In this document: one piece after another, positions 1-64,000 of the stretch
Position numbering within the stretch: position 1 is the stretch's first letter
Layout: each line of letters starts with the position of its first letter
NCBI GenBank assembly: GCA_903858755.1
Contig: CAIOKC010000029.1
Coordinates: 1,059 to 65,058 of the forward strand
Direction: 5' to 3'
DNA from: an uncultured bacterium
GTDB lineage: Bacteria; Patescibacteriota; Minisyncoccia; Phycocordibacterales; UBA2100
DNA length: 64,000 bases
The notes under the pieces: model-generated
What the model saw: the letters and a program-made list of their open reading frames with translations, nothing else
The model's database searches: none
What the model was told of the DNA's origin: nothing
Position numbers and translations under genes: made by a program

Positions 1-56
1 TCCGCAAGGCAATCGCGACCAGCAGTGCGTATGGAAACGCACGACTACTGTAATAG

Positions 57-150
57 CATTACACAACATCAAAGCAGTTTCTGAGGTGTCTGACACCTCG
101 TATCATTACACAACATCGAAGCAATTCCTGAGGTGTCTGACACCTCGTAT
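57..150. repeat. Tandem direct repeat, 2 x 47 bp plus a partial third copy, each carrying the palindrome GAGGTGTC-T-GACACCTC
   Basis: cattacacaacatcaaagcagtttctgaggtgtctgacacctcgtat (57-103) repeats as cattacacaacatcgaagcaattcctgaggtgtctgacacctcgtat (104-150), followed by the partial tcacctcgtat. It lies just 3' of the minus-strand speH stop, so it is hairpin-forming, terminator- or REP-like. Confidence 0.6.
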
Positions 151-181
151 TCACCTCGTATTGCACCTGGGAGATGGGGCG

Positions 182-628
182 CTATACGCGGAGTGTGTAG
201 TGGAGGTTGTAGCTTTTTGCTTGGAAGAATTCTTTCGTAAACTCAGCGACTTCGTACGGATTGTAGTACTTGCACGAAAAGACGTCGAGGTAGACGGCAT
301 TCGTGAGATTGGCGTAATGACCGGAGATGAGGGAAGTCTCGATGAGCTGCGTCATCGAGTAGCCCGCGACCCGCTCATCTTCGCCGAAATTGACCACGAC
401 CGTCTCCCCGAAGCGCTTCATGCCGATCCGCTCGCAAAGCTCGTGCACGTGCTGCTTGATTTTCTCCGCGTCGCGGATGAAATCCGGGTTGCAGTCGTGA
501 AGATCAATAGAGGCAAGAAGCCCCCACGCGTTCTCGCGCTCATAATCAGCGCGGATCGCGCTGTCGTCTCTCGATGTTGCTGCGAGGGCGTCAATGTGAG
601 GACCGACTCGCACCGCTGTTGTGTCCAT
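182..628 (-). CDS. speH: S-adenosylmethionine decarboxylase proenzyme, pyruvoyl-dependent class 1b (SpeH/SpeD type)
   Basis: Minus-strand ORF. The plausible start is the internal ATG at 626-628 (MDTTAVRV...), giving ~148 aa. The C-terminal GYSMTQLIETSLISGHY...VYLDVFSCK matches the self-processing/active-site region of small bacterial/archaeal AdoMetDC. The 229-aa extension and the + ORF 86..634 are artefacts. Confidence 0.7.
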   Translation of the reverse strand: MDTTAVRVGPHIDALAATSRDDSAIRADYERENAWGLLASIDLHDCNPDFIRDAEKIKQHVHELCERIGMKRFGETVVVNFGEDERVAGYSMTQLIETSLISGHYANLTNAVYLDVFSCKYYNPYEVAEFTKEFFQAKSYNLHYTLRV

Positions 629-792
629 TTCTGATGTACATGTGATTAATTTCTGACAATTTTTGAATAATACATGTCTCAGCAGGAATGTATACCCTTT
701 TCGCGACACCTGTGCATAACCTCTTCCTGGCAGCGTACTGCCTCTGCCAGCATATGGCATGCGGGCTCTATTTTTGCTACCATCGCCTCTAC

Positions 793-864
793 GCGCGTGT
801 AGTTCAGTGGTAGAACGCTGTCCTGATAAGACAGAGGTCGTAGGTCCGATTCCTACCACGCGCA
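793..864 (+). tRNA. tRNA-Ile (anticodon GAU)
   Basis: Cloverleaf readable: acceptor GCGCGTG/CACGCGC with discriminator A. D arm GTTC-AGTGGTA-GAAC. Anticodon stem CTGTC/GACAG with loop CTGATAA (GAT). T arm GTAGG-TCCGATT-CCTAC. 72 nt, CCA not encoded. The ORF 759..2189 runs through it, so murA must start downstream. Confidence 0.8.
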
Positions 865-884
865 CAAACACGTATAATGCCCTG

Positions 885-2189
885 ATGAATTACAGGGTGG
901 TCGGGGGAACAGCACTTGCAGGCTCGGTGCGGACCAATATCTCGAAAAACGCTGCCGTGGCGCTTCTTGCCGCGTCGCTTCTCAACCGTGGTACGACGAC
1001 CTTGAAGAAAATGCCGCGCATCGAGGAGGTGAAGCGCCTCCTAGAAGTCATGACATCGATCGGCGTCGCAATTGAGTGGAATGAAGATGACGACATCACC
1101 GTGAAGCCGCCTGCTCGATTTGACCTTACAAACATCAACAAAGAATCCGCCGGTAAGACGCGCTCGATTGCGCTTTTCATCGCGCCGCTGGCGCATGCAC
1201 TCGGATCGTTCGATCTGCCCGCCCCGACGGGCTGCGATCTCGGGAAGCGATCGCTCGGACCGCACATCGATGCGCTGCGCAGAGTCGGCGTCGAGGTGAC
1301 CGGCGACGAGGAGACACACACGTATCATGTCGAGGCGCACGATCTGTACCCGGCGGAGGTCATCATGTACGAAGCAAGTAATACCGGCACCGAGAATATC
1401 CTCATGACAGCAGCGCGAATCGAAGGCACGACGACGATAAAATTCGCCAGTGCCGACTACATGGTGCAAGACCTCTGTTTTTTTCTCGAAGAGTGCGGCG
1501 TCAAAATCGATGGCATCGGCACGTCGACGCTCGTCGTGCATGGCAAGAAAGATATCGCACTTGACGTGGTCGGTCATCCGAGCGAGGATCCGATCGAAAG
1601 CATGTTTTTCTTTTCGGTCGCCGCGACGACGGGTTCCCAACTCAGTGTAGAGCGGTGCCCGATCGATATGCTCGAGCTCGAACTTCTCACGCTCGAGAGC
1701 ATGGGTCTCACATATTCACGAGGGCGCAAATATCTCGCGGAAAACGGACGGACCAATCTCGCCGATGTCGTCCTCGAATCTTCGCACTTCATCGCACCGC
1801 CCGAAAAGATCTCGGAGCGACCGTTTCCAGGGATCAACGCCGACAATTTACCTTTTTTCGTCCCCGTGGCCACACAGGCGGAAGGGAAGACACTTGTCCA
1901 TGATTGGATGTATGACGGACGAGCGCATTGGTTTACCGAAATCAACAAGCTCGGCGCCAAAACAACGCTTCTTGATCCGCACCGGGTCGAGATAGAAGGA
2001 CCCACCACGTTGCATGGAGCGGTGATCGATGCGCCGCCCGCGCTTCGCCCTGCGACGATGCTCCTCATCGGCATGCTTGCCGCTGAAGGCGAATCAGTGC
2101 TCCGCAATGTCTATCCGGTCAATCGCGGCTATGCCAATCTAGCGGAACGACTCGCCAAGCTTGGCGCCTCGATAGAGGAAGTGGAATAA
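885..2189 (+). CDS. murA: UDP-N-acetylglucosamine 1-carboxyvinyltransferase
   Basis: Start chosen at ATG 885 (MNYRVVGGTALAGSVRTNISKNAAVALLAASLL...), the canonical MurA N-terminus. Full-length 434 aa with MurA-like inside-out alpha/beta domains throughout. Confidence 0.9.
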   Translation: MNYRVVGGTALAGSVRTNISKNAAVALLAASLLNRGTTTLKKMPRIEEVKRLLEVMTSIGVAIEWNEDDDITVKPPARFDLTNINKESAGKTRSIALFIAPLAHALGSFDLPAPTGCDLGKRSLGPHIDALRRVGVEVTGDEETHTYHVEAHDLYPAEVIMYEASNTGTENILMTAARIEGTTTIKFASADYMVQDLCFFLEECGVKIDGIGTSTLVVHGKKDIALDVVGHPSEDPIESMFFFSVAATTGSQLSVERCPIDMLELELLTLESMGLTYSRGRKYLAENGRTNLADVVLESSHFIAPPEKISERPFPGINADNLPFFVPVATQAEGKTLVHDWMYDGRAHWFTEINKLGAKTTLLDPHRVEIEGPTTLHGAVIDAPPALRPATMLLIGMLAAEGESVLRNVYPVNRGYANLAERLAKLGASIEEVE

Positions 2190-2219
2190 AGTCTGCGGGG
2201 ACTATAGAATGCGCGCACA

Positions 2220-2301
2220 GGGTGCGTGGCGGAATTGGTATACGCGTACGATTCAGAATCGTATCCCGCAAGGGTTGGGAGTTCGAGTCTCCCCGCACCC
2301 A
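2220..2301 (+). tRNA. tRNA-Leu (anticodon CAG), type II with long variable arm
   Basis: Acceptor GGGTGCG/CGCACCC plus discriminator A. Anticodon stem TACGA/TCGTA with loop TTCAGAA (CAG). Long variable arm TCCCGCAAGGGTTG. T arm GGGAG-TTCGAGT-CTCCC. CCA not encoded. The downstream CDS ATG begins 2 nt after the tRNA. Confidence 0.75.
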
Positions 2302-2302
2302 C

Positions 2303-3100
2303 ATGCCATCTTTGGCAACATTGAGAGCGTGGGCTTGGGAGTTTTTTGTATTTGGTATCAAACAAGCGCGGGCGTGTATATTCGCCGGTTCTTTCTTCTT
2401 CCTCCTTTTCATCTCGAAACACTTGCCGCTTGGGGACCTCCCTCGATACGATTTTCTCTTCGTCGCAGCCGTCTTGCTCCAAGTCGTTCTCTACCTCACG
2501 AAAGTCGAGACGTGGGACGAAGTGAAGACGATATTTCTTTTTCACATACTCGGTTTCGCTCTCGAATCTTTCAAGACCCATCCTTCGGTGGGCTCGTGGA
2601 GCTATCCTGAGCCGGGATTTTTCACTATCGGGACAGTGCCGCTCTTCGCTGGATTCATGTATGCGGCTGTCGGGAGCTATCTCGCGCAATCGTGGCGCGT
2701 CATGAAAAACGAATTCGAAGAGTTCCCGCCGTATTCGTGGACGCTCGTGCTTTGTGTCGCGATATATGCCAATTTCTTTGCCAATCATTTCGTTCCAGAT
2801 CTCCGCCTGGTACTCATCCCTGCCGTGTTCTTGCTGTTTGCACGAACGACCGTGTATTTTACCGTCATACAAGAGCGGCGCTCGATGCCGCTCCCTCTCG
2901 CGTTTTGTCTCATCGCATTCTTTATATGGGTGGCGGAGAATATTTCCACATTTTACGGCGCATGGCAGTATCCGGATCAAGTGCATGTCTGGAATGTCGT
3001 GTCGACGGGCAAGATCACTTCGTGGTTTCTCCTCGTCATCATCAGCTTCATCATTGTCGCGTATTTGAAGCACTATAAAAGCTCTCATCCGCAGCAGTAG
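2303..3100 (+). CDS. Polytopic integral membrane protein, DUF817-like
   Basis: Start moved to ATG 2303 (MPSLATL...) because the 5' part of the ORF overlaps tRNA-Leu. ~7 hydrophobic helices. The family assignment is from memory, not a search. Confidence 0.45.
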   Translation: MPSLATLRAWAWEFFVFGIKQARACIFAGSFFFLLFISKHLPLGDLPRYDFLFVAAVLLQVVLYLTKVETWDEVKTIFLFHILGFALESFKTHPSVGSWSYPEPGFFTIGTVPLFAGFMYAAVGSYLAQSWRVMKNEFEEFPPYSWTLVLCVAIYANFFANHFVPDLRLVLIPAVFLLFARTTVYFTVIQERRSMPLPLAFCLIAFFIWVAENISTFYGAWQYPDQVHVWNVVSTGKITSWFLLVIISFIIVAYLKHYKSSHPQQ

Positions 3101-3137
3101 TGCCTCTCCGCCTTGCCGTGCTATCCTCTCCCGACGT

Positions 3138-3848
3138 ATGCGCGTGCGCCCGATCAAGACACGAATCTTTACAGAGGGGGAGGATCTCTTTGCTTTCATC
3201 CGCGCGCATGTCCCAAACATCCAAGACGGCTCGATAGTGGTGATTACGTCGAAGATAGTCGCGCTCGCTGAGGGGCGCACGGCGGTGGTGCGAGACAAAA
3301 AGACAAAGGAGCTTCTGATTCGCTCTGAATCCGAGCTTGCTATACCGACCAAGTGGGTCTGGCTTACGATACGAGACGGATTCGTGATGCCGAATGCGGG
3401 CATCGACGAATCAAATGCGGATGGGAAATACATTCTGCTTCCGAAAGATTCTTTCGCGACCGCCCAAGCGATACGCTCGAGGATTCTGCGGCAGTACAAA
3501 ATCAAGAATGCGGGAGTGCTCATTACCGACAGCCGGACGATGCCGCTGCGCGCCGGCGTGAGCGCAGTCGCACTCGGGTACGCGGGGTTCAAGGGAATCC
3601 GGGATTATCGCGGCAAGCCAGACCTTTTCGGGAAGAAATTCGTCTACTCCCGCACCAATGTCGCCGATGCCCTTGCTGCGGCAGCGATCGTCGAGATGGG
3701 GGAGGGCAGCGAGCAGCAGCCGCTCGCGCTCATTACGAATGCGCCTGTCGAGTTTGCCACTCGAGTCAAGAGAGGAGAGACCGCGATTGATCTGGAGGAT
3801 GATATGTACCGACCCCTCTTTAGAGCAGCTCCGCGAAGAAAGAAATAA
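3138..3848 (+). CDS. CofE-family protein (coenzyme F420-0:L-glutamate ligase-like)
   Basis: 236 aa. TKWVWLTIRDGFVMPNAGIDESNA and later GVLITDSRTMPLRAGVSAVALGYAG resemble the CofE/F420-ligase fold motifs. The substrate in a non-F420 organism is unknown. Confidence 0.55.
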   Translation: MRVRPIKTRIFTEGEDLFAFIRAHVPNIQDGSIVVITSKIVALAEGRTAVVRDKKTKELLIRSESELAIPTKWVWLTIRDGFVMPNAGIDESNADGKYILLPKDSFATAQAIRSRILRQYKIKNAGVLITDSRTMPLRAGVSAVALGYAGFKGIRDYRGKPDLFGKKFVYSRTNVADALAAAAIVEMGEGSEQQPLALITNAPVEFATRVKRGETAIDLEDDMYRPLFRAAPRRKK

Positions 3849-5610
3849 CTGTTTTCCAAAGAGAGTGTAAAAATCCGCTGTTTCCGTTTGAGGTCGGTGT
3901 CGTGCTCGTGCTCTGTGCAGGGGTCGTCTGGACAGGCGCTACGGTCGCGCTTTTGGCGCCGTTCTTTCTCGCTACGACCGCTGCTTGGATGGTCGAGGTT
4001 GCTGTAGTGGTGGCGGCTTGGTTCTCGGTGGGCGCCACTGCTTCGAGAATCTCGGGAGTTGAGCTCGCGGTAGGCGGCGTCGATGTCGCGATAAGGATAG
4101 TAGACGTCGCGGCTTGCGTCGATGTGGATGCCCCGAGCACAAGACCGCTTCCGGCGCTGCCACCCGCAGGCTTTGGAAATGATTGGAGGAGAGAGAGCCA
4201 GTGCCTTCCGAGAGAGGCAGGTATCGCGTACTCGGTCGCCCATGTGCGATTTTGTGCACTTGCGGATACGAGTTCGAGCCCGCCGTCTGACTGCTGGAGT
4301 GATGCGAGGTAGTCGTTGGCAGTGAGACCGTTGGGTGCCCACATATCCGCCGATTCGCCGAATGCAGCGATCGCTTGCAGCGCCCAGCTTGTCGAGAAGC
4401 TGTTGCCCCATCCGCCGTTTGATTGCTGCTCGGCTTTCAGGTATTGCTTCGCTTTCGCCAGTGTCTCTGGTACTCCGCTCACACTCTGTACTTGGGAGAG
4501 CGCTTGCACTCCTGCCGCGGTGATATCGACGCTCGAATCCCACGAGCCGTCCGCCGCTTGTCGGGAAATAATAAACGCAACCGTCTTTTGTATGATATCG
4601 TCGCTCGCGCTGTAGCCCGAGCGCAGAAGCGGAAAAAGCGCGAAGATGTCGTCGTTGTCGAGAGCAGCGTCTCCGATTTGTACGCCGTCGAACGCCGATG
4701 TAATCGGAGCGATGTAATCCACCGGTGTCCCCACGTATGGGTCGATACCGAGCGCGAGGAGCGCCATTGCATGCCGCTGGTAGTCGGTGACGCTGGAGAG
4801 CGCGGGCGCTGCGGTGAGAAGATATGCGCGCAGGTTGGTTTTTGCGCCGCCGGGGTCTGCAGCGGCGAAGGCGAGCGCTGCCCAGTCGGTAAGAAGCGGA
4901 GATTCGAAAGAGCCGTCGGGGCGCTGTACGTTCGCGAGGAACGCGAGCGCAGATTGTACGCTGAGCTGCGAATGAGAGAATCCTCCTCCCCCGCCGGCAG
5001 AAGGAGCAGGCGCTTGCTCTTCGATCTCTTCCGGCTCCTCGGGTGTTTCGAGGAGTCCGACAATGCGCAGCTTCACTGTGGCGCCCTCCTCGCCGTTTAC
5101 AAAGTTCGTGAGCACAAACGAAAGCTCATCGCCTGTCGTGATCGGTATGCATCCGACACCGCAATCGGTGTAGCCGCCATTGAGGTAGACCGCCCAGTAT
5201 GTGTGTTCTTCGAGGAGGTCGTTTATCGTGTTGAGGTACAGGCCGAAGCTCGGATCGTTGATGAATGCAAGATTCTCGATGATGCCCTGATCTTTTGCCT
5301 CTTGGAGGGCGCAGATCGCAAGGTACTTGCTCGCAGAATCTTCTTCCGGGAATGCGTGAGCGATTCCATCGGTGTCGACAACCTCGCAGCTATAGGGGAG
5401 CGTGATCGCAGCGTCGATCGAAAGAGGAGACTCTGCTTCTAGCTCTTCCGTTTCGGATAACGTGCTTGTCGCAAGTGTCTGATCCGTCGGGGCGGTGATC
5501 ACCGGCGGTGTCGTATCGGGTGCGGCTATTTCCTCTTCTGCATAGAGAGGCTGAGTAGAAAGTACGACCGCGAGAGCCGAGGCGAACAGAAGCGCGTGCA
5601 ATTTTTTCAT
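3820..5610 (-). CDS. Secreted DUF4430-like domain + alpha/alpha-toroid (prenyltransferase/terpenoid-cyclase-like repeat) protein, a transcobalamin-like candidate B12-binding protein
   Basis: Start at ATG 5608-5610 (MKKLHALLFASALAVVLSTQPLYA signal peptide). The YLNGGYTDCGVGCIPITTGDELSFVL segment is a DUF4430-type beta module. The repeats QVQSVSGVPETLAKAKQYLKAEQQSNGGWGNSFSTSWALQAIAAFGE form an alpha-toroid. An S/T-rich C-terminal tail follows. It is the second gene downstream of the riboswitch at 6148-6360. Confidence 0.6.
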   Translation of the reverse strand: MKKLHALLFASALAVVLSTQPLYAEEEIAAPDTTPPVITAPTDQTLATSTLSETEELEAESPLSIDAAITLPYSCEVVDTDGIAHAFPEEDSASKYLAICALQEAKDQGIIENLAFINDPSFGLYLNTINDLLEEHTYWAVYLNGGYTDCGVGCIPITTGDELSFVLTNFVNGEEGATVKLRIVGLLETPEEPEEIEEQAPAPSAGGGGGFSHSQLSVQSALAFLANVQRPDGSFESPLLTDWAALAFAAADPGGAKTNLRAYLLTAAPALSSVTDYQRHAMALLALGIDPYVGTPVDYIAPITSAFDGVQIGDAALDNDDIFALFPLLRSGYSASDDIIQKTVAFIISRQAADGSWDSSVDITAAGVQALSQVQSVSGVPETLAKAKQYLKAEQQSNGGWGNSFSTSWALQAIAAFGESADMWAPNGLTANDYLASLQQSDGGLELVSASAQNRTWATEYAIPASLGRHWLSLLQSFPKPAGGSAGSGLVLGASTSTQAATSTILIATSTPPTASSTPEILEAVAPTENQAATTTATSTIQAAVVARKNGAKSATVAPVQTTPAQSTSTTPTSNGNSGFLHSLWKTVISFFAELL

Positions 5611-5633
5611 ACAAGTGAATAGGGTAGTACTGA

Positions 5634-6140
5634 TTAATACTTCTTCTCGTATCTCCACTCGATGGCGTCGCCATCTTCGAGTGTCGTTTGGGAAGCGCCC
5701 GTGTCCGAAGATCTGCCGTTGATGTAGAGAAACCAGTAGAAACCACCACCGTATTTCTTGCCGTTGATAGATTCGACGAAGTACCCGAGCGATGGGTACT
5801 CGCGCCCCTCAAAGGCAAGCTTTCCTGATGCCGCGAGCTTTCGCATGGCGTCGAGCACGGTCGATCCGCTTGGGACGCTTGCGACCGAGCTGATCCCGTC
5901 GATCGAAAGGGCAATGCGGATTGTCGCCCCGGAACCCTCAGGCGCATTCACTACTTGCTGGGGCAGCTGCGCTACTGAAGAGGGTTTGATGTCAACCGGT
6001 TCTTGCGCGTGATCGGTCGTCGACGCAGAAGAGGTTTGCAGCTCTCGTACTGGAGGAGCGCTCTCCCAACCGTGAGGCACGACGAAAATCGCCATCGCGA
6101 GGATCATGATGAAACCGAGAATGATTGAGGATTTTTTCAT
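5634..6140 (-). CDS. Secreted/membrane-anchored DUF4430 domain protein
   Basis: Start at ATG 6138-6140 (MKKSSIILGFIMILAMAIFVV anchor). The C-terminal GYFVESINGKKYGGGFYWFLYINGRSSDTGASQTTLEDGDAIEW is the DUF4430 signature. Immediately downstream of a cobalamin riboswitch. Confidence 0.6.
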   Translation of the reverse strand: MKKSSIILGFIMILAMAIFVVPHGWESAPPVRELQTSSASTTDHAQEPVDIKPSSVAQLPQQVVNAPEGSGATIRIALSIDGISSVASVPSGSTVLDAMRKLAASGKLAFEGREYPSLGYFVESINGKKYGGGFYWFLYINGRSSDTGASQTTLEDGDAIEWRYEKKY

Positions 6141-6147
6141 ACGCACA

Positions 6148-6360
6148 ACGCAAAAATCTCTGCCCGACGCAGAGATTTGTATTCAGCACTGTATGGATTC
6201 AGCGCACACCCTGCTCGGGATAGACAGCTGAAAGAAGATCGGACTCTTCGACTCGCTTCGCTCGCTCAGAGCAAGCTCACTCATCGGAATTACCGTTGCG
6301 GCACAGTGGAGGGATTACACCTCACTTCCAACCCGCTTTTTTCTAGCTTGCGGGTTCCCT
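6148..6360 (-). promoter_or_regulatory. Cobalamin (B12) riboswitch with terminator-type expression platform
   Basis: The minus strand reads AGGGAA...GGTGTAATCCCTCCACTGTGCCGCAACGGTAATTCCG. This matches the conserved cobalamin-riboswitch core as I recall it, without a database search (GGTG..AA..CC and CCACTG..CCGCAACGGTAA, my approximate rendering). It is followed by AAATCTCTGC-GTCGG-GCAGAGATTTTTG (hairpin + U-run) 8 nt before the ATG at 6140. Confidence 0.6.
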
Positions 6361-6484
6361 CGACTCGGAAGTCGCTCGGGACATTCAACCGTGGATGGTG
6401 ATTGTATTCTTCTCATGCCGCTATGCAATGGGGATAACAAATTACAAAATAGTGGGCAAAAAGCACAAGTGCTATAGTGGCTCT

Positions 6485-7816
6485 ATGCAAGGCTCATGCG
6501 CCCCATTTGAGGGCAAGAACATCACGCTCATGGGGCTCGGGCTTTTGGGGCGCGGCGTGGGCGATGCCGAATTCCTCGCCGGATGCGGCGCGCGCGTGCT
6601 CATCACAGACAAAAAGACCGAAGGTGAGCTCGCGGATTCGGTCGCGCGTTTGCAAAAGTATCCAAACATCGAATTCCACCTTGGCGGACATCGCATTCAA
6701 GATTTTACTTCTTGCGACATGGTACTAAAGGCGGCAGGGGTACCGCTCGATTCGCCGGAGATCACCGCGGCGAAAGCAGCGGGCGTGCCTGTCTGTATGT
6801 CGACGGCGCTGTTCGCTGAGTACGCGCGCGAAGCGGGCGCGACGATAGTCGGCATTACGGGTACGCGAGGGAAATCCACCGTCGCGCACATGATTCATCA
6901 CGCGCTTTGCGCGGCAGGCAAGCGCTCTCACCTCGGCGGCAACATCCGCGGTCTCTCGACGCTCGCGATGCTGCCCGAAATACGCAAGGGCGATATATGC
7001 GTGCTCGAACTTGATTCGTGGCAGCTCCAAGGATTCGGCGATCTGCAGATCAGTCCGCACGTCGCTGTCGTTACGAATCTGATGCCGGATCACATGAATT
7101 ACTACCACGGAGACATGCATCGGTATTTTTCCGACAAAGCGAATATCTTCAAGAATCAGAAAGATGGCGACACGCTTATCGTTTGTGATTGTGTGCTCGA
7201 CAAGGTGGCAAAAGCGCACCCGCCTATCGCGCCGAAGACGCCCCCGGCTCTGCCGGAAGAGTGGCAGCTGAAGATCATCGGCGAACACAACGTCAAGAAT
7301 GCGCGGCTTGCCGCGGCGGCTTTGCGTGCGCTCCTGCTCGCGGAGCAGAAGATCCGAAGCGGCATTGAATCATTCGAGCCGGTCGAGGGTCGCCTTCAGT
7401 TGGTCCGCGAAGTGGGTGGTATAAAAATCTACAACGACAACAACGCCACGACGCCGGAGGCTACTATCGCGGCGCTCCGCGCGCTCGATGACGGAAAGAA
7501 AAACACCATCCTCATCATGGGCGGTGCAGACAAGGGGCTTGATATGAGCGAGCTCGTCAAAGAGGCGCAAAGGAGATGCAAGGGCATCGTGCTCCTCGCT
7601 GGCACTGGCACGGATCGCATCAACACCCAGCTCGGGAGTGATATGATATATCATATCACCGAGAACGCAGTGAGAGCTGCTTTTGAGCAAGCCGGGTCGG
7701 GAGATGTCGTGCTCTTTAGCCCCGCATTCGCCTCGTTCGGCATGTTTAAGAATGAATACGACCGCAACGACCGATTCATGGACGCGGTCGCCGCTCTACG
7801 TGTACGATCGCGCTGA
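6485..7816 (+). CDS. murD: UDP-N-acetylmuramoylalanine--D-glutamate ligase
   Basis: Start at ATG 6485 (MQGSCAPFEGKNITLMGLGLLGRG = MurD N-terminal Rossmann). Contains GITGTRGKSTVAHM (P-loop) and a Mur-ligase C-domain. 443 aa. Confidence 0.85.
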   Translation: MQGSCAPFEGKNITLMGLGLLGRGVGDAEFLAGCGARVLITDKKTEGELADSVARLQKYPNIEFHLGGHRIQDFTSCDMVLKAAGVPLDSPEITAAKAAGVPVCMSTALFAEYAREAGATIVGITGTRGKSTVAHMIHHALCAAGKRSHLGGNIRGLSTLAMLPEIRKGDICVLELDSWQLQGFGDLQISPHVAVVTNLMPDHMNYYHGDMHRYFSDKANIFKNQKDGDTLIVCDCVLDKVAKAHPPIAPKTPPALPEEWQLKIIGEHNVKNARLAAAALRALLLAEQKIRSGIESFEPVEGRLQLVREVGGIKIYNDNNATTPEATIAALRALDDGKKNTILIMGGADKGLDMSELVKEAQRRCKGIVLLAGTGTDRINTQLGSDMIYHITENAVRAAFEQAGSGDVVLFSPAFASFGMFKNEYDRNDRFMDAVAALRVRSR

Positions 7817-7926
7817 TTCGTCTGGCAACACGCTGCTGCTTCCCGTGCGTCGTCTTTGGTGGCGCGACGCGCGATCTTTTGCTACCTTGTCGGGAGAGAA
7901 ACTTCACTCACATAAGAGGGTACGAC

Positions 7927-8967
7927 ATGAGCACTCTTGGTTCTCTTCTGGCATTCGCCGGCGGGGCGTGCGCAGAGGCGTATGGATCCGTACGCGAAAG
8001 ACGGGCGCTTTCGCAGCGGCTCGACCGCGAGCTTCTGAAGCGCGGCGCGAATCCGCATGACACCTGTTTCGCGCCCGACCGGGTTATGTTTGACGGCAAG
8101 GTGCTGTGCTTCCGACCGAGAATGGTCGGTGCGGTTGCAGCGTACATCGCCGCAAGCGGGCGCTCGAGAAGCGACATAATCCGCAACGGCGGCATGGATG
8201 CATTCCGCATGTTGTGGTTCCTTGCCGCTGCGCAAGACGACCTCATCGACGCTGCGGACCAAGCGCCTGCCGCAGGATCGCTGGATTCTCGGTACTTGAT
8301 GAAAGTGATATTCGGCAAACACCGGACCTTTTATCGAGCGGCGTTTCGGGTCGTTTCGAGTGATATCAATCGGTTGCAAGCGTCGAGCGAGACAAAGACG
8401 TATCTCCGCAAGAAAGTTCGCTCGTGGTACCGTTTTTTGGTGAATCAAGAAGCGGAGATGTACGCATCGGGATTCGAGAAACTCTCGTTCTCGGTGTGCG
8501 CCAAGTATCGCGAGCAACAAAACTCAATGATCGGCGGGACGCTCGTTGCGTTGCTCAACGGTGCCGAATGCCTCGTCTCGGATTTGCGGCGGCTGGAAGA
8601 GTACCTTCCGATCGCATCGTTCCGGACGCAGATCATCGACGACGTCGCGGATATCGCCGAAGACCTGCGGATGCGGCGTCCGAGCTACTGCATGGGTGCG
8701 CTCAACGAGTATCCCGTGGAGATGGCACGCATGCGGCATGTTGTCGAAGTCCGAGCGATTGCGAAGGTGCGTCCGTGGCTATTCAAGCGGATCGCGCCGC
8801 GCAGCTATGCTCTTGTGCGGAAGCAGTATGCAGCGTACGGTGTGCGCCTCCGCGACGCGCCTCCGCACGGCGTCATTCTGGACTCGGTGGGGAATGTGCT
8901 TTTTCACGTCTTCCCGTCATTCCGCGACGTCATGTACAGGCTGAGTCCGCGGCTCGCGAATTTCTGA
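7927..8967 (+). CDS. Isoprenoid-synthase-fold protein with two Asp-rich motifs (squalene/phytoene-synthase or trans-IPPS-like), function unknown
   Basis: Start at ATG 7927 (MSTLGSLL). Motif 1 is FLAAAQDDLIDAAD. Motif 2, ~135 aa later, is FRTQIIDDVADIAEDLRMRRPSY. Both resemble the DDxxD motifs of class I isoprenoid synthases as I recall them, in composition and spacing. The rest is divergent. Confidence 0.45.
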   Translation: MSTLGSLLAFAGGACAEAYGSVRERRALSQRLDRELLKRGANPHDTCFAPDRVMFDGKVLCFRPRMVGAVAAYIAASGRSRSDIIRNGGMDAFRMLWFLAAAQDDLIDAADQAPAAGSLDSRYLMKVIFGKHRTFYRAAFRVVSSDINRLQASSETKTYLRKKVRSWYRFLVNQEAEMYASGFEKLSFSVCAKYREQQNSMIGGTLVALLNGAECLVSDLRRLEEYLPIASFRTQIIDDVADIAEDLRMRRPSYCMGALNEYPVEMARMRHVVEVRAIAKVRPWLFKRIAPRSYALVRKQYAAYGVRLRDAPPHGVILDSVGNVLFHVFPSFRDVMYRLSPRLANF

Positions 8968-9798
8968 GCCAAGAAAGTCCAACACGCGCTTTGCAAAAAG
9001 CGCGTGTTTTGTTATGTGCACAAAGTGACCGCCTCCTCGTATGAGAAAGCGCTCTGAGCGCGAGATTCGCGACCATACCCGAGGCGCATGGGATGGCGGC
9101 GTGATACGGTCGCGTGTCCCGTACACGCAGAGCGTGCGCGCGGTTATGCGTTCGAGCGGCACGTCTTGCATCGTGTGCGTCGCACGATATATAGCAAGCA
9201 TGGTCCGGGCGCGCTGCACGGTCATCGGGGCGGTGTCTGCGTACCCGATCGGTGTAAACCACGTGCGGTCGATGTCGTACGTACACACTGGCGCGAGCCG
9301 ACCAAGATGCGCTATGCACCACGCATGGAGCCATTGTGCCGCGCTGCGCCTGGTCGGATCAGCGACCCCGCACAAGACGAGCGCATCGAGGCTGTGTGTC
9401 GCTGCGTAGAGCGAAGCCACACGCCCTCCGAAGGAGTGCCCGACGATCGCATACGGAGTGATCGCGAGTTGCTCTGCGAAGGCGGATACGCAGTCTGCGT
9501 AATCGTATAGCGTGAGAATCGCGCGGGGGGTCTCGCTCTCTCCGAAGCCGGGCAGATCGAGCGCATATACTGAGTAGCGGGAGGAGAGGAGCGGCATAGT
9601 GCGCGCCCACGTACGTCTCGATTGCCCCCATCCGTGGAGGAGGATGATCGGCGGTCCGCTTCCGGTGCTTGTGTATGCGCATCGGAATCCATTTCTCAGC
9701 GTGATTATGCGGGTTTCTCCGCACGCGCTTGAGTCGGGTATTGTATACCCTTTTCGTAGGTTGCGGACAGCGCCGATGCATCGCTCCACGAGCCACAT
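8917..9798 (-). CDS. Alpha/beta-fold hydrolase
   Basis: ILLHGWGQS...IVGHSFGG nucleophile elbow, with the later D and GGGHF fitting an alpha/beta-hydrolase catalytic triad. Its 3' end overlaps the convergent 7927..8967 gene by 51 nt. Confidence 0.7.
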   Translation of the reverse strand: MWLVERCIGAVRNLRKGYTIPDSSACGETRIITLRNGFRCAYTSTGSGPPIILLHGWGQSRRTWARTMPLLSSRYSVYALDLPGFGESETPRAILTLYDYADCVSAFAEQLAITPYAIVGHSFGGRVASLYAATHSLDALVLCGVADPTRRSAAQWLHAWCIAHLGRLAPVCTYDIDRTWFTPIGYADTAPMTVQRARTMLAIYRATHTMQDVPLERITARTLCVYGTRDRITPPSHAPRVWSRISRSERFLIRGGGHFVHITKHALFAKRVLDFLGSEIREPRTQPVHDVAE

Positions 9799-9894
9799 GA
9801 GACAATCCTAGTGCACGCCGTCGCATTTGTCATTGGCACATCTCCGGACTCGGACGCTGTTCGAGCGCGCACCGTTGCTGTGTATACTGGGACT

Positions 9895-11172
9895 ATGCGC
9901 ATACCGACCAGTGTATTCATGGTGGGCATCGGCGGTATCGGTATGTCTGCGCTCGCGCAGCTTTTGAAGTATCGAGGATACGAGGTCTGCGGATCTGACA
10001 GAGAAGAATCGCCGGTGGTCTCTCTGCTCGTGCAAAAAGGCGTTCCCGTGGCGGTCGGGCATGACCAGTGCAGTATTCCCGCCGGTACCGGACTCCTCAT
10101 CTACTCGGATGCGGTACCGTCGACAAATCGCGAGCGTGAGCGAGCGAAGGAGATGGGCATTCCAGAAATATCGTATTTTGAAGCGCTTGGAGTGGTCTCG
10201 AAAGATGCGCGGACGATTGCCGTTGCTGGTACGCACGGGAAAACGACGACGACGGGGATGCTCGCGAAGATACTGCAGCAGTGCGAGAAAGAGCCGACCG
10301 CCGTCATCGGCTCCATCGTGCGTGATTTCGGATCCAATTTTCTCGCCGGTCGCGAAGATCTTTTGGTGGTCGAGGCGTGCGAGTATCGCGATCACCTCCT
10401 AAAACTCCATCCGGAGATTTTGGTAATCACAAACATAGAGCTCGATCACACGGACTACTTCCCAAATCTTGCAGCGCTTCAGGAGACGTTTGGGAAGGCT
10501 ATAGCGCGTGTCCCGAAATACGGCGCGATTGTGGCAAACCCGAAGGATCCCATAATCGCCCCTCTCTTGGAAAAATACAGCAGTCTGACTGCTGTATTTG
10601 ACTATACGGCGCAGGCGGTGCCTGCGCTCGCGCAGATCGGGGAATTCAACCGCATGAACGCGCGCGCCGCCAAATGCGCGGCGCGCGCGGCGTTCCCGCA
10701 TCTGCAGGAAGGATGTATCGACCGCGCGCTCATGGATTTCAAAGGTTCGTGGCGGAGATTTGAATACAAAGGCGAGACGCCGAATGGCGCGGTCGTCTAC
10801 GACGACTATGCGCACCATCCTACGGCGATTGCAAAAACGATCGAGGCGGCGCGCGAGCATTTCCCGGAAAAGAAAATTATCGTCGCGTTTCATCCACACC
10901 TCTACAGCCGCACCAAATCGCTTGTGCGCGAGTTTGCACTCGCGCTCGCGCTCGCGGATAGCGCGGTCGTCGCGCCTATCTATGCGGCGCGAGAAGAGCC
11001 TGACCCCGCGATTTCGCACCACATCCTTGCCGACCTCGCAGGCGAGACCGTCGAAGCGCTCGATTCTTTCGATGCTGTCCGCGACCGTCTTCTTTCCGAA
11101 GGAAATGATGCGCTTATCATCACCATGGGTGCGGGGGATATTTACAAAATTGCGGAGCAAATCGCTGATTGA
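9895..11172 (+). CDS. murC: UDP-N-acetylmuramate--L-alanine ligase
   Basis: Start at ATG 9895 (MRIPTSVFMVGIGGIGMSALAQLL). VAGTHGKTTTTGM P-loop. 425 aa. The stop TGA abuts the rsmI start. Confidence 0.85.
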   Translation: MRIPTSVFMVGIGGIGMSALAQLLKYRGYEVCGSDREESPVVSLLVQKGVPVAVGHDQCSIPAGTGLLIYSDAVPSTNRERERAKEMGIPEISYFEALGVVSKDARTIAVAGTHGKTTTTGMLAKILQQCEKEPTAVIGSIVRDFGSNFLAGREDLLVVEACEYRDHLLKLHPEILVITNIELDHTDYFPNLAALQETFGKAIARVPKYGAIVANPKDPIIAPLLEKYSSLTAVFDYTAQAVPALAQIGEFNRMNARAAKCAARAAFPHLQEGCIDRALMDFKGSWRRFEYKGETPNGAVVYDDYAHHPTAIAKTIEAAREHFPEKKIIVAFHPHLYSRTKSLVREFALALALADSAVVAPIYAAREEPDPAISHHILADLAGETVEALDSFDAVRDRLLSEGNDALIITMGAGDIYKIAEQIAD

Positions 11173-11173
11173 T

Positions 11174-11845
11174 ATGGGGAAGCTGTCCATCGTCGCGACA
11201 CCGATAGGGAATCTCGAAGACATCACGCTCCGCGCGCTCCGGACGCTCAAAGAATGCGATGTCATCTATGCGGAAGACACACGCGTGATATCGAAGCTGC
11301 TCGTGCGGTACGAGATACAAAAGCCGCTGCAGCGGCTCGATGCGGCGACGGAGTCGAAGAAAGCAGAAGACATCATCGCACGACTCGAGGCGGGGGAGCA
11401 TGTCGCGTTCGTTTCCGATGCCGGTACGCCAGCTGTTTCCGACCCCGGATCCCGTCTTGTCGGCGCCGTTCGCGCGCGCGGCTGGACGGCGATTGAAGCG
11501 ATTCCGGGGCCATCGGCGCTCACCGCCGCAGTATCTATCGCGGGACTTGCGGCGGGCGAATTCTTTTTTATAGGATTTCTGCCGCATAAAAAGGGGAGGC
11601 AGACCGCCATAAAGCATATTGCAGAAAGCGATGTACCGGTCGTTCTATATGAATCCCCGCACCGCATTCTCAAATTGCTCCGGGAGCTTTCTCAAGCCGG
11701 TGTCTCGAAGGTCGGAGTCGCGCGCGAGCTCACGAAAATGCACGAAGAATTCATCTCCGGTACGCCAGAAGAAATCGCGCAGAGCTTGGAGGCGCGCGGA
11801 GCGGTGCGGGGAGAATTCGTGGTGATTATTGAACCAAGAGACTAG
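11174..11845 (+). CDS. rsmI: 16S rRNA (cytidine1402-2'-O)-methyltransferase
   Basis: MGKLSIVATPIGNLEDITLRALRTLKECDVIYAEDTRV... The tetrapyrrole-methylase-fold RsmI N-terminus is conserved throughout. 223 aa. Confidence 0.85.
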   Translation: MGKLSIVATPIGNLEDITLRALRTLKECDVIYAEDTRVISKLLVRYEIQKPLQRLDAATESKKAEDIIARLEAGEHVAFVSDAGTPAVSDPGSRLVGAVRARGWTAIEAIPGPSALTAAVSIAGLAAGEFFFIGFLPHKKGRQTAIKHIAESDVPVVLYESPHRILKLLRELSQAGVSKVGVARELTKMHEEFISGTPEEIAQSLEARGAVRGEFVVIIEPRD

Positions 11846-11862
11846 AGTGGTATACTCCTGCC

Positions 11863-12105
11863 ATGACGCTGGACACGCTCATCATTGCTTCCGGAGCATT
11901 CGTCGGACTTCTTCCGTTCCTCGGTTTTCCCAACAGCTGGGACACCGCGCTCTTTCTTCTCGCAGGCATGTTCGTTATGGGGCTTGGCGTCGTGGTGCGC
12001 CGCAGACGGGGAGATGAAGAAACCATGATGCGCAGACAGGCGAGTACATTCGTGGAGCGCGCACCGCTTGCTCGGCATGAAGAGAAACATACTGCGAGCG
12101 AGTAG
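11863..12105 (+). CDS. Possible small 2-TM membrane protein
   Basis: 80-aa ORF with two hydrophobic helices, filling an otherwise empty 220-bp gap. Weak RBS. Overlaps the next gene start by ~30 nt. Confidence 0.2.
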   Translation: MTLDTLIIASGAFVGLLPFLGFPNSWDTALFLLAGMFVMGLGVVVRRRRGDEETMMRRQASTFVERAPLARHEEKHTASE

Positions 12106-13324
12106 CGCCGGCGTCCTTGCGGGCGGACTCATCGTTGTCGCCGGGTTCGTCGCGGTCGCGGCGGTGGCTCCCAGCGTCTCGTACGTGCGAGGGGAAGGCG
12201 CGATGACTCCAGAGGCAGAAGCGCCCCGACCTGTCTCCGCGCATGTCGCGACCCCCGCGTCGGTGAAAGCGGTCTACATGTCGCAGTGCGTCGTCGGGAC
12301 GCCGTCGTTCCGCGATTCGATCGTCGGACTCGTCGATGATACGGAGCTGAATGCAATCGTCATCGACATCCGCGACTACACGGGCAAAATCGCATTTCCG
12401 ACCGAACATCCGGTCTTGAAGGATATGGTATCGGACGAGTGTGGCGCGGTCGATATGAAAGATTTTATACAAACACTCCACGACAAAGATATCTACGTCA
12501 TTGGTCGCATCACCGTCTTCCAGAATCCCTCCTACACAAAAGTGCACCCTGAGGAGGCGGTGCAGAAGGCGTGCGCCCATTCGGCAAGCTCAGAGACATG
12601 CGGTGTATGGAAAGATCACAAAGGGCTCGCGTTTGTCGATGTGGGCGCGAAGCCGTACTGGGATACGGTCGTTGAGCTTTCGAAGGAGTCGTATGGAATC
12701 GGGTTCGACGAGCTCAACTACGACTACATTCGATTCCCTTCGGATGGCGACATGAAATCCGCCGTATATTCGTGGAGTCAGGGCAAGACAAAGTCGGAAG
12801 CGCTCGAAGAATTCTTTAGGTATCTGCATGAGCAGGTACGCCCCGTCGGCGTGAAGATGTCGGCCGATTTGTTCGGATACGTGACGGTGCACGAAGACGA
12901 CCTCGGCATCGGGCAACTGCTCGAGCGCGCACTACCGTACTTCGATTACATCGATCCGATGGTATATCCGTCGCACTACAACAGCGGTTTCGCCGGGCTC
13001 AAAAATGTGAACAGCGACCCGTACAAGGTGGTGTATGCGTCGATGGCGGAGGCGGTGCAGCGCACGGTCGCGACGACGACTTCCATCGGGTCGTTCGCAT
13101 ACCAGCGGATCGGCACTTCGACGCCAGCGATGTACTCGAAACCATCGTATCCGGCGTCAAAAATGCGCCCCTGGCTGCAAGACTTTGATTATCCCGTGGA
13201 ATACACGCCGGCGATGGTCGCTGCACAGATCAAGGCGAATGAAGATGCGGGTCTCACGTCGTATCTCTTTTGGGATCCGTCCAACAAGTATTCAAGTCTG
13301 AAGCATGTAGTGTCGCGCGAGTAA
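12077..13324 (+). CDS. Membrane-anchored TIM-barrel glycoside-hydrolase-like protein (GHL/DUF4015-type)
   Basis: N-terminal anchor LRASSAGVLAGGLIVVAGFVAVAAV. The motifs IDIRDYTG...GLAFVDVG...YDYIRFPSDG...YFDYIDPMVYPSHY resemble uncharacterised GH-like TIM barrels. Assigned from memory. The start could instead be 12068. Confidence 0.4.
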   Translation: MKRNILRASSAGVLAGGLIVVAGFVAVAAVAPSVSYVRGEGAMTPEAEAPRPVSAHVATPASVKAVYMSQCVVGTPSFRDSIVGLVDDTELNAIVIDIRDYTGKIAFPTEHPVLKDMVSDECGAVDMKDFIQTLHDKDIYVIGRITVFQNPSYTKVHPEEAVQKACAHSASSETCGVWKDHKGLAFVDVGAKPYWDTVVELSKESYGIGFDELNYDYIRFPSDGDMKSAVYSWSQGKTKSEALEEFFRYLHEQVRPVGVKMSADLFGYVTVHEDDLGIGQLLERALPYFDYIDPMVYPSHYNSGFAGLKNVNSDPYKVVYASMAEAVQRTVATTTSIGSFAYQRIGTSTPAMYSKPSYPASKMRPWLQDFDYPVEYTPAMVAAQIKANEDAGLTSYLFWDPSNKYSSLKHVVSRE

Positions 13325-13345
13325 AGAGAGCGCTATACTAGAGGC

Positions 13346-15205
13346 ATGCATCCCGATCATCAAAACGATGATCGCCGCATCACGTATTTTGCGGCGACCC
13401 ATACGCGGGGGAAACGCGAGATGTTTGGCATACGCGCCGTCGACCGCGGCAAGCATATCTATGTGATCGGCAAAACGGGCATGGGTAAATCCACCATGCT
13501 CGAAAACATGGCAATTCAAGATATCCAAAATGGCGAAGGAATCGCGTTCGTCGATCCGCACGGATCGACGGCAGAGAAGCTGCTCGATTTCGTCCCGCAA
13601 GATCGGATCAAGGATGTGGTGTACTTCGCGCCTTTTGATACCGACTACCCCATGGGGTTCAACGTGATGGAAGATGTGGGCTACGACAAGCGCCACCTCG
13701 TCGTCTCAGGGCTCATGGGCGCCTTAAAACGCATCTGGGTCGACGCGTGGAGCGCGCGTATGGAATACATCTTGCAGAATACACTGCTTGCGCTCCTCGA
13801 GTATCCGGATTCGACGCTTCTCGACGTAAACCGCATGCTCGTCAACAAGAAATTCCGCGATATCGTCGTCGCGCACGTGACCGACCCCATCGTGAAAGCG
13901 TTTTGGGAGGTGGAATTTGCCGGCTTTACCGATACGTATACGCGCGAAGCGACGCCCGCGATTCAAAACAAGATCGGTCAATTTACCGCGAATCCGCTCA
14001 TCCGCAATATCGTGGGGCAAGCGCGCTCCTCCTTTGATCTGCGCAAGATCATGGACGAGAAAAAAATATTCATCGTCAATCTTTCGAAAGGTCGCATGGG
14101 CGAGACCAACGCCTCGCTTTTGGGCAGCATGCTTGTCGTGAAGATCTACCTCGCTGCGATGAGTCGCGCGGACGAGCCGGCGGCACGCATGGCGAAGCTC
14201 CCGCGCTTCTATTTCTACGTCGACGAGTTTCAATCCATGATGAATCAAGCGTTCGCCGACATCCTTTCCGAATCGCGCAAATACAAGCTCGCGCTCACGC
14301 TCGCCAATCAGTACATCGAGCAGATGGAAGAAGAGGTCCGCGACGCGGTTTTTGGCAACGTGGGGACGCTTATCTGCTTCCGCGTCGGTCCTTTCGACGC
14401 GGAAGTGCTCGAGACGGTTTTTACGCCGACATTCACCCCGGAAGATCTCATCGGTCTCGGCATCGGGCAGATCTACCTCACGCTCATGATCGACGGCGTG
14501 GGCTCGCCGCCTTTTTCCGCGGAGACCATTCCGCCGATCGAAACGCCCCCTATCACGTATCGCGACGACGTGATCACAAGCTCCCGCGCGCTCTATGGGC
14601 GCATGCGCAGCGAAGTGGAAGCGACGGTGAGAAAGAAACAAGACGAATACCCGCCGGAGGCGAGAGAAAAAAAGAAAAGCAGCTACGGTACGCGACCGCG
14701 CGACACTGATTCCCGATCGGGCTCGTCGTTCCGACCGACCGACCGTCCGCGCGATGACCTGTCTCCTGCGCGCACAGACGGGGAGCAGGCGGAAAAGAAT
14801 CCTCTACGGAATACCTCGCATCGTGAGGAGAGGCGACCGCAGACGTGGCATGCTGAGCCACGTCCGCCGCGTCTCGAAGAAAAGCCGCGGGGATCGTCAG
14901 AGGCTGAGAAGCGGGACGCGCTTCGCGCCGCGCTTGCCGCCGCGCGCCCTTCCGTGCCTGCTCCTACCGAAGCACCCGCACGTTCGCCGGCAGATATTTT
15001 GCGCGAAAAGCATGCCGCAAAAGCACCTTCTTCTCCGGAGCCGCGTGCCGCTACTGCCCCCCAGCACCCACCCAAGAGTCAAAATCCACACCAGCGCGCG
15101 CCGCATGCGCCTCAGCGTCAAACGCCGGGCGATAATGGCGTGAATGCGCAAAGCGGAGAAGTTTCTCACGAAGATTTGCGGCGCGCGCTCGGGCGCAACG
15201 AGTAG
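13346..15205 (+). CDS. HerA/VirD4-like P-loop NTPase (T4SS DNA-transfer/coupling-protein-like) with a ~200-aa disordered R/P/E/A-rich tail
   Basis: Walker A is IYVIGKTGMGKST. Walker B is FYFYVDEFQSM. LANQYIEQ...GTLICFRVG resembles TraG/VirD4-type C-terminal motifs. No N-terminal TM helices. Confidence 0.55.
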   Translation: MHPDHQNDDRRITYFAATHTRGKREMFGIRAVDRGKHIYVIGKTGMGKSTMLENMAIQDIQNGEGIAFVDPHGSTAEKLLDFVPQDRIKDVVYFAPFDTDYPMGFNVMEDVGYDKRHLVVSGLMGALKRIWVDAWSARMEYILQNTLLALLEYPDSTLLDVNRMLVNKKFRDIVVAHVTDPIVKAFWEVEFAGFTDTYTREATPAIQNKIGQFTANPLIRNIVGQARSSFDLRKIMDEKKIFIVNLSKGRMGETNASLLGSMLVVKIYLAAMSRADEPAARMAKLPRFYFYVDEFQSMMNQAFADILSESRKYKLALTLANQYIEQMEEEVRDAVFGNVGTLICFRVGPFDAEVLETVFTPTFTPEDLIGLGIGQIYLTLMIDGVGSPPFSAETIPPIETPPITYRDDVITSSRALYGRMRSEVEATVRKKQDEYPPEAREKKKSSYGTRPRDTDSRSGSSFRPTDRPRDDLSPARTDGEQAEKNPLRNTSHREERRPQTWHAEPRPPRLEEKPRGSSEAEKRDALRAALAAARPSVPAPTEAPARSPADILREKHAAKAPSSPEPRAATAPQHPPKSQNPHQRAPHAPQRQTPGDNGVNAQSGEVSHEDLRRALGRNE

Positions 15206-16622
15206 TTTTGTTTTTCTCTGCCTTGTGTGCGCTCCCGGCATGGTCGGAGCGCAGGTGGTGATCTCAGAATTCTTATACGATGCCGCTGGATCCGACACCG
15301 ATCAGGAGTGGGTGGAGCTTTTCAACGCGGGAGAAAGCGCGGTCGACCTCACGAAGTGGAAAATCAACGACGGCTCGAATCACGTGTTCAACGTCCCTCC
15401 CAAAAACGACGGCAAGGGCTCGATCTCGATCCCGTCGGGCGGCTACCTCATCCTCGCGTCGAATGCGGCGACGTTTGCCGCGCAGTATCCGCTCGTCGCC
15501 AACGTGATCGACACGACGTTGTCGCTTCCGAACACGAGCGGCTCCGTTTCGCTCGTCGACGAGAGCGGCGCGACCGTCGACACGCTCTCGTACACGAAAG
15601 ACATGGGTGCCGCGGGCGATAGCTTGACGCTGCATCGCGCGACGCTTGCGGGTACCGCGCTCAGTGCCGCAGCTCCATCGCCGGGGAGCGGAAGCCTCTC
15701 CGCAAACGCTGCGAGCACGCAATCCGCCGCGACCTCGACGACAGAAAGCGCGCAGACCACTTCGGGTGCCGCGTCCGGCAATTCTTCGCCCGTGTCTTCG
15801 TACGTCGCGCCGCCACTGCCGCAGCTTTTTGCGGAAGCGGGCGGCGACAGGGTTGCGATCGTGGGAGCGGACGTGATCTTCGAGGGGCGCGCATACAATA
15901 GGAATCGAGAGTTTGTCGATATGGTGCGTTTCGTGTGGAATTTCGGCGACGGGTCGACCGCGGAGGGTCAGAGCGTCGCGCACCATTTCGAATATCCGGG
16001 GCGATACGTAGTCTGGCTTGATATCGCGCACGATACGGTCGCCGCATCGGACAGGATCATTGTGACGGCAGAGCCCGCACGCCTTTCGTTCACTGTCTTT
16101 GCAGACGGCAGCGCGGAGATTGTCAACAACGCCGGACGCGACCTCGATCTCTCGAATTGGGTGGTGGCAAACTTCGCGCGCGAATTCAGGCTGCCGAAAC
16201 ACTCTCTCATCCTCTCGGGCACTTCGATGCGCATCTCGCAGAAAACACTCGGCTTTTGGAGCGGCATGCAGACGGAGCTCCGCTACCCGAACGGCGCACT
16301 CGCTTTGCGCGCCGGCGACAGATCGGAGACGGCTGTGCCGGTAGTTGCTCCGCCTCCGACCTCGCCCGCTCGGGTGGAGACGCGCTCGGCACCGGTCGCA
16401 GCGCACTCGCAGTCTTCGTCTTCCGTGGAGCAAGACGCCGCTCCTTCCGGAGAGTCGGCTGGCGCCTCTTCGCCGTACGTCGCTGCAGCCGCAGCGGGAA
16501 GCGCCCCCTCCGTGTGGTGGTTTGTCGTGTCCGGTCTCGGCCTTTCCGTCGCGGGGATGCTTGTGCTGGTGCGGTATCTTAAAAAGAACGAGTGGGACAT
16601 TATTGAGGAAACGGCGGAATAG
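15144..16622 (+). CDS. Lamin-tail-domain (LTD) + PKD-domain surface protein with a C-terminal TM anchor
   Basis: VVISEFLYDAAGSDTDQEWVELFNAG...GGYLILAS is the LTD signature. VRFVWNFGDGSTAEGQSVAHHFEYPGRYVVWLDIAHD is a PKD domain. The C-terminal WWFVVSGLGLSVAGMLVLV is a TM. The start at 15144 overlaps the upstream gene by 62 nt. ATG 15240 is the alternative but would remove the signal peptide. Confidence 0.6.
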   Translation: MRKAEKFLTKICGARSGATSSFVFLCLVCAPGMVGAQVVISEFLYDAAGSDTDQEWVELFNAGESAVDLTKWKINDGSNHVFNVPPKNDGKGSISIPSGGYLILASNAATFAAQYPLVANVIDTTLSLPNTSGSVSLVDESGATVDTLSYTKDMGAAGDSLTLHRATLAGTALSAAAPSPGSGSLSANAASTQSAATSTTESAQTTSGAASGNSSPVSSYVAPPLPQLFAEAGGDRVAIVGADVIFEGRAYNRNREFVDMVRFVWNFGDGSTAEGQSVAHHFEYPGRYVVWLDIAHDTVAASDRIIVTAEPARLSFTVFADGSAEIVNNAGRDLDLSNWVVANFAREFRLPKHSLILSGTSMRISQKTLGFWSGMQTELRYPNGALALRAGDRSETAVPVVAPPPTSPARVETRSAPVAAHSQSSSSVEQDAAPSGESAGASSPYVAAAAAGSAPSVWWFVVSGLGLSVAGMLVLVRYLKKNEWDIIEETAE

Positions 16623-16636
16623 GATATTGTTGCGTC

Positions 16637-18082
16637 ATGGAGCGGAACACTATCCTCGTGACGGGCGGCGCTGGTCTCGTGGGCACGAATCTGTGCCGGC
16701 GGCTGCTGGAGCACGGCTGCCGCGTGATCTCACTCGACAACTACTTTGCCGGTTCGCGAGACAATCATATCGCAGGCGTCGAATATCGGGAGGGACACAC
16801 GAAAGATATCGCGCGCCATATCCCGGAGACGCCGGATATCATCTATCACCTCGGGGAATATTCGCGCGTCGAGCAGAGCCTCCTTGAGCCTGACGTAGTC
16901 CACGATCTCAATGTCGTCGGCACGGCAGCCGTGGTGGAATTCTGGAAAGAAAAGAAGTGCAAGCTGGTCTATGCCGGTTCGTCCACGAAATTCGGCGATG
17001 GAGGGCTCGCGCGGAGCGCGACGCCGTATGCCGCATCGAAGGCGGCGAATACCGAGCTGGTGAAAAAAGTCGGCGATGAGTTTCATCTCCCGTACGCGAT
17101 TACGTATTTTTACAATGTGTACGGTCCCGGAGAGCGCGCGGGGATTTATGGCACGCTCGTCGAGGCATTCAAGCAGATGTACCTGAGCGGCGCGCCGCTT
17201 GCAGTGACGTCCCCCGGCACTCAGCGGCGGAATTTCACGCATGTCGACGATATCGTGGACGCGCTCATCATGGTGGGAGACCGGGGTCAGGGAGACGAAT
17301 ACGGGCTCGGCAATGCGACGAGTTTTTCCGTGCTCGAGGTCGCGCACATGTTTGGCGGCTCCATAGTGATGCTGCCCGCGCGCGCGGGCAACCGCATGCA
17401 ATCGGCGCTCGACACGACGAAGATCAACGCGCTCGGGTGGAGACCGACGCGCACGCTCGATGGGTACATCCGCGAATTTCTTTCCAGTCATCCGCGCGGC
17501 GCGATGCGCGAGAAGCGCGTCCTCGTTTTCTCGACCACGTTTTACCCCACGGTCGGTCCCGCCGAAGAAGCGCTTCTTGAGCTCATGCGCAAAATGCCGG
17601 ATGTGCAGTTCGATGTCGTCACGAGCGCGTTCTCGCACGGTTCGGACGATGCGGCATGCCCGGTCGCGAATGCACATATCCACCGCGTTGGTTTCGGGTG
17701 GAAGGCGGATAAGTACCTTCTCCCCATCCTCGGCTATCACGTCGCGCGCCGGCTGCATGCGCGGCACTCGTACCTCTTTGCATGGTCGCTCATGGCGAGC
17801 TACGCCGCCGCGGCGGGCGCCGTCTTGAAGCGCACGACCAACCTTCCGCTTCTCATCACGCTCGCGGATCAGAATCTGCGCGACGTTTCGCATCTCGCGC
17901 GGCTCGTCCTCAGAGTGATTCTCACCGATGCGGACCAGGTGTACGGCGCCGCCTCGCAGGAGGAGCATGCGGCGAGTCTTTCGGGCAAGACCCTCCGGCA
18001 CTCAATGGGGGAGGGAGACGCTTTCGCCAACCAGCTCCGCTACGCGTATGCGGAAATACTTCTGAATCAAAAGAGCGCATGA
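16637..18082 (+). CDS. Fusion: UDP-glucuronate-decarboxylase-like SDR (UXS/NAD-dependent epimerase-dehydratase) + an extra GT4 N-terminal-domain copy
   Basis: Residues 1-~285 carry ILVTGGAGLVGTNL, DNYFAGSRDN and YAASK (extended SDR, UXS-like). Residues ~290-481 (KRVLVFSTTFYP...MRKMPDVQFDVVTSAF...HIHRVG) align with the N-domain of the next gene (KKVLILSLAYFP...ITDRMPDIEFHMITNRF...MVHRIG) but have no GT4 C-domain. Confidence 0.7.
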   Translation: MERNTILVTGGAGLVGTNLCRRLLEHGCRVISLDNYFAGSRDNHIAGVEYREGHTKDIARHIPETPDIIYHLGEYSRVEQSLLEPDVVHDLNVVGTAAVVEFWKEKKCKLVYAGSSTKFGDGGLARSATPYAASKAANTELVKKVGDEFHLPYAITYFYNVYGPGERAGIYGTLVEAFKQMYLSGAPLAVTSPGTQRRNFTHVDDIVDALIMVGDRGQGDEYGLGNATSFSVLEVAHMFGGSIVMLPARAGNRMQSALDTTKINALGWRPTRTLDGYIREFLSSHPRGAMREKRVLVFSTTFYPTVGPAEEALLELMRKMPDVQFDVVTSAFSHGSDDAACPVANAHIHRVGFGWKADKYLLPILGYHVARRLHARHSYLFAWSLMASYAAAAGAVLKRTTNLPLLITLADQNLRDVSHLARLVLRVILTDADQVYGAASQEEHAASLSGKTLRHSMGEGDAFANQLRYAYAEILLNQKSA

Positions 18083-19287
18083 AAAAAGTTCTCATACTCT
18101 CGCTCGCTTATTTCCCGAAGCATGTCGGCGGCGCCGAAGTGTCCATCAAGGAAATAACCGACCGCATGCCCGATATCGAATTTCACATGATAACCAATCG
18201 GTTTGATTCGACGCTGCCGCACGTCGAAAAGGTGGGCAACGTGATGGTGCATCGCATCGGCATCACGACCAAAAATCCGAGCATGGCAGATCTCAAAAAG
18301 CTGCCGCTCAACGTCAATAAGCTGCTGTACCAATTCCTCGCCGCGTGGCACGCGCTCCGACTCCACCGCGTGCATCGCTTCGACGCGCTGTGGGCGATGA
18401 TGGCGCACTCGACCGGAGTGCCTGCAGCGATCGTGAAGATGCTGCATCCGGAGATCGGCTACGTGCTCAATTTGCAAGAAGGAGATCCGACGGAATACAT
18501 CGAGAAAAAGATGCGCCCGCTCTGGCCCCTTTTCACGCGCGCCTTTACGAAAGCCGACATCATTCAGCCGCTTTCGACCTTCCTCGCGAAGTGGGCACGC
18601 GCTCGCGGCTTCATCGGACCTATCGAGATCATTCCGAATGCGGTCGCGGCGGAGCATTTTTCGCAGGAGTATCCTCCCGCGACCATTGATCGCATTCGCG
18701 ACGAGCTGGGGAAGGGCATGGGCGACGTCTTTCTCATCACCACGTCGCGGCTTGTCCACAAGAATGCGGTCGACGACTGCATCCGTGCGCTCTCGCTCCT
18801 CCCGCCACAGGTGCACTTCATCGTCCTTGGTACCGGACCCGACGAGGAGAAGCTCCGCACTCTAGCAGCAAGGTCCGACCTTGCTGGTCGGGTGCGTTTC
18901 GTCGGTCATATCGGGCATGCCGATATGCCGAAATACCTCAAAGCGAGCGACATTTTCATTCGCCCGAGCCGCTCGGAAGGATTTGGCGCCTCATTCGCCG
19001 AGGCGATGGCGGCAGGTCTCCCCGTCATTGCGACGCAAGAGGGCGGCATCGCGGATTTCCTTTTCGACGAGAAGCGAGATCCCGGTAAGCCCATCACCGG
19101 TTTTGCAGTCGACAAAGATTCACCTGACCAGATCGCAGAGCAAGTGAGAAACATCATGCATCACCCCGAGAAAGTGCGCGCCGTTGTCGCGACCGCGAAA
19201 GCGATGGTCGAGGAGAAATACGATTGGGATATTATCGCGCGTGATATGCGAGAAAGAGTATTTGCGCGCCTTCTGCACGAGGTATGA
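18079..19287 (+). CDS. GT4 glycosyltransferase
   Basis: Start ATG 18079 (ATGA overlap with the upstream stop). Full N- and C-domains with SEGFGASFAEAMAAGLPVIATQEGG. Contains an in-frame copy of the REP3 palindrome at 18867-18885. Confidence 0.8.
   Translation: MKKVLILSLAYFPKHVGGAEVSIKEITDRMPDIEFHMITNRFDSTLPHVEKVGNVMVHRIGITTKNPSMADLKKLPLNVNKLLYQFLAAWHALRLHRVHRFDALWAMMAHSTGVPAAIVKMLHPEIGYVLNLQEGDPTEYIEKKMRPLWPLFTRAFTKADIIQPLSTFLAKWARARGFIGPIEIIPNAVAAEHFSQEYPPATIDRIRDELGKGMGDVFLITTSRLVHKNAVDDCIRALSLLPPQVHFIVLGTGPDEEKLRTLAARSDLAGRVRFVGHIGHADMPKYLKASDIFIRPSRSEGFGASFAEAMAAGLPVIATQEGGIADFLFDEKRDPGKPITGFAVDKDSPDQIAEQVRNIMHHPEKVRAVVATAKAMVEEKYDWDIIARDMRERVFARLLHEV
18867..18885. repeat. REP3-type palindrome AGCAAGGTC-C-GACCTTGCT inside the GT4 coding sequence
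   Basis: Exact 19-nt match to the palindromes flanking the RAYT gene at 56072..56752. Here it encodes AARSDLAG within the GT4 ORF. Confidence 0.6.
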
Positions 19288-20378
19288 CCCATATCGTCAT
19301 CGCGACAGGATTGTATCCTCCGGAAATCGGCGGACCCGCGACCTTTGCTTCTTTGTTTGAGAAAGGTCTTGCGAAGCACTCGATGGCGCATACGACCATT
19401 CCTTTTTCCTCGGTGCGGTACCTTCCGAAGCTTGTGCGGCATGTGGCGTACGGATGGCGTGTGTATCGCGCTGCCTCGAGCGACAGCATCGTGCTCGCCC
19501 TCGATCCTGTGTCGGTGGGACTGCCGTCGCTTCTCGCGGCGCGCGCGCGAGGGGCTCGCTTCTTCCTTCGCGTCGGCGGCGATTATGCATGGGAACAGGC
19601 GACGCAGCGCTCATGCTACGACGACGTACCGGAATCTTTTCCCGGCGATGTACATGCCCTTCCGCTTCCCGCTCGCATCATGTACGCGGTGCAGCGGTAC
19701 GTCGCGGTGCGCGCCGAGCGCGTCTTGGTGCAAAGCACTTCGCTCGGCGCGATTGTCGCCGCGTGGGGCGTTGCCGCGAGCCGTATTTCGGTTGTCCCGA
19801 ACGGCATGAGCGCCGTCGCACTGCCCGATCGGGAAGCACTGCGGGCACGCTATGGGTGGCACGGTCCGGTCGTGGTAAGTAGCGGGCGCTTTGTGCCTTG
19901 GAAGGGGTTTGAAGCGCTCATCGATGCGGTGAAAAGCCTCGGTGATATTCCCGACCTGCATCTTGTCATCATCGGAGGCGGTCCGCTCGAGCGCGAGCTT
20001 CGCTCAAGAGCCGATGGCGCGGTGGAATTCATACCTCCGCTCCCCAAAAGCGAGCTGCTTTCCATGATCTCTGCCGCCGATGTGTTTGCACTCAATACTC
20101 GCTACGAGGGCTTCTCGCACCAAATACTCGAAGCGATGAGCGTCGGCACGCCGGTCGTCACGACCGCGATTCCCGGAAACGCCGATCTTGTCGTGGGGGA
20201 GACCGCGCTTTCAGTGCCATGGAATGACACTCGCGCGCTTGCGGATTCGGTGCGGCGCGTCATCGAGGATCCGGCACTCGCGCGCTCGCTCTCCCTTCGC
20301 GCCCGTGCGCACGCGGAGCAATTCACCCCCGAGCGCACCTTCCGCGAGTCTTGCGCGGCGCTCGGAATCTCGGTGTAG
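19284..20378 (+). CDS. GT4 glycosyltransferase
   Basis: ATGA start/stop overlap with the upstream gene. YEGFSHQILEAMSVGTPVVTT E-x7-E motif. Confidence 0.75.
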   Translation: MTHIVIATGLYPPEIGGPATFASLFEKGLAKHSMAHTTIPFSSVRYLPKLVRHVAYGWRVYRAASSDSIVLALDPVSVGLPSLLAARARGARFFLRVGGDYAWEQATQRSCYDDVPESFPGDVHALPLPARIMYAVQRYVAVRAERVLVQSTSLGAIVAAWGVAASRISVVPNGMSAVALPDREALRARYGWHGPVVVSSGRFVPWKGFEALIDAVKSLGDIPDLHLVIIGGGPLERELRSRADGAVEFIPPLPKSELLSMISAADVFALNTRYEGFSHQILEAMSVGTPVVTTAIPGNADLVVGETALSVPWNDTRALADSVRRVIEDPALARSLSLRARAHAEQFTPERTFRESCAALGISV

Positions 20379-20419
20379 GTTTTCTTGAAAAGCACCCATA
20401 AAGCGGCTACACTGCGCGC

Positions 20420-22381
20420 ATGCGGGTCCTCTCCATCTCCACCGACTGGAACGTATTTGACGAAAACAGCGTCGTCGCTCGGCGACAGCGGATGCAAGCC
20501 TCGACTCTTGAGCGGCTTGAGGTCTTCGTGCCGCATGGTCCGAAAGCGCTTGTCCACCTTGCGCCGAATGCCACCATGCGCGGTTTTGGTCTTGGCAAAG
20601 TGCTCGGCACGCCGCGCAGTATGCTCGCGGCGATGCGGATCCCGCGCCCTGATGTCGTATCCGTCCAGGATCCGTTTTTGATCGGTCTCATCGGTCTTTG
20701 TATCGCGCGTCTGCGGGGCTCGAAGCTGCATGTGCAGATTCACACGGATCCTTTCGACCCGAAGTTTGCCGCGCATTCGCTCACGAATCGCTTCTATGTG
20801 CTTCTCGCGCGCTTCGTCCTCTCGCAAGCGGATGCGGTGCGCGTCGTGTCGGAGAGAATCAAAAAGACGCTCGCGCCGCTTGCGCTCACGGTGCCGGTGT
20901 CGGTGCTGCCGATTTTCATCGATCGCGACGCGATCGCGCGCGCAAAACCGCTCGACAAGAAAAAAGAGTTTCCCGATTTCCAGAAAATCGTCCTCGTCGT
21001 ATCGCGGCTTGAGCCCGAGAAACAGGTCGGGGCGGCGATCCGCGCGTTTGCAGAGATCGTGAAGGCGCAGCCGGGCGCGGGACTCGTCGTCGTCGGCGAT
21101 GGCAGCGAATCCGCGGCATTGCGCTCACTCGCTCGATCCCTCGGCGTCGAGAAGCGCGCGGTATTTGCCGGAGCACGCGATCCTTTTCCTTTCTACAAGA
21201 CCGCCGACGTCCTCCTTCTCACATCTGATTTCGAAGGGTACGGCATGGTCATTGTCGAAGCTCTCGCTGCGGGGTGCCCGGTCGTCTCATATGATGTCGG
21301 CGTCGCTCCCGAAGCGGGCGCGATCATCGCTGCTCCGGAGGACCTCGCTCGCGTCGCCTCCGCGACGCTTTCGGAAGGTCGCCGCGGCGTCCTTGCACTC
21401 GAACTTCCAGATGAAATCACCTACCGCGATATGTGGCGCTCTGAGATCGGTTCGGCTCTCGCGGGAGAGATGCAAGCCGCCGCTTCGGAGAGAAGCGCCG
21501 CCGCTCTCATCGGATATATCGGACAGGGCTTTATCGGGAAGAATTATGCGGACGATCTCGAGCGGCGAGGATTCACCGTGGTGCGCTACGCGCTCGAGGA
21601 GCCGTACCGCGCCAATAAAGAAAAGATACGCGAGTGCGACATCGTATTCATCGCCGTGCCGACCCCGACGACTCCCGAGAGATTTGACGATTCGATCGTA
21701 CGGAGCGCGCTTGGCTTGGTGGGGAAAGGCAAGACGGCGGTCGTCAAGTCGACGATGCTTCCGGGTAAGACGGAGGAGCTTCAGCGCGCATTCCCCGGCA
21801 TATTCGTTTTCCATTCGCCCGAATTTTTGCGCGAAGCAACCGCCGCATATGATGCAGCGCATCCGGATCGCAATATCGTCGGCATTCCAGAAGATACTCC
21901 CGAAGCGCGCGTGCGCGCGGAAAAGGTCCTCGATGTCCTTCCGTATGCGCCCTTCCGCCTCGTGTGCTCATCTCTCGAAGCGGAGTTTGTGAAGTATGCC
22001 GGCAATAGCTGGCTTTTTACGAAGGTGGTGTACATCAACATGATGTACGACCTTGTGGCAAAGCTCGGTGCGAGATACGAGGTCGTGCGCGATGCGCTCG
22101 CGGCGGATCCGCGTATCGGTCGCAGCCACCTTGATCCGATACACCAGAGCGGGCACGGAGGGAAGCCGGGTCGCGGTGCCGGCGGGCACTGCCTCATCAA
22201 AGACTTCGAGGCGCTCCGGAGATTGTATGAGCGCGAGGTCGGGGACGCCTTCGGCGCGAACGCGCTTGATGCGCTTGCGGCAAAAAATATCGATTTGCTC
22301 TTGCAGAGCGGGAAGGATCTCGACCTCCTGAAGGGAGTCTATGGGTCTCCCGAGAGCGAACGAGACCGACTCTGTCGATAG
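20420..22381 (+). CDS. Fusion: GT4 glycosyltransferase + truncated UDP-glucose-6-dehydrogenase-like domain
   Basis: Residues 1-~350 are GT4 (FEGYGMVIVEALAAGCPVVSYDVG). From ~365 there is IGYIGQGFIGKN (Rossmann), FHSPEFLREATAAYDAAHPDRNIVG and GGHCLIKD, the UGDH/NDP-sugar-dehydrogenase catalytic-Cys motif. The C-terminal UDP-binding domain of canonical UGDH appears absent. Confidence 0.65.
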   Translation: MRVLSISTDWNVFDENSVVARRQRMQASTLERLEVFVPHGPKALVHLAPNATMRGFGLGKVLGTPRSMLAAMRIPRPDVVSVQDPFLIGLIGLCIARLRGSKLHVQIHTDPFDPKFAAHSLTNRFYVLLARFVLSQADAVRVVSERIKKTLAPLALTVPVSVLPIFIDRDAIARAKPLDKKKEFPDFQKIVLVVSRLEPEKQVGAAIRAFAEIVKAQPGAGLVVVGDGSESAALRSLARSLGVEKRAVFAGARDPFPFYKTADVLLLTSDFEGYGMVIVEALAAGCPVVSYDVGVAPEAGAIIAAPEDLARVASATLSEGRRGVLALELPDEITYRDMWRSEIGSALAGEMQAAASERSAAALIGYIGQGFIGKNYADDLERRGFTVVRYALEEPYRANKEKIRECDIVFIAVPTPTTPERFDDSIVRSALGLVGKGKTAVVKSTMLPGKTEELQRAFPGIFVFHSPEFLREATAAYDAAHPDRNIVGIPEDTPEARVRAEKVLDVLPYAPFRLVCSSLEAEFVKYAGNSWLFTKVVYINMMYDLVAKLGARYEVVRDALAADPRIGRSHLDPIHQSGHGGKPGRGAGGHCLIKDFEALRRLYEREVGDAFGANALDALAAKNIDLLLQSGKDLDLLKGVYGSPESERDRLCR

Positions 22382-22384
22382 CAC

Positions 22385-23407
22385 ATGAAGCTTCTCGTAC
22401 TCACACAGGCGATCGATACCGACGACCCGGCACTCGGGTTTTTCCATTCGTGGGTGGCGGAGCTCTCGAGGCATTTTTCCTCCATTGTCGTCGTTTGTCT
22501 GAAAGAAGGCGCACACGCGCTCCCCTCGAACGTCCGCGTGCTCTCGCTCGGAAAAGAGAGGAGCGCATCGCGCGCCATGTATCTCCTCCGCCTTTTCTCA
22601 TACGCGTGGAACGAACGAAAGGGCTACGACGCGGTATTTGTGCACCAAAACCAAGAATATGTCCTCCTCGTAGGGCTTCTCTGGAAGTCGCTCGGGAAAC
22701 AGATATTCATGTGGCGTAATCACTATGCAGGCTCGATTCTCACGTCTATCGCGGGCATGTTTTGCGCGAAGGTCTTTTACACATCGAAGCACTCGTACAC
22801 CGCGCGCCTCTCGAATGCGGTGCAAATGCCGGTCGGCGTAGACACCGATGTGTTTAAGCCGGGCGGGGATCGCGCTCCGCGCTCGATTCTTTTCCTCGGG
22901 CGCATAGCTCCCTCAAAGCACCCCGATGTGCTCGTCGAAGCTCTCGGGCTTTTGCATACTCGCGGCGTGGATTTTACCGCGTCGCTCTACGGTCCGACGC
23001 TCCCCAAAGACGAGTCGTATCGAGCGGCTCTCTCGCGAAGGATCCGGGAGCTCGGTCTCGCGTCCAAGGTGTCGCTTCATGAGGGCGTGCAGCATTCGGA
23101 GACATCGAGGCTCTACGCGTCGCACGAGGTATTCGTGAATCTCTCGGAATCCGGCATGTACGACAAGACGCTCTTCGAAGCTGCGGCGAGCGGCTGTATC
23201 GTCGTTTCCCGAAGCGACGATTTCGCGCATGCGTTCAGCGAATGCTTCACCTTCGACGGCTCCGCGGAATCTCTCGCAGATGCGCTTGAGGAAGGTATCC
23301 GTATGCCGGCAGCCGAAGGGGAGGAGGTGTTCCGCGCGCTCCGCGCGGTAGCGGAATCCAATAGTCTGCGCGCGCTCGGCGACCGGCTTGCGGAGGAAAT
23401 CGTATGA
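22385..23407 (+). CDS. GT4-like glycosyltransferase
   Basis: 340 aa. The C-terminal HEVFVNLSESGMYDKTLFEAAASGCIVVS is a GT4 motif. Confidence 0.6.
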   Translation: MKLLVLTQAIDTDDPALGFFHSWVAELSRHFSSIVVVCLKEGAHALPSNVRVLSLGKERSASRAMYLLRLFSYAWNERKGYDAVFVHQNQEYVLLVGLLWKSLGKQIFMWRNHYAGSILTSIAGMFCAKVFYTSKHSYTARLSNAVQMPVGVDTDVFKPGGDRAPRSILFLGRIAPSKHPDVLVEALGLLHTRGVDFTASLYGPTLPKDESYRAALSRRIRELGLASKVSLHEGVQHSETSRLYASHEVFVNLSESGMYDKTLFEAAASGCIVVSRSDDFAHAFSECFTFDGSAESLADALEEGIRMPAAEGEEVFRALRAVAESNSLRALGDRLAEEIV

Positions 23408-24189
23408 GCGAGAAGATTCCATGCACAGTCGCGATTCTTACCAGAAATTCAGCCGGTACGCTGGCGCGCGCCCTCGAAGGGGTGAAAGATTTCTCAGACA
23501 TCATCGTGTGTGATGGCGCTTCGACAGATGCGACACTCGATATCGCGCAAAGGTACGGTGCAAACGCCATCCTGCAGAGTCAGGCATTTCTTGACGAGAC
23601 AGGTCGCATAAAGGATTTCGCCGGCATACGCAATCAGACGCTTGCGGCGGCGAAGGAGCAGTGGTTCTTTTTTCTTGACGCAGACGAGTACGTCCTTCCT
23701 CGGTTTGCAGATGCCCTTCGGGAGGTTATCCGAGACAGCGCATATGCGTACTGGGTGCCACGCAAATACGTCCTAGCGGGTGCGATTATTGATCGCTCGG
23801 TTGGTTATCCTAATCGTCAGATGCGCCTCTTTCACCGGACATGCGTTTCCGGATTCAGAAAACCAGTGCATGAAAAGGTCGTTTTGAAAGAATCGTCCTT
23901 GATGAAAGAGTTTCCGGAGCCGATCTTGGTGCCAATAGAAAGTTCTATCGAAGATCAGCGCACCAAGAACGCTCGGTATGTCGCGATCGAATTGAAGCGA
24001 CTGGCTCCCCTTACGTTTGCTGTGCGCGCTCGTATCGTCATGCATGCCGCAAAAATCGTGATGCTCTATATGGCGCGCATTGTTCGCGACACGCTCCCGC
24101 CGTATCGAGGGGCGCGTATGCCACTTCGCCGAGATCTTGAGGCAATTCGGTATCAGTGTGTTCTCGCGTGGGGCGCTTGTACGGCATGA
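23404..24189 (+). CDS. GT2 glycosyltransferase
   Basis: CTVAILTRNSAGTLARALEGV...DIIVCDGASTDAT...FFLDADE (DxD). 4-nt overlaps with both neighbours. Confidence 0.7.
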   Translation: MSEKIPCTVAILTRNSAGTLARALEGVKDFSDIIVCDGASTDATLDIAQRYGANAILQSQAFLDETGRIKDFAGIRNQTLAAAKEQWFFFLDADEYVLPRFADALREVIRDSAYAYWVPRKYVLAGAIIDRSVGYPNRQMRLFHRTCVSGFRKPVHEKVVLKESSLMKEFPEPILVPIESSIEDQRTKNARYVAIELKRLAPLTFAVRARIVMHAAKIVMLYMARIVRDTLPPYRGARMPLRRDLEAIRYQCVLAWGACTA

Positions 24190-25253
24190 AAGTAGTCGTG
24201 ATGCACCAGAATATGCGGATAGGCGGTATACAACGTCTGATTGCGGACGGTGTAAACGAAATGCACCGACGAGGCATTGAAGTGTGGGTGGTATTTTTTG
24301 AACCCGAGGAAGGGGGCTCTCTTGTGCCGACGCTCCATATCCCGCGAGACCATATCGTATATATCCCATACGGGCGCATGCGCGAAGCGCGACGCTTCTT
24401 CGTGCTTGTCCGTTTTCTGTACACGCTGAAGCCGGATGTACTCTTTACGCACCACTGGTTTGCTAATACGGTTGGGCGACTGGCAGGGTTGATTGCAGGA
24501 GTGCGAGTGATTCCCTTCGAACACAGCGATTATTCCTCACGCTATTCGCAGAAACAACTCTTGCTGGATCGAGCCTTGCAATCGATCTCTTCTCGTATAG
24601 TCGCGGTGTCGCAACCGGTACGAGATGCACTCATCTTGCGAGGTATACGGGGCAGTCGGATTGTTGTGATACCAAACGGGATCAGTCGGGAGCGTTTCGC
24701 GACGATACAAAAAAGGTCGCATCCCGTTTTCACGTTTTTGTTTATCGGAAGACTCATTCGCGATAAATGCGTTGCGGATATTCTGTATGCACTCGCGAGA
24801 GTGCCCCATGCCAGGCTTGTGGTCGTTGGTTCCGGGGAGGAGGAAGCTTCACTTCGCTCGCTTACGCAAACACTTCAGCTCACGGAGAGAGTTTCTTTTC
24901 TCGACGAGCGTCCCAATGTGGAAGATGAGCTGGCTGTCGTGGATTGCCTGGTGCTTCCATCGCGACGAGAAGGGTTCGGTCTCGTCGTGGTCGAGGCACT
25001 TGCCTCCGGCGTTCCCGCAATCGTGTCGGATACTGCGAATGCCTCCGGCGCAGTGAAAAATGGCGTGAATGGATTTGTGGTGCCTTCAGAGGATATCGAT
25101 GCACTTTCCGCAGCGATGGCGCGTATCGCCTCTCACGCAGAAGAACATAAGCTGCTTGCGGCGAGCGCTCGCGACAGTGTCGATCAGTTCTCAATTGAAA
25201 GGCATGTCGACCGCCTTCTTCTTTTGGCAGGAAACCGCGCGTGTCGGTATTGA
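24186..25253 (+). CDS. GT4 glycosyltransferase
   Basis: Start at ATG 24186 (MKVVVMHQNMRIGGIQR). REGFGLVVVEALASGVPAIVSD motif. Confidence 0.75.
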   Translation: MKVVVMHQNMRIGGIQRLIADGVNEMHRRGIEVWVVFFEPEEGGSLVPTLHIPRDHIVYIPYGRMREARRFFVLVRFLYTLKPDVLFTHHWFANTVGRLAGLIAGVRVIPFEHSDYSSRYSQKQLLLDRALQSISSRIVAVSQPVRDALILRGIRGSRIVVIPNGISRERFATIQKRSHPVFTFLFIGRLIRDKCVADILYALARVPHARLVVVGSGEEEASLRSLTQTLQLTERVSFLDERPNVEDELAVVDCLVLPSRREGFGLVVVEALASGVPAIVSDTANASGAVKNGVNGFVVPSEDIDALSAAMARIASHAEEHKLLAASARDSVDQFSIERHVDRLLLLAGNRACRY

Positions 25254-25277
25254 CGGAGGTGATACTTGTGTTATAAT
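25250..25277 (+). promoter_or_regulatory. Sigma70-type promoter candidate with extended -10
   Basis: TTGACG (25250-25255), 16-bp spacer, TGTTATAAT (25269-25277; TGn + perfect TATAAT). It is followed by GGAGAAAGGGGAG ~10 nt before ATG 25314. Confidence 0.5.
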
Positions 25278-25313
25278 GGAAATCGGCTAAACGGAGAAAG
25301 GGGAGTGTCGGTC

Positions 25314-26024
25314 ATGACCGATACGGAGTACTATCACAATCTTGCGGTCGCTCAGACCATGCTGCTCTCGGATACGAAGCCTCCGGGCACGTTTGACGCC
25401 CTGTACATTCCCGGTCTCAGCGTGGGAATGATCGAGTCAGGTAAATTGTTGCAGCATCTGTCGGAGCAGTACAGACGCTGTGGAAAACCTCTGATCGTGT
25501 TTAACGGCTCCGATGGAGAGCGCTTCTCGCACAATGAAGGAGGCGATCAAGATCGACCTATGGGCAAGGAGCCAGGTGCCGGCTGGTCTGGTAAATGGTA
25601 CTACTTTGAGCGACTGTGTGACCTTGGCGTGCCTCACTCTGCTCTGCAAATAACTGGACCTGGCTATCATACACGGCACGAAATGGCGCAGCTCGTCGCT
25701 GCCGCGAGGCAGTACGACTGGAAGTTGGTGGGCATTGTGACTGTCCCGTGGCATTACGCAAGCGTCTTTACAATGCTTGTGGATGCGATGAAGAAGAAAG
25801 ACCATTTCTTTGCCGCATATGCCATGCCGCCCGCGCATACTAATTGGCTGCAGCAAGGTATGGCGGGTTCGCAAGGACTCGAGAAAACGACTCCTGGCGC
25901 AGAAACGTCGAAGTATCTGGAAAAACTTGCCGGCTACCAAAAAGGCGGACGGGCATGTTCTTTCGGGGAGTTGTTCGATTACCTGCATCATCGGGAGGAT
26001 ATCGCGCGACAGGATGCCGCGTGA
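25314..26024 (+). CDS. DUF218/YdcF(ElyC)-like domain protein
   Basis: Start at ATG 25314 (MTDTEYYH) with an SD-like GGAG. GKPLIVFNGSDG...LVGIVTVPWHYASVF resembles the YdcF/ElyC envelope-biogenesis family. Weak. Confidence 0.4.
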   Translation: MTDTEYYHNLAVAQTMLLSDTKPPGTFDALYIPGLSVGMIESGKLLQHLSEQYRRCGKPLIVFNGSDGERFSHNEGGDQDRPMGKEPGAGWSGKWYYFERLCDLGVPHSALQITGPGYHTRHEMAQLVAAARQYDWKLVGIVTVPWHYASVFTMLVDAMKKKDHFFAAYAMPPAHTNWLQQGMAGSQGLEKTTPGAETSKYLEKLAGYQKGGRACSFGELFDYLHHREDIARQDAA

Positions 26025-26124
26025 TAATCCGCTACCGATCACGCAAGTCTTAAAAAGAGCCCGGCAGATCGCTGGGCTCTTTTATTGCACCTTACTGCGC
26101 ACAACGCTATGCTTGCGATACAGT

Positions 26125-27597
26125 ATGGATTTCATACGCGACGCGCGGCTGGCACTCAAGGCAGAATTCGCGCCCCTTCTCGTCGGGGTTATTTTTGTCG
26201 TTTATGCGGGTACATACCAACTCACCGATAGTCCTGCAATCTGGTATGACGAAGGTTTCTATACGCAGCTCGCGATGAATCTTGCAGAGGGGAGAGGGCA
26301 GGTGCTCCAAATCGCGCCTGAGACGTTTGTCTCCGCTGCCGGGGTGACGGCAGGGTATCCCCTCGTCGGGCCAGTCGCCCTCTCGTACCGCGTATTTGGG
26401 ACAGGCGTTCTTCAGGGTCGGATAGTGATGGTAATTTTTCTTGTGCTCTTCATAGGTGTCGTCTACGCGCTCGCTCGCGCGCTTTTTGGAATATGGGACG
26501 CACTTCTCGCGCTTGCGGTTATCGCAACATACCCTGTTTTATATGGCAATGGGAAGAGCGTGCTCGGAGAGGTCCCGGGTCTTTTTTTCTTGGTGCTTAC
26601 GCTTCTAGCTCTCGTATGGCTTGAGCGTAGCGATTGGCGCGATTGGCGTGCGTACGCGCTGACCGGGTGTGCGGCAGGAATGTGCGTCGCCACAAAACCA
26701 ATCTTTATCATGCTCGGTCCAGCGGGCATTATCCCCGTGCTTGTCGCGAGTCGTGTGCGTGCGCTTTCGCTGCGCGGCGTCCTGATCACTGTATCGACAT
26801 TTGCGATGCCAATCATTGCGTGGTTCTTCATGCAGTTCGGACCAGGAGATTCTCTTGCCTCCGTACTTTCATTTTATGCGAATCCGTATGAGTACACGAC
26901 GGTCGGCATCGCCCCCATGATGCTCTCAAATGCGTGGCGTTTCCTGACGGAGTTGAGTCCATTGTATACGCTGGCATTTATCGTGATGTGGGGCGCCGGT
27001 CTGTTCGCACGCGTGCACAAGAAAGAGAGAATCTCTGTAGCAGAGTGGGTCGCGCTTGCGTTCTCCCTTTTCGTTCTTTTCTTTTTCCTTCGTACTCCTG
27101 GATGGTATCGTTATTTTTTCCCCGCAACGATGATGGCACTTCTTTTTGCACCACGCGCGCTTCGCACGACGTTCGAGCTTGCTGCGAATCGTACTCGATT
27201 TTCAGGGTATGGCGCATGGGCAGCGGGGATGGTCGTTCTTGCACTCGCATCAATACAAATATACCAGCTTCGTTGGGATTCATGGGTCGCGAGCTATTAT
27301 GGAAGCACCCGTACCGAAGACGTGCAGGCATACCTTTCGTCGATTTCGCACTCGGAAATCGTCTTCCTCTACAATGTACCCGAAGTGGCGATATTGCTGC
27401 CTTCGCGCAACTATCACCAATACCTTATCCCTCATCCGGGGCAAATAATTGGTGGGGAGGAGCTCTCGCTGATCGAGAAAGGGGGAGCCGATCTCGTGAT
27501 TATCAATCGCGAGACCTATGAGAACAACACGGCGCCCTTTGCGAAGTACCGCGTTAGAGGTACAGTGAGCCGGTACGCAATCCTCGAATCCTTATGA
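26125..27597 (+). CDS. ArnT/PMT-like polytopic glycosyltransferase (GT39/GT83, undecaprenyl-phosphate-sugar-dependent)
   Basis: Start at ATG 26125 (MDFIRDARL). YDEGFYTQLAMNLAEGRG is the DE-x-x-Y motif after TM1, and ~11 TM helices follow, typical of ArnT / dolichyl-phosphate-mannose protein mannosyltransferases. Confidence 0.65.
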   Translation: MDFIRDARLALKAEFAPLLVGVIFVVYAGTYQLTDSPAIWYDEGFYTQLAMNLAEGRGQVLQIAPETFVSAAGVTAGYPLVGPVALSYRVFGTGVLQGRIVMVIFLVLFIGVVYALARALFGIWDALLALAVIATYPVLYGNGKSVLGEVPGLFFLVLTLLALVWLERSDWRDWRAYALTGCAAGMCVATKPIFIMLGPAGIIPVLVASRVRALSLRGVLITVSTFAMPIIAWFFMQFGPGDSLASVLSFYANPYEYTTVGIAPMMLSNAWRFLTELSPLYTLAFIVMWGAGLFARVHKKERISVAEWVALAFSLFVLFFFLRTPGWYRYFFPATMMALLFAPRALRTTFELAANRTRFSGYGAWAAGMVVLALASIQIYQLRWDSWVASYYGSTRTEDVQAYLSSISHSEIVFLYNVPEVAILLPSRNYHQYLIPHPGQIIGGEELSLIEKGGADLVIINRETYENNTAPFAKYRVRGTVSRYAILESL

Positions 27598-28544
27598 AAA
27601 AGCGACTCTTTTCGGTCGTCGTGCCAGTTTGCAACGAAGCGGATTCGCTTGAGCGACTCTATCGAGAGCTCTGCACAGTGTTTGAGAGTGTGCCGTACGA
27701 GCCGGAGTTTATCTTTGTTGACGACGGTTCGACGGATGCGAGCCCGCACATTCTGCAGCAACTCTCCGTCGGTGATACGCGAGTGAAATATATCCAATTT
27801 TCACGAAATTTTGGGAAAGAGGCGGCGACATCTGCGGGTCTCAGCTATGCGCGGGGCGACGCGGCGCTCATGATCGATGCCGATCTTCAGCATCCGCCGC
27901 AGCTTATACCGGAATTTATAGAGAAATGGGAAGAGGGTGCCGAGATTGTGGTGGGAATACGTCGACCCCGCGCGGCAGAAAGTTTCCTGCGCCGGACAGG
28001 TTCCCGCATGTTCACAGCAATCATGAATATGATTGGCGATTCGTATGCGCCGCAAGGATCGACTGATTTTCGCCTACTCGATGCTGCGATAATAAAAGCA
28101 TTTCGCGCTTTTACGGAACGGGGGCGAATGACCCGTGCGCTCATCGACTGGCTCGGTTTCAAGCGCGCTTACATACACTTTGATGCGGCGGAGCGCTCCG
28201 ATGGTTCCGCGCGCTATCGCTATGGAGGGCTTGCTCGTCTTGCTCTCACCACGATCGTCGCGCATAGCAGGCTGCCACTTCGTCTGGCGGGATATCTTGG
28301 CGCTCTCATCATCTTTCTTGCGGGTTGCCTCGGACTTTTCGTGATTATCGAGCAATTCATGCTCGGTGATCCGCTTCATATCGAGGTTTCCGGCACGGCG
28401 ATGCTCGCTATCATGATACTTTTTCTCAACGGCATCGTACTCGTCTCGCTCGGGCTGATGTCGCTCTATATAGGCACAATCCACGAAGAGACCATGCATC
28501 GCCCGCTGTTCGTCGTCAGGAGGATATTAAACATCGAGGAGTAG
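27594..28544 (+). CDS. Polyprenol-phosphate glycosyltransferase (GT2; ArnC/GtrB/DPM1-like)
   Basis: FSVVVPVCNEADSL...FIFVDDGSTD...MIDADLQHPP plus two C-terminal TM helices. ATGA overlap with the upstream ArnT-like gene. Confidence 0.8.
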   Translation: MKKRLFSVVVPVCNEADSLERLYRELCTVFESVPYEPEFIFVDDGSTDASPHILQQLSVGDTRVKYIQFSRNFGKEAATSAGLSYARGDAALMIDADLQHPPQLIPEFIEKWEEGAEIVVGIRRPRAAESFLRRTGSRMFTAIMNMIGDSYAPQGSTDFRLLDAAIIKAFRAFTERGRMTRALIDWLGFKRAYIHFDAAERSDGSARYRYGGLARLALTTIVAHSRLPLRLAGYLGALIIFLAGCLGLFVIIEQFMLGDPLHIEVSGTAMLAIMILFLNGIVLVSLGLMSLYIGTIHEETMHRPLFVVRRILNIEE

Positions 28545-28545
28545 T

Positions 28546-29802
28546 ATGAGGCGTGTCGCAGTGACGGCAGACGACTACGGACTCACTCGCGCAGTTACTG
28601 ATACGGTCTTGGAGGCGGTCGATTGTGGTGCGCTCACGCGCGTAAGTATTCTTGCGAATGGCTTTGTATTCGACTATGCAGTCGCGGAGTATATGAAACG
28701 TCAGGATAGGCTTGAGATTGGAGTGCACGTAAACCTTACTGAGGGGCGTCCGCTGACTCGCGCTCCATTACTCACGGACGCGAATGGCTTCTTTCGTTAT
28801 ACGCCGCAAGGTTTGCTTGCCGTCTACTTCTTTTCTTTTCCCGCCGCAAGAGCGGCAATCTATGCAGCGATACAGGCAGAGGTCGAGGCTCAGGTAGAGA
28901 AGGTGCAGACTGCGCTCGGCGGTCATGCGATTGCTGTCGATGGTCATCAGCATATCCACGTGATTCCCTTCGTCCTTGACGTTCTCCTAGACATGCATGC
29001 GCGCTCGCGCTTCGCGCACATCAGAATCCCTTATGAGCATTTTGCTCTTGTGTTTGGGAGGATCGGCGCGTATTTCGGTAAGGGAATGTTTCGTTTTCTC
29101 GCACTCAACGCATTGTCGCACCGTGCGAAAGAGCGCGTGCGTGCGGTAGGTATTCCTCATAACGATTCTTTCATCGGCACGCTTTTCAGTGGGAGGCTCT
29201 CGGTCGACGTTGTCGCTGAAGCGCTCGCGCTCTCGAGAGGGGTCGTCGAGATCGGGACGCATCCCGGCTCAGCAGACCGGCAAGAGCTCTCCGGCTGGAG
29301 CGGAGACGTCGCGTGGCACTATTCGCCGTGGCGGCAGTACGAACGCAACATGTTGGCATCCGCCGATTTCCGAGAAACGCTCGCCGCGTACGTGGCAGGT
29401 GGTCTCAGTCCGCGTACTGACGTACGACGTGTCGTTAAATTCGTTCTCTCAGGCACCGGCGCTGCTCTTGTGCATATCTCTATTCTATACATGCTGACCG
29501 AATACTTCGGACTCTGGTATATCGCCTCGGCGACCGTGGGGTGGATCATCGCGTTTTTTGTGAGTTTCGCGTTGCAGCGTTTCTGGACGTTTGGGGACCG
29601 CCCTTCGAGAGCTGGACACGTGTTGCAATACGGGCTACTTCAGGCGGGAAATATCGTTCTCAATGCTCTTGGTGTCGCAATTCTCACAGAGTACCTGAGT
29701 CTTTGGTATATTGCGTCTCAGGTCGTAGTGATTGGACTTGTCGCCGCATGGACGTACGCGGCATCATCACGCATTATTTTTGCACATGCCGCTGCGCGAT
29801 AG
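28546..29802 (+). CDS. Fusion: YdjC/ChbG/NaxD-family carbohydrate deacetylase + GtrA-like 4-TM domain
   Basis: The N-terminus MRRVAVTADDYGLTRAVTDTVLEAVDCGALTRVSILANG...GVHVNLTEGRP is the YdjC-family metal-dependent deacetylase signature. The C-terminus FVLSGTGAALVHISILYMLTEYFGLWYIAS...RFWTF is the GtrA family. Confidence 0.7.
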   Translation: MRRVAVTADDYGLTRAVTDTVLEAVDCGALTRVSILANGFVFDYAVAEYMKRQDRLEIGVHVNLTEGRPLTRAPLLTDANGFFRYTPQGLLAVYFFSFPAARAAIYAAIQAEVEAQVEKVQTALGGHAIAVDGHQHIHVIPFVLDVLLDMHARSRFAHIRIPYEHFALVFGRIGAYFGKGMFRFLALNALSHRAKERVRAVGIPHNDSFIGTLFSGRLSVDVVAEALALSRGVVEIGTHPGSADRQELSGWSGDVAWHYSPWRQYERNMLASADFRETLAAYVAGGLSPRTDVRRVVKFVLSGTGAALVHISILYMLTEYFGLWYIASATVGWIIAFFVSFALQRFWTFGDRPSRAGHVLQYGLLQAGNIVLNALGVAILTEYLSLWYIASQVVVIGLVAAWTYAASSRIIFAHAAAR

Positions 29803-29848
29803 TGTACTCGCGGCACGTTCGCCCACCTCATCGTATCGTACGAAAACC

Positions 29849-32041
29849 ATGAATATCCTTTATCTCGCAAATATCCGTTTCCCGACCGAGATGGCACACG
29901 GAGCGCAGATCGCAAAAGCATGCGAGGCGTTCGTGAAGAGCGGTCATACGGTCGAACTGGTCGTGCCAGAGCGTTTTACACCGATTATCGATGAGCCGCT
30001 TGCGTACTACGGCGTCCGTACGCCATTTCGCGTCACGAGGCTAAAAGTGCCCGATGTGGTACGGAAGTGGGGCCGTTTCGGCTTTGTTGCACAAATACTA
30101 CTCTTTGGCATCGCCGCCGCGCGTTATGCGAGGCATTTCAGGGCGGATATTGTATACGGTCGCGATGAGCATGTGCTTTGCATCTCACTTCTACTTGGAG
30201 TACGGAACGTCGTATGGGAATCTCATGATGGAGCATGGAACGCCTCGGCACGCTTCGTCGCGCGGCATGCTCGTAAGATGATAGTTGTTTCAGAAGGACA
30301 AAGGAGTGTGTACCTTGAACGTGGTATACCGGCGGAACGTATCATCGCCGTTCCGAATGGGGTGGATACGGAAGATTTCTCGCACGCTGAGTCGAAGAGT
30401 GAGGCACGAAATCGTCTCGGTCTCCCGCAGGATGTGTTTGTCGCGCTGTACGTCGGTGCGTTCCAAGGGTGGAAAGGTACGGACACCTTGTTTGAAGCGG
30501 CAGGACTTTTGCCGCAGGGAGCGAAAGTGGCCGCGATCGGCGGGCGTCCCAAGCAAATTCAGGAGATGAGAGGCAGGTATCCAAGCGTCCTTTTTCTGGG
30601 CGAGCGACCATATCGAGAACTGGCTGACAACCTTTCTGCGGCCGACATTTGCATTCTTCCCAACACGGGAAGAGATCCGGTCTCGGTGCGCTTCACTTCG
30701 CCGCTCAAACTTCTTGCATATATGGCTGCAGGCAAGCCAGTCGTCGCATCCGATTTGCCGAGCGTCCGGGAGCTTACGGGGGACGATGCGGCGCTTCTCG
30801 TCGCGCCGGACGATCCGAGTGCGCTTGCGGAAGGTATACAGCAGCTTGCTTCCGATGCGCCGCGCGCTGCGCGTTTGGCTACGCGTGCGCACGAGCGGGC
30901 ACTGTCGTTCGATTGGTCCATGCGAGCACGCCGTATCCTTACCCATATCGGGACATCTCAGGTCGTGCCGGTGCTTGCCATCTATCGGGGCAACATATCT
31001 GAAAATAGGGGAACCCCCATACGGGTACGAAGCATTCTTGAACGTCTCGCACGGGATCCCCGGTTCTCGCTCGTCGTTGCGTCGTGGGATGAGGCGCTGC
31101 CTTTTGCCAGCGAACATATAAAACTCTCGAATCACAAATTCTCGGATATGCGCGCACTTCTTAAGATAGTGCGAGAAAAGGACATATCCGTTGTCATGGG
31201 GCACACGATGGCGACGTGGTACTATCTGACGTTTCTCAAAATCTTCACGCGTGCGAAGATCGCGCTTGAAATGCATGGCTTTATTGAGGTCGAAGCGCGT
31301 TTCTATGGTTCTATAGGACCGATACGGTACTGGATAGAGAGGATCGTGTACAGGTGTTTTTATCCTCTGTGCGCTCTTATCACCACATGTAGTGAGAATG
31401 CGGCAGAAATCCTGAGCAGATGTAATGCACGCGTCGTACCAGTATACGGCGGAGTCGACACGGATCTTTTTAGTCCCGATGTCGCACCGGGAGACTTCTT
31501 CGCGCGTAGCTCCGAGGACGTAATTATCGGATATGCGGGGAATATGCGCAGATGGCAAGGAGTGCCGTTCCTTGTAGAGGCATTCGCACAGTTACGCACG
31601 AGCGATGCTTCCTTCAGACTCGTCATGCTCTCGAGCGAGGAGAAAGGATTGCCGACAGGAGATGGTATTGAAGTAGTCGGCGGAGTTTCGCACGAGAAAG
31701 TTCCGTCGTTTCTTTCGGCATGCGACATCCTTGTCGTGCCGCGAATGGTCGATGCGGTGAGTAGTATTTCTTTTCCCTCGAAGCTGCCGGAGTATATGGC
31801 GATGGGAAAGCCAGTCGTCGCGAGTGCGACCTCAGATGCCCATCGCGTCATCACGAGCGGAGTCGACGGATTCACGTTTCCTCCAAGCGATGCGTCGACG
31901 TTCATCTCTATCCTCAGGAGTCTCAAAGATCCTGCACTCCGTGAGCGTATCGGAGAAGCCGCTCGTGAGACAGCTGTGTCCCGCTTTTCATGGGACCGAC
32001 AGGCTGGTATAGTTGCGGAACGATTATTGCTAATTACATAG
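29849..32041 (+). CDS. Tandem double-GT4 glycosyltransferase
   Basis: Start at ATG 29849 (MNILYLANIRFPTEMAHGAQ). Two complete GT4 units: ~1-370 and ~380-730, the second starting VLAIYRGNISENRGTPIRV. Confidence 0.7.
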   Translation: MNILYLANIRFPTEMAHGAQIAKACEAFVKSGHTVELVVPERFTPIIDEPLAYYGVRTPFRVTRLKVPDVVRKWGRFGFVAQILLFGIAAARYARHFRADIVYGRDEHVLCISLLLGVRNVVWESHDGAWNASARFVARHARKMIVVSEGQRSVYLERGIPAERIIAVPNGVDTEDFSHAESKSEARNRLGLPQDVFVALYVGAFQGWKGTDTLFEAAGLLPQGAKVAAIGGRPKQIQEMRGRYPSVLFLGERPYRELADNLSAADICILPNTGRDPVSVRFTSPLKLLAYMAAGKPVVASDLPSVRELTGDDAALLVAPDDPSALAEGIQQLASDAPRAARLATRAHERALSFDWSMRARRILTHIGTSQVVPVLAIYRGNISENRGTPIRVRSILERLARDPRFSLVVASWDEALPFASEHIKLSNHKFSDMRALLKIVREKDISVVMGHTMATWYYLTFLKIFTRAKIALEMHGFIEVEARFYGSIGPIRYWIERIVYRCFYPLCALITTCSENAAEILSRCNARVVPVYGGVDTDLFSPDVAPGDFFARSSEDVIIGYAGNMRRWQGVPFLVEAFAQLRTSDASFRLVMLSSEEKGLPTGDGIEVVGGVSHEKVPSFLSACDILVVPRMVDAVSSISFPSKLPEYMAMGKPVVASATSDAHRVITSGVDGFTFPPSDASTFISILRSLKDPALRERIGEAARETAVSRFSWDRQAGIVAERLLLIT

Positions 32042-32045
32042 TCTC

Positions 32046-32636
32046 ATGTCGAAAGAGGATTGGGCGGAAAATACTGTACAAAAGATATTCCAACGAGCCA
32101 ACCTGTGGCCATGGAAGGACGATGAGATAGAGACGATCCTCGACGCGGCGTGCGGGCTTTCGCTCAAATCGAAGTTCATTCCTGCCAAGATCCGCGTTGG
32201 CATCGACATCTATCCCGAATATTTCAAGCATATTGAAGCTACTGTGCCGTACGTGGTGATGAAGGGGGATATTCGCAAGCTTCGCGAATACTTTGAACCG
32301 AAGTCGTTTGACCTCGTCTTGGTGCTCGATGTCGTGGAGCATTTGGTAAAGGAAGAATCTCTCGACATGCTAAGACAGGCGGAGGAGATCGCAAAGAAAG
32401 CAGTGATCATAGAGACGCCGCGCGGGTTTCTACCGACCAATATGGATATTCTCGGTCACGGCGGTCATGACGTGCAAACCCATCGATCTGGCTGGGAACC
32501 TGAGGAATTCGAGGAGCTCGGCTACAAGACGGTCGTCCGCGATTACACGCTCACGAATGTGCAGCGCCACACAGAGATCACCGATATCGATCCTCACATT
32601 CAGATGATAGATGCCATTAAGATCCTCGACCGGTAG
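32046..32636 (+). CDS. Class I SAM-dependent methyltransferase (small)
   Basis: ILDAACGLS (motif I-like) and FDLVLVLDVVEHL (motif II/III-like). 196 aa. Confidence 0.55.
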   Translation: MSKEDWAENTVQKIFQRANLWPWKDDEIETILDAACGLSLKSKFIPAKIRVGIDIYPEYFKHIEATVPYVVMKGDIRKLREYFEPKSFDLVLVLDVVEHLVKEESLDMLRQAEEIAKKAVIIETPRGFLPTNMDILGHGGHDVQTHRSGWEPEEFEELGYKTVVRDYTLTNVQRHTEITDIDPHIQMIDAIKILDR

Positions 32637-32648
32637 CGTATACGCGTC

Positions 32649-33647
32649 TTGGTAACAGGTGGCACAGGATCATTCGGATATACCGCCGTAAGTCGTTTCC
32701 TTGCCCGCGATGACGTGAGCGAGATTCTCGTGTTCAGTAGAGATGAGAAGAAGCAACACGACATGCGTCATGAATTCCGCGACCACAAGAAGATCACTTT
32801 CGTAGTAGGAGATGTGCGTGATCGGGATGCTTTGTGGCACGTGATGCGTGGCACCGACGTGGTTTTTCACGCAGCCGCACTCAAGCAAGTACCTACGGGA
32901 GAGTTCTTCCCCTGGGAAATGGTGAAAACAAACGTTCTCGGTTCGCATAACGTCGCTGACGTCGCCGAGCAGTCTGGAGTAAAAAAAGTCGTCTTCCTCT
33001 CAACCGACAAGGCGGTGCATCCGGTGAACGCCATGGGGATGTCGAAAGCACTCGCAGAGAAGACAATGACCGCGTTTTCCCGTATTGCACGCTCGACGAC
33101 TTTCTGTGCCGTTCGGTACGGCAACGTGGCGGCCTCCCGCGGATCTGTTATACCGCTTTTTGTTGAACGGATAAAAGCGGGTGCATCACTCCCAATCACC
33201 GTGCCGTCCATGACCCGTTTTTTGCTCTCGCTTGATGACGCAGTGAATCTTGTCGAACTTGCAGTGGACAAGGGGGAGCAAGGCAACATTTTTATCAAGA
33301 AATCACCCGCTGCGACTATCCAGGATCTCGTTGCGGCACTCCAGGAAGTGTTTGGCACTTCGCTCCCGACGGAGATCATTGGCATACGGGAGGGTGAAAA
33401 AATACATGAGATACTGGCGCACGATCTCGAATTGATGAGTGCAGAAGATCTCGGCGATTTCTTCCGCATCAAGACACACAAAGATTTCGACTATCGTAGC
33501 TACTATGAGGAAGGTGAAGATAAAAGACCGCTGACACAGCACTATTCCTCAAATACAACGAAGCGCCTCACGGTCGCGGAGACGAAAGATTTCCTTCTCT
33601 CCTTGCCGTATGTCCAGCAAGAGCTCGCGGCATTCAAACGCTCATGA
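32649..33647 (+). CDS. fnlA: UDP-N-acetylglucosamine 4,6-dehydratase/5-epimerase (FnlA/Cap5E/WbjB-like)
   Basis: VTGGTGSFG...SRDEKKQHDMR...HAAALKQVP...VKTNVLGSHNV...LSTDKAVHPVNAMGMSKA...YGNVAASRGSVIPLF is near-diagnostic for the FnlA/Cap5E/PseB subfamily. Only a TTG start is available at 32649. The conserved beta-1 strand (RIRVL) is encoded upstream of it, after an in-frame TAG. Confidence 0.75.
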   Translation: MVTGGTGSFGYTAVSRFLARDDVSEILVFSRDEKKQHDMRHEFRDHKKITFVVGDVRDRDALWHVMRGTDVVFHAAALKQVPTGEFFPWEMVKTNVLGSHNVADVAEQSGVKKVVFLSTDKAVHPVNAMGMSKALAEKTMTAFSRIARSTTFCAVRYGNVAASRGSVIPLFVERIKAGASLPITVPSMTRFLLSLDDAVNLVELAVDKGEQGNIFIKKSPAATIQDLVAALQEVFGTSLPTEIIGIREGEKIHEILAHDLELMSAEDLGDFFRIKTHKDFDYRSYYEEGEDKRPLTQHYSSNTTKRLTVAETKDFLLSLPYVQQELAAFKRS

Positions 33648-34762
33648 TGAAGGTCGGTATCACCGGCTTGACTGGTTTCTTTGGTCAGCATCTGCGCTGG
33701 TGTTTGCACTCGATGAGAGAAGATTTTGAGATAATCGAGATCACGCGACCATTTTTCAACGAACGCGTCTCGGAATTGCCGGGCATTATGCGTAGATGCG
33801 ATGCTTTGATACATTGTGCGGGCGCGCATCCTGGGAACACAAAAGATATCGAGACCATCTATCCGACCAATATGGCGCTTGCCACGACCCTGACGCGCGC
33901 GTGCGAAGAAGCGGGAGTCGCACCTTATATACTGTTTGCTTCTTCTACGCAGCGAACACGTGCCAATCCATATGGCGCATCAAAGCGTGACGCCGGTGCG
34001 CACTTTTTGTCGTGGGCAGCGTCTCATCACGGTGCAGCGGCGAATTTGGTCATCCCAAATGAGTTTGGAGAGGGAGGGAAGCCTTTCCGCTCATCCGTTG
34101 TGTCGACCTTCGCGCACCAGATTGTCCGCGGAGACACCTCGGAAGTGAATGAAAATGGCGTCCTGACACTTGTGTACGCGCAGGATGTTGCGCATATGAT
34201 GACAGGACTCTTGCGGTCCCGTGAGACTGGGGACATCATCGTCCCGGGATCCGACATGCGAGTTGGTGATGTATATGCACTCTTGCGCAGTATGCATGAG
34301 TCGTATGTGGGCAACGTGATTCCTTCGCTGCCGAGCGTTCTCGATGTGCGTCTTTTCAATACACTTCGGTTCCACTTATACGAAGCAGGCTTCTACCCGC
34401 GTACTCTCGATGTCCGCTCTGACGAGCGAGGCTCCCTCTTTGAAGTCGTCAGGGAAAAGACGGGTGGGCAGACATTCGTCTCGACAACAAAACCAGGCAC
34501 AGTTCGAGGAAATCATTACCACGCCCGCAAGATTGAGCGCTTTTGTGTGGTAGAAGGCGAGGCAACCATCCGACTACGGAAACTACTCTCGGAGGAGATC
34601 CAGGAATATCGCGTTTCAGGCTCAGCGCCCGCCGTCATTGATATGCCGACCTTTGTCGTGCACAATATAACGAATACCGGGACAACTGATCTTATAACCC
34701 TTTTTTGGACACATGAGATCTTCGACCCGCAGGATCCGGATACATTCCAAGAAAACGTATGA
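33644..34762 (+). CDS. fnlB: SDR reductase with C-terminal cupin domain (FnlB/Cap5F-like)
   Basis: N-terminal KVGITGLTGFFGQHL Rossmann. C-terminal DVRSDERGSLFEVVREK...GNHYHARKIERFCVVEGEA cupin. Same two-domain layout and ~370-aa length as Cap5F. ATGA overlap with fnlA. Confidence 0.65.
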   Translation: MMKVGITGLTGFFGQHLRWCLHSMREDFEIIEITRPFFNERVSELPGIMRRCDALIHCAGAHPGNTKDIETIYPTNMALATTLTRACEEAGVAPYILFASSTQRTRANPYGASKRDAGAHFLSWAASHHGAAANLVIPNEFGEGGKPFRSSVVSTFAHQIVRGDTSEVNENGVLTLVYAQDVAHMMTGLLRSRETGDIIVPGSDMRVGDVYALLRSMHESYVGNVIPSLPSVLDVRLFNTLRFHLYEAGFYPRTLDVRSDERGSLFEVVREKTGGQTFVSTTKPGTVRGNHYHARKIERFCVVEGEATIRLRKLLSEEIQEYRVSGSAPAVIDMPTFVVHNITNTGTTDLITLFWTHEIFDPQDPDTFQENV

Positions 34763-35907
34763 ATAAACAGCATGTGCAAAGACCAAGGGTTATGACAGTG
34801 ATCGGCACGCGCCCCGAAATCATTAAGCTCTCAGTAGTGATAAAAGAGCTGGACCGAAGTACTGACCATATACTTGTACATACCGGTCAAAATTACGATT
34901 ATGAGCTAAACGAGATCTTTTTCAGAGACCTAAAGCTCAGGAAGCCGGATCATTTTCTAGAAGCTGCCGGAAGCAATGCCGCGGAGACGGTCGGCAATGT
35001 CATCACAAAGATCGACGCACTGCTCGAAAAAGAACGACCCGATGCATTCCTGATTCTCGGAGACACCAACAGCTGTATGGGAGCATACGCCGCAAAACGA
35101 AGGAAAATCCCCATTTTCCACATGGAAGCGGGGAATCGATGCTTCGATTTCCGTGTCCCTGAAGAGGTGAATCGTCGTCTGATTGACCACATGAGTGACG
35201 TCAATCTGGTCTACAGCGAGGCAGCAAGACATAATCTGCTGCGCGAGGGGCTACCGATGGATAGAGTCATTAAAACTGGTTCACCGACATACGAGGTACT
35301 CATGTCTCATCAGAAGGATATCGACGCTTCGCCGGTGCTTCGAGATCTCGGACTCGATCGAGAAGGATATTTTGTATTATCAGCGCACCGAGAGGAGAAT
35401 ATCGGTATTGGAAAGAATCTTGAGAGACTCATTTCGATCATACGATCGCTCGCGGAGACATACAAGAAACCGATTATTTTTTCGGTTCATCCGCGTACAA
35501 AGAAGCGTATCGAAGAAGACGGAGTCCTCCTTCCTGAGGAAGTGCGCGCGATGAAGCCATTGGGGTTTTTCGATTACGTGCAGCTACAGATGCACGCGAT
35601 TTGTACTCTCTCCGATAGTGGGACGATCAGCGAGGAATCTTCCATGTTGAATTTCCCCGCAGTGAATTTGCGCGAGACCCATGAACGCCATGAAGCAATG
35701 GATGAAGCTTCTGTCGTGATGACAGGACTGCATCCTGAGCGGGTTATGCAAGCGATTGATGTCGTGCGGCACCAGAAGCGAGGTGCTGATCGCGAGTTCT
35801 CTGTGCCGGTCGACTATCACGTGCCCAACGTCTCTAAAAAGATTGTTCGTATCATCGTGAGTTATATTGACTACGTCCAGCGTGTCGTTTGGTCGGAAGT
35901 GCGGTAA
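34759..35907 (+). CDS. fnlC: UDP-N-acetylglucosamine 2-epimerase, non-hydrolysing (FnlC/Cap5G/WecB-like)
   Basis: VMTVIGTRPEIIKL...HTGQNYDYELNEIFF...LGDTNSC...HMEAGNRCFD...VHPRT are the WecB-family motifs. 382 aa. Confidence 0.8.
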   Translation: MNKQHVQRPRVMTVIGTRPEIIKLSVVIKELDRSTDHILVHTGQNYDYELNEIFFRDLKLRKPDHFLEAAGSNAAETVGNVITKIDALLEKERPDAFLILGDTNSCMGAYAAKRRKIPIFHMEAGNRCFDFRVPEEVNRRLIDHMSDVNLVYSEAARHNLLREGLPMDRVIKTGSPTYEVLMSHQKDIDASPVLRDLGLDREGYFVLSAHREENIGIGKNLERLISIIRSLAETYKKPIIFSVHPRTKKRIEEDGVLLPEEVRAMKPLGFFDYVQLQMHAICTLSDSGTISEESSMLNFPAVNLRETHERHEAMDEASVVMTGLHPERVMQAIDVVRHQKRGADREFSVPVDYHVPNVSKKIVRIIVSYIDYVQRVVWSEVR

Positions 35908-37060
35908 GGAGTTGCGCTATGCGCAGCGCGTTTTTCGAGGCGTCATGGAAGCGGCTGAACGTTGCAAGAGAATTTCTCACGAGCTTTTCACTATACGCAG
36001 AGTCGGCAATGACGCGTCGTATTTCGTCGCGGAGCTTCGCCGGGTCATAGCTTGTGACGACATGTGCGAATCCTTCGCGTTTTGCATACTGAGCCATGAA
36101 CGATTGTTCGGGTGCCTGTAGGACTATCGGTCGCCCTGCGAGGAGATATTCAGGCAATTTGCCGGGTACGGCAGTCAGTGTCACCACGGGACTTTCCCCA
36201 GGTCGCGCGAGTGGAATGAAAAGGATGTCGGCTTTTGTCTGAATGCGCGCCATCTCTTGAGGGGGGGCGCTTGCTAGCCGCACACTCTTGTTTGCGGCGA
36301 GCTTCTTCGCAAGTATCTCCGGTACGTGCCGCGGTACGTAGAGATCAGCCACGAGATCCGAAGTGTTGTGCACCGCTTGCGCTAGGCACAGCATGCTCTC
36401 TTCCTGAGCCCAATACACACTTCCGGTCGCAACGATGTGGTGGGGAGGGGCGTGCGGGGTTCTTCGTGTGCGCAGAGACTCGTATGGTTCTTGGAAGGAG
36501 CCGTTGTTTATGCAAAAGAATTTTTCTTTCATCCACGGGTATCGTCGGCAGTATTCTGTGTGGATTGCTTCGTTCGGGAAGATTGCAATGCTCGCATGTA
36601 TGAGGACTGCAGGTTCGATCAGCCATGAAAGAAGGTTCCACGCTGAGGGTAAGTGATTGCCCCGGTACATATCGAAGAAATGGAGCACAAGCGGTGTACG
36701 GGACATAATCGACAGGAGGCATCCGAGTGTGAGTCCTCCGCCAGTATCGCTGGTCGTGTATATAATCTCGGATTGCTCGTCTTGTACGAGGCGAAGACCG
36801 TATGCAACCGTGCGGACGCTGCTGACTGCTGCCGAAAGGACGCGCATCGAAGCGCTACTTCTTGGAAAGAAGCGATACGCGCAGGGAAGGACCGGTCCAG
36901 GCTCTGAGACTCTCATGACGCCCTCTCTGGTGTAGATTGCGTACATCCGCGCGTCAAACTGAGAGAAGAAATTGTAGAGGTGCTGTGCACTCCCGCCAGG
37001 GCGTGGCGGTGCCCAGGAAGAAACAATCAGGACTTTCTTACCGAGTGTCAGATGCGGCAT
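35852..37060 (-). CDS. GT4 glycosyltransferase
   Basis: Start at ATG 37058-37060 (MPHLTLGKKVLIVSSWAPP). Conserved C-terminal sequence GKLPEYLLAGRPIV. The tail overlaps fnlC by 56 nt, tail-to-tail. Confidence 0.6.
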   Translation of the reverse strand: MPHLTLGKKVLIVSSWAPPRPGGSAQHLYNFFSQFDARMYAIYTREGVMRVSEPGPVLPCAYRFFPRSSASMRVLSAAVSSVRTVAYGLRLVQDEQSEIIYTTSDTGGGLTLGCLLSIMSRTPLVLHFFDMYRGNHLPSAWNLLSWLIEPAVLIHASIAIFPNEAIHTEYCRRYPWMKEKFFCINNGSFQEPYESLRTRRTPHAPPHHIVATGSVYWAQEESMLCLAQAVHNTSDLVADLYVPRHVPEILAKKLAANKSVRLASAPPQEMARIQTKADILFIPLARPGESPVVTLTAVPGKLPEYLLAGRPIVLQAPEQSFMAQYAKREGFAHVVTSYDPAKLRDEIRRVIADSAYSEKLVRNSLATFSRFHDASKNALRIAQLLTALPTKRHAGRSQYNSR

Positions 37061-38354
37061 GTTCGAGAGAAGTATTTTTCCGGTGCAAGAGGTACCATTG
37101 GATAAGGCTGATGACAAAAGCTGAGAGATTCTCGATCGCTTTGCTCACGATGACCCCCCAGATTCCGATTACGGGAAGCAGTGCGATGAGCGCTCCGATA
37201 TGCAGCGCGTCAGGTACGACCGCCCAATACAACCACCCGGGTGGAATAGCGTGGAGTTTTGCTTGCAATGCGGTCGCCAGAAGCGAGGAGGGGAGGGTTA
37301 TGACAATAAGTGCGGCGAGCATTTGAGAGTAGTGTACCGAAGCGAGGTACTGTGGGAAGATGAAAGCATACAAAGCGGGGGATGCGACTGCGTAAACCAG
37401 TGTTATTGCGATGCCTAGAGCGGCAAGGAATGCCATGCGCCTGATAAGCATTCGATCAATCTCAATAAAGGATCGTTGTGCCATCTTCGGAAGTGCGAGC
37501 GTGGGAAGATTCTTTGAGAACAACGCGCGCATTTGTTCTGTCGGTGCGAGCGCAAAAGAGTAGATTGCGACCTGGATCGGACCAAGAAAATGAAATAGCA
37601 GAACGGTGTCTATGTAAGAGACTATTTGTCCAACGACTCCTATTACACTGAGATGCGCGCCGTATCCGATTGCGCTCGTGTCAAGCTCCGCATTAGGGGG
37701 GAATGTGCGCAAGGTCTTGCGCAAGAAATACAGGCGCAGGAGAGTTGGCGGGACAAAATACGCTAGCAGCAGAATCACCACATTAGTTGTGAGGAACATT
37801 GTCGCGATCAGGGAAAGTGCCGACCCGAGCTGTACGGCAACGAAGAAACGAATGGCCTGTCCAAATCGCCGCGTACTCTGCAGGTATGTGTTGTAGAGCC
37901 CGAGTGTCTCAACGAATGGGATGAACACTGCCGCGATTGCAAGCGCGGAAGCGAGTTGCATGTTGTCATTCCACGCGTAGTACGATGCGCCGGCAAGAGC
38001 ACCGACACTGCCGAGGATGCCCCAGAGGAGCCGTGCTCGAATTGCTGCGACGAATGTGCCTTCTGCGCCGCGGGCGATTGCCTGCGCCACATAGGTATTT
38101 ACCCCCGGGAGCGTTGTAATGCTGAGAATACCAACAATCGCGAGTGCAAATTTGTATGTGCCATAAACGTCTTTTGGCACCAGGTGTGAGAAAGCGACAG
38201 CGACCGCGAACACAGCAATTGTCGAGATTAACTGACCAAACGTGAGCCATGATCCTCCTTGCGCGAGGTACACCATGTCCGTTTTTGTATACTTCTCGCT
38301 CCGTCGCAGAGCCGAGACAGCGCGTTCCTTCAGTGACCTGAGCATTGGATACAT
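37038..38354 (-). CDS. wzx: Polysaccharide flippase, MOP/Wzx family
   Basis: 438 aa, ~12-14 TM helices with the typical Wzx layout. The precise start is uncertain (38354 or 38345). Confidence 0.6.
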   Translation of the reverse strand: MYPMLRSLKERAVSALRRSEKYTKTDMVYLAQGGSWLTFGQLISTIAVFAVAVAFSHLVPKDVYGTYKFALAIVGILSITTLPGVNTYVAQAIARGAEGTFVAAIRARLLWGILGSVGALAGASYYAWNDNMQLASALAIAAVFIPFVETLGLYNTYLQSTRRFGQAIRFFVAVQLGSALSLIATMFLTTNVVILLLAYFVPPTLLRLYFLRKTLRTFPPNAELDTSAIGYGAHLSVIGVVGQIVSYIDTVLLFHFLGPIQVAIYSFALAPTEQMRALFSKNLPTLALPKMAQRSFIEIDRMLIRRMAFLAALGIAITLVYAVASPALYAFIFPQYLASVHYSQMLAALIVITLPSSLLATALQAKLHAIPPGWLYWAVVPDALHIGALIALLPVIGIWGVIVSKAIENLSAFVISLIQWYLLHRKNTSLEHAASDTR

Positions 38355-38414
38355 AGTAGCCGCTCGATCTTTTAAGCGCTAGCACACCGATCTCGGTGTG
38401 GTAGCATACGCCCC

Positions 38415-40625
38415 ATGGCGACGCTCGAGAACATGCTGCGGTGGGTGGTGATTGCGTGCGCTTTCGCGCTTCCGTTTGTCGTGTTCATCATCTCCAACTC
38501 GCTCTTCTTCCCGTTCATCACGGGCAAGAATTTCACGTTTCGCATCGTCGTCGAGATCATGGCGGGCGCGTGGCTTTCGCTCGCGCTCGTCTATCCGAAG
38601 TACCGACCGACACGCTCGCTCATACTCGGCGTATTCACAGCGTTCGTCGCTCTCATCGCGCTTTCTGATGTGCTCGGCGTGCATCCGTTCAAGAGCTTCT
38701 GGAGCAATTATGAGCGCATGGATGGCTGGATCACGCTCGCGCATCTCGCGCTCTACCTTTTTGCCGCCGTATCCGTCCTCAATACGGAGAATCTATGGCG
38801 GCGACTCTGGCAGACGAGCATCGGCATATCCGCTACCCTTTCCGTCTACGGGCTTTTGCAGCTTGCCGGGATTCTCGCGTTCGGACAGAAGACCGGCACT
38901 GGTCTTGCTGCTCGCGTCGACGCGACCTTCGGCAACCCGATCTATCTCGCGGTCTACATGCTTTTCCATATCTTTATGGCATCGCTCCTCTGGGCGCAGG
39001 CGTGGCGCGAACGCGCACCGGGGAAACGAGCCATGATTTCATGGTGGTATGGCTCCGTCATCGTGCTCGATACCATCGTACTTTTTTTCACCGGGACGCG
39101 CGGCGCTATGCTCGGCTTGATCGGCGGCGCACTCTCTGCGATCGTGCTCTATGCCTTCGTCGCTGGTGGCGCCCGTATCCGCGGACTCGCGGTCGGGAGT
39201 CTCGTCGGCGTGGCGCTTCTCGGGGGAGCTCTGTGGTCCGCGCGCGATACGTCGCTCGTGAAGAGTGTCGGATTCCTCGATCGCCTGGCGTCGATATCGC
39301 TCTCGGACGCGACGGTGAAAGCGCGCTTCATCAACTGGTCGATCGCATGGCAAGGGGTGAAAGAGCGCCCGGTGTTCGGATGGGGGCAGGAAAATTACGC
39401 TATCGTCTTCGACAAGTACTACGATCCGCGCATGTACGAGCAGGAACCGTGGTTTGATCGCGTCCACAATATCGTTTTCGATTGGTGGATCGCCGGCGGT
39501 ACGCTCGGTCTCTTTGCGTATCTATCGATATTCGCGGCAGCGTTGTGGACGCTCTGGAGGAGTCAGGCGTTTTCGGTCGGAGAGAAAAGCATTCTCACCG
39601 GTCTGCTCGCGGGATACTTCACGCACAACTTCTTCGTATTCGACAACGTCACAAGCTATATCGCGTTTGGCATGCTTGTGGGGTACATCGTGTGGCACAC
39701 TCGCGGCTCGGGCGGTACATTCCTCGAGGATGTGCGCATACCCGAGGGAGCGCTGCCAGTCGTCGCCGCGTGTATCGTCGTCCTTACCTGGGGAGGCGCA
39801 TGGTATGCGAATGCGGGCGCGCTCGCGCAGAATCGCGCGCTCCTCTCATCGCTCGAGCCGCAAGAAGGAGGGTTGAAGAAGAATCTCGAGCTTCTGCAGA
39901 AATCGATTGCGTACGGGAGTTTCGGCACCCAGGAGGCGCGAGAGCAGCTCGCGCAGATCGCTTCTCGTGTCGCGACGATCGACGCGGATCTCCCGACCAA
40001 ACAGGCGTTTTTCGAGGCGGGTACGCGCGAGATGGCACTGCAAGCCGATGCGTCGCCGCTCGATGCGCGATTCCCGCTTTTCCTCGGACTCCTCTTCAAT
40101 TCATACGGCGACTACGCGGATGCGATGCCAGCGCTTGAGCGTGCCCGTGCTCTCTCACCGAAAAAGCAGTCGATCATCCTCCAGATGGCAGCGACCGCGG
40201 AAGCGCTCGGCGATACGGGTCGCAGCATCGCGCTTTTCAAGGAAGCGTACGAGCTCGACACCTCTTTTGCGGGCGTGCGGGTACTCTACGCGGCGGCGCT
40301 CGTGCGGGCGGCGCGCGACGCGGAAGCGGACATGATCCTTGCGCCGATCATCTCCTCCGGGGAAGCGGCGAATCAGCAGCTTCTCGCAGCGTATATGGCG
40401 CGAACGCAGTATGGGAAGATTAGTACGATCTGGGAGGCGTATGTGAAGACTCATCCGGCAGATGCTCAGGGGTTCCTCACGCTCGCGTCCGCCTACTACG
40501 CTTCCGGCGATTCAGAGAAAGCTGTGGCGACGCTCCGGCGCATAGACGCGCGCGATGCGGCGACGAAAGCGCAGGTCGAACAATTGATACAAGAAGTGCG
40601 CAGCGGGACCGCGCAGCTGCTATAA
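38415..40625 (+). CDS. O-antigen-ligase/polymerase (Wzy_C-type) membrane domain + C-terminal TPR repeats
   Basis: ~12 TM helices with a large periplasmic loop (GTRGAMLGLIGGAL... region) typical of WaaL/Wzy_C. The last ~300 aa are TPR-like helical repeats (YGDYADAMPALERARALSP...AYYASGDSEKAVATLRR). Confidence 0.6.
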   Translation: MATLENMLRWVVIACAFALPFVVFIISNSLFFPFITGKNFTFRIVVEIMAGAWLSLALVYPKYRPTRSLILGVFTAFVALIALSDVLGVHPFKSFWSNYERMDGWITLAHLALYLFAAVSVLNTENLWRRLWQTSIGISATLSVYGLLQLAGILAFGQKTGTGLAARVDATFGNPIYLAVYMLFHIFMASLLWAQAWRERAPGKRAMISWWYGSVIVLDTIVLFFTGTRGAMLGLIGGALSAIVLYAFVAGGARIRGLAVGSLVGVALLGGALWSARDTSLVKSVGFLDRLASISLSDATVKARFINWSIAWQGVKERPVFGWGQENYAIVFDKYYDPRMYEQEPWFDRVHNIVFDWWIAGGTLGLFAYLSIFAAALWTLWRSQAFSVGEKSILTGLLAGYFTHNFFVFDNVTSYIAFGMLVGYIVWHTRGSGGTFLEDVRIPEGALPVVAACIVVLTWGGAWYANAGALAQNRALLSSLEPQEGGLKKNLELLQKSIAYGSFGTQEAREQLAQIASRVATIDADLPTKQAFFEAGTREMALQADASPLDARFPLFLGLLFNSYGDYADAMPALERARALSPKKQSIILQMAATAEALGDTGRSIALFKEAYELDTSFAGVRVLYAAALVRAARDAEADMILAPIISSGEAANQQLLAAYMARTQYGKISTIWEAYVKTHPADAQGFLTLASAYYASGDSEKAVATLRRIDARDAATKAQVEQLIQEVRSGTAQLL

Positions 40626-40716
40626 GTGTTGCGCGCGTCTGATTTCGGGCTATACTGCGCTTGTGAGTGCCACACAGTTCTGTGGACTGTGCGACACGAT
40701 TGAAAGTCCGTAGTAC

Positions 40717-40738
40717 CCGCCGCAAGGCGGGTTTCTGC
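40717..40738 (+). terminator. Rho-independent terminator candidate
   Basis: CCCGCC-GCAA-GGCGGG followed by TTTCTG. ~90 nt downstream of the 40625 stop. Confidence 0.45.
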
Positions 40739-40801
40739 GCCCTCGGTCTCCTTGTTTGTTTGCGAGCGAGACACATGGTGCTAGGATTGTGCATAGGTAC
40801 G

Positions 40802-40887
40802 GCGCAGCGTGGAGGGCGGCGGCACTCACATAAGACTTTCACTTTGGAGCTCGCACCCGCCTTCCACGCTGCGCCGTATTTTTTTGA
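40802..40887 (+). terminator. Long hairpin + U-run (terminator or structured-RNA 3' end)
   Basis: 19-nt arms GGCGCAGCGTGGAGGGCGG / CCGCCTTCCACGCTGCGCC (one mismatch) with a 37-nt loop, followed by GTATTTTTTT. Confidence 0.4.
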
Positions 40888-41228
40888 ACACGCGATCGCG
40901 CGACCTGGAAATATTTTTTGAAATAAAAACGCGATCGTCAGATGAGTTTTTATTTTCTAAAAAGTTATCCACATTCGCACACGTATGATGCATTGCGCAG
41001 GTACATCGGTGCAATAATGAAAGAGAAAACGCGTTGTGCTGCACATCGGTGCGCAGGCGTGGGTCGAACTTAGTACTCAAAACGAAATTTATATGGCAAA
41101 GAAAAAGAAGGCAAAGAAAGCAAAGGCAAAGAAGCGCCGCTAAGCTCGCGTTTCTCTGGCTAGAGAACCAACGATCCCTCCACCCGGAGGGATCGTTGTT
41201 CGTTGGGAGGAGACCGTATCACCAAGAA

Positions 41229-41259
41229 CCCACCTAGGACACGCCGTGTCCTAGGTGGG
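41229..41259. repeat. REP1 palindrome copy a: CCCACCTAGGACACG-C-CGTGTCCTAGGTGGG
   Basis: Perfect 15-1-15 inverted repeat. The core CTAGGACACG-N-CGTGTCCTAG recurs at 43807-43827 and 44492-44512. Confidence 0.65.
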
Positions 41260-41311
41260 TTCGTGTGCGGCGCGTGTCGCGCGAGATATTCATTTGCGGT
41301 AGGATGCTCCA

Positions 41312-43810
41312 ATGGCGTTCTGGAAACGACTCTTGGGAGATGAAAATGCGGCAGCGCTCAAGCGCGCGCAATTCATCGTCGAGCGGACGAACGCGCTCGA
41401 GGAGGGGGTGCGCGCCCTTTCGGATGACGCGCTCAAAGCGAAGACGACTGCTTTCAGGGATCGCATTCAAAAAGGAGAGGCGTTGGACGATCTCGCTCCT
41501 GAAGCATTTGCGGTGGTCCGTGAGGCTTCGCGCAGGACGCTCGGTCAGCGGCATTTCGATGTGCAGCTCATCGGTGGGATGATACTGCACCAAGGGGGGA
41601 TCGCCGAGATGCGGACCGGCGAGGGGAAGACACTTGTCGCGACCTTGCCCGCATACCTCAATGCTCTGTCGGGCAAAGGCGTGCACGTCGTCACCGTCAA
41701 CGACTATCTCTCCAGGCGCGATGCGGTATGGATGGGGCAGATTTACCACGCGCTTGGGATTTCGGTCGGAGTCATCAATCACGAATCTTCCTATCTCTAC
41801 GATCCATCGCACGCGATCGACGATGCCGAGCGAGACGAACTCGGCGCTTTCAAGGTGATGCACGATTTCCTGCGACCGTGCACGCGGCATGAAGCATACG
41901 CCGCGGATATCACGTACGGCACCAACAACGAGTACGGCTTCGACTACTTGCGGGACAATCTGGAATACGAGAGCTCCAAGCTTCGTCAGCGCTTGCCGCA
42001 GACGGGAGGATACCACTTTGCGATCGTCGACGAGATAGATTCGATCCTCATCGACGAAGCGCGAACGCCGCTCATCATCTCTGCGCCCGTCTCCGACGCG
42101 GAGTCGCTCTACGGGCGCTTCGCGAATATCGCCCGCACGCTCGCGCTCGGGGAGGATTACGCGGTCGACGAGAAGCACAAGCAGATATCGCTTACGGATG
42201 CGGGTATTGAGAAGGCGCAGAAAGCGCTCGGGATCGAGAACATCTATACGGACGCGGGCATCAAATACGTGCATCATCTCGAGACCGCGACGCGCGCCGC
42301 CGCTCTTTTCAGGCGGGACAAGGATTATGTCGTACGCGACGGCGCCATCGTGATCGTCGACGAATTCACCGGAAGACTCCAGCCGGGGCGGCGATGGTCT
42401 GAGGGTCTGCATCAGGCGATCGAAGCGAAGGAGGGAGTGCTTGTCCAGCAGGAATCTCGCACGTTCGCGTCGATCACGTTCCAGAATTATTTCCGCCTGT
42501 ATGGCAAGCTCGCCGGTATGACGGGCACGGCGACGACCTCGTCGGAAGAATTCTACAAAGTGTATGGTCTCAATACCGTAGTCGTCCCCACGAACAAGCA
42601 AGCCAAGCGCAAAGACAGCGACGATCTTATATTCCAGACCGAGAACGGGAAGATGAGGGCGATTGCGCGCAGGGTGAAAGAGCTGCATGAGAAAGGGCAG
42701 CCAGTCCTTGTGGGGACCGCTTCCGTCGAGAAGAACGAGCTCCTCTCGGCGCATTTCAAGCAGGAAGGAATCCCGCACGAGGTACTGAACGCGAAGAATC
42801 ATGAGCGGGAGGGCGAGATCATCGCGCAAGCAGGGAAGAGAGGCGCGGTCACGATCGCGACCAACATGGCGGGTCGCGGTGTGGACATCAAACTCGGCGG
42901 GAATCCTTCGATCGATGCAGAGTATGAGGCAGTAAAAGACCTGGGAGGACTCTTTGTCCTCGGTACCGAACGGCACGAGGCGCGCCGTATCGACAATCAG
43001 CTTCGCGGTCGCTCCGGTCGCCAAGGAGATCCCGGCGAAACGCAGTTTTTCGTATCGCTCGAAGATCCGCTCATGCGCATTTTCGCGAACGAGACAATCA
43101 AGCGCGTGATGGGTTCGTTCAACATACCGGAAGACGAGCCGATCCATAACCCGATGATCACGAGAGCGCTCGAGAAAGCACAGACGCGCATCGAAGAATT
43201 GCATTTCGATTCGCGGAAACACGTCCTCGCCTACGACGACGTCCTCAATATCCAGCGGCAATCCGTATACGCGCGCCGCCGCATGCTCCTGACGGGAGAG
43301 CACGCTGCGCTCGACGAGGAGCTTGCGCGCATTGGTCTCGGAGATGGGGCATTCGCAGCCACAGCGGAAAAGAAAAAGAGCGAGCTCGGAGACGCGTTCT
43401 ACCCGAGCGTCCGGCGTTTCCTTCTGCAGACGGTAGATTTCCTCTGGGTGGAACATCTGGAAGCGATGGAGTATTTGAGGAGTTCGGTCAATCTTCGCGC
43501 TTACGGTCAGCGGGATCCTCTTGTGGAATACAAGAAAGAAGGGCTCCGTCTCTTCCAGACCATGGAAGAAACGTATCAGATGCAAGCCGCGCACTCCCTG
43601 GCGAGCCTCGGAGCAGCGCCACCGAGCGCTCCTGCAAGCGCTGTCAGGAAAGCAGCGCTTGCCCTCACTGCGCAACACCCAGGGGGAGGGAGGGAAGAAT
43701 ACGGTCGCAACGACAGGATCACGATCACAAACGGGACGGAGACGCGAGAGATGAAGTACAAGAAAGCGGAAGGCTTGCTTTCGCAAGGCTGGCGCATCAT
43801 CGAAAACTAG
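41312..43810 (+). CDS. secA: Preprotein translocase ATPase subunit SecA
   Basis: 832 aa. MRTGEGKTLVATLPAYLNAL (Walker A), DEIDSILIDEARTPLIIS (DEAD-like), two NBDs, preprotein cross-linking domain and helical scaffold. The stop TAG lies within REP1 copy b. Confidence 0.9.
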   Translation: MAFWKRLLGDENAAALKRAQFIVERTNALEEGVRALSDDALKAKTTAFRDRIQKGEALDDLAPEAFAVVREASRRTLGQRHFDVQLIGGMILHQGGIAEMRTGEGKTLVATLPAYLNALSGKGVHVVTVNDYLSRRDAVWMGQIYHALGISVGVINHESSYLYDPSHAIDDAERDELGAFKVMHDFLRPCTRHEAYAADITYGTNNEYGFDYLRDNLEYESSKLRQRLPQTGGYHFAIVDEIDSILIDEARTPLIISAPVSDAESLYGRFANIARTLALGEDYAVDEKHKQISLTDAGIEKAQKALGIENIYTDAGIKYVHHLETATRAAALFRRDKDYVVRDGAIVIVDEFTGRLQPGRRWSEGLHQAIEAKEGVLVQQESRTFASITFQNYFRLYGKLAGMTGTATTSSEEFYKVYGLNTVVVPTNKQAKRKDSDDLIFQTENGKMRAIARRVKELHEKGQPVLVGTASVEKNELLSAHFKQEGIPHEVLNAKNHEREGEIIAQAGKRGAVTIATNMAGRGVDIKLGGNPSIDAEYEAVKDLGGLFVLGTERHEARRIDNQLRGRSGRQGDPGETQFFVSLEDPLMRIFANETIKRVMGSFNIPEDEPIHNPMITRALEKAQTRIEELHFDSRKHVLAYDDVLNIQRQSVYARRRMLLTGEHAALDEELARIGLGDGAFAATAEKKKSELGDAFYPSVRRFLLQTVDFLWVEHLEAMEYLRSSVNLRAYGQRDPLVEYKKEGLRLFQTMEETYQMQAAHSLASLGAAPPSAPASAVRKAALALTAQHPGGGREEYGRNDRITITNGTETREMKYKKAEGLLSQGWRIIEN

Positions 43811-44518
43811 GACACGCCGTGTCCTAGTTTTCGATGTCGAGGCTACGCTCTGCTTTCGCGCGATCAGAAATAATCGAGCGTATTTCGTTCTCGTACCTTC
43901 TTCTCGATCCCACCATATCTGTAAGCAGAGCGGTGTCGATTATGGAAGGGAAGTTTCGCACCCCGCAGTAGTCGAGGTGGCTGCTCCACCGATATTCCAG
44001 CAGATACTTCAGCGCTCTGTCTGGGTCGCGCACTCCGCCTGAGCGCCACGCGGGGAACTTGTGATCAAGTGGATTCAGATGCACATAATAGGGGATGTAC
44101 ATAAAGTGCGCGTCGCGTTGCAGCGGTATCTTTTTTGAGGGTCCTTGCCATAGCACGCCTGAGCGATCGTATTTTTCGTTGAAGTATTTCGCGTATCCCA
44201 TGTTGAATTTTTGCAGAAAACGAGAGATACCATGTTCCGTGCGCTCTGAAAGAATAAGGTGGTAATGGTTTTCCATGAGGCAGAATGCATGGATGCTGAC
44301 GAGCCGTTCCCGACTCTTCTCCGCATGTCGTCCGGGAAGGATGTAATTTTGCGCCAGCTTTTCGTCGTTGAAGGCATATAAATCATGCAGGAACCGCAAA
44401 CGGTCTTTGTCGTCGAGCACGACGGCGCGTTTCTCCACTCCGCGGTTTAGCACGTGGAACAACTCTTCTGCCATACCCCCATTGTACCAAACTAGGACAC
44501 GGCGTGTCCTAGTTTGGT
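43801..44518 (-). mobile_element. REP/RAYT unit 1: Y1 HuH transposase gene flanked by two REP1 palindromes
   Basis: REP1b (43801-43833, 16-1-16 palindrome) and REP1c (44486-44518) bracket the RAYT ORF. Confidence 0.6.
43824..44474 (-). CDS. REP-associated tyrosine transposase-like protein (Y1 HuH, COG1943/IS200-like fold)
   Basis: Start at ATG 44472-44474 (MAEELFHVLNRGVEKRAVV). HuH motif MENHYHLIL. Conserved sequence AHFMYIPYYVHLNPLD. Conserved C-terminal sequence RWSSHLDY. Confidence 0.65.
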   Translation of the reverse strand: MAEELFHVLNRGVEKRAVVLDDKDRLRFLHDLYAFNDEKLAQNYILPGRHAEKSRERLVSIHAFCLMENHYHLILSERTEHGISRFLQKFNMGYAKYFNEKYDRSGVLWQGPSKKIPLQRDAHFMYIPYYVHLNPLDHKFPAWRSGGVRDPDRALKYLLEYRWSSHLDYCGVRNFPSIIDTALLTDMVGSRRRYENEIRSIISDRAKAERSLDIEN

Positions 44519-44600
44519 GGGGGTAGATGCATAAGGATGATCTCAAGGATGATCACACGGAGGGTCTATAGAATGCGGCGCGGAGATTTGGTACAGTACG

Positions 44601-46040
44601 ATGATGTCAGAGTACGTCCCGACAATAGGTCTTGAGATTCACGCGGAATTGAAGACGCAGACAAAGATGTTCTGCGACTCAAAGAATGATCCAGACGAGA
44701 AACGACCGAATGTAAACGTGTGCCCAATCTGTCTCGCGCATCCTGGCACGCTTCCCGTGATCAACAGGGAAGCGGTACGGCACGTGCTTCGCGTCGGGGT
44801 CGCTCTCGGGAGCAAGCTCGCCGATTACACGGAATTCGACCGGAAGAATTATTTCTATCCTGATCTCCCAAAGGGGTATCAGATCTCCCAATTTGAATAT
44901 CCGCTGGTGAGCGGGGGAGAGCTGCGGGGAGTCGCGATTACTCGCGTGCACCTTGAAGAGGATACCGCAAGCTCTATTCACGATGAGGCGACCAGCTCGA
45001 CCACTATCGACTTCAACCGCTCTGGCGTCCCCTTGATGGAGCTTGTGACGGAGCCGGTCATGCAGAGCGCCCGAGAGGCAGGCGCGTTTGCCCGAGAATT
45101 GCAGCTGCTTCTCCGCACGCTCGGCGCGAGTGATGCAAACATGGAAAAGGGTGAGATGCGCGTGGAAGCGAATGTGTCCGTCGCGAAGAAGGGGGAGCGA
45201 AGCGCGGCGTATGTAGAAATAAAGAATCTTAATTCATTTCGCGCGATGGAGAAGGCGATACAGTATGAGATACAGCGTCAGACGAAGATGATTGAAGCGG
45301 GTGAAGTGCTCGTGAAGCAAACGCTTGGATGGGATGAAAATAAGCAAGCGACGTTTCCGCAGCGCACCAAAGAGGGAAGCGCAGACTACCGATACTTTCC
45401 TGATCCAGATTTGCCGTCGCTCAAGATCTCTGAGATCGAGGATCTTGACAGAGACAGACTTGTATCGTCCATCCCAGAATTGCCTCAAGTACGCCGAGAG
45501 CGGTATATCGCCCTCGGCGTGAGGGCGGAAGATGCCGATAGCTTCGCCAGCACGCCTCTCGGTGCATTCTTCGAGGAGGTACTAGCGGGAGAGAACGACG
45601 CCTCCAAGATTCTCCTTGCGGCAAACTACATCGCGAACGATCTGGTGAATAATATCCGAGATACCGATGCTCGAGATACGGAGGAAATAGCCGAGATTCC
45701 GATATCGGCACGTGATTTCAAGGATATAATCGATCTGATCGCATCAGAGCGTATATCTTCGCGCTCCGCAAAGGACATCCTTGCTGAGACCATACTCACG
45801 AAGAAAGCGCCACTCTCGATAGCCGAAGAAAGACAGCTCTTCCAGGTATCGGACAACTCTCTCATTGATGCAACGATAGAAACGGTATTCTCAGAGAATC
45901 CTGCTGCTCTTCAAGATCTTGTGTCCGGGAAAGGTGCTGCTCTCGAATATTTGGTCGGGCAGTGTATGAAGATTCTCCGGGGGGCAGGGAATCCGGCGAT
46001 CATCCGAGAGCGTATCAAAGTGAAAGTTGTACAAAAGTAG
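44601..46040 (+). CDS. gatB: Asp-tRNA(Asn)/Glu-tRNA(Gln) amidotransferase subunit B
   Basis: PTIGLEIHAELKTQTKMFC...NVCPICLAHPGTLPV...FDRKNYFYPDLPKGYQISQ are canonical GatB motifs. 479 aa. Confidence 0.9.
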   Translation: MMSEYVPTIGLEIHAELKTQTKMFCDSKNDPDEKRPNVNVCPICLAHPGTLPVINREAVRHVLRVGVALGSKLADYTEFDRKNYFYPDLPKGYQISQFEYPLVSGGELRGVAITRVHLEEDTASSIHDEATSSTTIDFNRSGVPLMELVTEPVMQSAREAGAFARELQLLLRTLGASDANMEKGEMRVEANVSVAKKGERSAAYVEIKNLNSFRAMEKAIQYEIQRQTKMIEAGEVLVKQTLGWDENKQATFPQRTKEGSADYRYFPDPDLPSLKISEIEDLDRDRLVSSIPELPQVRRERYIALGVRAEDADSFASTPLGAFFEEVLAGENDASKILLAANYIANDLVNNIRDTDARDTEEIAEIPISARDFKDIIDLIASERISSRSAKDILAETILTKKAPLSIAEERQLFQVSDNSLIDATIETVFSENPAALQDLVSGKGAALEYLVGQCMKILRGAGNPAIIRERIKVKVVQK

Positions 46041-46101
46041 GCAATCCACAGACTGCATATTCGCTCTGTTCTCGGGCGAGAATCGGCTTTATACTGTATC
46101 T

Positions 46102-47034
46102 ATGTCTGACGAGATCTCTGTAGAAGGGAAGGAGTACGTTTCTTCCAAGAAGGCATCCCGCACGACTGGCTACTCCCAGGATTATATTGGTCAGCTTGCC
46201 CGCAAAGGGGTGATTGATGCGCGGCGGGTGGGCGGTCTTTGGTACATCTTGATGGATTCTCTCGAATTGCATAAAAAGAGGTCCGAGGAGTTCTCTCCCG
46301 AGCCACCGAAGCGAGATTCCGAGATTGCGCAGGACACGCTCCTTTCATTCGACGGGCGAGATTTTGTCTCGGCATCGCGCGCAGCTGAGATCACCGGCTA
46401 CAATCAGGATTACGTTGGTCAGCTCGCTCGCTCCGGTGCAGTGCTTTCAAAGCAGGTAGGCAACCGCTGGTTTGTCGATCGAGAAGCACTCCGAGACCAT
46501 AAGGCAGAAAAAGACTCTCTTCTTGCTGCTGTACAATCGCAGTCGGTAGGTCTCAAGAAGAGTCTAGAAGTGCCGCAGACCCCCTACGAACACAGCTATG
46601 CCGGCGCAGGTCCTTTTCTTACCTATACCAAGGATGATCAAGACCTTTTTCCCACGTTGTCTGCTCAGGATTCAGGTGATTCGCTCGGCAGTCTTTCTCA
46701 TGAACCGGAGGAGGTACATCAGGTCCCTATACATGTACTCAACGCACGCGAAATCGTCTCGATATCGAGGAAGTCGTTCGTTAAGTACCCAATAGGTCGT
46801 ACGCACGGAAAGACTATATTTTACGGCGCTTCTGCGGCAGCGGCTTTGACGATCGTCATTGTGCTTTCTTTTGGATTTGGTTCTCTCAAAGAACGTTCGA
46901 TGTATACTCTCACGACTGTCCGAAGCACGGCATCCGTAGGACCTTTGCTTGAAAGCGCTAGCGGCTTCCTGGATGCTTTCGGGGGTTGGCTTGAGCACCT
47001 ACTTGTCCCCGAGATTTCATACCGGCGGAGATAG
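46102..47034 (+). CDS. Membrane-anchored protein with two N-terminal excisionase-type HTH (HTH_17-like) repeats
   Basis: Start at ATG 46102 (MSDEISVEGKEYVSSKKASRTTGYSQDYIGQLARKGVIDARRVGGLWYI). A second copy is FVSASRAAEITGYNQDYVGQLARSGAVLSKQVGNRWFV. TM helix TIFYGASAAAALTIVIVLSFGFGSL near the C-terminus. Confidence 0.55.
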   Translation: MSDEISVEGKEYVSSKKASRTTGYSQDYIGQLARKGVIDARRVGGLWYILMDSLELHKKRSEEFSPEPPKRDSEIAQDTLLSFDGRDFVSASRAAEITGYNQDYVGQLARSGAVLSKQVGNRWFVDREALRDHKAEKDSLLAAVQSQSVGLKKSLEVPQTPYEHSYAGAGPFLTYTKDDQDLFPTLSAQDSGDSLGSLSHEPEEVHQVPIHVLNAREIVSISRKSFVKYPIGRTHGKTIFYGASAAAALTIVIVLSFGFGSLKERSMYTLTTVRSTASVGPLLESASGFLDAFGGWLEHLLVPEISYRRR

Positions 47035-47436
47035 AAGGGGGAGATCGGACCCTTGCAGCATCTTTTCTCAAACTCTCGAGACGCAAAGACCTTCACAGGG
47101 GTCTTTTCGCCAATCCACTGCCGAGATATGCCGAGATACCTATGTAAATCGTATCTCGGATCGACTAATTCTCATATCGTCTCTTACAGATTCGAGCGAT
47201 TCTTCTGGGCAGCTACCACCACAGGTCCCGTATTCCGTGGCTTTTTTACCGACCCCCCAACCAAGGCTTACCATTGCGCCGCATCTAAGCCGTTTATCTG
47301 ATTTTCTTTCTGACCCCATCTTCTTTTACGATCCTAAATCTCCGCATTGTTCTTATCCCCATGTTTTTGCACCGGATATCAACACGATATCCCAAAAAAG
47401 ACCTAGAATACTAGATAAGTCGTGCATCCGAACATC

Positions 47437-50400
47437 ATGAGTGATGAGATTTTCTTTGATGGAGTGAAATACATATCAGCAAGCGAAGCTGGAGATCGCT
47501 CGAATTTGTCGCGGGACTACATCGCACGTCTTTGCCGCGTCGGTACAATCCGTGGGCGGCGCATCGGCACGCACTGGTACGTCCAAGAAGGGTCTCTCAG
47601 TTCGTTTTTGATGAGCAAGGAGTACTCAAGGAGCCAGCGGCAGGAGTCTCTCTCTGAAGAGCGTCTTCGGGAGTACCACGGAGCATCTGCGGACAGTGCG
47701 ATTCCCGCGATGCGCAAAACCACATCGGGTATTTTTGCTCCTGTACCCGCACAGACGCGCGGGTTCTCGCTGCAGCAACATCCGATAGTGCGGACACACG
47801 CGTATGACGTAAAAAAATTATTCGAACAGACGCTTGCGAAAAACGGCGGTACGACATACGCGAGCGCCTCACGCATAGGAAGCGCTCCTGCCGGTTTCGC
47901 TCACGCGGCGCTTGCGCATATCCCTGCGAGCGTACACGTGCCGGCGCACATCATTTCGCCGCTTGCCGAATTCATACACAAGCTCACGGCACTTTCGCTG
48001 GCGGTGATGCTCACGCTCGGCACCTATGCTTTTGTGGATCCGCAGTATGCGCGGTATGCGGCAGACACGATCGCTTCTGATGTCGGCGAAGCGCTCGGCG
48101 CGTACCGCGCGTCGACCGGCGGAGGGATCGGTGTCGCCGCATACCGCGCGCAAAGCCAGCTCGCGGCTGCCGCCGAGAATCCCATCGGTACATTCGCGTC
48201 TATACAAACTGCGTTTGGAAATGGATTCCAAACTATCGCGCGGTCGGTGAATTCACGTATCGACGATCTGGTTTACGATATCGCATTTCCTGAAAATCTT
48301 GTGCGCTCGCTCGGGATTGTCGATTCATCGCGTGCGCGCGTATCGATCGGCGTCGCGCCGTTTGCATCTTCGACCGCTTCCGCAACGCCAGTGAATACCG
48401 TGCAGTCGAAGCAGCCGCATACCGTGATCAATCAGCCTGTCGTCGAGCGCATCGTCGAGACGCAGCGTATCCTCTCCGCCGGCGGGATTACCGAAGAAAT
48501 CCTGCACGCGCGGCTGCAGCAGCTTGATGCCAAACTTTCCGCGCAGATGTACGGTCTGACCGCCGCGAATTCTTCGCCGGTCTTCGTCTCCGCGCCGCAG
48601 TATGCGCCGGCTCCCGTCATCGCGCTCGCGCAAGCGACCCGCATCGACCAGCTCGCAAGTGTCGACATCAGCGGTTCGACGTGGGTCGGAGGATCCATCT
48701 CGGGCGCCTCGATAAGCGGCTCTTCGGTGAGCGCGACGACCCTCTCTTCTTCCGGAGACACGTCGCTCGCCACGACCACTGTATCCGGGAGCCTCGCTAT
48801 CACCTCGGGGACCGCGAGCACGAATCCTTTCGTCGTGAAAGACAACACCGGCACTACCGTATTTGCGGTCGCAAACGACGGGACGCTCACGACGAGCGTA
48901 TCCTCTTCGACGAGTTCGTATTCGCAGCTTCTCATCACCGGAAGCGCGACGGCGACGACGCTCTATGCCTCGAACCTCATCGTCTCGCAGCTCGCGTCGA
49001 CCACGAATGTCCTCACATCTAATAGCACGACCACCAACGCGACGTCGACGAATCTTTTCTCGACGCTCGCGCATTTCACGACCGGCATTATCGACGCCCT
49101 GACGGCAACTGCCGCGACGATCACCGGGCTCATCGCGACAAACGCGACCACCACAAACGCGACGTCGACGAATCTCGCGGTCACGAATCTCACCTCTTTC
49201 GCCGCACCGATCGCGCCGTACTTCACCGCGACCTCGACGTCGATCGCGTCGACACTGCCGTATGCTTCGACGACCGCGATCTCTGGCACCACCGCGCAAT
49301 TCACGACCGCGTCGTCGACCAATCTCGTCGTCTCCGGAGCCGCCACGCTCTCGAGTCTCGCATCCGATTCGCTCCTCTATGCGAACGCGTCCAAAAATGC
49401 CGCCGCGGCAAGCGTCGGGAGCTCGCTCGTCTTCTCCTCCGGTACGCTCTCTCTCAACACCGCCAACGCAAATTCGTGGACCGCGCTCCAATCGTTTGCA
49501 AACGCGTCCTCGTCGAAATTTTCCGTCTTCGATAGCGCGTACTTCGGCGCGACCGCGACCTCTTCGTTCTCATCTGCCGGCGCACTCACGCTTGCGACGC
49601 CGCTTGTGCAGGGAAGCGGCGGTACTGGATTTTCTTCATACACGGCGGGCGATATCCTCTATGCCGACAACATCGGCACGGTCTCAAAGCTGCCCGTCGG
49701 GTCCGCGGGTCAGGTCTTGAAAGTGCAGGCGGGACTCCCTGCGTGGGGGACCGACAATACCGGAGGCGGAGGCGGCGGCTCCGGCTCCAGCATGTGGGCG
49801 ACGACGACCTTGAATCTTATTTATCCAGTAGACACTTCATATCCTGTCGCCATAGGCTCGAATTCGACCTCGACGCCGAACAGCATATTCGAAGTGAGCG
49901 GCCAACAATATATATCAAGCAAATTGGGTATCGCGACGACTTCTCCGGTGACCGCGCTTTCCGTCGGCGGCAATGCGTATCTCACGGGCGGCTTGGGCGT
50001 CGGGGTATTTAATAGTAGTGCGGGGACTTTGCAGACGAGCGGTGCGGCGGTGATCGGCGGATCGCTCACGGTCAACGGGCTCTCGGGCGCTGTGTCTGCC
50101 TCTGGCGGCGTCCTCTCCGCAGGCACCCTCGCAATCGCAAACGGCGGCACCGGCACCACCACCGCTCCCGTCGGGCATCTCCTGTACGGCGGATCAAGCG
50201 CATACCAATCCGTCGCCACCTCCTCGCTCGCCGTCGGCTCCTCGCTCTCCGTCTCCGGCACGCTCGGCTACCAAGTCGGCGGCTCAAACGCGACCTTCTC
50301 CCTCAACACCGCGAACGCAAACTCGTGGACCGCGCTCCAATCGTTTGCGAATGCGTCTTCGACGCTTTTCTCAAATATCGGCACCGCGTACTTCGGCGCG

Positions 50401-52239
50401 ACCGCGACTTCGTCGTTCTCATCCGCTGGCGTCCTCACACTCGCTGGATCCTTGGACGGTCCACTTCAGGCAAACGCTGGCGTAGTATCCGCGACCACTT
50501 CAATCGGACTTCTCTACGGCGGTACGGGAGCGACGAGTGCGAGCGGCGCGCGCACGAATCTCGGTGCGGCGGCATTGGGAGCAAATTCAGACATCACATC
50601 ACTCTCTGGTCTCACGACCGCGCTCTCAGCTGCGCAGGGCGGCACCGCAACGACTACATGGCTCACTGGCGGTATCGTCTTTTATGACGGCTCGACACTC
50701 TCTCAAGGAGCGGTAGCGGCGGATTTCTTCCTCGACCGTACCAACAAACGCCTCGGTGTGGGCACCTCCACTCCATGGGCGCAGCTGAGCGTGAATCCAA
50801 ACGCGCTCGGCAGCGGCGTGCCGGAATTCGCCGTCGGTTCCTCGACCGCGACGCACTTCCTGATCGACGGCGCAGGCAAAGTCGGCATCGGCACCACCAC
50901 GCCCGGCTCGCTCTTCTCCATACAAAACTCCGCCAACTTCGTCGCGAGCGCCACTTCCACTATCTACAACGGTCTTTCCACGCCGTACCTCTCCGTCACC
51001 GGCACATCTGCCACGAGCACCTTCGCCAATGGCATCAATCTCTCGGGCGGCTGCTTTGCCGTGAATGGCACCTGCGTCGGGAGCGGCGGCGCGAGCCTTT
51101 TCACCGACGGCGGCGCGACATCGTATCTCACTTCCACGAGCGACAATCTTGCGGTCGGCACCTCGACCGCATATTCCAAGCTCTCCGTCTGGGGCGCGGG
51201 TACCGGTACAGGGCAGCTCTTCGAACTCACGAACAGCGCTTCGACCACCATCGCGAAATTCCTCGACAACGGCACCGGATACTTCCTCGGCAATATCGGC
51301 ATCGGCACCACCTCGCCCTATCGCAAACTCTCACTCACCGACGCCGTCTCGACGGCGCAAGTCGCGATCGCATACGATGGTACGCGCTACACCGAATTCC
51401 TCACCAATTCGGTCGGCGATCTCGTCATAAATCCGCAGGGCGACGACGCCTTTCTGAACGACGACAACCTCTGGGTCTGCACCGGCGGCTCCTGCCCTTC
51501 GAACAATCCGACAGGCACGGGCAATCTCGTCGTCGAGAACAAACTCGCGATCGGCACCACCACGCCCGATTCGAAGCTCGTGATCGAGACGCAGGACGCG
51601 ACCACCGACTTCCTCCGCATCGCATCTTCGACCGCGCAGGCGCTCCTCGTCTTCGACGAGCGCGGCTACTTGGGCGTGGGCACTTCGACGCCGACGAAGC
51701 AGTTCTCGATAGACAAAGGTCTGTATGTCGGCAACGGTCAGCCCTCCGCGATCGGCACCGCGACCTCCACCATCCAGGGCGACCTCCTCATCACCGGCAA
51801 GCTCGATGTATCGACCATCGACCCCGTATACACCATCGACGGTATGAAATATGCGACATACGGGGCTTCCACCATCGGCATTCGCGAAGAGATGCTCTCG
51901 ACCGTGCGGCTCGATTCGATAGGCGAGAGCGGCAAATACGAGTACCGTATTCCGTTTAGCAGCGTGAAGAAAGATTCGGATGAATGGCTCTTTTATCAAA
52001 TCACGGATTTTGGCAGCGACTGGAGCAATCTCGTCGTTTCGCTCACGCCGTCGTTCGAAGGGAGCGTGTACTACAAGAAAGATATCGCCGCGAATGCGCT
52101 CGTCATCTATGCAGATGCACCGGGCGAGATCTCGATGCGCCTCTCTGCGTATCGCTACGATTTCACGAAGTGGGGCAACGTCCGACCGGATCAGGACGAC
52201 GCTTCGTTCCCCGGGCACGTGATCGATTCGAAGAAATAG
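47437..52239 (+). CDS. Giant (~1600 aa) membrane-anchored fibrous surface protein with an N-terminal HTH_17-like motif, S/T/A/G-rich repeats and tail-fibre-like GIGTT(S/T)P repeats
   Basis: Start taken at ATG 47437 (MSDEIFFDGVKYISASEAGDRSNLSRDYIARLCRVGTIRGRRIGTHWYV), paralogous to the 46102 gene N-terminus. TM at ~180 (LTALSLAVMLTLGTYAFV). Two ~50-aa near-identical internal repeats (LNTANANSWTALQSFANASS...AYFGATATSSFSSAG). Repeats KVGIGTTTPGSLFSI / NIGIGTTSPYRKLSL / KLAIGTTTPDSKLVI / YLGVGTSTPTKQFSI. Confidence 0.6.
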   Translation: MSDEIFFDGVKYISASEAGDRSNLSRDYIARLCRVGTIRGRRIGTHWYVQEGSLSSFLMSKEYSRSQRQESLSEERLREYHGASADSAIPAMRKTTSGIFAPVPAQTRGFSLQQHPIVRTHAYDVKKLFEQTLAKNGGTTYASASRIGSAPAGFAHAALAHIPASVHVPAHIISPLAEFIHKLTALSLAVMLTLGTYAFVDPQYARYAADTIASDVGEALGAYRASTGGGIGVAAYRAQSQLAAAAENPIGTFASIQTAFGNGFQTIARSVNSRIDDLVYDIAFPENLVRSLGIVDSSRARVSIGVAPFASSTASATPVNTVQSKQPHTVINQPVVERIVETQRILSAGGITEEILHARLQQLDAKLSAQMYGLTAANSSPVFVSAPQYAPAPVIALAQATRIDQLASVDISGSTWVGGSISGASISGSSVSATTLSSSGDTSLATTTVSGSLAITSGTASTNPFVVKDNTGTTVFAVANDGTLTTSVSSSTSSYSQLLITGSATATTLYASNLIVSQLASTTNVLTSNSTTTNATSTNLFSTLAHFTTGIIDALTATAATITGLIATNATTTNATSTNLAVTNLTSFAAPIAPYFTATSTSIASTLPYASTTAISGTTAQFTTASSTNLVVSGAATLSSLASDSLLYANASKNAAAASVGSSLVFSSGTLSLNTANANSWTALQSFANASSSKFSVFDSAYFGATATSSFSSAGALTLATPLVQGSGGTGFSSYTAGDILYADNIGTVSKLPVGSAGQVLKVQAGLPAWGTDNTGGGGGGSGSSMWATTTLNLIYPVDTSYPVAIGSNSTSTPNSIFEVSGQQYISSKLGIATTSPVTALSVGGNAYLTGGLGVGVFNSSAGTLQTSGAAVIGGSLTVNGLSGAVSASGGVLSAGTLAIANGGTGTTTAPVGHLLYGGSSAYQSVATSSLAVGSSLSVSGTLGYQVGGSNATFSLNTANANSWTALQSFANASSTLFSNIGTAYFGATATSSFSSAGVLTLAGSLDGPLQANAGVVSATTSIGLLYGGTGATSASGARTNLGAAALGANSDITSLSGLTTALSAAQGGTATTTWLTGGIVFYDGSTLSQGAVAADFFLDRTNKRLGVGTSTPWAQLSVNPNALGSGVPEFAVGSSTATHFLIDGAGKVGIGTTTPGSLFSIQNSANFVASATSTIYNGLSTPYLSVTGTSATSTFANGINLSGGCFAVNGTCVGSGGASLFTDGGATSYLTSTSDNLAVGTSTAYSKLSVWGAGTGTGQLFELTNSASTTIAKFLDNGTGYFLGNIGIGTTSPYRKLSLTDAVSTAQVAIAYDGTRYTEFLTNSVGDLVINPQGDDAFLNDDNLWVCTGGSCPSNNPTGTGNLVVENKLAIGTTTPDSKLVIETQDATTDFLRIASSTAQALLVFDERGYLGVGTSTPTKQFSIDKGLYVGNGQPSAIGTATSTIQGDLLITGKLDVSTIDPVYTIDGMKYATYGASTIGIREEMLSTVRLDSIGESGKYEYRIPFSSVKKDSDEWLFYQITDFGSDWSNLVVSLTPSFEGSVYYKKDIAANALVIYADAPGEISMRLSAYRYDFTKWGNVRPDQDDASFPGHVIDSKK

Positions 52240-52246
52240 TATCAGA

Positions 52247-52978
52247 ATGATCGATTTACGAAATCACTCATCATATGGAGCTGTATCATGTGCTGAACAG
52301 GGGAGTCGATAAGCGAACTATCTTCATGCGTTCGGCGGATTATGCACGTTTCGTGCACGATATGTATGAATTCAATGACTCAAAACCAGCTAAGAATGCA
52401 AGTCGTAGCTTCGACCCATCAATGAGTGATTTCTCAATGAGTGATTTCGCAAATCGCTCATTGGAGCGGAAAAGAATTGTCGATATACATGGGTGGTGCC
52501 TGATGAAGAATCACTATCATTTGTTGGTATCAGAGCGGGTTGAGGGCGGTCTGACACTTTTTATTCGAAAGCTTAACGTGGGATACGCCAACTACTTCAA
52601 CGACGCATACAAACGGAGCGGTGCCCTTTTCCAGGGCAGGACGAAAAAGATACAGATCGCATCTGATGCGCATTTTCTCCACATGCTCCACTACATCCAT
52701 CTCAATCCGCTTGATTATGTCGCTGGCGCGAAATCCTGGCGCGCCGGTGGAATCTCTGATGTGCGCGCCGCCCGTGCGCAGTTGCAAAAGTATCGATGGA
52801 GCAGCTATCTCGACTACTGCGGTAAAAAGAACTTTCCGTCTGTTATTACAACGGACTTCATGCGCTCGTCGCTCGGCGACATCGAGAGAAAGACAATGGA
52901 GTATTTTGGAAAAATGGATCTGCCAGACATGAAGCACTACGTGCTCGAGTAGTATGAGTGATTTACGAAATCACTCAT
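52247..52978 (+). mobile_element. REP/RAYT unit 2: RAYT gene with upstream (imperfect), internal (in-frame) and downstream REP2 palindromes ATGAGTGATTT-NNN-AAATCACTCAT
   Basis: Copies at 52247-52271 (two mismatches), 52437-52461 (inside the CDS, one mismatch, plus an extra half-site at 52422-52433) and 52954-52978 (perfect). The perfect copy overlaps the start codon of the next gene. Confidence 0.6.
52275..52952 (+). CDS. REP-associated tyrosine transposase-like protein (Y1 HuH) paralog 2
   Basis: MELYHVLNRGVDKR...MKNHYHLLV (HuH)...AHFLHMLHYIHLNPLDY...YRWSSYLDY. Carries an in-frame ~11-aa insertion (SMSDFSMSDFANRSLE) encoded by REP2-like sequence, relative to paralog 1. Confidence 0.65.
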   Translation: MELYHVLNRGVDKRTIFMRSADYARFVHDMYEFNDSKPAKNASRSFDPSMSDFSMSDFANRSLERKRIVDIHGWCLMKNHYHLLVSERVEGGLTLFIRKLNVGYANYFNDAYKRSGALFQGRTKKIQIASDAHFLHMLHYIHLNPLDYVAGAKSWRAGGISDVRAARAQLQKYRWSSYLDYCGKKNFPSVITTDFMRSSLGDIERKTMEYFGKMDLPDMKHYVLE

Positions 52979-55900
52979 TGCGAAAGGGTGCGACTCGGGC
53001 TGATATAATGAGCGGAATGGGAGAAATGGGAGAGAATGTGCGACGTCTATTCGCGCTCGCGTTTGTGTTGCCGCTCTTTTTTGTTTTCGCGTACTTACTA
53101 CCCACGAGCGACACAGGACCCGTCCAGTTTGCCGACGCGCAGCTGGGGCGGTATGAAGTGGATTATTCGCTGCGGTTCAACGACGACGATAGTCCGTACC
53201 TCACCAAGACGTTTACGCAGGTCGGCTCGACGACGAAGTGGACTTTCAGTACATGGGTGAAGCCGGGCAATTTGAGCATAGACAGGTATCTCCTGGACGC
53301 CTATGTCGACGCGAACAACAGGACGTATATCGCGCTTGTGTCTTCAAATGCGCTGCAATTCGCCGACTACAGCGGCGGCTCCGCGAGATGCAACAAAATA
53401 ACATCCGCGCTCTTCCGTGACCCCGCCGCGTGGACGCACATCGTGGTTGCGGTGGATACGACACAGGCGACCGCCGCAAATAGGAATCGCATTTATGTGA
53501 ACGGCACGGAGATCACCTCTTTCAGCACTGACACGAATTGCACGCAAAATATCTCGACGTGGATAACCGACGACAACGACAATGCCGGGAGCAACGTAGT
53601 GCACAATCTCGGCAGGTATGGAGGAGGGTCGGCTTATTTCGACGGCTACCTTTCCGAAGCGTACCTCGTCGACGGGCAGCAGCTCACTCCCTCCTCCTTC
53701 GGCTTTTCCGATTCCAACGGCTACTGGCGTCCGAAGGCGTATCTCGGCACTTCAAGCGGCGCGAATAGTTTTTTCGGCACCAACGGCTTTTATTTCAACT
53801 TCGCCTCGACGACCGCGCTCGGCTGGAACCTCGCCTCGACCAGCGCCGCAACTGCCGCATGGACAGCGACCAATCTCGATGCGACGGATCAGACGATAGA
53901 CACGCCGTCGCACACATTCGCCGCTTTCAACAGTCTCGATAAATCAGGGACTGCCGGTACGTACAGCAACGGTAACTTGGTTTGGCTGAACTCGGCGGCT
54001 ACTGGCAACTACGCCCAAGCATACGGGTCAATTTCGATGACGAGTGGAAAATGGTACGCCGAATTCTACATGAATGATGTTACTAATGGTGCACCCGGGT
54101 TTATATTAGGAACAACAAATCCAGGCACTAACAGGTATTTGGGTCAAGATACTTACTCGTACTCGTATATAAGTGACGGCCGCAAGGTTAACAATAGTTC
54201 TTTTACAGCATACGGTGCTTCCTTCACAGTGGGAGATACCGTAAGTGTTACGATAGACGCGGATGCTGGGTCAGTGACCTTTTATAAAAACTGTTCAAGC
54301 CAAGGTGTAGCGTTTAGCGGCCTGACAGGACCGTTCCGCTTTGCCATCGACGGGGAAATAAACGGCGGGGCGAATGCGAATTTCGGACAACTCAAACACG
54401 CAACTTCTACGGCAACAGCGAACACCTTTAGAGACAGCGCTGGGGGGCACTTCATGTGTGCTCCGCCCTCCGGCTACAAAGCCCTCTCGACCGCCAATCT
54501 GCCCGACGTGGCGATACAGAAGCCGGCGAATTATTTCGACGCCGTCGCGTATACGGGAGACGCCGGAGCGACGAAGTCGATCTCGTCTCTCGCTTTTGCT
54601 CCGAGTCTTGTCTGGCTCAAAAACAGGTCGAGCGCGTATAGCCACACGCTTTTCGACGCGATACGAGGCGCGGGGAGCGGCATGTGCCTTTTTTCCAATG
54701 GAACAAACGCGGAAGGCGGCAACTGCGATTCGACCTACGGCTACCTTTCCTCCTTTGACTCGCTCGGATTTACCGTCACCAAAGGCAGCGACGCGACGAG
54801 CTACACCAACGGCTCAGGGCAGAACTACATCGCCTGGAACTGGAAAGAATCCGCAACGAGCGGGTTTGATATCGTCACCTACACCGGGGATGGGAATTCG
54901 TCCAAGACCGTAGGGCATTCGCTCGGGAGCGCGCCCGACTTTGTGATCCAGAAAAGCAGGAACGCGACCGGAGGCTGGCCAGTATATCATCGCTCGCTCG
55001 GCGCCACGGGTGCCGTGCAATTGGAATCCACCGGCGCGTTCAACGTGAGCAGCACATATTGGAACGACACGGCACCGGACGCGACAAACATAACGATAGG
55101 GTCGGGTCTCAACACCAATGGAACCACATATATTTTGTATGCGTTTGACGAAAAAGAAGGCTTCTCCAAATTCGGCTCATACACCGGCAACGGCTCCGCC
55201 GACGGACCGTTCGTTTACACGGGCTTCAAGCCGCGCTTTATCATGTTCAAGCGTACAGATACCGCTTCTGCCAATGCAGACTGGTTCATTCTTGATACGT
55301 CTCGTCTTTCATATAATCCAAACAATCTGTTTCTTTTTCCTGATTTGACCAATGCCGAGAACGCAGCTGGCCTACATTCTGCCGATTTCCTATCGAACGG
55401 ATTCAAGGTGCGCAATACTGGCGATGGCATGAACGCCTCCGGCGGCACCTACGTCTACGCCGCCTTCGCCGAGCAGCCGTTCAAACTTTCGGCGACCAAC
55501 AGTTTCTCGTGGTACGCGAATCTCTTCGGCGCCTCGGGCGAGACCATATTTACGAAAGCAGTGTCTATTACCGGCAATCTCTCGGTCCAATACCAGCTTT
55601 CCAAGGGCGCGGGCACGTTCGTCATCGACCACCCGCTTGATCCGAAAAATAAACTGCTCTATCACTCGTTCGTCGAATCACCGGATCAGAAAAATATCTA
55701 CGATGGGCTAGCGGAATTAGACGAAAATGGCGAGGCTGTCGTGGAGCTGCCGGATTATTTCCTCGCCCTCAACACCGACTATCGCTACCTCGCCACACCC
55801 ATAGGCGAGCCCATGCCTGATTTGCACCTCGACCGCGGCGTCGTGCGCCGCTGGCTTGGGCTTATCGGCGCGCCTGCATTCAAGCTCTCGGGGGGAGTGC

Positions 55901-56046
55901 CCGGCGGGCGCGTCTCCTGGCAGGTATCCGGCGTGCGCCAAGATCCGTATGCCCTCGACCACCCCATCACTCCCGAGGCGGAAAAAGGACCAGACCAGCT
56001 CGTCGACAAAGGGGAGTACCTCCACCCGGAATTCTATGCCAACTAA
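52954..56046 (+). CDS. Giant (~1030 aa) membrane-anchored LamG/concanavalin-A-like jelly-roll protein with a conserved ~170-aa C-terminal module
   Basis: The first 9 codons (MSDLRNHSL) are the REP2 palindrome itself. The true start may be ATG 53008. TM LFALAFVLPLFFVFAYLL. WTFSTWVKPGNLS...AWTHIVVAVD...NRIYVNGTEI is the LamG-type signature, and a second jelly-roll-like segment lies around 54000-54450. The C-terminal module GAGTFVIDHPLDPKNKLLYHSFVESPDQKNIYDG... is shared with the genes at 56806 and 57384. Confidence 0.55.
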   Translation: MSDLRNHSLRKGATRADIMSGMGEMGENVRRLFALAFVLPLFFVFAYLLPTSDTGPVQFADAQLGRYEVDYSLRFNDDDSPYLTKTFTQVGSTTKWTFSTWVKPGNLSIDRYLLDAYVDANNRTYIALVSSNALQFADYSGGSARCNKITSALFRDPAAWTHIVVAVDTTQATAANRNRIYVNGTEITSFSTDTNCTQNISTWITDDNDNAGSNVVHNLGRYGGGSAYFDGYLSEAYLVDGQQLTPSSFGFSDSNGYWRPKAYLGTSSGANSFFGTNGFYFNFASTTALGWNLASTSAATAAWTATNLDATDQTIDTPSHTFAAFNSLDKSGTAGTYSNGNLVWLNSAATGNYAQAYGSISMTSGKWYAEFYMNDVTNGAPGFILGTTNPGTNRYLGQDTYSYSYISDGRKVNNSSFTAYGASFTVGDTVSVTIDADAGSVTFYKNCSSQGVAFSGLTGPFRFAIDGEINGGANANFGQLKHATSTATANTFRDSAGGHFMCAPPSGYKALSTANLPDVAIQKPANYFDAVAYTGDAGATKSISSLAFAPSLVWLKNRSSAYSHTLFDAIRGAGSGMCLFSNGTNAEGGNCDSTYGYLSSFDSLGFTVTKGSDATSYTNGSGQNYIAWNWKESATSGFDIVTYTGDGNSSKTVGHSLGSAPDFVIQKSRNATGGWPVYHRSLGATGAVQLESTGAFNVSSTYWNDTAPDATNITIGSGLNTNGTTYILYAFDEKEGFSKFGSYTGNGSADGPFVYTGFKPRFIMFKRTDTASANADWFILDTSRLSYNPNNLFLFPDLTNAENAAGLHSADFLSNGFKVRNTGDGMNASGGTYVYAAFAEQPFKLSATNSFSWYANLFGASGETIFTKAVSITGNLSVQYQLSKGAGTFVIDHPLDPKNKLLYHSFVESPDQKNIYDGLAELDENGEAVVELPDYFLALNTDYRYLATPIGEPMPDLHLDRGVVRRWLGLIGAPAFKLSGGVPGGRVSWQVSGVRQDPYALDHPITPEAEKGPDQLVDKGEYLHPEFYAN

Positions 56047-56053
56047 CCTCCAC

Positions 56054-56793
56054 AGCAAGGTCCGACCTTGCTCAGACGCCTGGGTCGGCGTATTCGAGCC
56101 AGTCATGCACGGATTTTCTGAACGTAGCAGGGCTTTCAAAATACTCGGGCAGTGCTGTTGTGTCGACAATTTTTCTTTCGGGACGCTTTGTGCCGGCGTA
56201 GTCCGCGAAGCTCGAGTAGCGAAATTTCTCCAGGAATTCTTTTGTCCGAGATTGGTCTTTGATGCCGTTCTCTTTCCACTTCGAATCGATCAGCTTTACC
56301 GGATTCAAGTGGATGTACGATACGAGATACTTAAGATACCGATCGTTGCCCGCATGCTCGGCTTTATACTTGCCCTGGAAGAGCGCGCCAACTCGCTGGT
56401 AGCGCATATTAAAATACATTGCGTACGCGGTCGTGAGCTTCTGCATAAAAGTACTGATCCCGGAGTCGGAGCGTTCTCGTGCGAGAATGTGGAAGTGATT
56501 CGGCATCAGACAATAGGCGCATATGTCGATAAGCGGCTCGCCTCGGGTCTCGCCGAGCGCCGCGCTGAGCAGGGTTTTGCCTTTTGCGCGGCTGAGGTTG
56601 TCGAGCCGGATGGTTTCGGAGCCGTTGGCGAGGTAGAGGAGAGCAAGAAATCGCTCGTAGTCGGCTTTATTTTGGAATATTTTGCGTTTTTCCGTGCCGC
56701 GATTGTACAGGTGATAATATTCCTCTGGCGCGAACTCGATCTGTCTCGTCATGCCGCCAATGATACCATGGGACGAGCAAGGTCCGACCTTGC
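56054..56793 (-). mobile_element. REP/RAYT unit 3: RAYT gene flanked by REP3 palindromes AGCAAGGTC-C-GACCTTGCT
   Basis: Perfect 9-1-9 palindromes at 56054-56072 (overlapping the RAYT stop codon) and ~56775-56793. A third copy lies in a GT4 gene at 18867-18885. Confidence 0.6.
56072..56752 (-). CDS. REP-associated tyrosine transposase-like protein (Y1 HuH) paralog 3
   Basis: MTRQIEFAPEEYYHLYNRGTEKR...MPNHFHILA (HuH)...YLVSYIHLNPVKL...FRYSSFADY. Coordinates follow the ORF track. My own codon count placed the ATG 1 nt lower. Confidence 0.65.
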   Translation of the reverse strand: MTRQIEFAPEEYYHLYNRGTEKRKIFQNKADYERFLALLYLANGSETIRLDNLSRAKGKTLLSAALGETRGEPLIDICAYCLMPNHFHILARERSDSGISTFMQKLTTAYAMYFNMRYQRVGALFQGKYKAEHAGNDRYLKYLVSYIHLNPVKLIDSKWKENGIKDQSRTKEFLEKFRYSSFADYAGTKRPERKIVDTTALPEYFESPATFRKSVHDWLEYADPGV

Positions 56794-56805
56794 TATGGGA
56801 TACGT

Positions 56806-57387
56806 ATGAGCTTCACAAAGAGAATTGCCGCGCTGTTTGTCTTGTGCATTATGCTCGGGGCGGTTTCCGTCGCGCAGGGCGCGGTGAGCACGATATCCAT
56901 AACAACGAATACGCAAGTGGCGTCGAATCTCGACGTGCGCGGCTCCGTCTCAAAAGGAAGCGGCACCTTCGTCATCGATCACCCGCTCCACCCGCGCTCC
57001 ATGCTTCTGTACCATTCGTTCGTCGAGTCGCCGGACGCGAAGAACGTATACGACGGCATCGCTCGTCTCGATGAGAACGGGGAGGCGGCGATACAGCTGC
57101 CAGAGTATTTTGAAGCGCTCAACGAGAATTTCAGATATCAGTTTTTCCCTATAGACGAAGCGATGCCGCATCTCTACATCAAGCAGGAAGTGCGGGACAA
57201 CGCATTCGTCGTTGCCGGAGGCGAGCCGCGCGGCAGGATTTCGTGGCAGGTGACGGGCGTCCGCCACGACCCCTTCATCGTTGCACATCCGATCCGCGTG
57301 GAAGTGCCGAAAGGCGCGGGTCAACCTGTCAACAAAGGAGAATACCTTTTTGGAGGATACGAGCAGGATACGGAACCGTCGCCATGA
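56806..57387 (+). CDS. Secreted stand-alone copy of the ~170-aa shared C-terminal module
   Basis: Signal peptide MSFTKRIAALFVLCIMLGAVSVAQGAVS. GSGTFVIDHPLHPRSMLLYHSFVESPDAKNVYDGIARLDENGEAAIQLPEYFEALNENFRYQ...RISWQVTGVRHDPF aligns with the C-termini of the 52954 and 57384 genes. Confidence 0.55.
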   Translation: MSFTKRIAALFVLCIMLGAVSVAQGAVSTISITTNTQVASNLDVRGSVSKGSGTFVIDHPLHPRSMLLYHSFVESPDAKNVYDGIARLDENGEAAIQLPEYFEALNENFRYQFFPIDEAMPHLYIKQEVRDNAFVVAGGEPRGRISWQVTGVRHDPFIVAHPIRVEVPKGAGQPVNKGEYLFGGYEQDTEPSP

Positions 57388-58130
57388 ACGAAAGAAAAAA
57401 TCACGCTCTGATCCTGGCGGCATATCTCGCTTTGTTCCCAGGGTCTACCTTGGCGTATAGTCAGGGCACATACTACAGCCAGTCGTACTATCAGTCGTAT
57501 TACCAATCTTACTACCAGTCCTACTATCAGGGGTACTACCAGGGCGGATACTACTCGCAGGCGTCGTACGGCGTTACGTTCACGACTCCGGTGACAGCGC
57601 TTGGAAATGTGTCGGTCTCTGGCGCGATAGGGAAAGGCGGCGGGTCGTTCGTCATCGACCATCCGCTCGATCCCGCGAACAAACTTCTCTACCACTCGTT
57701 TGTCGAATCTCCGGAGGTGAAAAATCTGTATGACGGCATCGCTACGCTCGACGCGAAAGGCGAGGCGGTCGTCCAACTCCCCCGTTACTTCGAGGCTTTG
57801 AATAAGGATTTCCGCTATCAGCTGAAGGGGTTGGACAAAGCGGCTCCGGATATCCATGTGAAAAAAGAGATTTCACACAACCGGTTCACGATCGCGGGAG
57901 GGCAGCCGGGCGCGCGGGTCTCCTGGCAAGTGACGGGTGTCAGGAAAGACCCGTACATTCTCGCGAACCCGATTATCCCTGAGGTCTCCAAGAGTAAGGA
58001 TGCGCTTCTCGGGGTCGGACAGTACGTCTATCCAGAAGGGTACGGGCTCGGGGAGTATTCGCCGATGAAGTATAGCTTTCAATTTTTCGCGGGAGTACGC
58101 GCTTTGATAGAGAACGTCATACGGTTGTAG
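57384..58130 (+). CDS. Secreted Tyr/Gln-repeat (YYQS)n protein + shared C-terminal module
   Basis: Start at ATG 57384 (MNERKNHALILAAYLALFPGSTLAYS signal). YYSQSYYQSYYQSYYQSYYQGYYQGGYYSQASY low-complexity tract, then GGGSFVIDHPLDPANKLLYHSFVESPEVKNLYDGIATLDAKGEAVVQLPRYFEALNKDFRYQ. ATGA overlap with the upstream stop. Confidence 0.55.
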   Translation: MNERKNHALILAAYLALFPGSTLAYSQGTYYSQSYYQSYYQSYYQSYYQGYYQGGYYSQASYGVTFTTPVTALGNVSVSGAIGKGGGSFVIDHPLDPANKLLYHSFVESPEVKNLYDGIATLDAKGEAVVQLPRYFEALNKDFRYQLKGLDKAAPDIHVKKEISHNRFTIAGGQPGARVSWQVTGVRKDPYILANPIIPEVSKSKDALLGVGQYVYPEGYGLGEYSPMKYSFQFFAGVRALIENVIRL

Positions 58131-58133
58131 AAT

Positions 58134-59327
58134 GTGTCCATGCATCGGCTATCCGTTATCGCGGTCGCAGGTCTTGCCGCATGCGCGCTCGCCGTGTACT
58201 TCCTGGGCGTCTGGACACCGTATACGGAAGCGCGGACCATCGCGCGCGGCGCGGCCGATTTCAAGGAACTATCGGATCGATTCGCGGCGCTTGCGGAGAG
58301 GAAAGGAGCGGAGTACGCGTTTGAAGTGCTGCGTCGGACCCAATTTCCTCCGCAGACAGATCTTCATTTGCTCGGTCATGTGGTCGGCGATGAGCTCTAC
58401 AAACAGAAGGGCATAGAGGGAATCGCCGTCTGCACGCAGGATTTCCGGAATGCTTGCTCGCACTCCATCGTCATTGGTGCGCTAGATGAATACGGCGGTG
58501 AGGAAGCGCTCGGGCTCGTACGCGATGCGTGCGAGAAAGCGCCCGGAGGACCAGGCGCGTACACGATGTGCTACCACGGACTCGGACACGGCGTCTTCGC
58601 TTTTTTTGGATATGATCTCACGCCGACCGTCGCGTTCTGCGAGAAGACCGGCACCGAACGTTATCATGAGCAAGAGTATACGGAGTGCGTGGGCGGGGCG
58701 ATTATGGAGCTTATGGGTGGAGGCGGGCACGATCGCGAGGCGTGGCTCACGGCGAGAGTGAAATATTTGTCGGAAGACAACCCTCTGCTGCCTTGCATGA
58801 GCGGCGAGGTACCCGACCAGGCGAAAGCGCTATGCCTCGTCTACCTCACGCCGCGCCTTCTTGAGCTTGCCGGTGCAAACCTGGGGAATCCCGATCAGGC
58901 GCTTTTCCCAAAAGCGCTCGCATTCTGCGACGCGATACCGGCTTCGGAGCAAGAGCTGCGCGATGCGTGCTTCGGCGGATTCGGGAAAGAATTTGTGCCG
59001 CTTGCCGGGAAGCGCGATATCCGCCGAGTCGACGAGTTCACGGACCAGGAGTACAAGACCGCGATCGGCTGGTGCTTGCTCGCGGAATCGGACGACGGGC
59101 GGAGGGCATGCATCGCCGATGCGGTCGCCTCGGTCTTTTGGGGTGGCGAGAACGATCCGGAGGCGTCGTTCAGATTCTGTAAACTTGCGGAGGGAGTGTC
59201 GCGGGACGCTTGCTACAAGAGACTTGCTGAGGATATCGGAAGGTACGCGCAAGAGGATATCCGCAGCGATCTTTGCAGTCGTATCCCCGCAGATTCCCGA
59301 GGCGCGTGCGTTTCTTCCGGCTCATGA
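58134..59327 (+). CDS. N-terminally anchored Cys/His-rich extracytoplasmic protein, paralog 1
   Basis: TM SVIAVAGLAACALAVYFLGVW. ~17 Cys. Conserved motifs CTQDFRNACSH, MCYHGLGHGVFAFFGY, ECVGG, DACFGGFG. Confidence 0.5.
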   Translation: MSMHRLSVIAVAGLAACALAVYFLGVWTPYTEARTIARGAADFKELSDRFAALAERKGAEYAFEVLRRTQFPPQTDLHLLGHVVGDELYKQKGIEGIAVCTQDFRNACSHSIVIGALDEYGGEEALGLVRDACEKAPGGPGAYTMCYHGLGHGVFAFFGYDLTPTVAFCEKTGTERYHEQEYTECVGGAIMELMGGGGHDREAWLTARVKYLSEDNPLLPCMSGEVPDQAKALCLVYLTPRLLELAGANLGNPDQALFPKALAFCDAIPASEQELRDACFGGFGKEFVPLAGKRDIRRVDEFTDQEYKTAIGWCLLAESDDGRRACIADAVASVFWGGENDPEASFRFCKLAEGVSRDACYKRLAEDIGRYAQEDIRSDLCSRIPADSRGACVSSGS

Positions 59328-60364
59328 TGCAGTACCGCGCCGCCCTTGTGTTCGGGCTCACTCTCCTTTTCGCAGGCGCGATTGTCATCTTCGGTGATGG
59401 GAGAACGACGATTTCCCCCGTCTCGGGACGAATCACCTCGTGGGAGGAGAAGATACGAGAGTACGGCGGAGCGCCTGCATATGAAATCCTTGCACAGGAT
59501 GTCGAGCGCTCGAGCGCTGAAGAGAAACATACGGCAGCGCATAATTTCGGGGCCGCGCTGTATCTCGTGGAAGGCGAGAACGGCCTTTTCGTTTGCGACA
59601 GCAGGTTTTCGTTCGGTTGTTTCCACGAATTTCTCGGCCGCGCGATCTCCGACCTCGGTATCGAGTCCGTCAAGAGGCTGAACGAAGGGTGTGTGGAGGC
59701 ACTCGGACCAATGGCGCTCTCGTGCCAGCACGGCATCGGACATGGCATACAAGCGTACTTCGGCTATACCGAGGATGCGTTGCGCGATGCCCTGCCCGTC
59801 TGCAGGGATCTTCCGTACAATGATCCAATCGGCGGATGCTACGGCGGTCTCTTCATGGAATACAATTTGGAGACCATGCTCGGCGAAGACGCCGTTGTTC
59901 GCGCACCGGAGGCAGGCGATCTCCAAGCCCCGTGCGACGACCTGTCGGAAGCGTACGCGCAAGCGTGCTATTTCTGGCAGCCGCAGTGGTGGCGGCAGAC
60001 GCTTCGGTCGGAAGGCGTCGTCGACGCTGAAAGTGCGTACGAGCGCATCGGGGAGCTATGTGACGAAGCCGGTGGCATATTCGCGCGCGCGTGCTTCGAA
60101 GGAGTGGGCAATAATATTCCTGTCGACGCCGATTTCGACGCGCGTGTGGCGAAGCGTCTGTGCGAAGTCGCGTCCGACGACTCTACGAAGCGTCTCTACT
60201 GCAAGTCGCTCGCGGCGAACTCTCTTGGCGTCGGCGGTGCCGGGAAGAAGGGCGACGCCGAGGCGGTGTGCGAGGGGCTCGCGGGAGATTCGCTCGCGTA
60301 CTGCATCGGGTATGCGCACAATACTCTCAATATCGCGGAGCCGGGCAAGTTCATTTCCGAATAA
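59324..60364 (+). CDS. N-terminally anchored Cys/His-rich extracytoplasmic protein, paralog 2
   Basis: Start at ATG 59324 (MMQYRAALVFGLTLLFAGAIVIF), ATGA overlap with paralog 1. Motifs CDSRFSFGCFH, SCQHGIGHGIQAYFGY, GCYGG, ACFEGVG. Confidence 0.5.
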   Translation: MMQYRAALVFGLTLLFAGAIVIFGDGRTTISPVSGRITSWEEKIREYGGAPAYEILAQDVERSSAEEKHTAAHNFGAALYLVEGENGLFVCDSRFSFGCFHEFLGRAISDLGIESVKRLNEGCVEALGPMALSCQHGIGHGIQAYFGYTEDALRDALPVCRDLPYNDPIGGCYGGLFMEYNLETMLGEDAVVRAPEAGDLQAPCDDLSEAYAQACYFWQPQWWRQTLRSEGVVDAESAYERIGELCDEAGGIFARACFEGVGNNIPVDADFDARVAKRLCEVASDDSTKRLYCKSLAANSLGVGGAGKKGDAEAVCEGLAGDSLAYCIGYAHNTLNIAEPGKFISE

Positions 60365-60409
60365 TCGTGCAAGAATCCGCCTTCCAGGAAAATGATATAG
60401 TAGCCGGAC

Positions 60410-61570
60410 ATGCGCGTTCGCCTCGGGCTGGTGTTTTTCATAGGGGTCGCGATCGCTCTTTGTGTCTTGGCGAGCAGAGGCGGATCAGCCGACGCTCTGG
60501 CACAAAAGATCTCGACTGCGTGCCGCAATGCTGCCGATGCGGCGAAGTGCTACGAACAGGAAGTGCCGACTCTATACCCAAGGCACGCGGTCTCTGAGGT
60601 TTTCGATGTCGTGCGGGAGATACGGCACAACGATCCCTCGTATCAATTCTGTCATGTGCTCGCGCATCGGCTCGGGGAGCGAGTCGTTGCCGAGGACCCC
60701 GACCACTGGATTGACGCGATACCGCTCAACCCGCCGGACGGTCTTTGCTCCAATGGATTCATCCACGGCGTTGTGGGGGGTCGGTTTCGCGCGGAAGTTC
60801 TTGACGACGAGACGGTCCGGGCGTTCATCCCGGATTTTGCTCGCGCCTGCGAAGCGCGGGACAGCTGGCGACCGAGCGATCTCGATCGGGCGATTTGCTA
60901 CCATGGTATGGGGCATTTGTATACTTTCATCACCGACGCAGATATCCCAAAAGCACTCGACATATGCGACAAGACGACGCCGGGCGACATGCATCGCGTC
61001 TGCATCGAGGGCGTATTCATGCAGATCTACCAGCCGCTCGAGCCGGACGATTTCCTCATGCTCGAGCGCATGGATGACCGACCGTCGACGACGACCGTGC
61101 GGCGGTATTGCGCGCATTTTGACGACGACCGATACGAGGGGGCGTGCTTGAGGGAAAGCTGGCCGTATTTCAAGGATGAAATCCTTTCCGGCGAAGGCGC
61201 CGAGCGTTTTTGTTCCGGGCAACCTTCTTTCGAGGAGACGCGCGCATGTTTCGATTCGATATCTTCGATCGTCGGTCGCATGTCTCTCAACGAGCCGAAT
61301 AACGCCGTGCGTGCATGCGGGAAGTTCCCATCGTCGTTCAAGGAAACGTGTTTTGCGGCGACTGCACAGGCGGTGCTTGAAGAGAATCGATCCGACAGCG
61401 AAGCAGCGATCGGCATATGTAAAAGCGCGGGAGCGCAAGAGCGTCCGTGCGTCGAGGCGCTCCTTTTGAGAGCGGGGTTTGTTTTCGGGAGCGATACGAA
61501 GCGGTATACTGATTTTTGCCGGCGTCTTCCAGACGACCTGCGATCACAATGTCTAAACACCGCGCAGTAG
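60410..61570 (+). CDS. N-terminally anchored Cys/His-rich extracytoplasmic protein, paralog 3
   Basis: TM LGLVFFIGVAIALCVLA. Motifs YQFCHVLAH, ICYHGMGHLYTF, VCIEGVF, many CxxxC pairs. More divergent than paralogs 1 and 2. Confidence 0.5.
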   Translation: MRVRLGLVFFIGVAIALCVLASRGGSADALAQKISTACRNAADAAKCYEQEVPTLYPRHAVSEVFDVVREIRHNDPSYQFCHVLAHRLGERVVAEDPDHWIDAIPLNPPDGLCSNGFIHGVVGGRFRAEVLDDETVRAFIPDFARACEARDSWRPSDLDRAICYHGMGHLYTFITDADIPKALDICDKTTPGDMHRVCIEGVFMQIYQPLEPDDFLMLERMDDRPSTTTVRRYCAHFDDDRYEGACLRESWPYFKDEILSGEGAERFCSGQPSFEETRACFDSISSIVGRMSLNEPNNAVRACGKFPSSFKETCFAATAQAVLEENRSDSEAAIGICKSAGAQERPCVEALLLRAGFVFGSDTKRYTDFCRRLPDDLRSQCLNTAQ

Positions 61571-62109
61571 CTTTGCTTCTCACGATTTTCGCGGCGCTGC
61601 CAGCGACGGTTGCCGAGGCTCATGCGCTCGACCCCTCGTTCGAGGTGCAGGTCGGCGAGTACCTCGTTGATATCGGATATGAACCGGATCCTCTGACTTC
61701 GGAGACGTACGCGCGCTTTAGCTTTGAGCTTTGGCTCAACGAACGAGGCAACCCGGTAGAGTACTCGCACGTGTGGGTGCGCATCATGCGGGATTCGACG
61801 ACGCTTTTCGCAAGCGGTATTCACCGGCAGGCGGTCGGTCCCACGACGCTTCTGTACACATTCCCGGATGCTGGAGCATATGTGCTGGATATAAGCTATC
61901 GGACCGAAGATAGCGAAGTGGCGGCGACCGAGATCCCGATCACAGTGACGCGGGGCGCAGACGGGAATCGCTCTGTGTTTGCCGTCTCGATCGTCGCTTT
62001 CTGCGCACTTCTTGCTGCAGCAGCCTTGTCCGCATGGCGCGGGGCGTGGCGGACTCCGTTCAGGTTTTGGCAGAGGCGCGATTTGGATCAGGGGGATATT
62101 TCCCGCTGA
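61549..62109 (+). CDS. Small secreted protein (beta-sandwich-like) with C-terminal TM anchor. The predicted mature N-terminus begins with His
   Basis: Start at ATG 61549 (MSKHRAVALLLTIFAALPATVAEA | HALDPSFEVQV...), overlapping paralog 3 by 22 nt. The C-terminal TM is VFAVSIVAFCALLAAAAL. Confidence 0.4.
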   Translation: MSKHRAVALLLTIFAALPATVAEAHALDPSFEVQVGEYLVDIGYEPDPLTSETYARFSFELWLNERGNPVEYSHVWVRIMRDSTTLFASGIHRQAVGPTTLLYTFPDAGAYVLDISYRTEDSEVAATEIPITVTRGADGNRSVFAVSIVAFCALLAAAALSAWRGAWRTPFRFWQRRDLDQGDISR

Positions 62110-63701
62110 CGGATCCCCTCGAATTCAAGAAATGCGCGCGTGTCGGCGCGGATCCTTCCCGGATCCTCTGTCGCGATGAGCCGCCAGTATGTCGTGATGC
62201 CTTCGGGCAGCGATGCCTCCCGCGACGCATCGCGCACGAGCACGGGGGGCGCTTCACGCACGTCGCTTTGCGTAAGGAAGAGCGATGGAAACGCCGTGCG
62301 CGTGAGGAAGAGGGTCCTCGCGTCGAGGTCGTACGGGACGCCTTGCGACGCAAGCCGGATGTCTTGGAGATTTACCTCCGCGATCCAGGACACGAGCATG
62401 TCTGTTTTTGCCGCGCGTTCTTTCCATAGATTCAAGAGTTCTTCGAAGTCGGCGAGGATCGATCCGTCATTCTCGCCTCTCACCTCTTGAGCCGCGTCGC
62501 GCAGATACGACCGCGCGAGGGTTTCTTGCGATCCGGGACCCGCGAGCAGCCTTCCACGGGAGGGAGTCGCGTACCCTGCGTGTTCGCTTGCAAAATCCGC
62601 CGCGGCTTGCACCGCTGCGGCGACGCCGAGGTCCGCCCCGATCTCCGGACATAGGTAGAATTCGAGCGGGTTGACGATGCTGTACTTCATGCCCAATGTC
62701 TCGCGCAAGTACTTCATGGTCTCGCCCTCGGAGTCGGCAGTCGGCGCATAAAAAATGTTGCCGCGAAAAACAAACGGGGCGCGACTTGCGACACTTCCCG
62801 AAAGAAACGCAAAGACGTACGGAGCGCGCTCGGTACGCACGCAAGCGCTCTCGTCGAGGAGCACGAATGCGGGGACGGTGCCGGTCGTCCAGGAGGCGAA
62901 TGGCACATGCGCGAAAGATCGGGCTGGTTCGCGGGAGGACTCATTTGGAACCGAAAGGGCGACGTCGTTCTCGCGGCACCGCTCGATCGCGCCCCGGAGG
63001 CACTGGGCGCGATCGCCAATCTCCCTCTCGATCGTCTCAAATCGGAGCACGAGCGCATCGAGAGAGGCGAGCAGGCTGTCCTTTGAGATCGCGCCGCCGA
63101 TCCCGAGGAAGACGAATGACTTCTCGCCCGCGCGCTCTGTGACTGCTGAGCGGAGCGCCCGCGCGCTTTCGAGCCCTTCCGCTGCCGTCTCGCGCAAAAG
63201 ACTTCGGTATGCGCGGGCGTCCTGCTCCGAGCCGGACGCCACGAATGCGCGGCGAGCGTCTTCAAGGTCGGCTACTTTTTCCAGGAACGCGATCGGGTAG
63301 AGCGCCTCGCGTACCGCGGCGGCGTCCTCTTTATTTGTTTGCGCGCGGGCGTATTCGTCCCGCGCGTGCGCCAGGTCGCCGGTAGATTTGCGGAGACGCG
63401 AAGTGTCCGTACCCGATATGCCGAATATGGGAGAGCGCTTTGCGAGCAGCTGCTCGTACGCGAGAGAGAGCGCGCGGAATCGCAGGTACCCTTCCACGCG
63501 CTTTCCGCCGAGAAACGCATCTCCTCCGCGCACCTCGTACTCGCTCGCCTGTATCGCCACCTTTGCCCGCGCGGTCTCTTTTGAGAGCGCGGAGGAGAAG
63601 AACGGCACAGCCTTTCGCGCCTGTGCACCCGACGCGGAGACGATGGTCAGGATCAGACACAAGAGGAGCGCGGCAGATAGGTATGCAAAACGGCGAGTCA
63701 T
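62088..63701 (-). CDS. Secreted hypothetical protein (537 aa)
   Basis: Signal peptide MTRRFAYLSAALLLCLILTIVSASGAQA. No recognisable catalytic motifs. The antisense and alternate-frame ORFs across it are artefacts. Confidence 0.5.
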   Translation of the reverse strand: MTRRFAYLSAALLLCLILTIVSASGAQARKAVPFFSSALSKETARAKVAIQASEYEVRGGDAFLGGKRVEGYLRFRALSLAYEQLLAKRSPIFGISGTDTSRLRKSTGDLAHARDEYARAQTNKEDAAAVREALYPIAFLEKVADLEDARRAFVASGSEQDARAYRSLLRETAAEGLESARALRSAVTERAGEKSFVFLGIGGAISKDSLLASLDALVLRFETIEREIGDRAQCLRGAIERCRENDVALSVPNESSREPARSFAHVPFASWTTGTVPAFVLLDESACVRTERAPYVFAFLSGSVASRAPFVFRGNIFYAPTADSEGETMKYLRETLGMKYSIVNPLEFYLCPEIGADLGVAAAVQAAADFASEHAGYATPSRGRLLAGPGSQETLARSYLRDAAQEVRGENDGSILADFEELLNLWKERAAKTDMLVSWIAEVNLQDIRLASQGVPYDLDARTLFLTRTAFPSLFLTQSDVREAPPVLVRDASREASLPEGITTYWRLIATEDPGRIRADTRAFLEFEGIRQREISP

Positions 63702-63994
63702 GGCGTCTTAGCGGAGCCGAAGTCGTGCACGCTGAAGTAGCGGCGGATATCCTGCGCGAGTTGCGAACGCAGTGTTTCGTCCGCGGAAAGTTCTGAGTAA
63801 AAAACATACGGCTGCTTTCTAATCGGGACGTACGTGCGGGGGAATAGCGGGTCCTCGATACGCGCGACGGAGGGGTTGTTCGTCAGAAAAAGAATGGTGA
63901 ACGCGCTGCGGGCGAAAAAGAGATTTGCCGCAGAGAGGTCGACCGGCACGTCGCCCGAAGAGATCGCGTGCAAATTCGCGTTCTCGGTGCGCAC
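63698..63994 (-). CDS. Hypothetical protein, partial or short ORF at the window edge
   Basis: The minus-strand ORF ends (stop) at 63698 with a 4-nt overlap onto the downstream gene. It may extend beyond the window (Met at 63994). Confidence 0.3.
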   Translation of the reverse strand: MRTENANLHAISSGDVPVDLSAANLFFARSAFTILFLTNNPSVARIEDPLFPRTYVPIRKQPYVFYSELSADETLRSQLAQDIRRYFSVHDFGSAKTP

Positions 63995-64000
63995 GATGTT

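What the first reader, a model, noticed from the sequence alone, without database searches (positions are those of the whole stretch)
55560..58130. A ~170-aa module shared by the C-terminus of the LamG giant and two downstream small secreted genes, with RAYT-3 inserted between them
The segment G(A/S)G(T/S)FVIDHPL(D/H)P(K/R/A)(N/S)(K/M)LLYHSFVESP(D/E)xKN(I/V/L)YDG(L/I)AxLDxxGEAxVxLPxYFEALNxxFRYQ...R(V/I)SWQV(S/T)GVRxDP occurs at 55590-56040 (end of the LamG gene), 56930-57380 and 57640-58020. Pairwise identity is ~55-65% at the protein level. The small genes each have their own signal peptide. The arrangement (full-length protein plus stand-alone tip cassettes, with a transposase between them) resembles receptor-binding-tip cassette systems or a polymorphic adhesin locus.
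Basis: seen in the sequence. Interest (0 to 1): 0.6.

Follow-up and report, generated by a model that had tools for sequence, protein, structure and literature searches.

The report
Conserved triad of tail-fibre-knob proteins
The three copies are real, but they are three old, separately conserved genes of a surface-protein gene cluster found in many ultra-small (CPR/Patescibacteria) bacteria, all ending in an unnamed domain related to the tips of phage tail fibres; they are not swappable cassettes.

Summary
Observation confirmed. A ~160-aa module ends the 1030-aa LamG/SPRY/DUF7483 protein (55543-56043) and makes up most of two downstream signal-peptide proteins (56806-57387, 57384-58130). Identity is 53-56% aa, E 1e-56 to 7e-63.

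The cassette reading is not supported:
- DNA identity is 56-59%, synonymous sites are saturated, dN is about 0.4, and the longest shared exact DNA is 16 nt.
- There is no invertase, crossover repeat or TR/VR pair.
- Every copy has its own start codon and signal peptide.

In about 18 syntenic CPR genomes, a membrane-anchored giant is followed by three tandem module genes and then by Cys-rich helical paralogues. A tree splits the modules by array position, and the LamG C-terminus is the position-1 orthologue. Two other genomes have the same LamG/DUF7483 fusion at position 1 with no transposase.

The module has no Pfam, NCBIfam or PDB match. It occurs in about 15,000 50%-identity clusters across many phyla, nearly always C-terminal behind variable N-termini. 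It is homologous to phage minor-tail and tail-fibre C-termini (Mufasa8 gp19).

The RAYTs are separate ~750-bp units bracketed by palindromes.

Most likely function is a trimerising knob of a surface fibre or adhesin. An A/B/C heterotrimer is inferred, not shown.

The parts
52954..56046 (+). Large secreted protein (1030 aa as the ORF is listed; the likely true start is ATG 53008). It has an N-terminal hydrophobic signal/anchor, a LamG-like region, SPRY, DUF7483, and C-terminal module copy 1.
   Evidence: Pfam gives SPRY at 391-462 and DUF7483 at 523-842. PHROG 19943 'virion structural protein' scores E 3e-152 over residues 65-845, and PHROG 24898 'tail fiber' scores E 1.5e-68. P0156 and P0145 have the same architecture. 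The first 26 nt of the listed ORF are the right-hand palindrome of the upstream RAYT.
55543..56043 (+). Module copy 1, the position-1 (A) type. It carries the 8-aa insertion RRWLGLIG typical of position 1.
   Evidence: HMM hit at aa 871-1037 of the stop-to-stop ORF, 292 bits. Its nearest relatives are L017_1 and L019_1, and it falls in the position-1 clade.
56806..57387 (+). Small secreted protein (193 aa, = P0001): signal peptide, ~25-aa linker, then module copy 2 (position-2/B type, module at 56893-57354).
   Evidence: The AlphaFold model has pLDDT 88.3, with an N-terminal helix at 3-25 and a beta-sandwich at 54-168.
57384..58130 (+). Small secreted protein (248 aa from ATG 57384): signal peptide, a Tyr/Gln/Ser-rich YYQS repeat, then module copy 3 (position-3/C type, module at 57573-58046).
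   Evidence: The start overlaps the upstream stop as ATGA, which suggests translational coupling (an inference).
56072..56752 (-). Y1 HUH transposase gene (RAYT/IS200-like, 226 aa) inserted between module genes 1 and 2.
   Evidence: Pfam Y1_Tnp, E 1.5e-11. It is 36-38% identical to the two other Y1 genes of the window. The HFH and Y-I-H-L-N-P motifs are visible in the alignment.
56054..56072 (.). Left palindrome AGCAAGGTCCGACCTTGCT bracketing the RAYT.
   Evidence: family D16. It is identical to the copy at 56776-56794.
56776..56794 (.). Right palindrome AGCAAGGTCCGACCTTGCT bracketing the RAYT.
   Evidence: D16. The two copies are 722 nt apart.
52275..52952 (+). Second Y1 transposase gene (225 aa), between the upstream giant and the LamG gene. 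It is bracketed by its own palindrome ATGAGTGATTTACGAAATCACTCAT at 52246-52271 and 52954-52979.
   Evidence: Pfam Y1_Tnp; (D10, I8). RAYT homologues occupy the same giant-to-triad intergenic slot in L006 and L014 and are also bracketed by paired palindromes.
47422..52239 (+). Upstream giant (1605 aa): HTH_17-like N-terminus, a predicted TM helix, Ser/Thr/Ala/Gly-rich fibre repeats (IGTTTP motifs) and a conserved C-terminal domain. It is the constant upstream partner of the triad.
   Evidence: Weak HTH_17 and excisionase matches. Its C-terminal ~300 aa is 44-57% identical to the protein just upstream of the triad in L001, L002, L006, L014, L019, L083, L084 and others. Internal repeats appear (D1-D5).
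58134..61570 (+). Three tandem Cys-rich secreted paralogues (397, 363 and 386 aa). They are the constant downstream partners of the triad.
   Evidence: Orthologues sit directly after the triad in nearly all syntenic loci at 45-66% identity. More than 1100 homologues were found; the few that carry a source name are CPR. The AlphaFold model has pLDDT 92.9 and is an all-alpha repeat, with only generic ARM/HEAT-type PDB matches.

Best explanation
The three copies are the three members (A, B, C, in fixed order) of a conserved tandem triad of Sec-secreted proteins. The triad belongs to a chromosomal surface-protein gene cluster of Paceibacteria/Kaiserbacteria-type CPR bacteria. The cluster order is: HTH_17 protein, membrane-anchored giant fibre protein, triad, Cys-rich helical paralogues.

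What the three share is an unannotated ~160-aa C-terminal beta-sandwich domain. It is homologous to the C-terminal domain of phage minor-tail and tail-fibre proteins. In cellular proteins of many phyla it is the constant C-terminal end behind variable N-terminal parts (nothing, LamG, SPRY/DUF7483, Gly-rich, collagen-like).

In this genome, as in at least two others, member A carries a large phage-fibre-like LamG/SPRY/DUF7483 head. Members B and C are essentially signal peptide plus knob.

Most likely mechanism (inferred): the domain is the C-terminal trimerisation and registration knob of a fibre or adhesin. The three co-transcribed paralogues assemble through it, possibly as an A-B-C heterotrimer, to display the lectin-like head on the cell surface for attachment.

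The copies are old paralogues under purifying selection, not exchangeable cassettes. The two Y1 transposase genes are independent ~750-bp palindrome-bracketed IS200/RAYT-type units that landed in intergenic gaps of the cluster. They have no demonstrated role in it.
For: Shown:
- Copies are real, at E 1e-56 to 7e-63.
- dS is saturated, dN is 0.38-0.40, and the longest shared exact DNA is 16 nt.
- Of 18 CPR loci with a complete array, 17 have exactly three module genes and one has four.
- An NJ tree gives three clades that match array position. 43 of 49 nearest other-genome neighbours have the same rank, or 47 of 49 if the L002 position-3 duplicate is counted as rank 3.
- Synteny of giant, triad and Cys-rich genes holds across loci, with SecA and GatB flanking both in the window and in L001.
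- LamG/DUF7483::module sits at position 1 in L083 and L084 without any RAYT.
- The family has 14,915 representative clusters, with the module almost always C-terminal, in more than 8 phyla.
- N-terminal domains vary, and no Pfam model covers the module.
- Phage homology: BFVD top hits are minor-tail, tail-fibre and collagen-repeat proteins (E 1.4e-10 and weaker, 20 hits at E<=1e-3). Mufasa8 gp19 is the last minor-tail gene after the tape measure and aligns at 32-33% identity with the FV(I/M)DHP...H..ESP...LDENGE..LPEYFEAL motifs conserved.
- Weak PDB matches are all C-terminal domains of trimeric tailspikes and fibres.
- All three RAYTs are bracketed by their own palindromes, and the same holds in L006 and L014.

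Inferred: trimer formation, from homology to trimeric phage fibres and fusion to collagen-type repeats. Heterotrimer formation, from the fixed count of three, fixed order, tight or overlapping gene spacing and position-specific signatures. Adhesion role, from signal peptides, lectin-type heads and the CPR epibiotic lifestyle (general knowledge).
Against:
- Single-gene homologues in other phyla and in phages show that homotrimers suffice.
- In L001 the three modules have been homogenised (a 173-nt identical tract). This argues against strictly chain-specific interfaces. It also shows that recombination between array members does occur in the family.
- Cross-phylum conservation of 50-55%, with many invariant polar residues (K, D, H, H, E, S, N, D, R, D), is unusual for a purely structural knob. 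It could mean a conserved ligand, a metal site or a catalytic site.
- There are no expression or localisation data. Promoter and terminator scans were uninformative.
- Insertion of the convergent RAYT between genes 1 and 2 may have split the operon in this genome.
Confidence: 0.75

Rival explanations
1. Three independent homotrimeric knob proteins. Each paralogue forms its own homotrimer with its own N-terminal part and target, and the triad is simply a conserved paralogous family rather than one hetero-complex.
For: - Non-CPR bacteria and phages carry the domain in single genes, so homotrimers must work.
- Arrays of 3-5 large module proteins exist in Acidobacteriota (L041, L067).
- L001 has homogenised modules but keeps distinct N-termini.
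- N-terminal extensions occur on different positions in different genomes.
Against: - The count of exactly three, in fixed order, with position-specific clades, holds across distant CPR lineages.
- Genes B and C often carry almost nothing but the knob, which gives a homotrimer little to display.
- The genes are tightly spaced or overlapping.
Confidence: 0.3
2. One reading: a receptor-binding-tip cassette or antigenic-variation system, in which the small genes donate alternative C-terminal tips to the LamG gene by recombination, with the transposase involved.
For: - The layout looks like one long gene followed by short copies of its 3' end, with a transposase between them.
- The module is related to phage fibre tips.
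- Gene-conversion tracts between array members exist in other genomes: L001 173 nt, L019 83 nt.
Against: - In the window the copies share at most 16 nt of exact DNA, have 56-59% nucleotide identity and saturated dS.
- The small genes are complete, on the same strand, with signal peptides.
- The module is the most conserved part, not the variable part.
- Positional orthology holds across genomes.
- There is no invertase, integrase or RT and there are no crossover repeats.
- The identical architecture exists without a RAYT in L083 and L084.
- Y1 HUH enzymes act on their own flanking hairpins, which are present. They are not known to swap cassettes (general knowledge).
Confidence: 0.04
3. The module is a C-terminal cell-envelope anchor or ligand-binding (lectin- or metal-dependent) domain. 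It tethers variable N-terminal payloads to the producer's own surface, or binds one conserved glycan. It is not primarily an oligomerisation knob.
For: - The C-terminal position is constant while N-termini vary.
- Conservation is extreme, with about ten invariant polar residues across phyla and in the phage homologue.
- The proteins are Sec-secreted.
Against: - The domain occurs both in CPR bacteria and in phyla generally regarded as diderm (Bacteroidota, Acidobacteriota, Planctomycetota, Verrucomicrobiota; envelope type is general knowledge), and in virion fibres of actinophages and cyanophages. These envelopes have no obvious common anchor target.
- A stand-alone anchor with no payload (genes B and C) makes little sense.
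- The nearest folds are trimer-forming distal domains of tailspikes.
Confidence: 0.15
4. A remnant of a prophage or tailocin tail-fibre module.
For: PHROG and BFVD matches to tail-fibre and virion proteins, HTH_17/excisionase-like domains nearby, and transposases in the region.
Against: - No other phage structural, packaging or lysis genes were found in the cluster.
- The locus is syntenic next to SecA and GatB in different genera.
- The proteins carry Sec signal peptides, which virion fibres are not expected to have (general knowledge, not tested here).
- The IMG/VR scan found only 6 distant loci.
Confidence: 0.03

Closest known systems
C-terminal domain of phage minor tail / tail-fibre proteins, e.g. 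Arthrobacter phage Mufasa8 gp19 (QGJ93469.1) and Prochlorococcus phage P-SSM2 tail-fibre-like protein Q58M60
   Same: Homologous domain. Sequence identity is 32-33% with the FVxDHP...H..ESP...LDENGE..LPEYFEAL motifs conserved. Foldseek E values run from 1.4e-10 to 6e-7. The domain is C-terminal, behind a fibrous or Gly-rich part, in the last gene of the tail block.
   Different: The window proteins are chromosomal, carry Sec signal peptides, are 50-65% identical among cellular phyla, and come as a fixed triad. Two of the three have no fibre shaft at all.
C-terminal beta-sandwich domains of trimeric tailspikes and fibres (Pam1 7eea, phi297 gp61 4ru5, Sf6 2vbk, R2 pyocin fibre 6cl6)
   Same: These are the only PDB fold neighbours, and all are distal domains of obligate trimers.
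   Different: The matches are weak (E 0.02-0.3, 70-90 aligned columns, TM about 0.3). There is no sequence similarity.
   Same: A long gene is followed by short genes that repeat its 3' end, and the theme is phage-fibre-related.
   Different: There is no recombinase, no crossover sites, no truncated or promoterless cassettes and no shared DNA tracts. The repeated part is the constant part, not the variable part.
Complement C1q (three tandem paralogous genes A, C, B whose C-terminal globular domains register a heterotrimer). This is an analogy from general knowledge, not homology.
   Same: Three tandem paralogues share a C-terminal beta-sandwich domain. That domain is found elsewhere behind collagen-type repeats. 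The gene number is fixed at three.
REP-associated tyrosine transposases (RAYT) / IS200-IS605 Y1 transposases
   Same: Y1_Tnp domain, HUH and Tyr motifs, a single-gene unit bracketed by a duplicated palindrome, and unit spacing of 685-754 nt.
   Different: Each of the three window copies has its own palindrome and they are only 36-48% identical to each other. Only one extra palindrome copy was seen in 64 kb, and it lies inside a coding sequence. No tnpB is present.

Membership tests
Invertible / shufflon-type tail-fibre tip cassette systems | Site-specific recombinase (Ser invertase or Tyr recombinase) encoded next to the cassettes | tested here: not met
   Pfam scans were run on 17 ORFs between 37 and 64 kb. 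They cover every ORF taken as coding from 41.3 to 63.7 kb. They gave only Y1_Tnp, HTH_17, SecA, GatB and similar families.
Invertible / shufflon-type tail-fibre tip cassette systems | Short inverted crossover repeats flanking alternative 3' segments, some in opposite orientation and lacking their own start | tested here: not met
   All three copies are on the + strand, each with its own ATG and signal peptide. The only notable paired repeats are the palindromes bracketing each RAYT.
Invertible / shufflon-type tail-fibre tip cassette systems | Constant 5' part joined to variable C-terminal tips | tested here: not met
   The polarity is reversed. The C-terminal module is near-invariant and the N-termini vary.
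Silent-cassette gene-conversion systems (pilE/pilS type) | Conserved DNA blocks shared by the expression locus and the cassettes, to act as recombination substrate | tested here: not met
   The longest exact matches are 11, 16 and 12 nt, with 56-59% nucleotide identity. The best shared tract is 33 nt at 85% (D6). Other genomes do show conversion tracts.
Silent-cassette gene-conversion systems (pilE/pilS type) | Within-population sequence mosaicism at the locus | not testable with these tools
   No read-level data are available. P0001 occurs on a single contig.
Diversity-generating retroelement target | Reverse transcriptase plus a template/variable repeat pair | tested here: not met
   No repeat pair of that kind was found in 43-64 kb, and none of the scanned ORFs has an RT domain. 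The rest of the window was not scanned for RT.
Phage tail-fibre / minor-tail C-terminal domain (Mufasa8 gp19-like; unnamed) | Significant sequence and fold similarity over the whole domain | tested here: met
   tblastn E 4e-10, BLASTP E 1e-16, and Foldseek BFVD E 1.4e-10 with 20 hits at E<=1e-3.
Phage tail-fibre / minor-tail C-terminal domain (Mufasa8 gp19-like; unnamed) | C-terminal position behind a fibrous or repeat region | tested here: met
   nearly all of the 150 representatives; Gly-periodic consensus upstream.
Phage tail-fibre / minor-tail C-terminal domain (Mufasa8 gp19-like; unnamed) | Homotrimeric assembly | not testable with these tools
   Only monomer prediction is offered.
Phage tail-fibre / minor-tail C-terminal domain (Mufasa8 gp19-like; unnamed) | Encoded in a virion tail gene block | tested here: not met
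   The locus is chromosomal, syntenic and flanked by housekeeping genes, and has no phage structural genes.
DUF7483-containing phage-fibre-like proteins (PF24299; PHROG 19943/24898) | Full-length match above the curated threshold | tested here: met
   DUF7483 scores 335 bits against a cut-off of 27. PHROG 19943 scores E 3e-152.
RAYT / IS200-type Y1 transposase unit | Y1_Tnp domain with HUH and catalytic Tyr motifs | tested here: met
   Pfam scores are above the cut-off for all three genes. The alignment shows NHYHLL / NHFHIL and Y-I-H-L-N-P. Assigning these motifs as catalytic rests on general knowledge.
RAYT / IS200-type Y1 transposase unit | Flanking palindromic (REP or subterminal hairpin) sequences | tested here: met
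   (D10, D14, D16), and for L006 and L014.
RAYT / IS200-type Y1 transposase unit | Many dispersed REP copies in the genome (needed for classing as RAYT rather than IS) | tested here: inconclusive
   Only one extra copy of the RAYT-2 palindrome was found in 64 kb, and it lies inside a CDS. The whole genome is not available.

The most novel reading that the evidence does not exclude
The three paralogues form an obligate A-B-C heterotrimeric knob, following the same logic as C1q. Together with the upstream membrane-anchored giant and the downstream Cys-rich helical proteins, this knob builds a phage-fibre-derived attachment appendage on CPR cells. Each chain is a socket onto which different N-terminal heads (LamG/SPRY/DUF7483, Gly-rich, repeats) have been grafted in different lineages. 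The unnamed domain, present in about 15,000 protein clusters across bacteria and phages, would then be a general fibre-registration module, and the CPR cluster would be a candidate host-attachment organelle.
Probability: 0.2. Interest if true: 0.7.

Novelty: new variant of a known kind. Interest (0 to 1): 0.4.

Why it matters
The cassette idea can be set aside, but three useful things remain.

1. There is a very large, strongly conserved, unannotated protein domain. It has about 15,000 50%-identity clusters and no Pfam, NCBIfam or PDB relative. It links phage tail-fibre tips to secreted cellular proteins in many phyla and is worth defining as a family.

2. CPR bacteria of the Paceibacteria/Kaiserbacteria type keep this domain as a fixed three-gene triad inside a conserved cluster of giant and Cys-rich secreted proteins next to core genes. 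How these unculturable epibionts attach to partners is an open question. This cluster gives a concrete, testable candidate.

3. The locus shows how a tandem paralogue array with a transposase inside it can mimic a cassette system. Positional orthology, dS and longest-shared-tract tests separate the two.

Tried and rejected
- Sequence searches of the module against Pfam, NCBIfam and PDB gave nothing: and (best E 0.12, a 45-residue chance-level match to Mycoplasma P116/MG075). PHROGs gave only weak hits (1e-5 to an unknown-function family).
- PDB Foldseek gave only weak matches.
- The exact-sequence context look-up found no record for P0001. The cluster look-up found P0001 but gave no name or accession, and did not find the 248-aa protein.
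- Five literature searches found nothing on this domain, DUF7483 or the cluster.
- The sigma-70 promoter and terminator scan was at background level.
- The IMG/VR scan found only six distant viral loci, so a recent phage origin is not indicated.
- I modelled the conserved downstream Cys-rich protein to look for a fibre-assembly chaperone. The model is confident (pLDDT 92.9) but is a generic alpha-solenoid with no specific match.
- Intramolecular-chaperone (Peptidase_S74-type) self-cleaving domain: considered and rejected. There is no Pfam hit, no S-D-x-R-x-K-type motif, and the stand-alone small proteins would have nothing to chaperone.
- Prophage remnant: considered and rejected (see rival explanations).

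Full report
**1. Observation**

ORF listing and alignment confirm one ~160-aa module in three + strand genes:
- the last 167 aa of the 52954-56046 ORF (1030 aa);
- most of 56806-57387 (193 aa);
- most of the ORF that starts sensibly at ATG 57384 (248 aa, ending at 58130).

An HMM of the module places the copies at 55543-56043, 56893-57354 and 57573-58046.

Pairwise BLASTP gives 53-54% identity at E 1e-56 and 7e-63. More than 60 columns are invariant, including the quoted G-x-G-x-F-V-I-D-H-P-L ... L-L-Y-H-S-F-V-E-S-P ... S-W-Q-V motif.

Both small proteins begin with a typical Sec signal. This is read from sequence, and AlphaFold models residues 3-25 as a single helix. The third gene has a YYQS repeat between the signal and the module.

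A Y1 transposase gene (Pfam Y1_Tnp, E 1.5e-11) lies on the minus strand at 56072-56752, between copies 1 and 2.

**2. What the large gene is**

Pfam finds SPRY (391-462) and DUF7483 (523-842). PHROGs match residues 65-845 to a 'virion structural protein' family (E 3e-152) and residues 520-846 to a 'tail fiber protein' family. The orthologue P0156 also scores Laminin_G_3 at residues 61-215.

So the protein is a phage-fibre-like lectin head, and the module starts about 25 residues after DUF7483 ends.

The listed ATG at 52954 lies inside the right-hand palindrome of the upstream transposase unit. The real start is probably ATG 53008, which precedes the hydrophobic segment RRLFALAFVLPLFFVFAYLL. 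The orthologues have a similar N-terminus.

**3. What the module is**

The module has no Pfam, NCBIfam or PDB-sequence match. None of 81 longer family members has a Pfam hit over it either.

It is nevertheless a very large family:
- More than 5,800 proteins at 90% clustering. The best hits are 180-290 aa long and, where named, come from Kaiserbacteria, Paceibacteria, Adlerbacteria and similar groups.
- 14,915 representative clusters at 50% identity with E<=1e-3, of which 6,640 have E<=1e-30.

In nearly all of the 150 best representatives the match runs to within about 40 residues of the C-terminus, in proteins of 140-1129 aa. Where recognisable, the N-terminal parts are Laminin_G_3 (10 of 81), Gly_rich_2 (5), DUF7483 (2), DUF5907 (2) and collagen repeats (1). 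Most others have Gly-periodic fibre-like sequence.

A scan of one genome per species finds the module at 50-64% identity in CPR, Bacteroidota, Chloroflexota, Acidobacteriota, Planctomycetota, Verrucomicrobiota, Ignavibacteriota and Zixibacteria. In two non-CPR examples it sat in ordinary chromosomal contexts.

The AlphaFold model (pLDDT 88.3) is a beta-sandwich spanning residues 54-168, preceded by an extended linker.

Fold and sequence comparisons point to phage fibres:
- Against solved structures, only weak matches appear, and the most confident ones (tailspike C-terminal domains) and many others are distal parts of trimeric phage tailspikes, fibres or receptor-binding proteins, interleaved with unrelated proteins such as a phosphorylase and SlyD: Pam1, K64-1 S2-4, phi297, Sf6, R2 pyocin fibre, TP901-1 RBP.
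- Against predicted viral structures there are 20 hits at E<=1e-3. The named ones are minor-tail, tail-fibre or collagen-repeat proteins; the rest are unnamed or uncharacterised. The best is Arthrobacter phage Mufasa8 minor tail protein (E 1.4e-10).
- Sequence search agrees. Mufasa8 and Sonali gp19 score 33-34% identity at E 4e-10 and 6e-9, and a cyanophage also hits.
- BLASTP to Mufasa8 gp19 gives E 1e-16 with the core motifs conserved.
- gp19 is the last minor-tail gene after the tape measure.

The module is thus a cellular branch of a phage tail-fibre C-terminal domain. Across 122 homologues, residues 46-85 and 146-155 are almost invariant. Only 86-95 and 112-135 vary moderately, so there is no hypervariable tip.

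**4. The three copies are a conserved triad, not cassettes**

Contexts of homologues and of 16 CPR loci from the genome scan show the same cluster. The order is: HTH_17 protein, HTH-TM giant, tandem small module genes, an orthologue of the 397-aa Cys-rich protein (45-66% identity), then further Cys-rich paralogues. In several loci, orthologues of the window's 386-, 197- and 537-aa genes follow.

SecA and GatB flank the cluster both in the window and in L001. It is therefore core chromosome and not a prophage.

Of 18 loci with a complete array, 17 have exactly three module genes. In two of these the third gene lies 5-6 kb away. One locus has four, through a recent duplicate of gene 3.

An NJ tree of 49 modules resolves three clades that correspond to array position. 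43 of 49 nearest other-genome neighbours have the same rank, or 47 of 49 if the L002 duplicate is counted as rank 3.

The window's LamG C-terminus falls in the position-1 clade, nearest to L017_1 and L019_1. The 193-aa protein falls in position 2 and the 248-aa protein in position 3.

Two other genomes (L083, L084) have a 978-aa or 944-aa LamG/DUF7483::module protein at position 1, a Gly_rich_2::module protein at position 2 and a small protein at position 3. Neither has a transposase. The fusion is therefore inherited, not made by the RAYT.

Within the window:
- the copies are 56-59% identical in DNA;
- proportional synonymous differences are 0.75-0.84, which is saturated;
- dN is 0.38-0.40;
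- the longest shared exact strings are 11, 16 and 12 nt;
- the best common tract is 33 nt at 85%.

No invertase, integrase or RT and no crossover or template repeats were found.

One caveat. In other genomes, array members do exchange sequence: L001 copies 1 and 2 share a 173-nt identical tract, and L019 copies 2 and 3 share 83 nt. This is homogenising conversion of the constant domain, not tip switching.

**5. The transposases**

The window has three Y1_Tnp genes: 43824-44546 (-), 52275-52952 (+) and 56072-56752 (-). They are only 36-48% identical to each other.

Each is bracketed by two copies of its own palindrome, 685-722 nt apart:
- AAACTAGGACACG(C/G)CGTGTCCTAGTTT;
- ATGAGTGATTTACGAAATCACTCAT;
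- AGCAAGGTCCGACCTTGCT.

Homologues in L006 and L014 occupy the same giant-to-triad intergenic slot as the window's 52275 gene. They are bracketed in the same way, with spacing of 744-754 nt.

These are compact IS200/RAYT-type units that have settled in intergenic gaps of the cluster. Such enzymes act on their own hairpins (general knowledge), and nothing links them to the modules.

**6. Mechanism**

*Shown.* The triad is a conserved set of secreted proteins ending in a phage-fibre-type C-terminal domain. That domain is the constant end of otherwise variable proteins.

*Inferred.* The domain is a trimerisation and registration knob. Its relatives are distal domains of trimeric fibres and it follows collagen-type and Gly-periodic shafts. 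The fixed number of three, the fixed order, the tight or overlapping spacing (ATGA at 57384) and the position-specific signatures suggest that A, B and C co-assemble, possibly 1:1:1. Examples of those signatures are the position-1 loop insertion and the frequent G-E-C-x-F-E-P-L-C ending at position 2. In this genome chain A would bring the lectin-like head.

Together with the membrane-anchored giant, this would form a surface fibre or adhesin, which is plausible for attachment in epibiotic CPR cells.

The main rival is three separate homotrimers. Single-gene homologues elsewhere, and the homogenised L001 array, keep that option open.

The many invariant polar residues leave room for a conserved ligand or metal site.

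**7. Verdict**

The cassette and transposase interpretation is not supported.

The finding is a new variant of a known kind (phage-fibre-derived surface proteins). It has two aspects worth recording: a very large unannotated domain family, and its conserved three-gene arrangement in a CPR surface cluster.

Noticed in passing
window 43804-44546, 52246-52979, 56054-56794: Each of the three divergent Y1 (RAYT/IS200-like) genes (36-48% identical to each other) is bracketed by two copies of its own distinct palindrome, 685-722 nt apart. They form compact ~750-bp units. RAYT homologues in L006 and L014 sit in the same giant-to-triad intergenic slot and are bracketed in the same way.
   Followed up: partly
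window 18868-18884: A third exact copy of the RAYT-2 palindrome core (GCAAGGTCCGACCTTGC) lies inside what reads as a glycosyltransferase coding sequence, where it encodes AARSDLAG. About 0.2 matches are expected by chance even when 3 mismatches are allowed. This is unexplained; it could be a target site, a relic or a coincidence.
   Followed up: partly
window 52954-53010: The listed ATG start of the LamG/DUF7483 ORF lies inside the right-hand palindrome of the upstream RAYT unit. The true start is probably ATG 53008, just before the hydrophobic signal/anchor segment.
   Followed up: partly
window 47422-52239 and 46027-47034: The 1605-aa giant has an HTH_17/excisionase-like N-terminus, then a TM helix and a Ser/Thr/Ala/Gly-rich fibre with IGTTTP-type repeats. 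It is preceded by a separate 335-aa HTH_17 protein. The same pair occurs in L001. A DNA-binding-type domain at the cytoplasmic end of a giant surface protein is odd.
   Followed up: partly
window 58134-61570: There are three tandem Cys-rich secreted paralogues (397, 363 and 386 aa) with about 14 invariant Cys and conserved His (for example C-x-H-G-x-G-H). They always lie downstream of the triad. The AlphaFold model has pLDDT 92.9 and is an all-alpha repeat. They have no Pfam match and no specific PDB match, and more than 1100 homologues were found, named ones being CPR.
   Followed up: partly
window 57465-57560: There is a Tyr/Gln/Ser-rich repeat (YYQS, about six copies) between the signal peptide and the module of the third triad protein.
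   Followed up: no
L001 10001-11945; L019 1777-2954; L008 9283-11174: Gene-conversion tracts occur between triad members in other genomes: 173-nt, 83-nt and 35-38-nt exact identities. In L001 all three modules are homogenised, yet the gene count stays at three.
   Followed up: partly
L041 7826-20422; L067 7733-15059: In Acidobacteriota the module occurs in tandem arrays of three to five large (700-1000 aa) proteins rather than small ones.
   Followed up: no
window 61516-63701: A 197-aa (+) gene and a convergent 537-aa (-) gene have no Pfam match. They are conserved at the distal end of the cluster in L010, L018, L083 and (the 537-aa gene only) L084.
   Followed up: no
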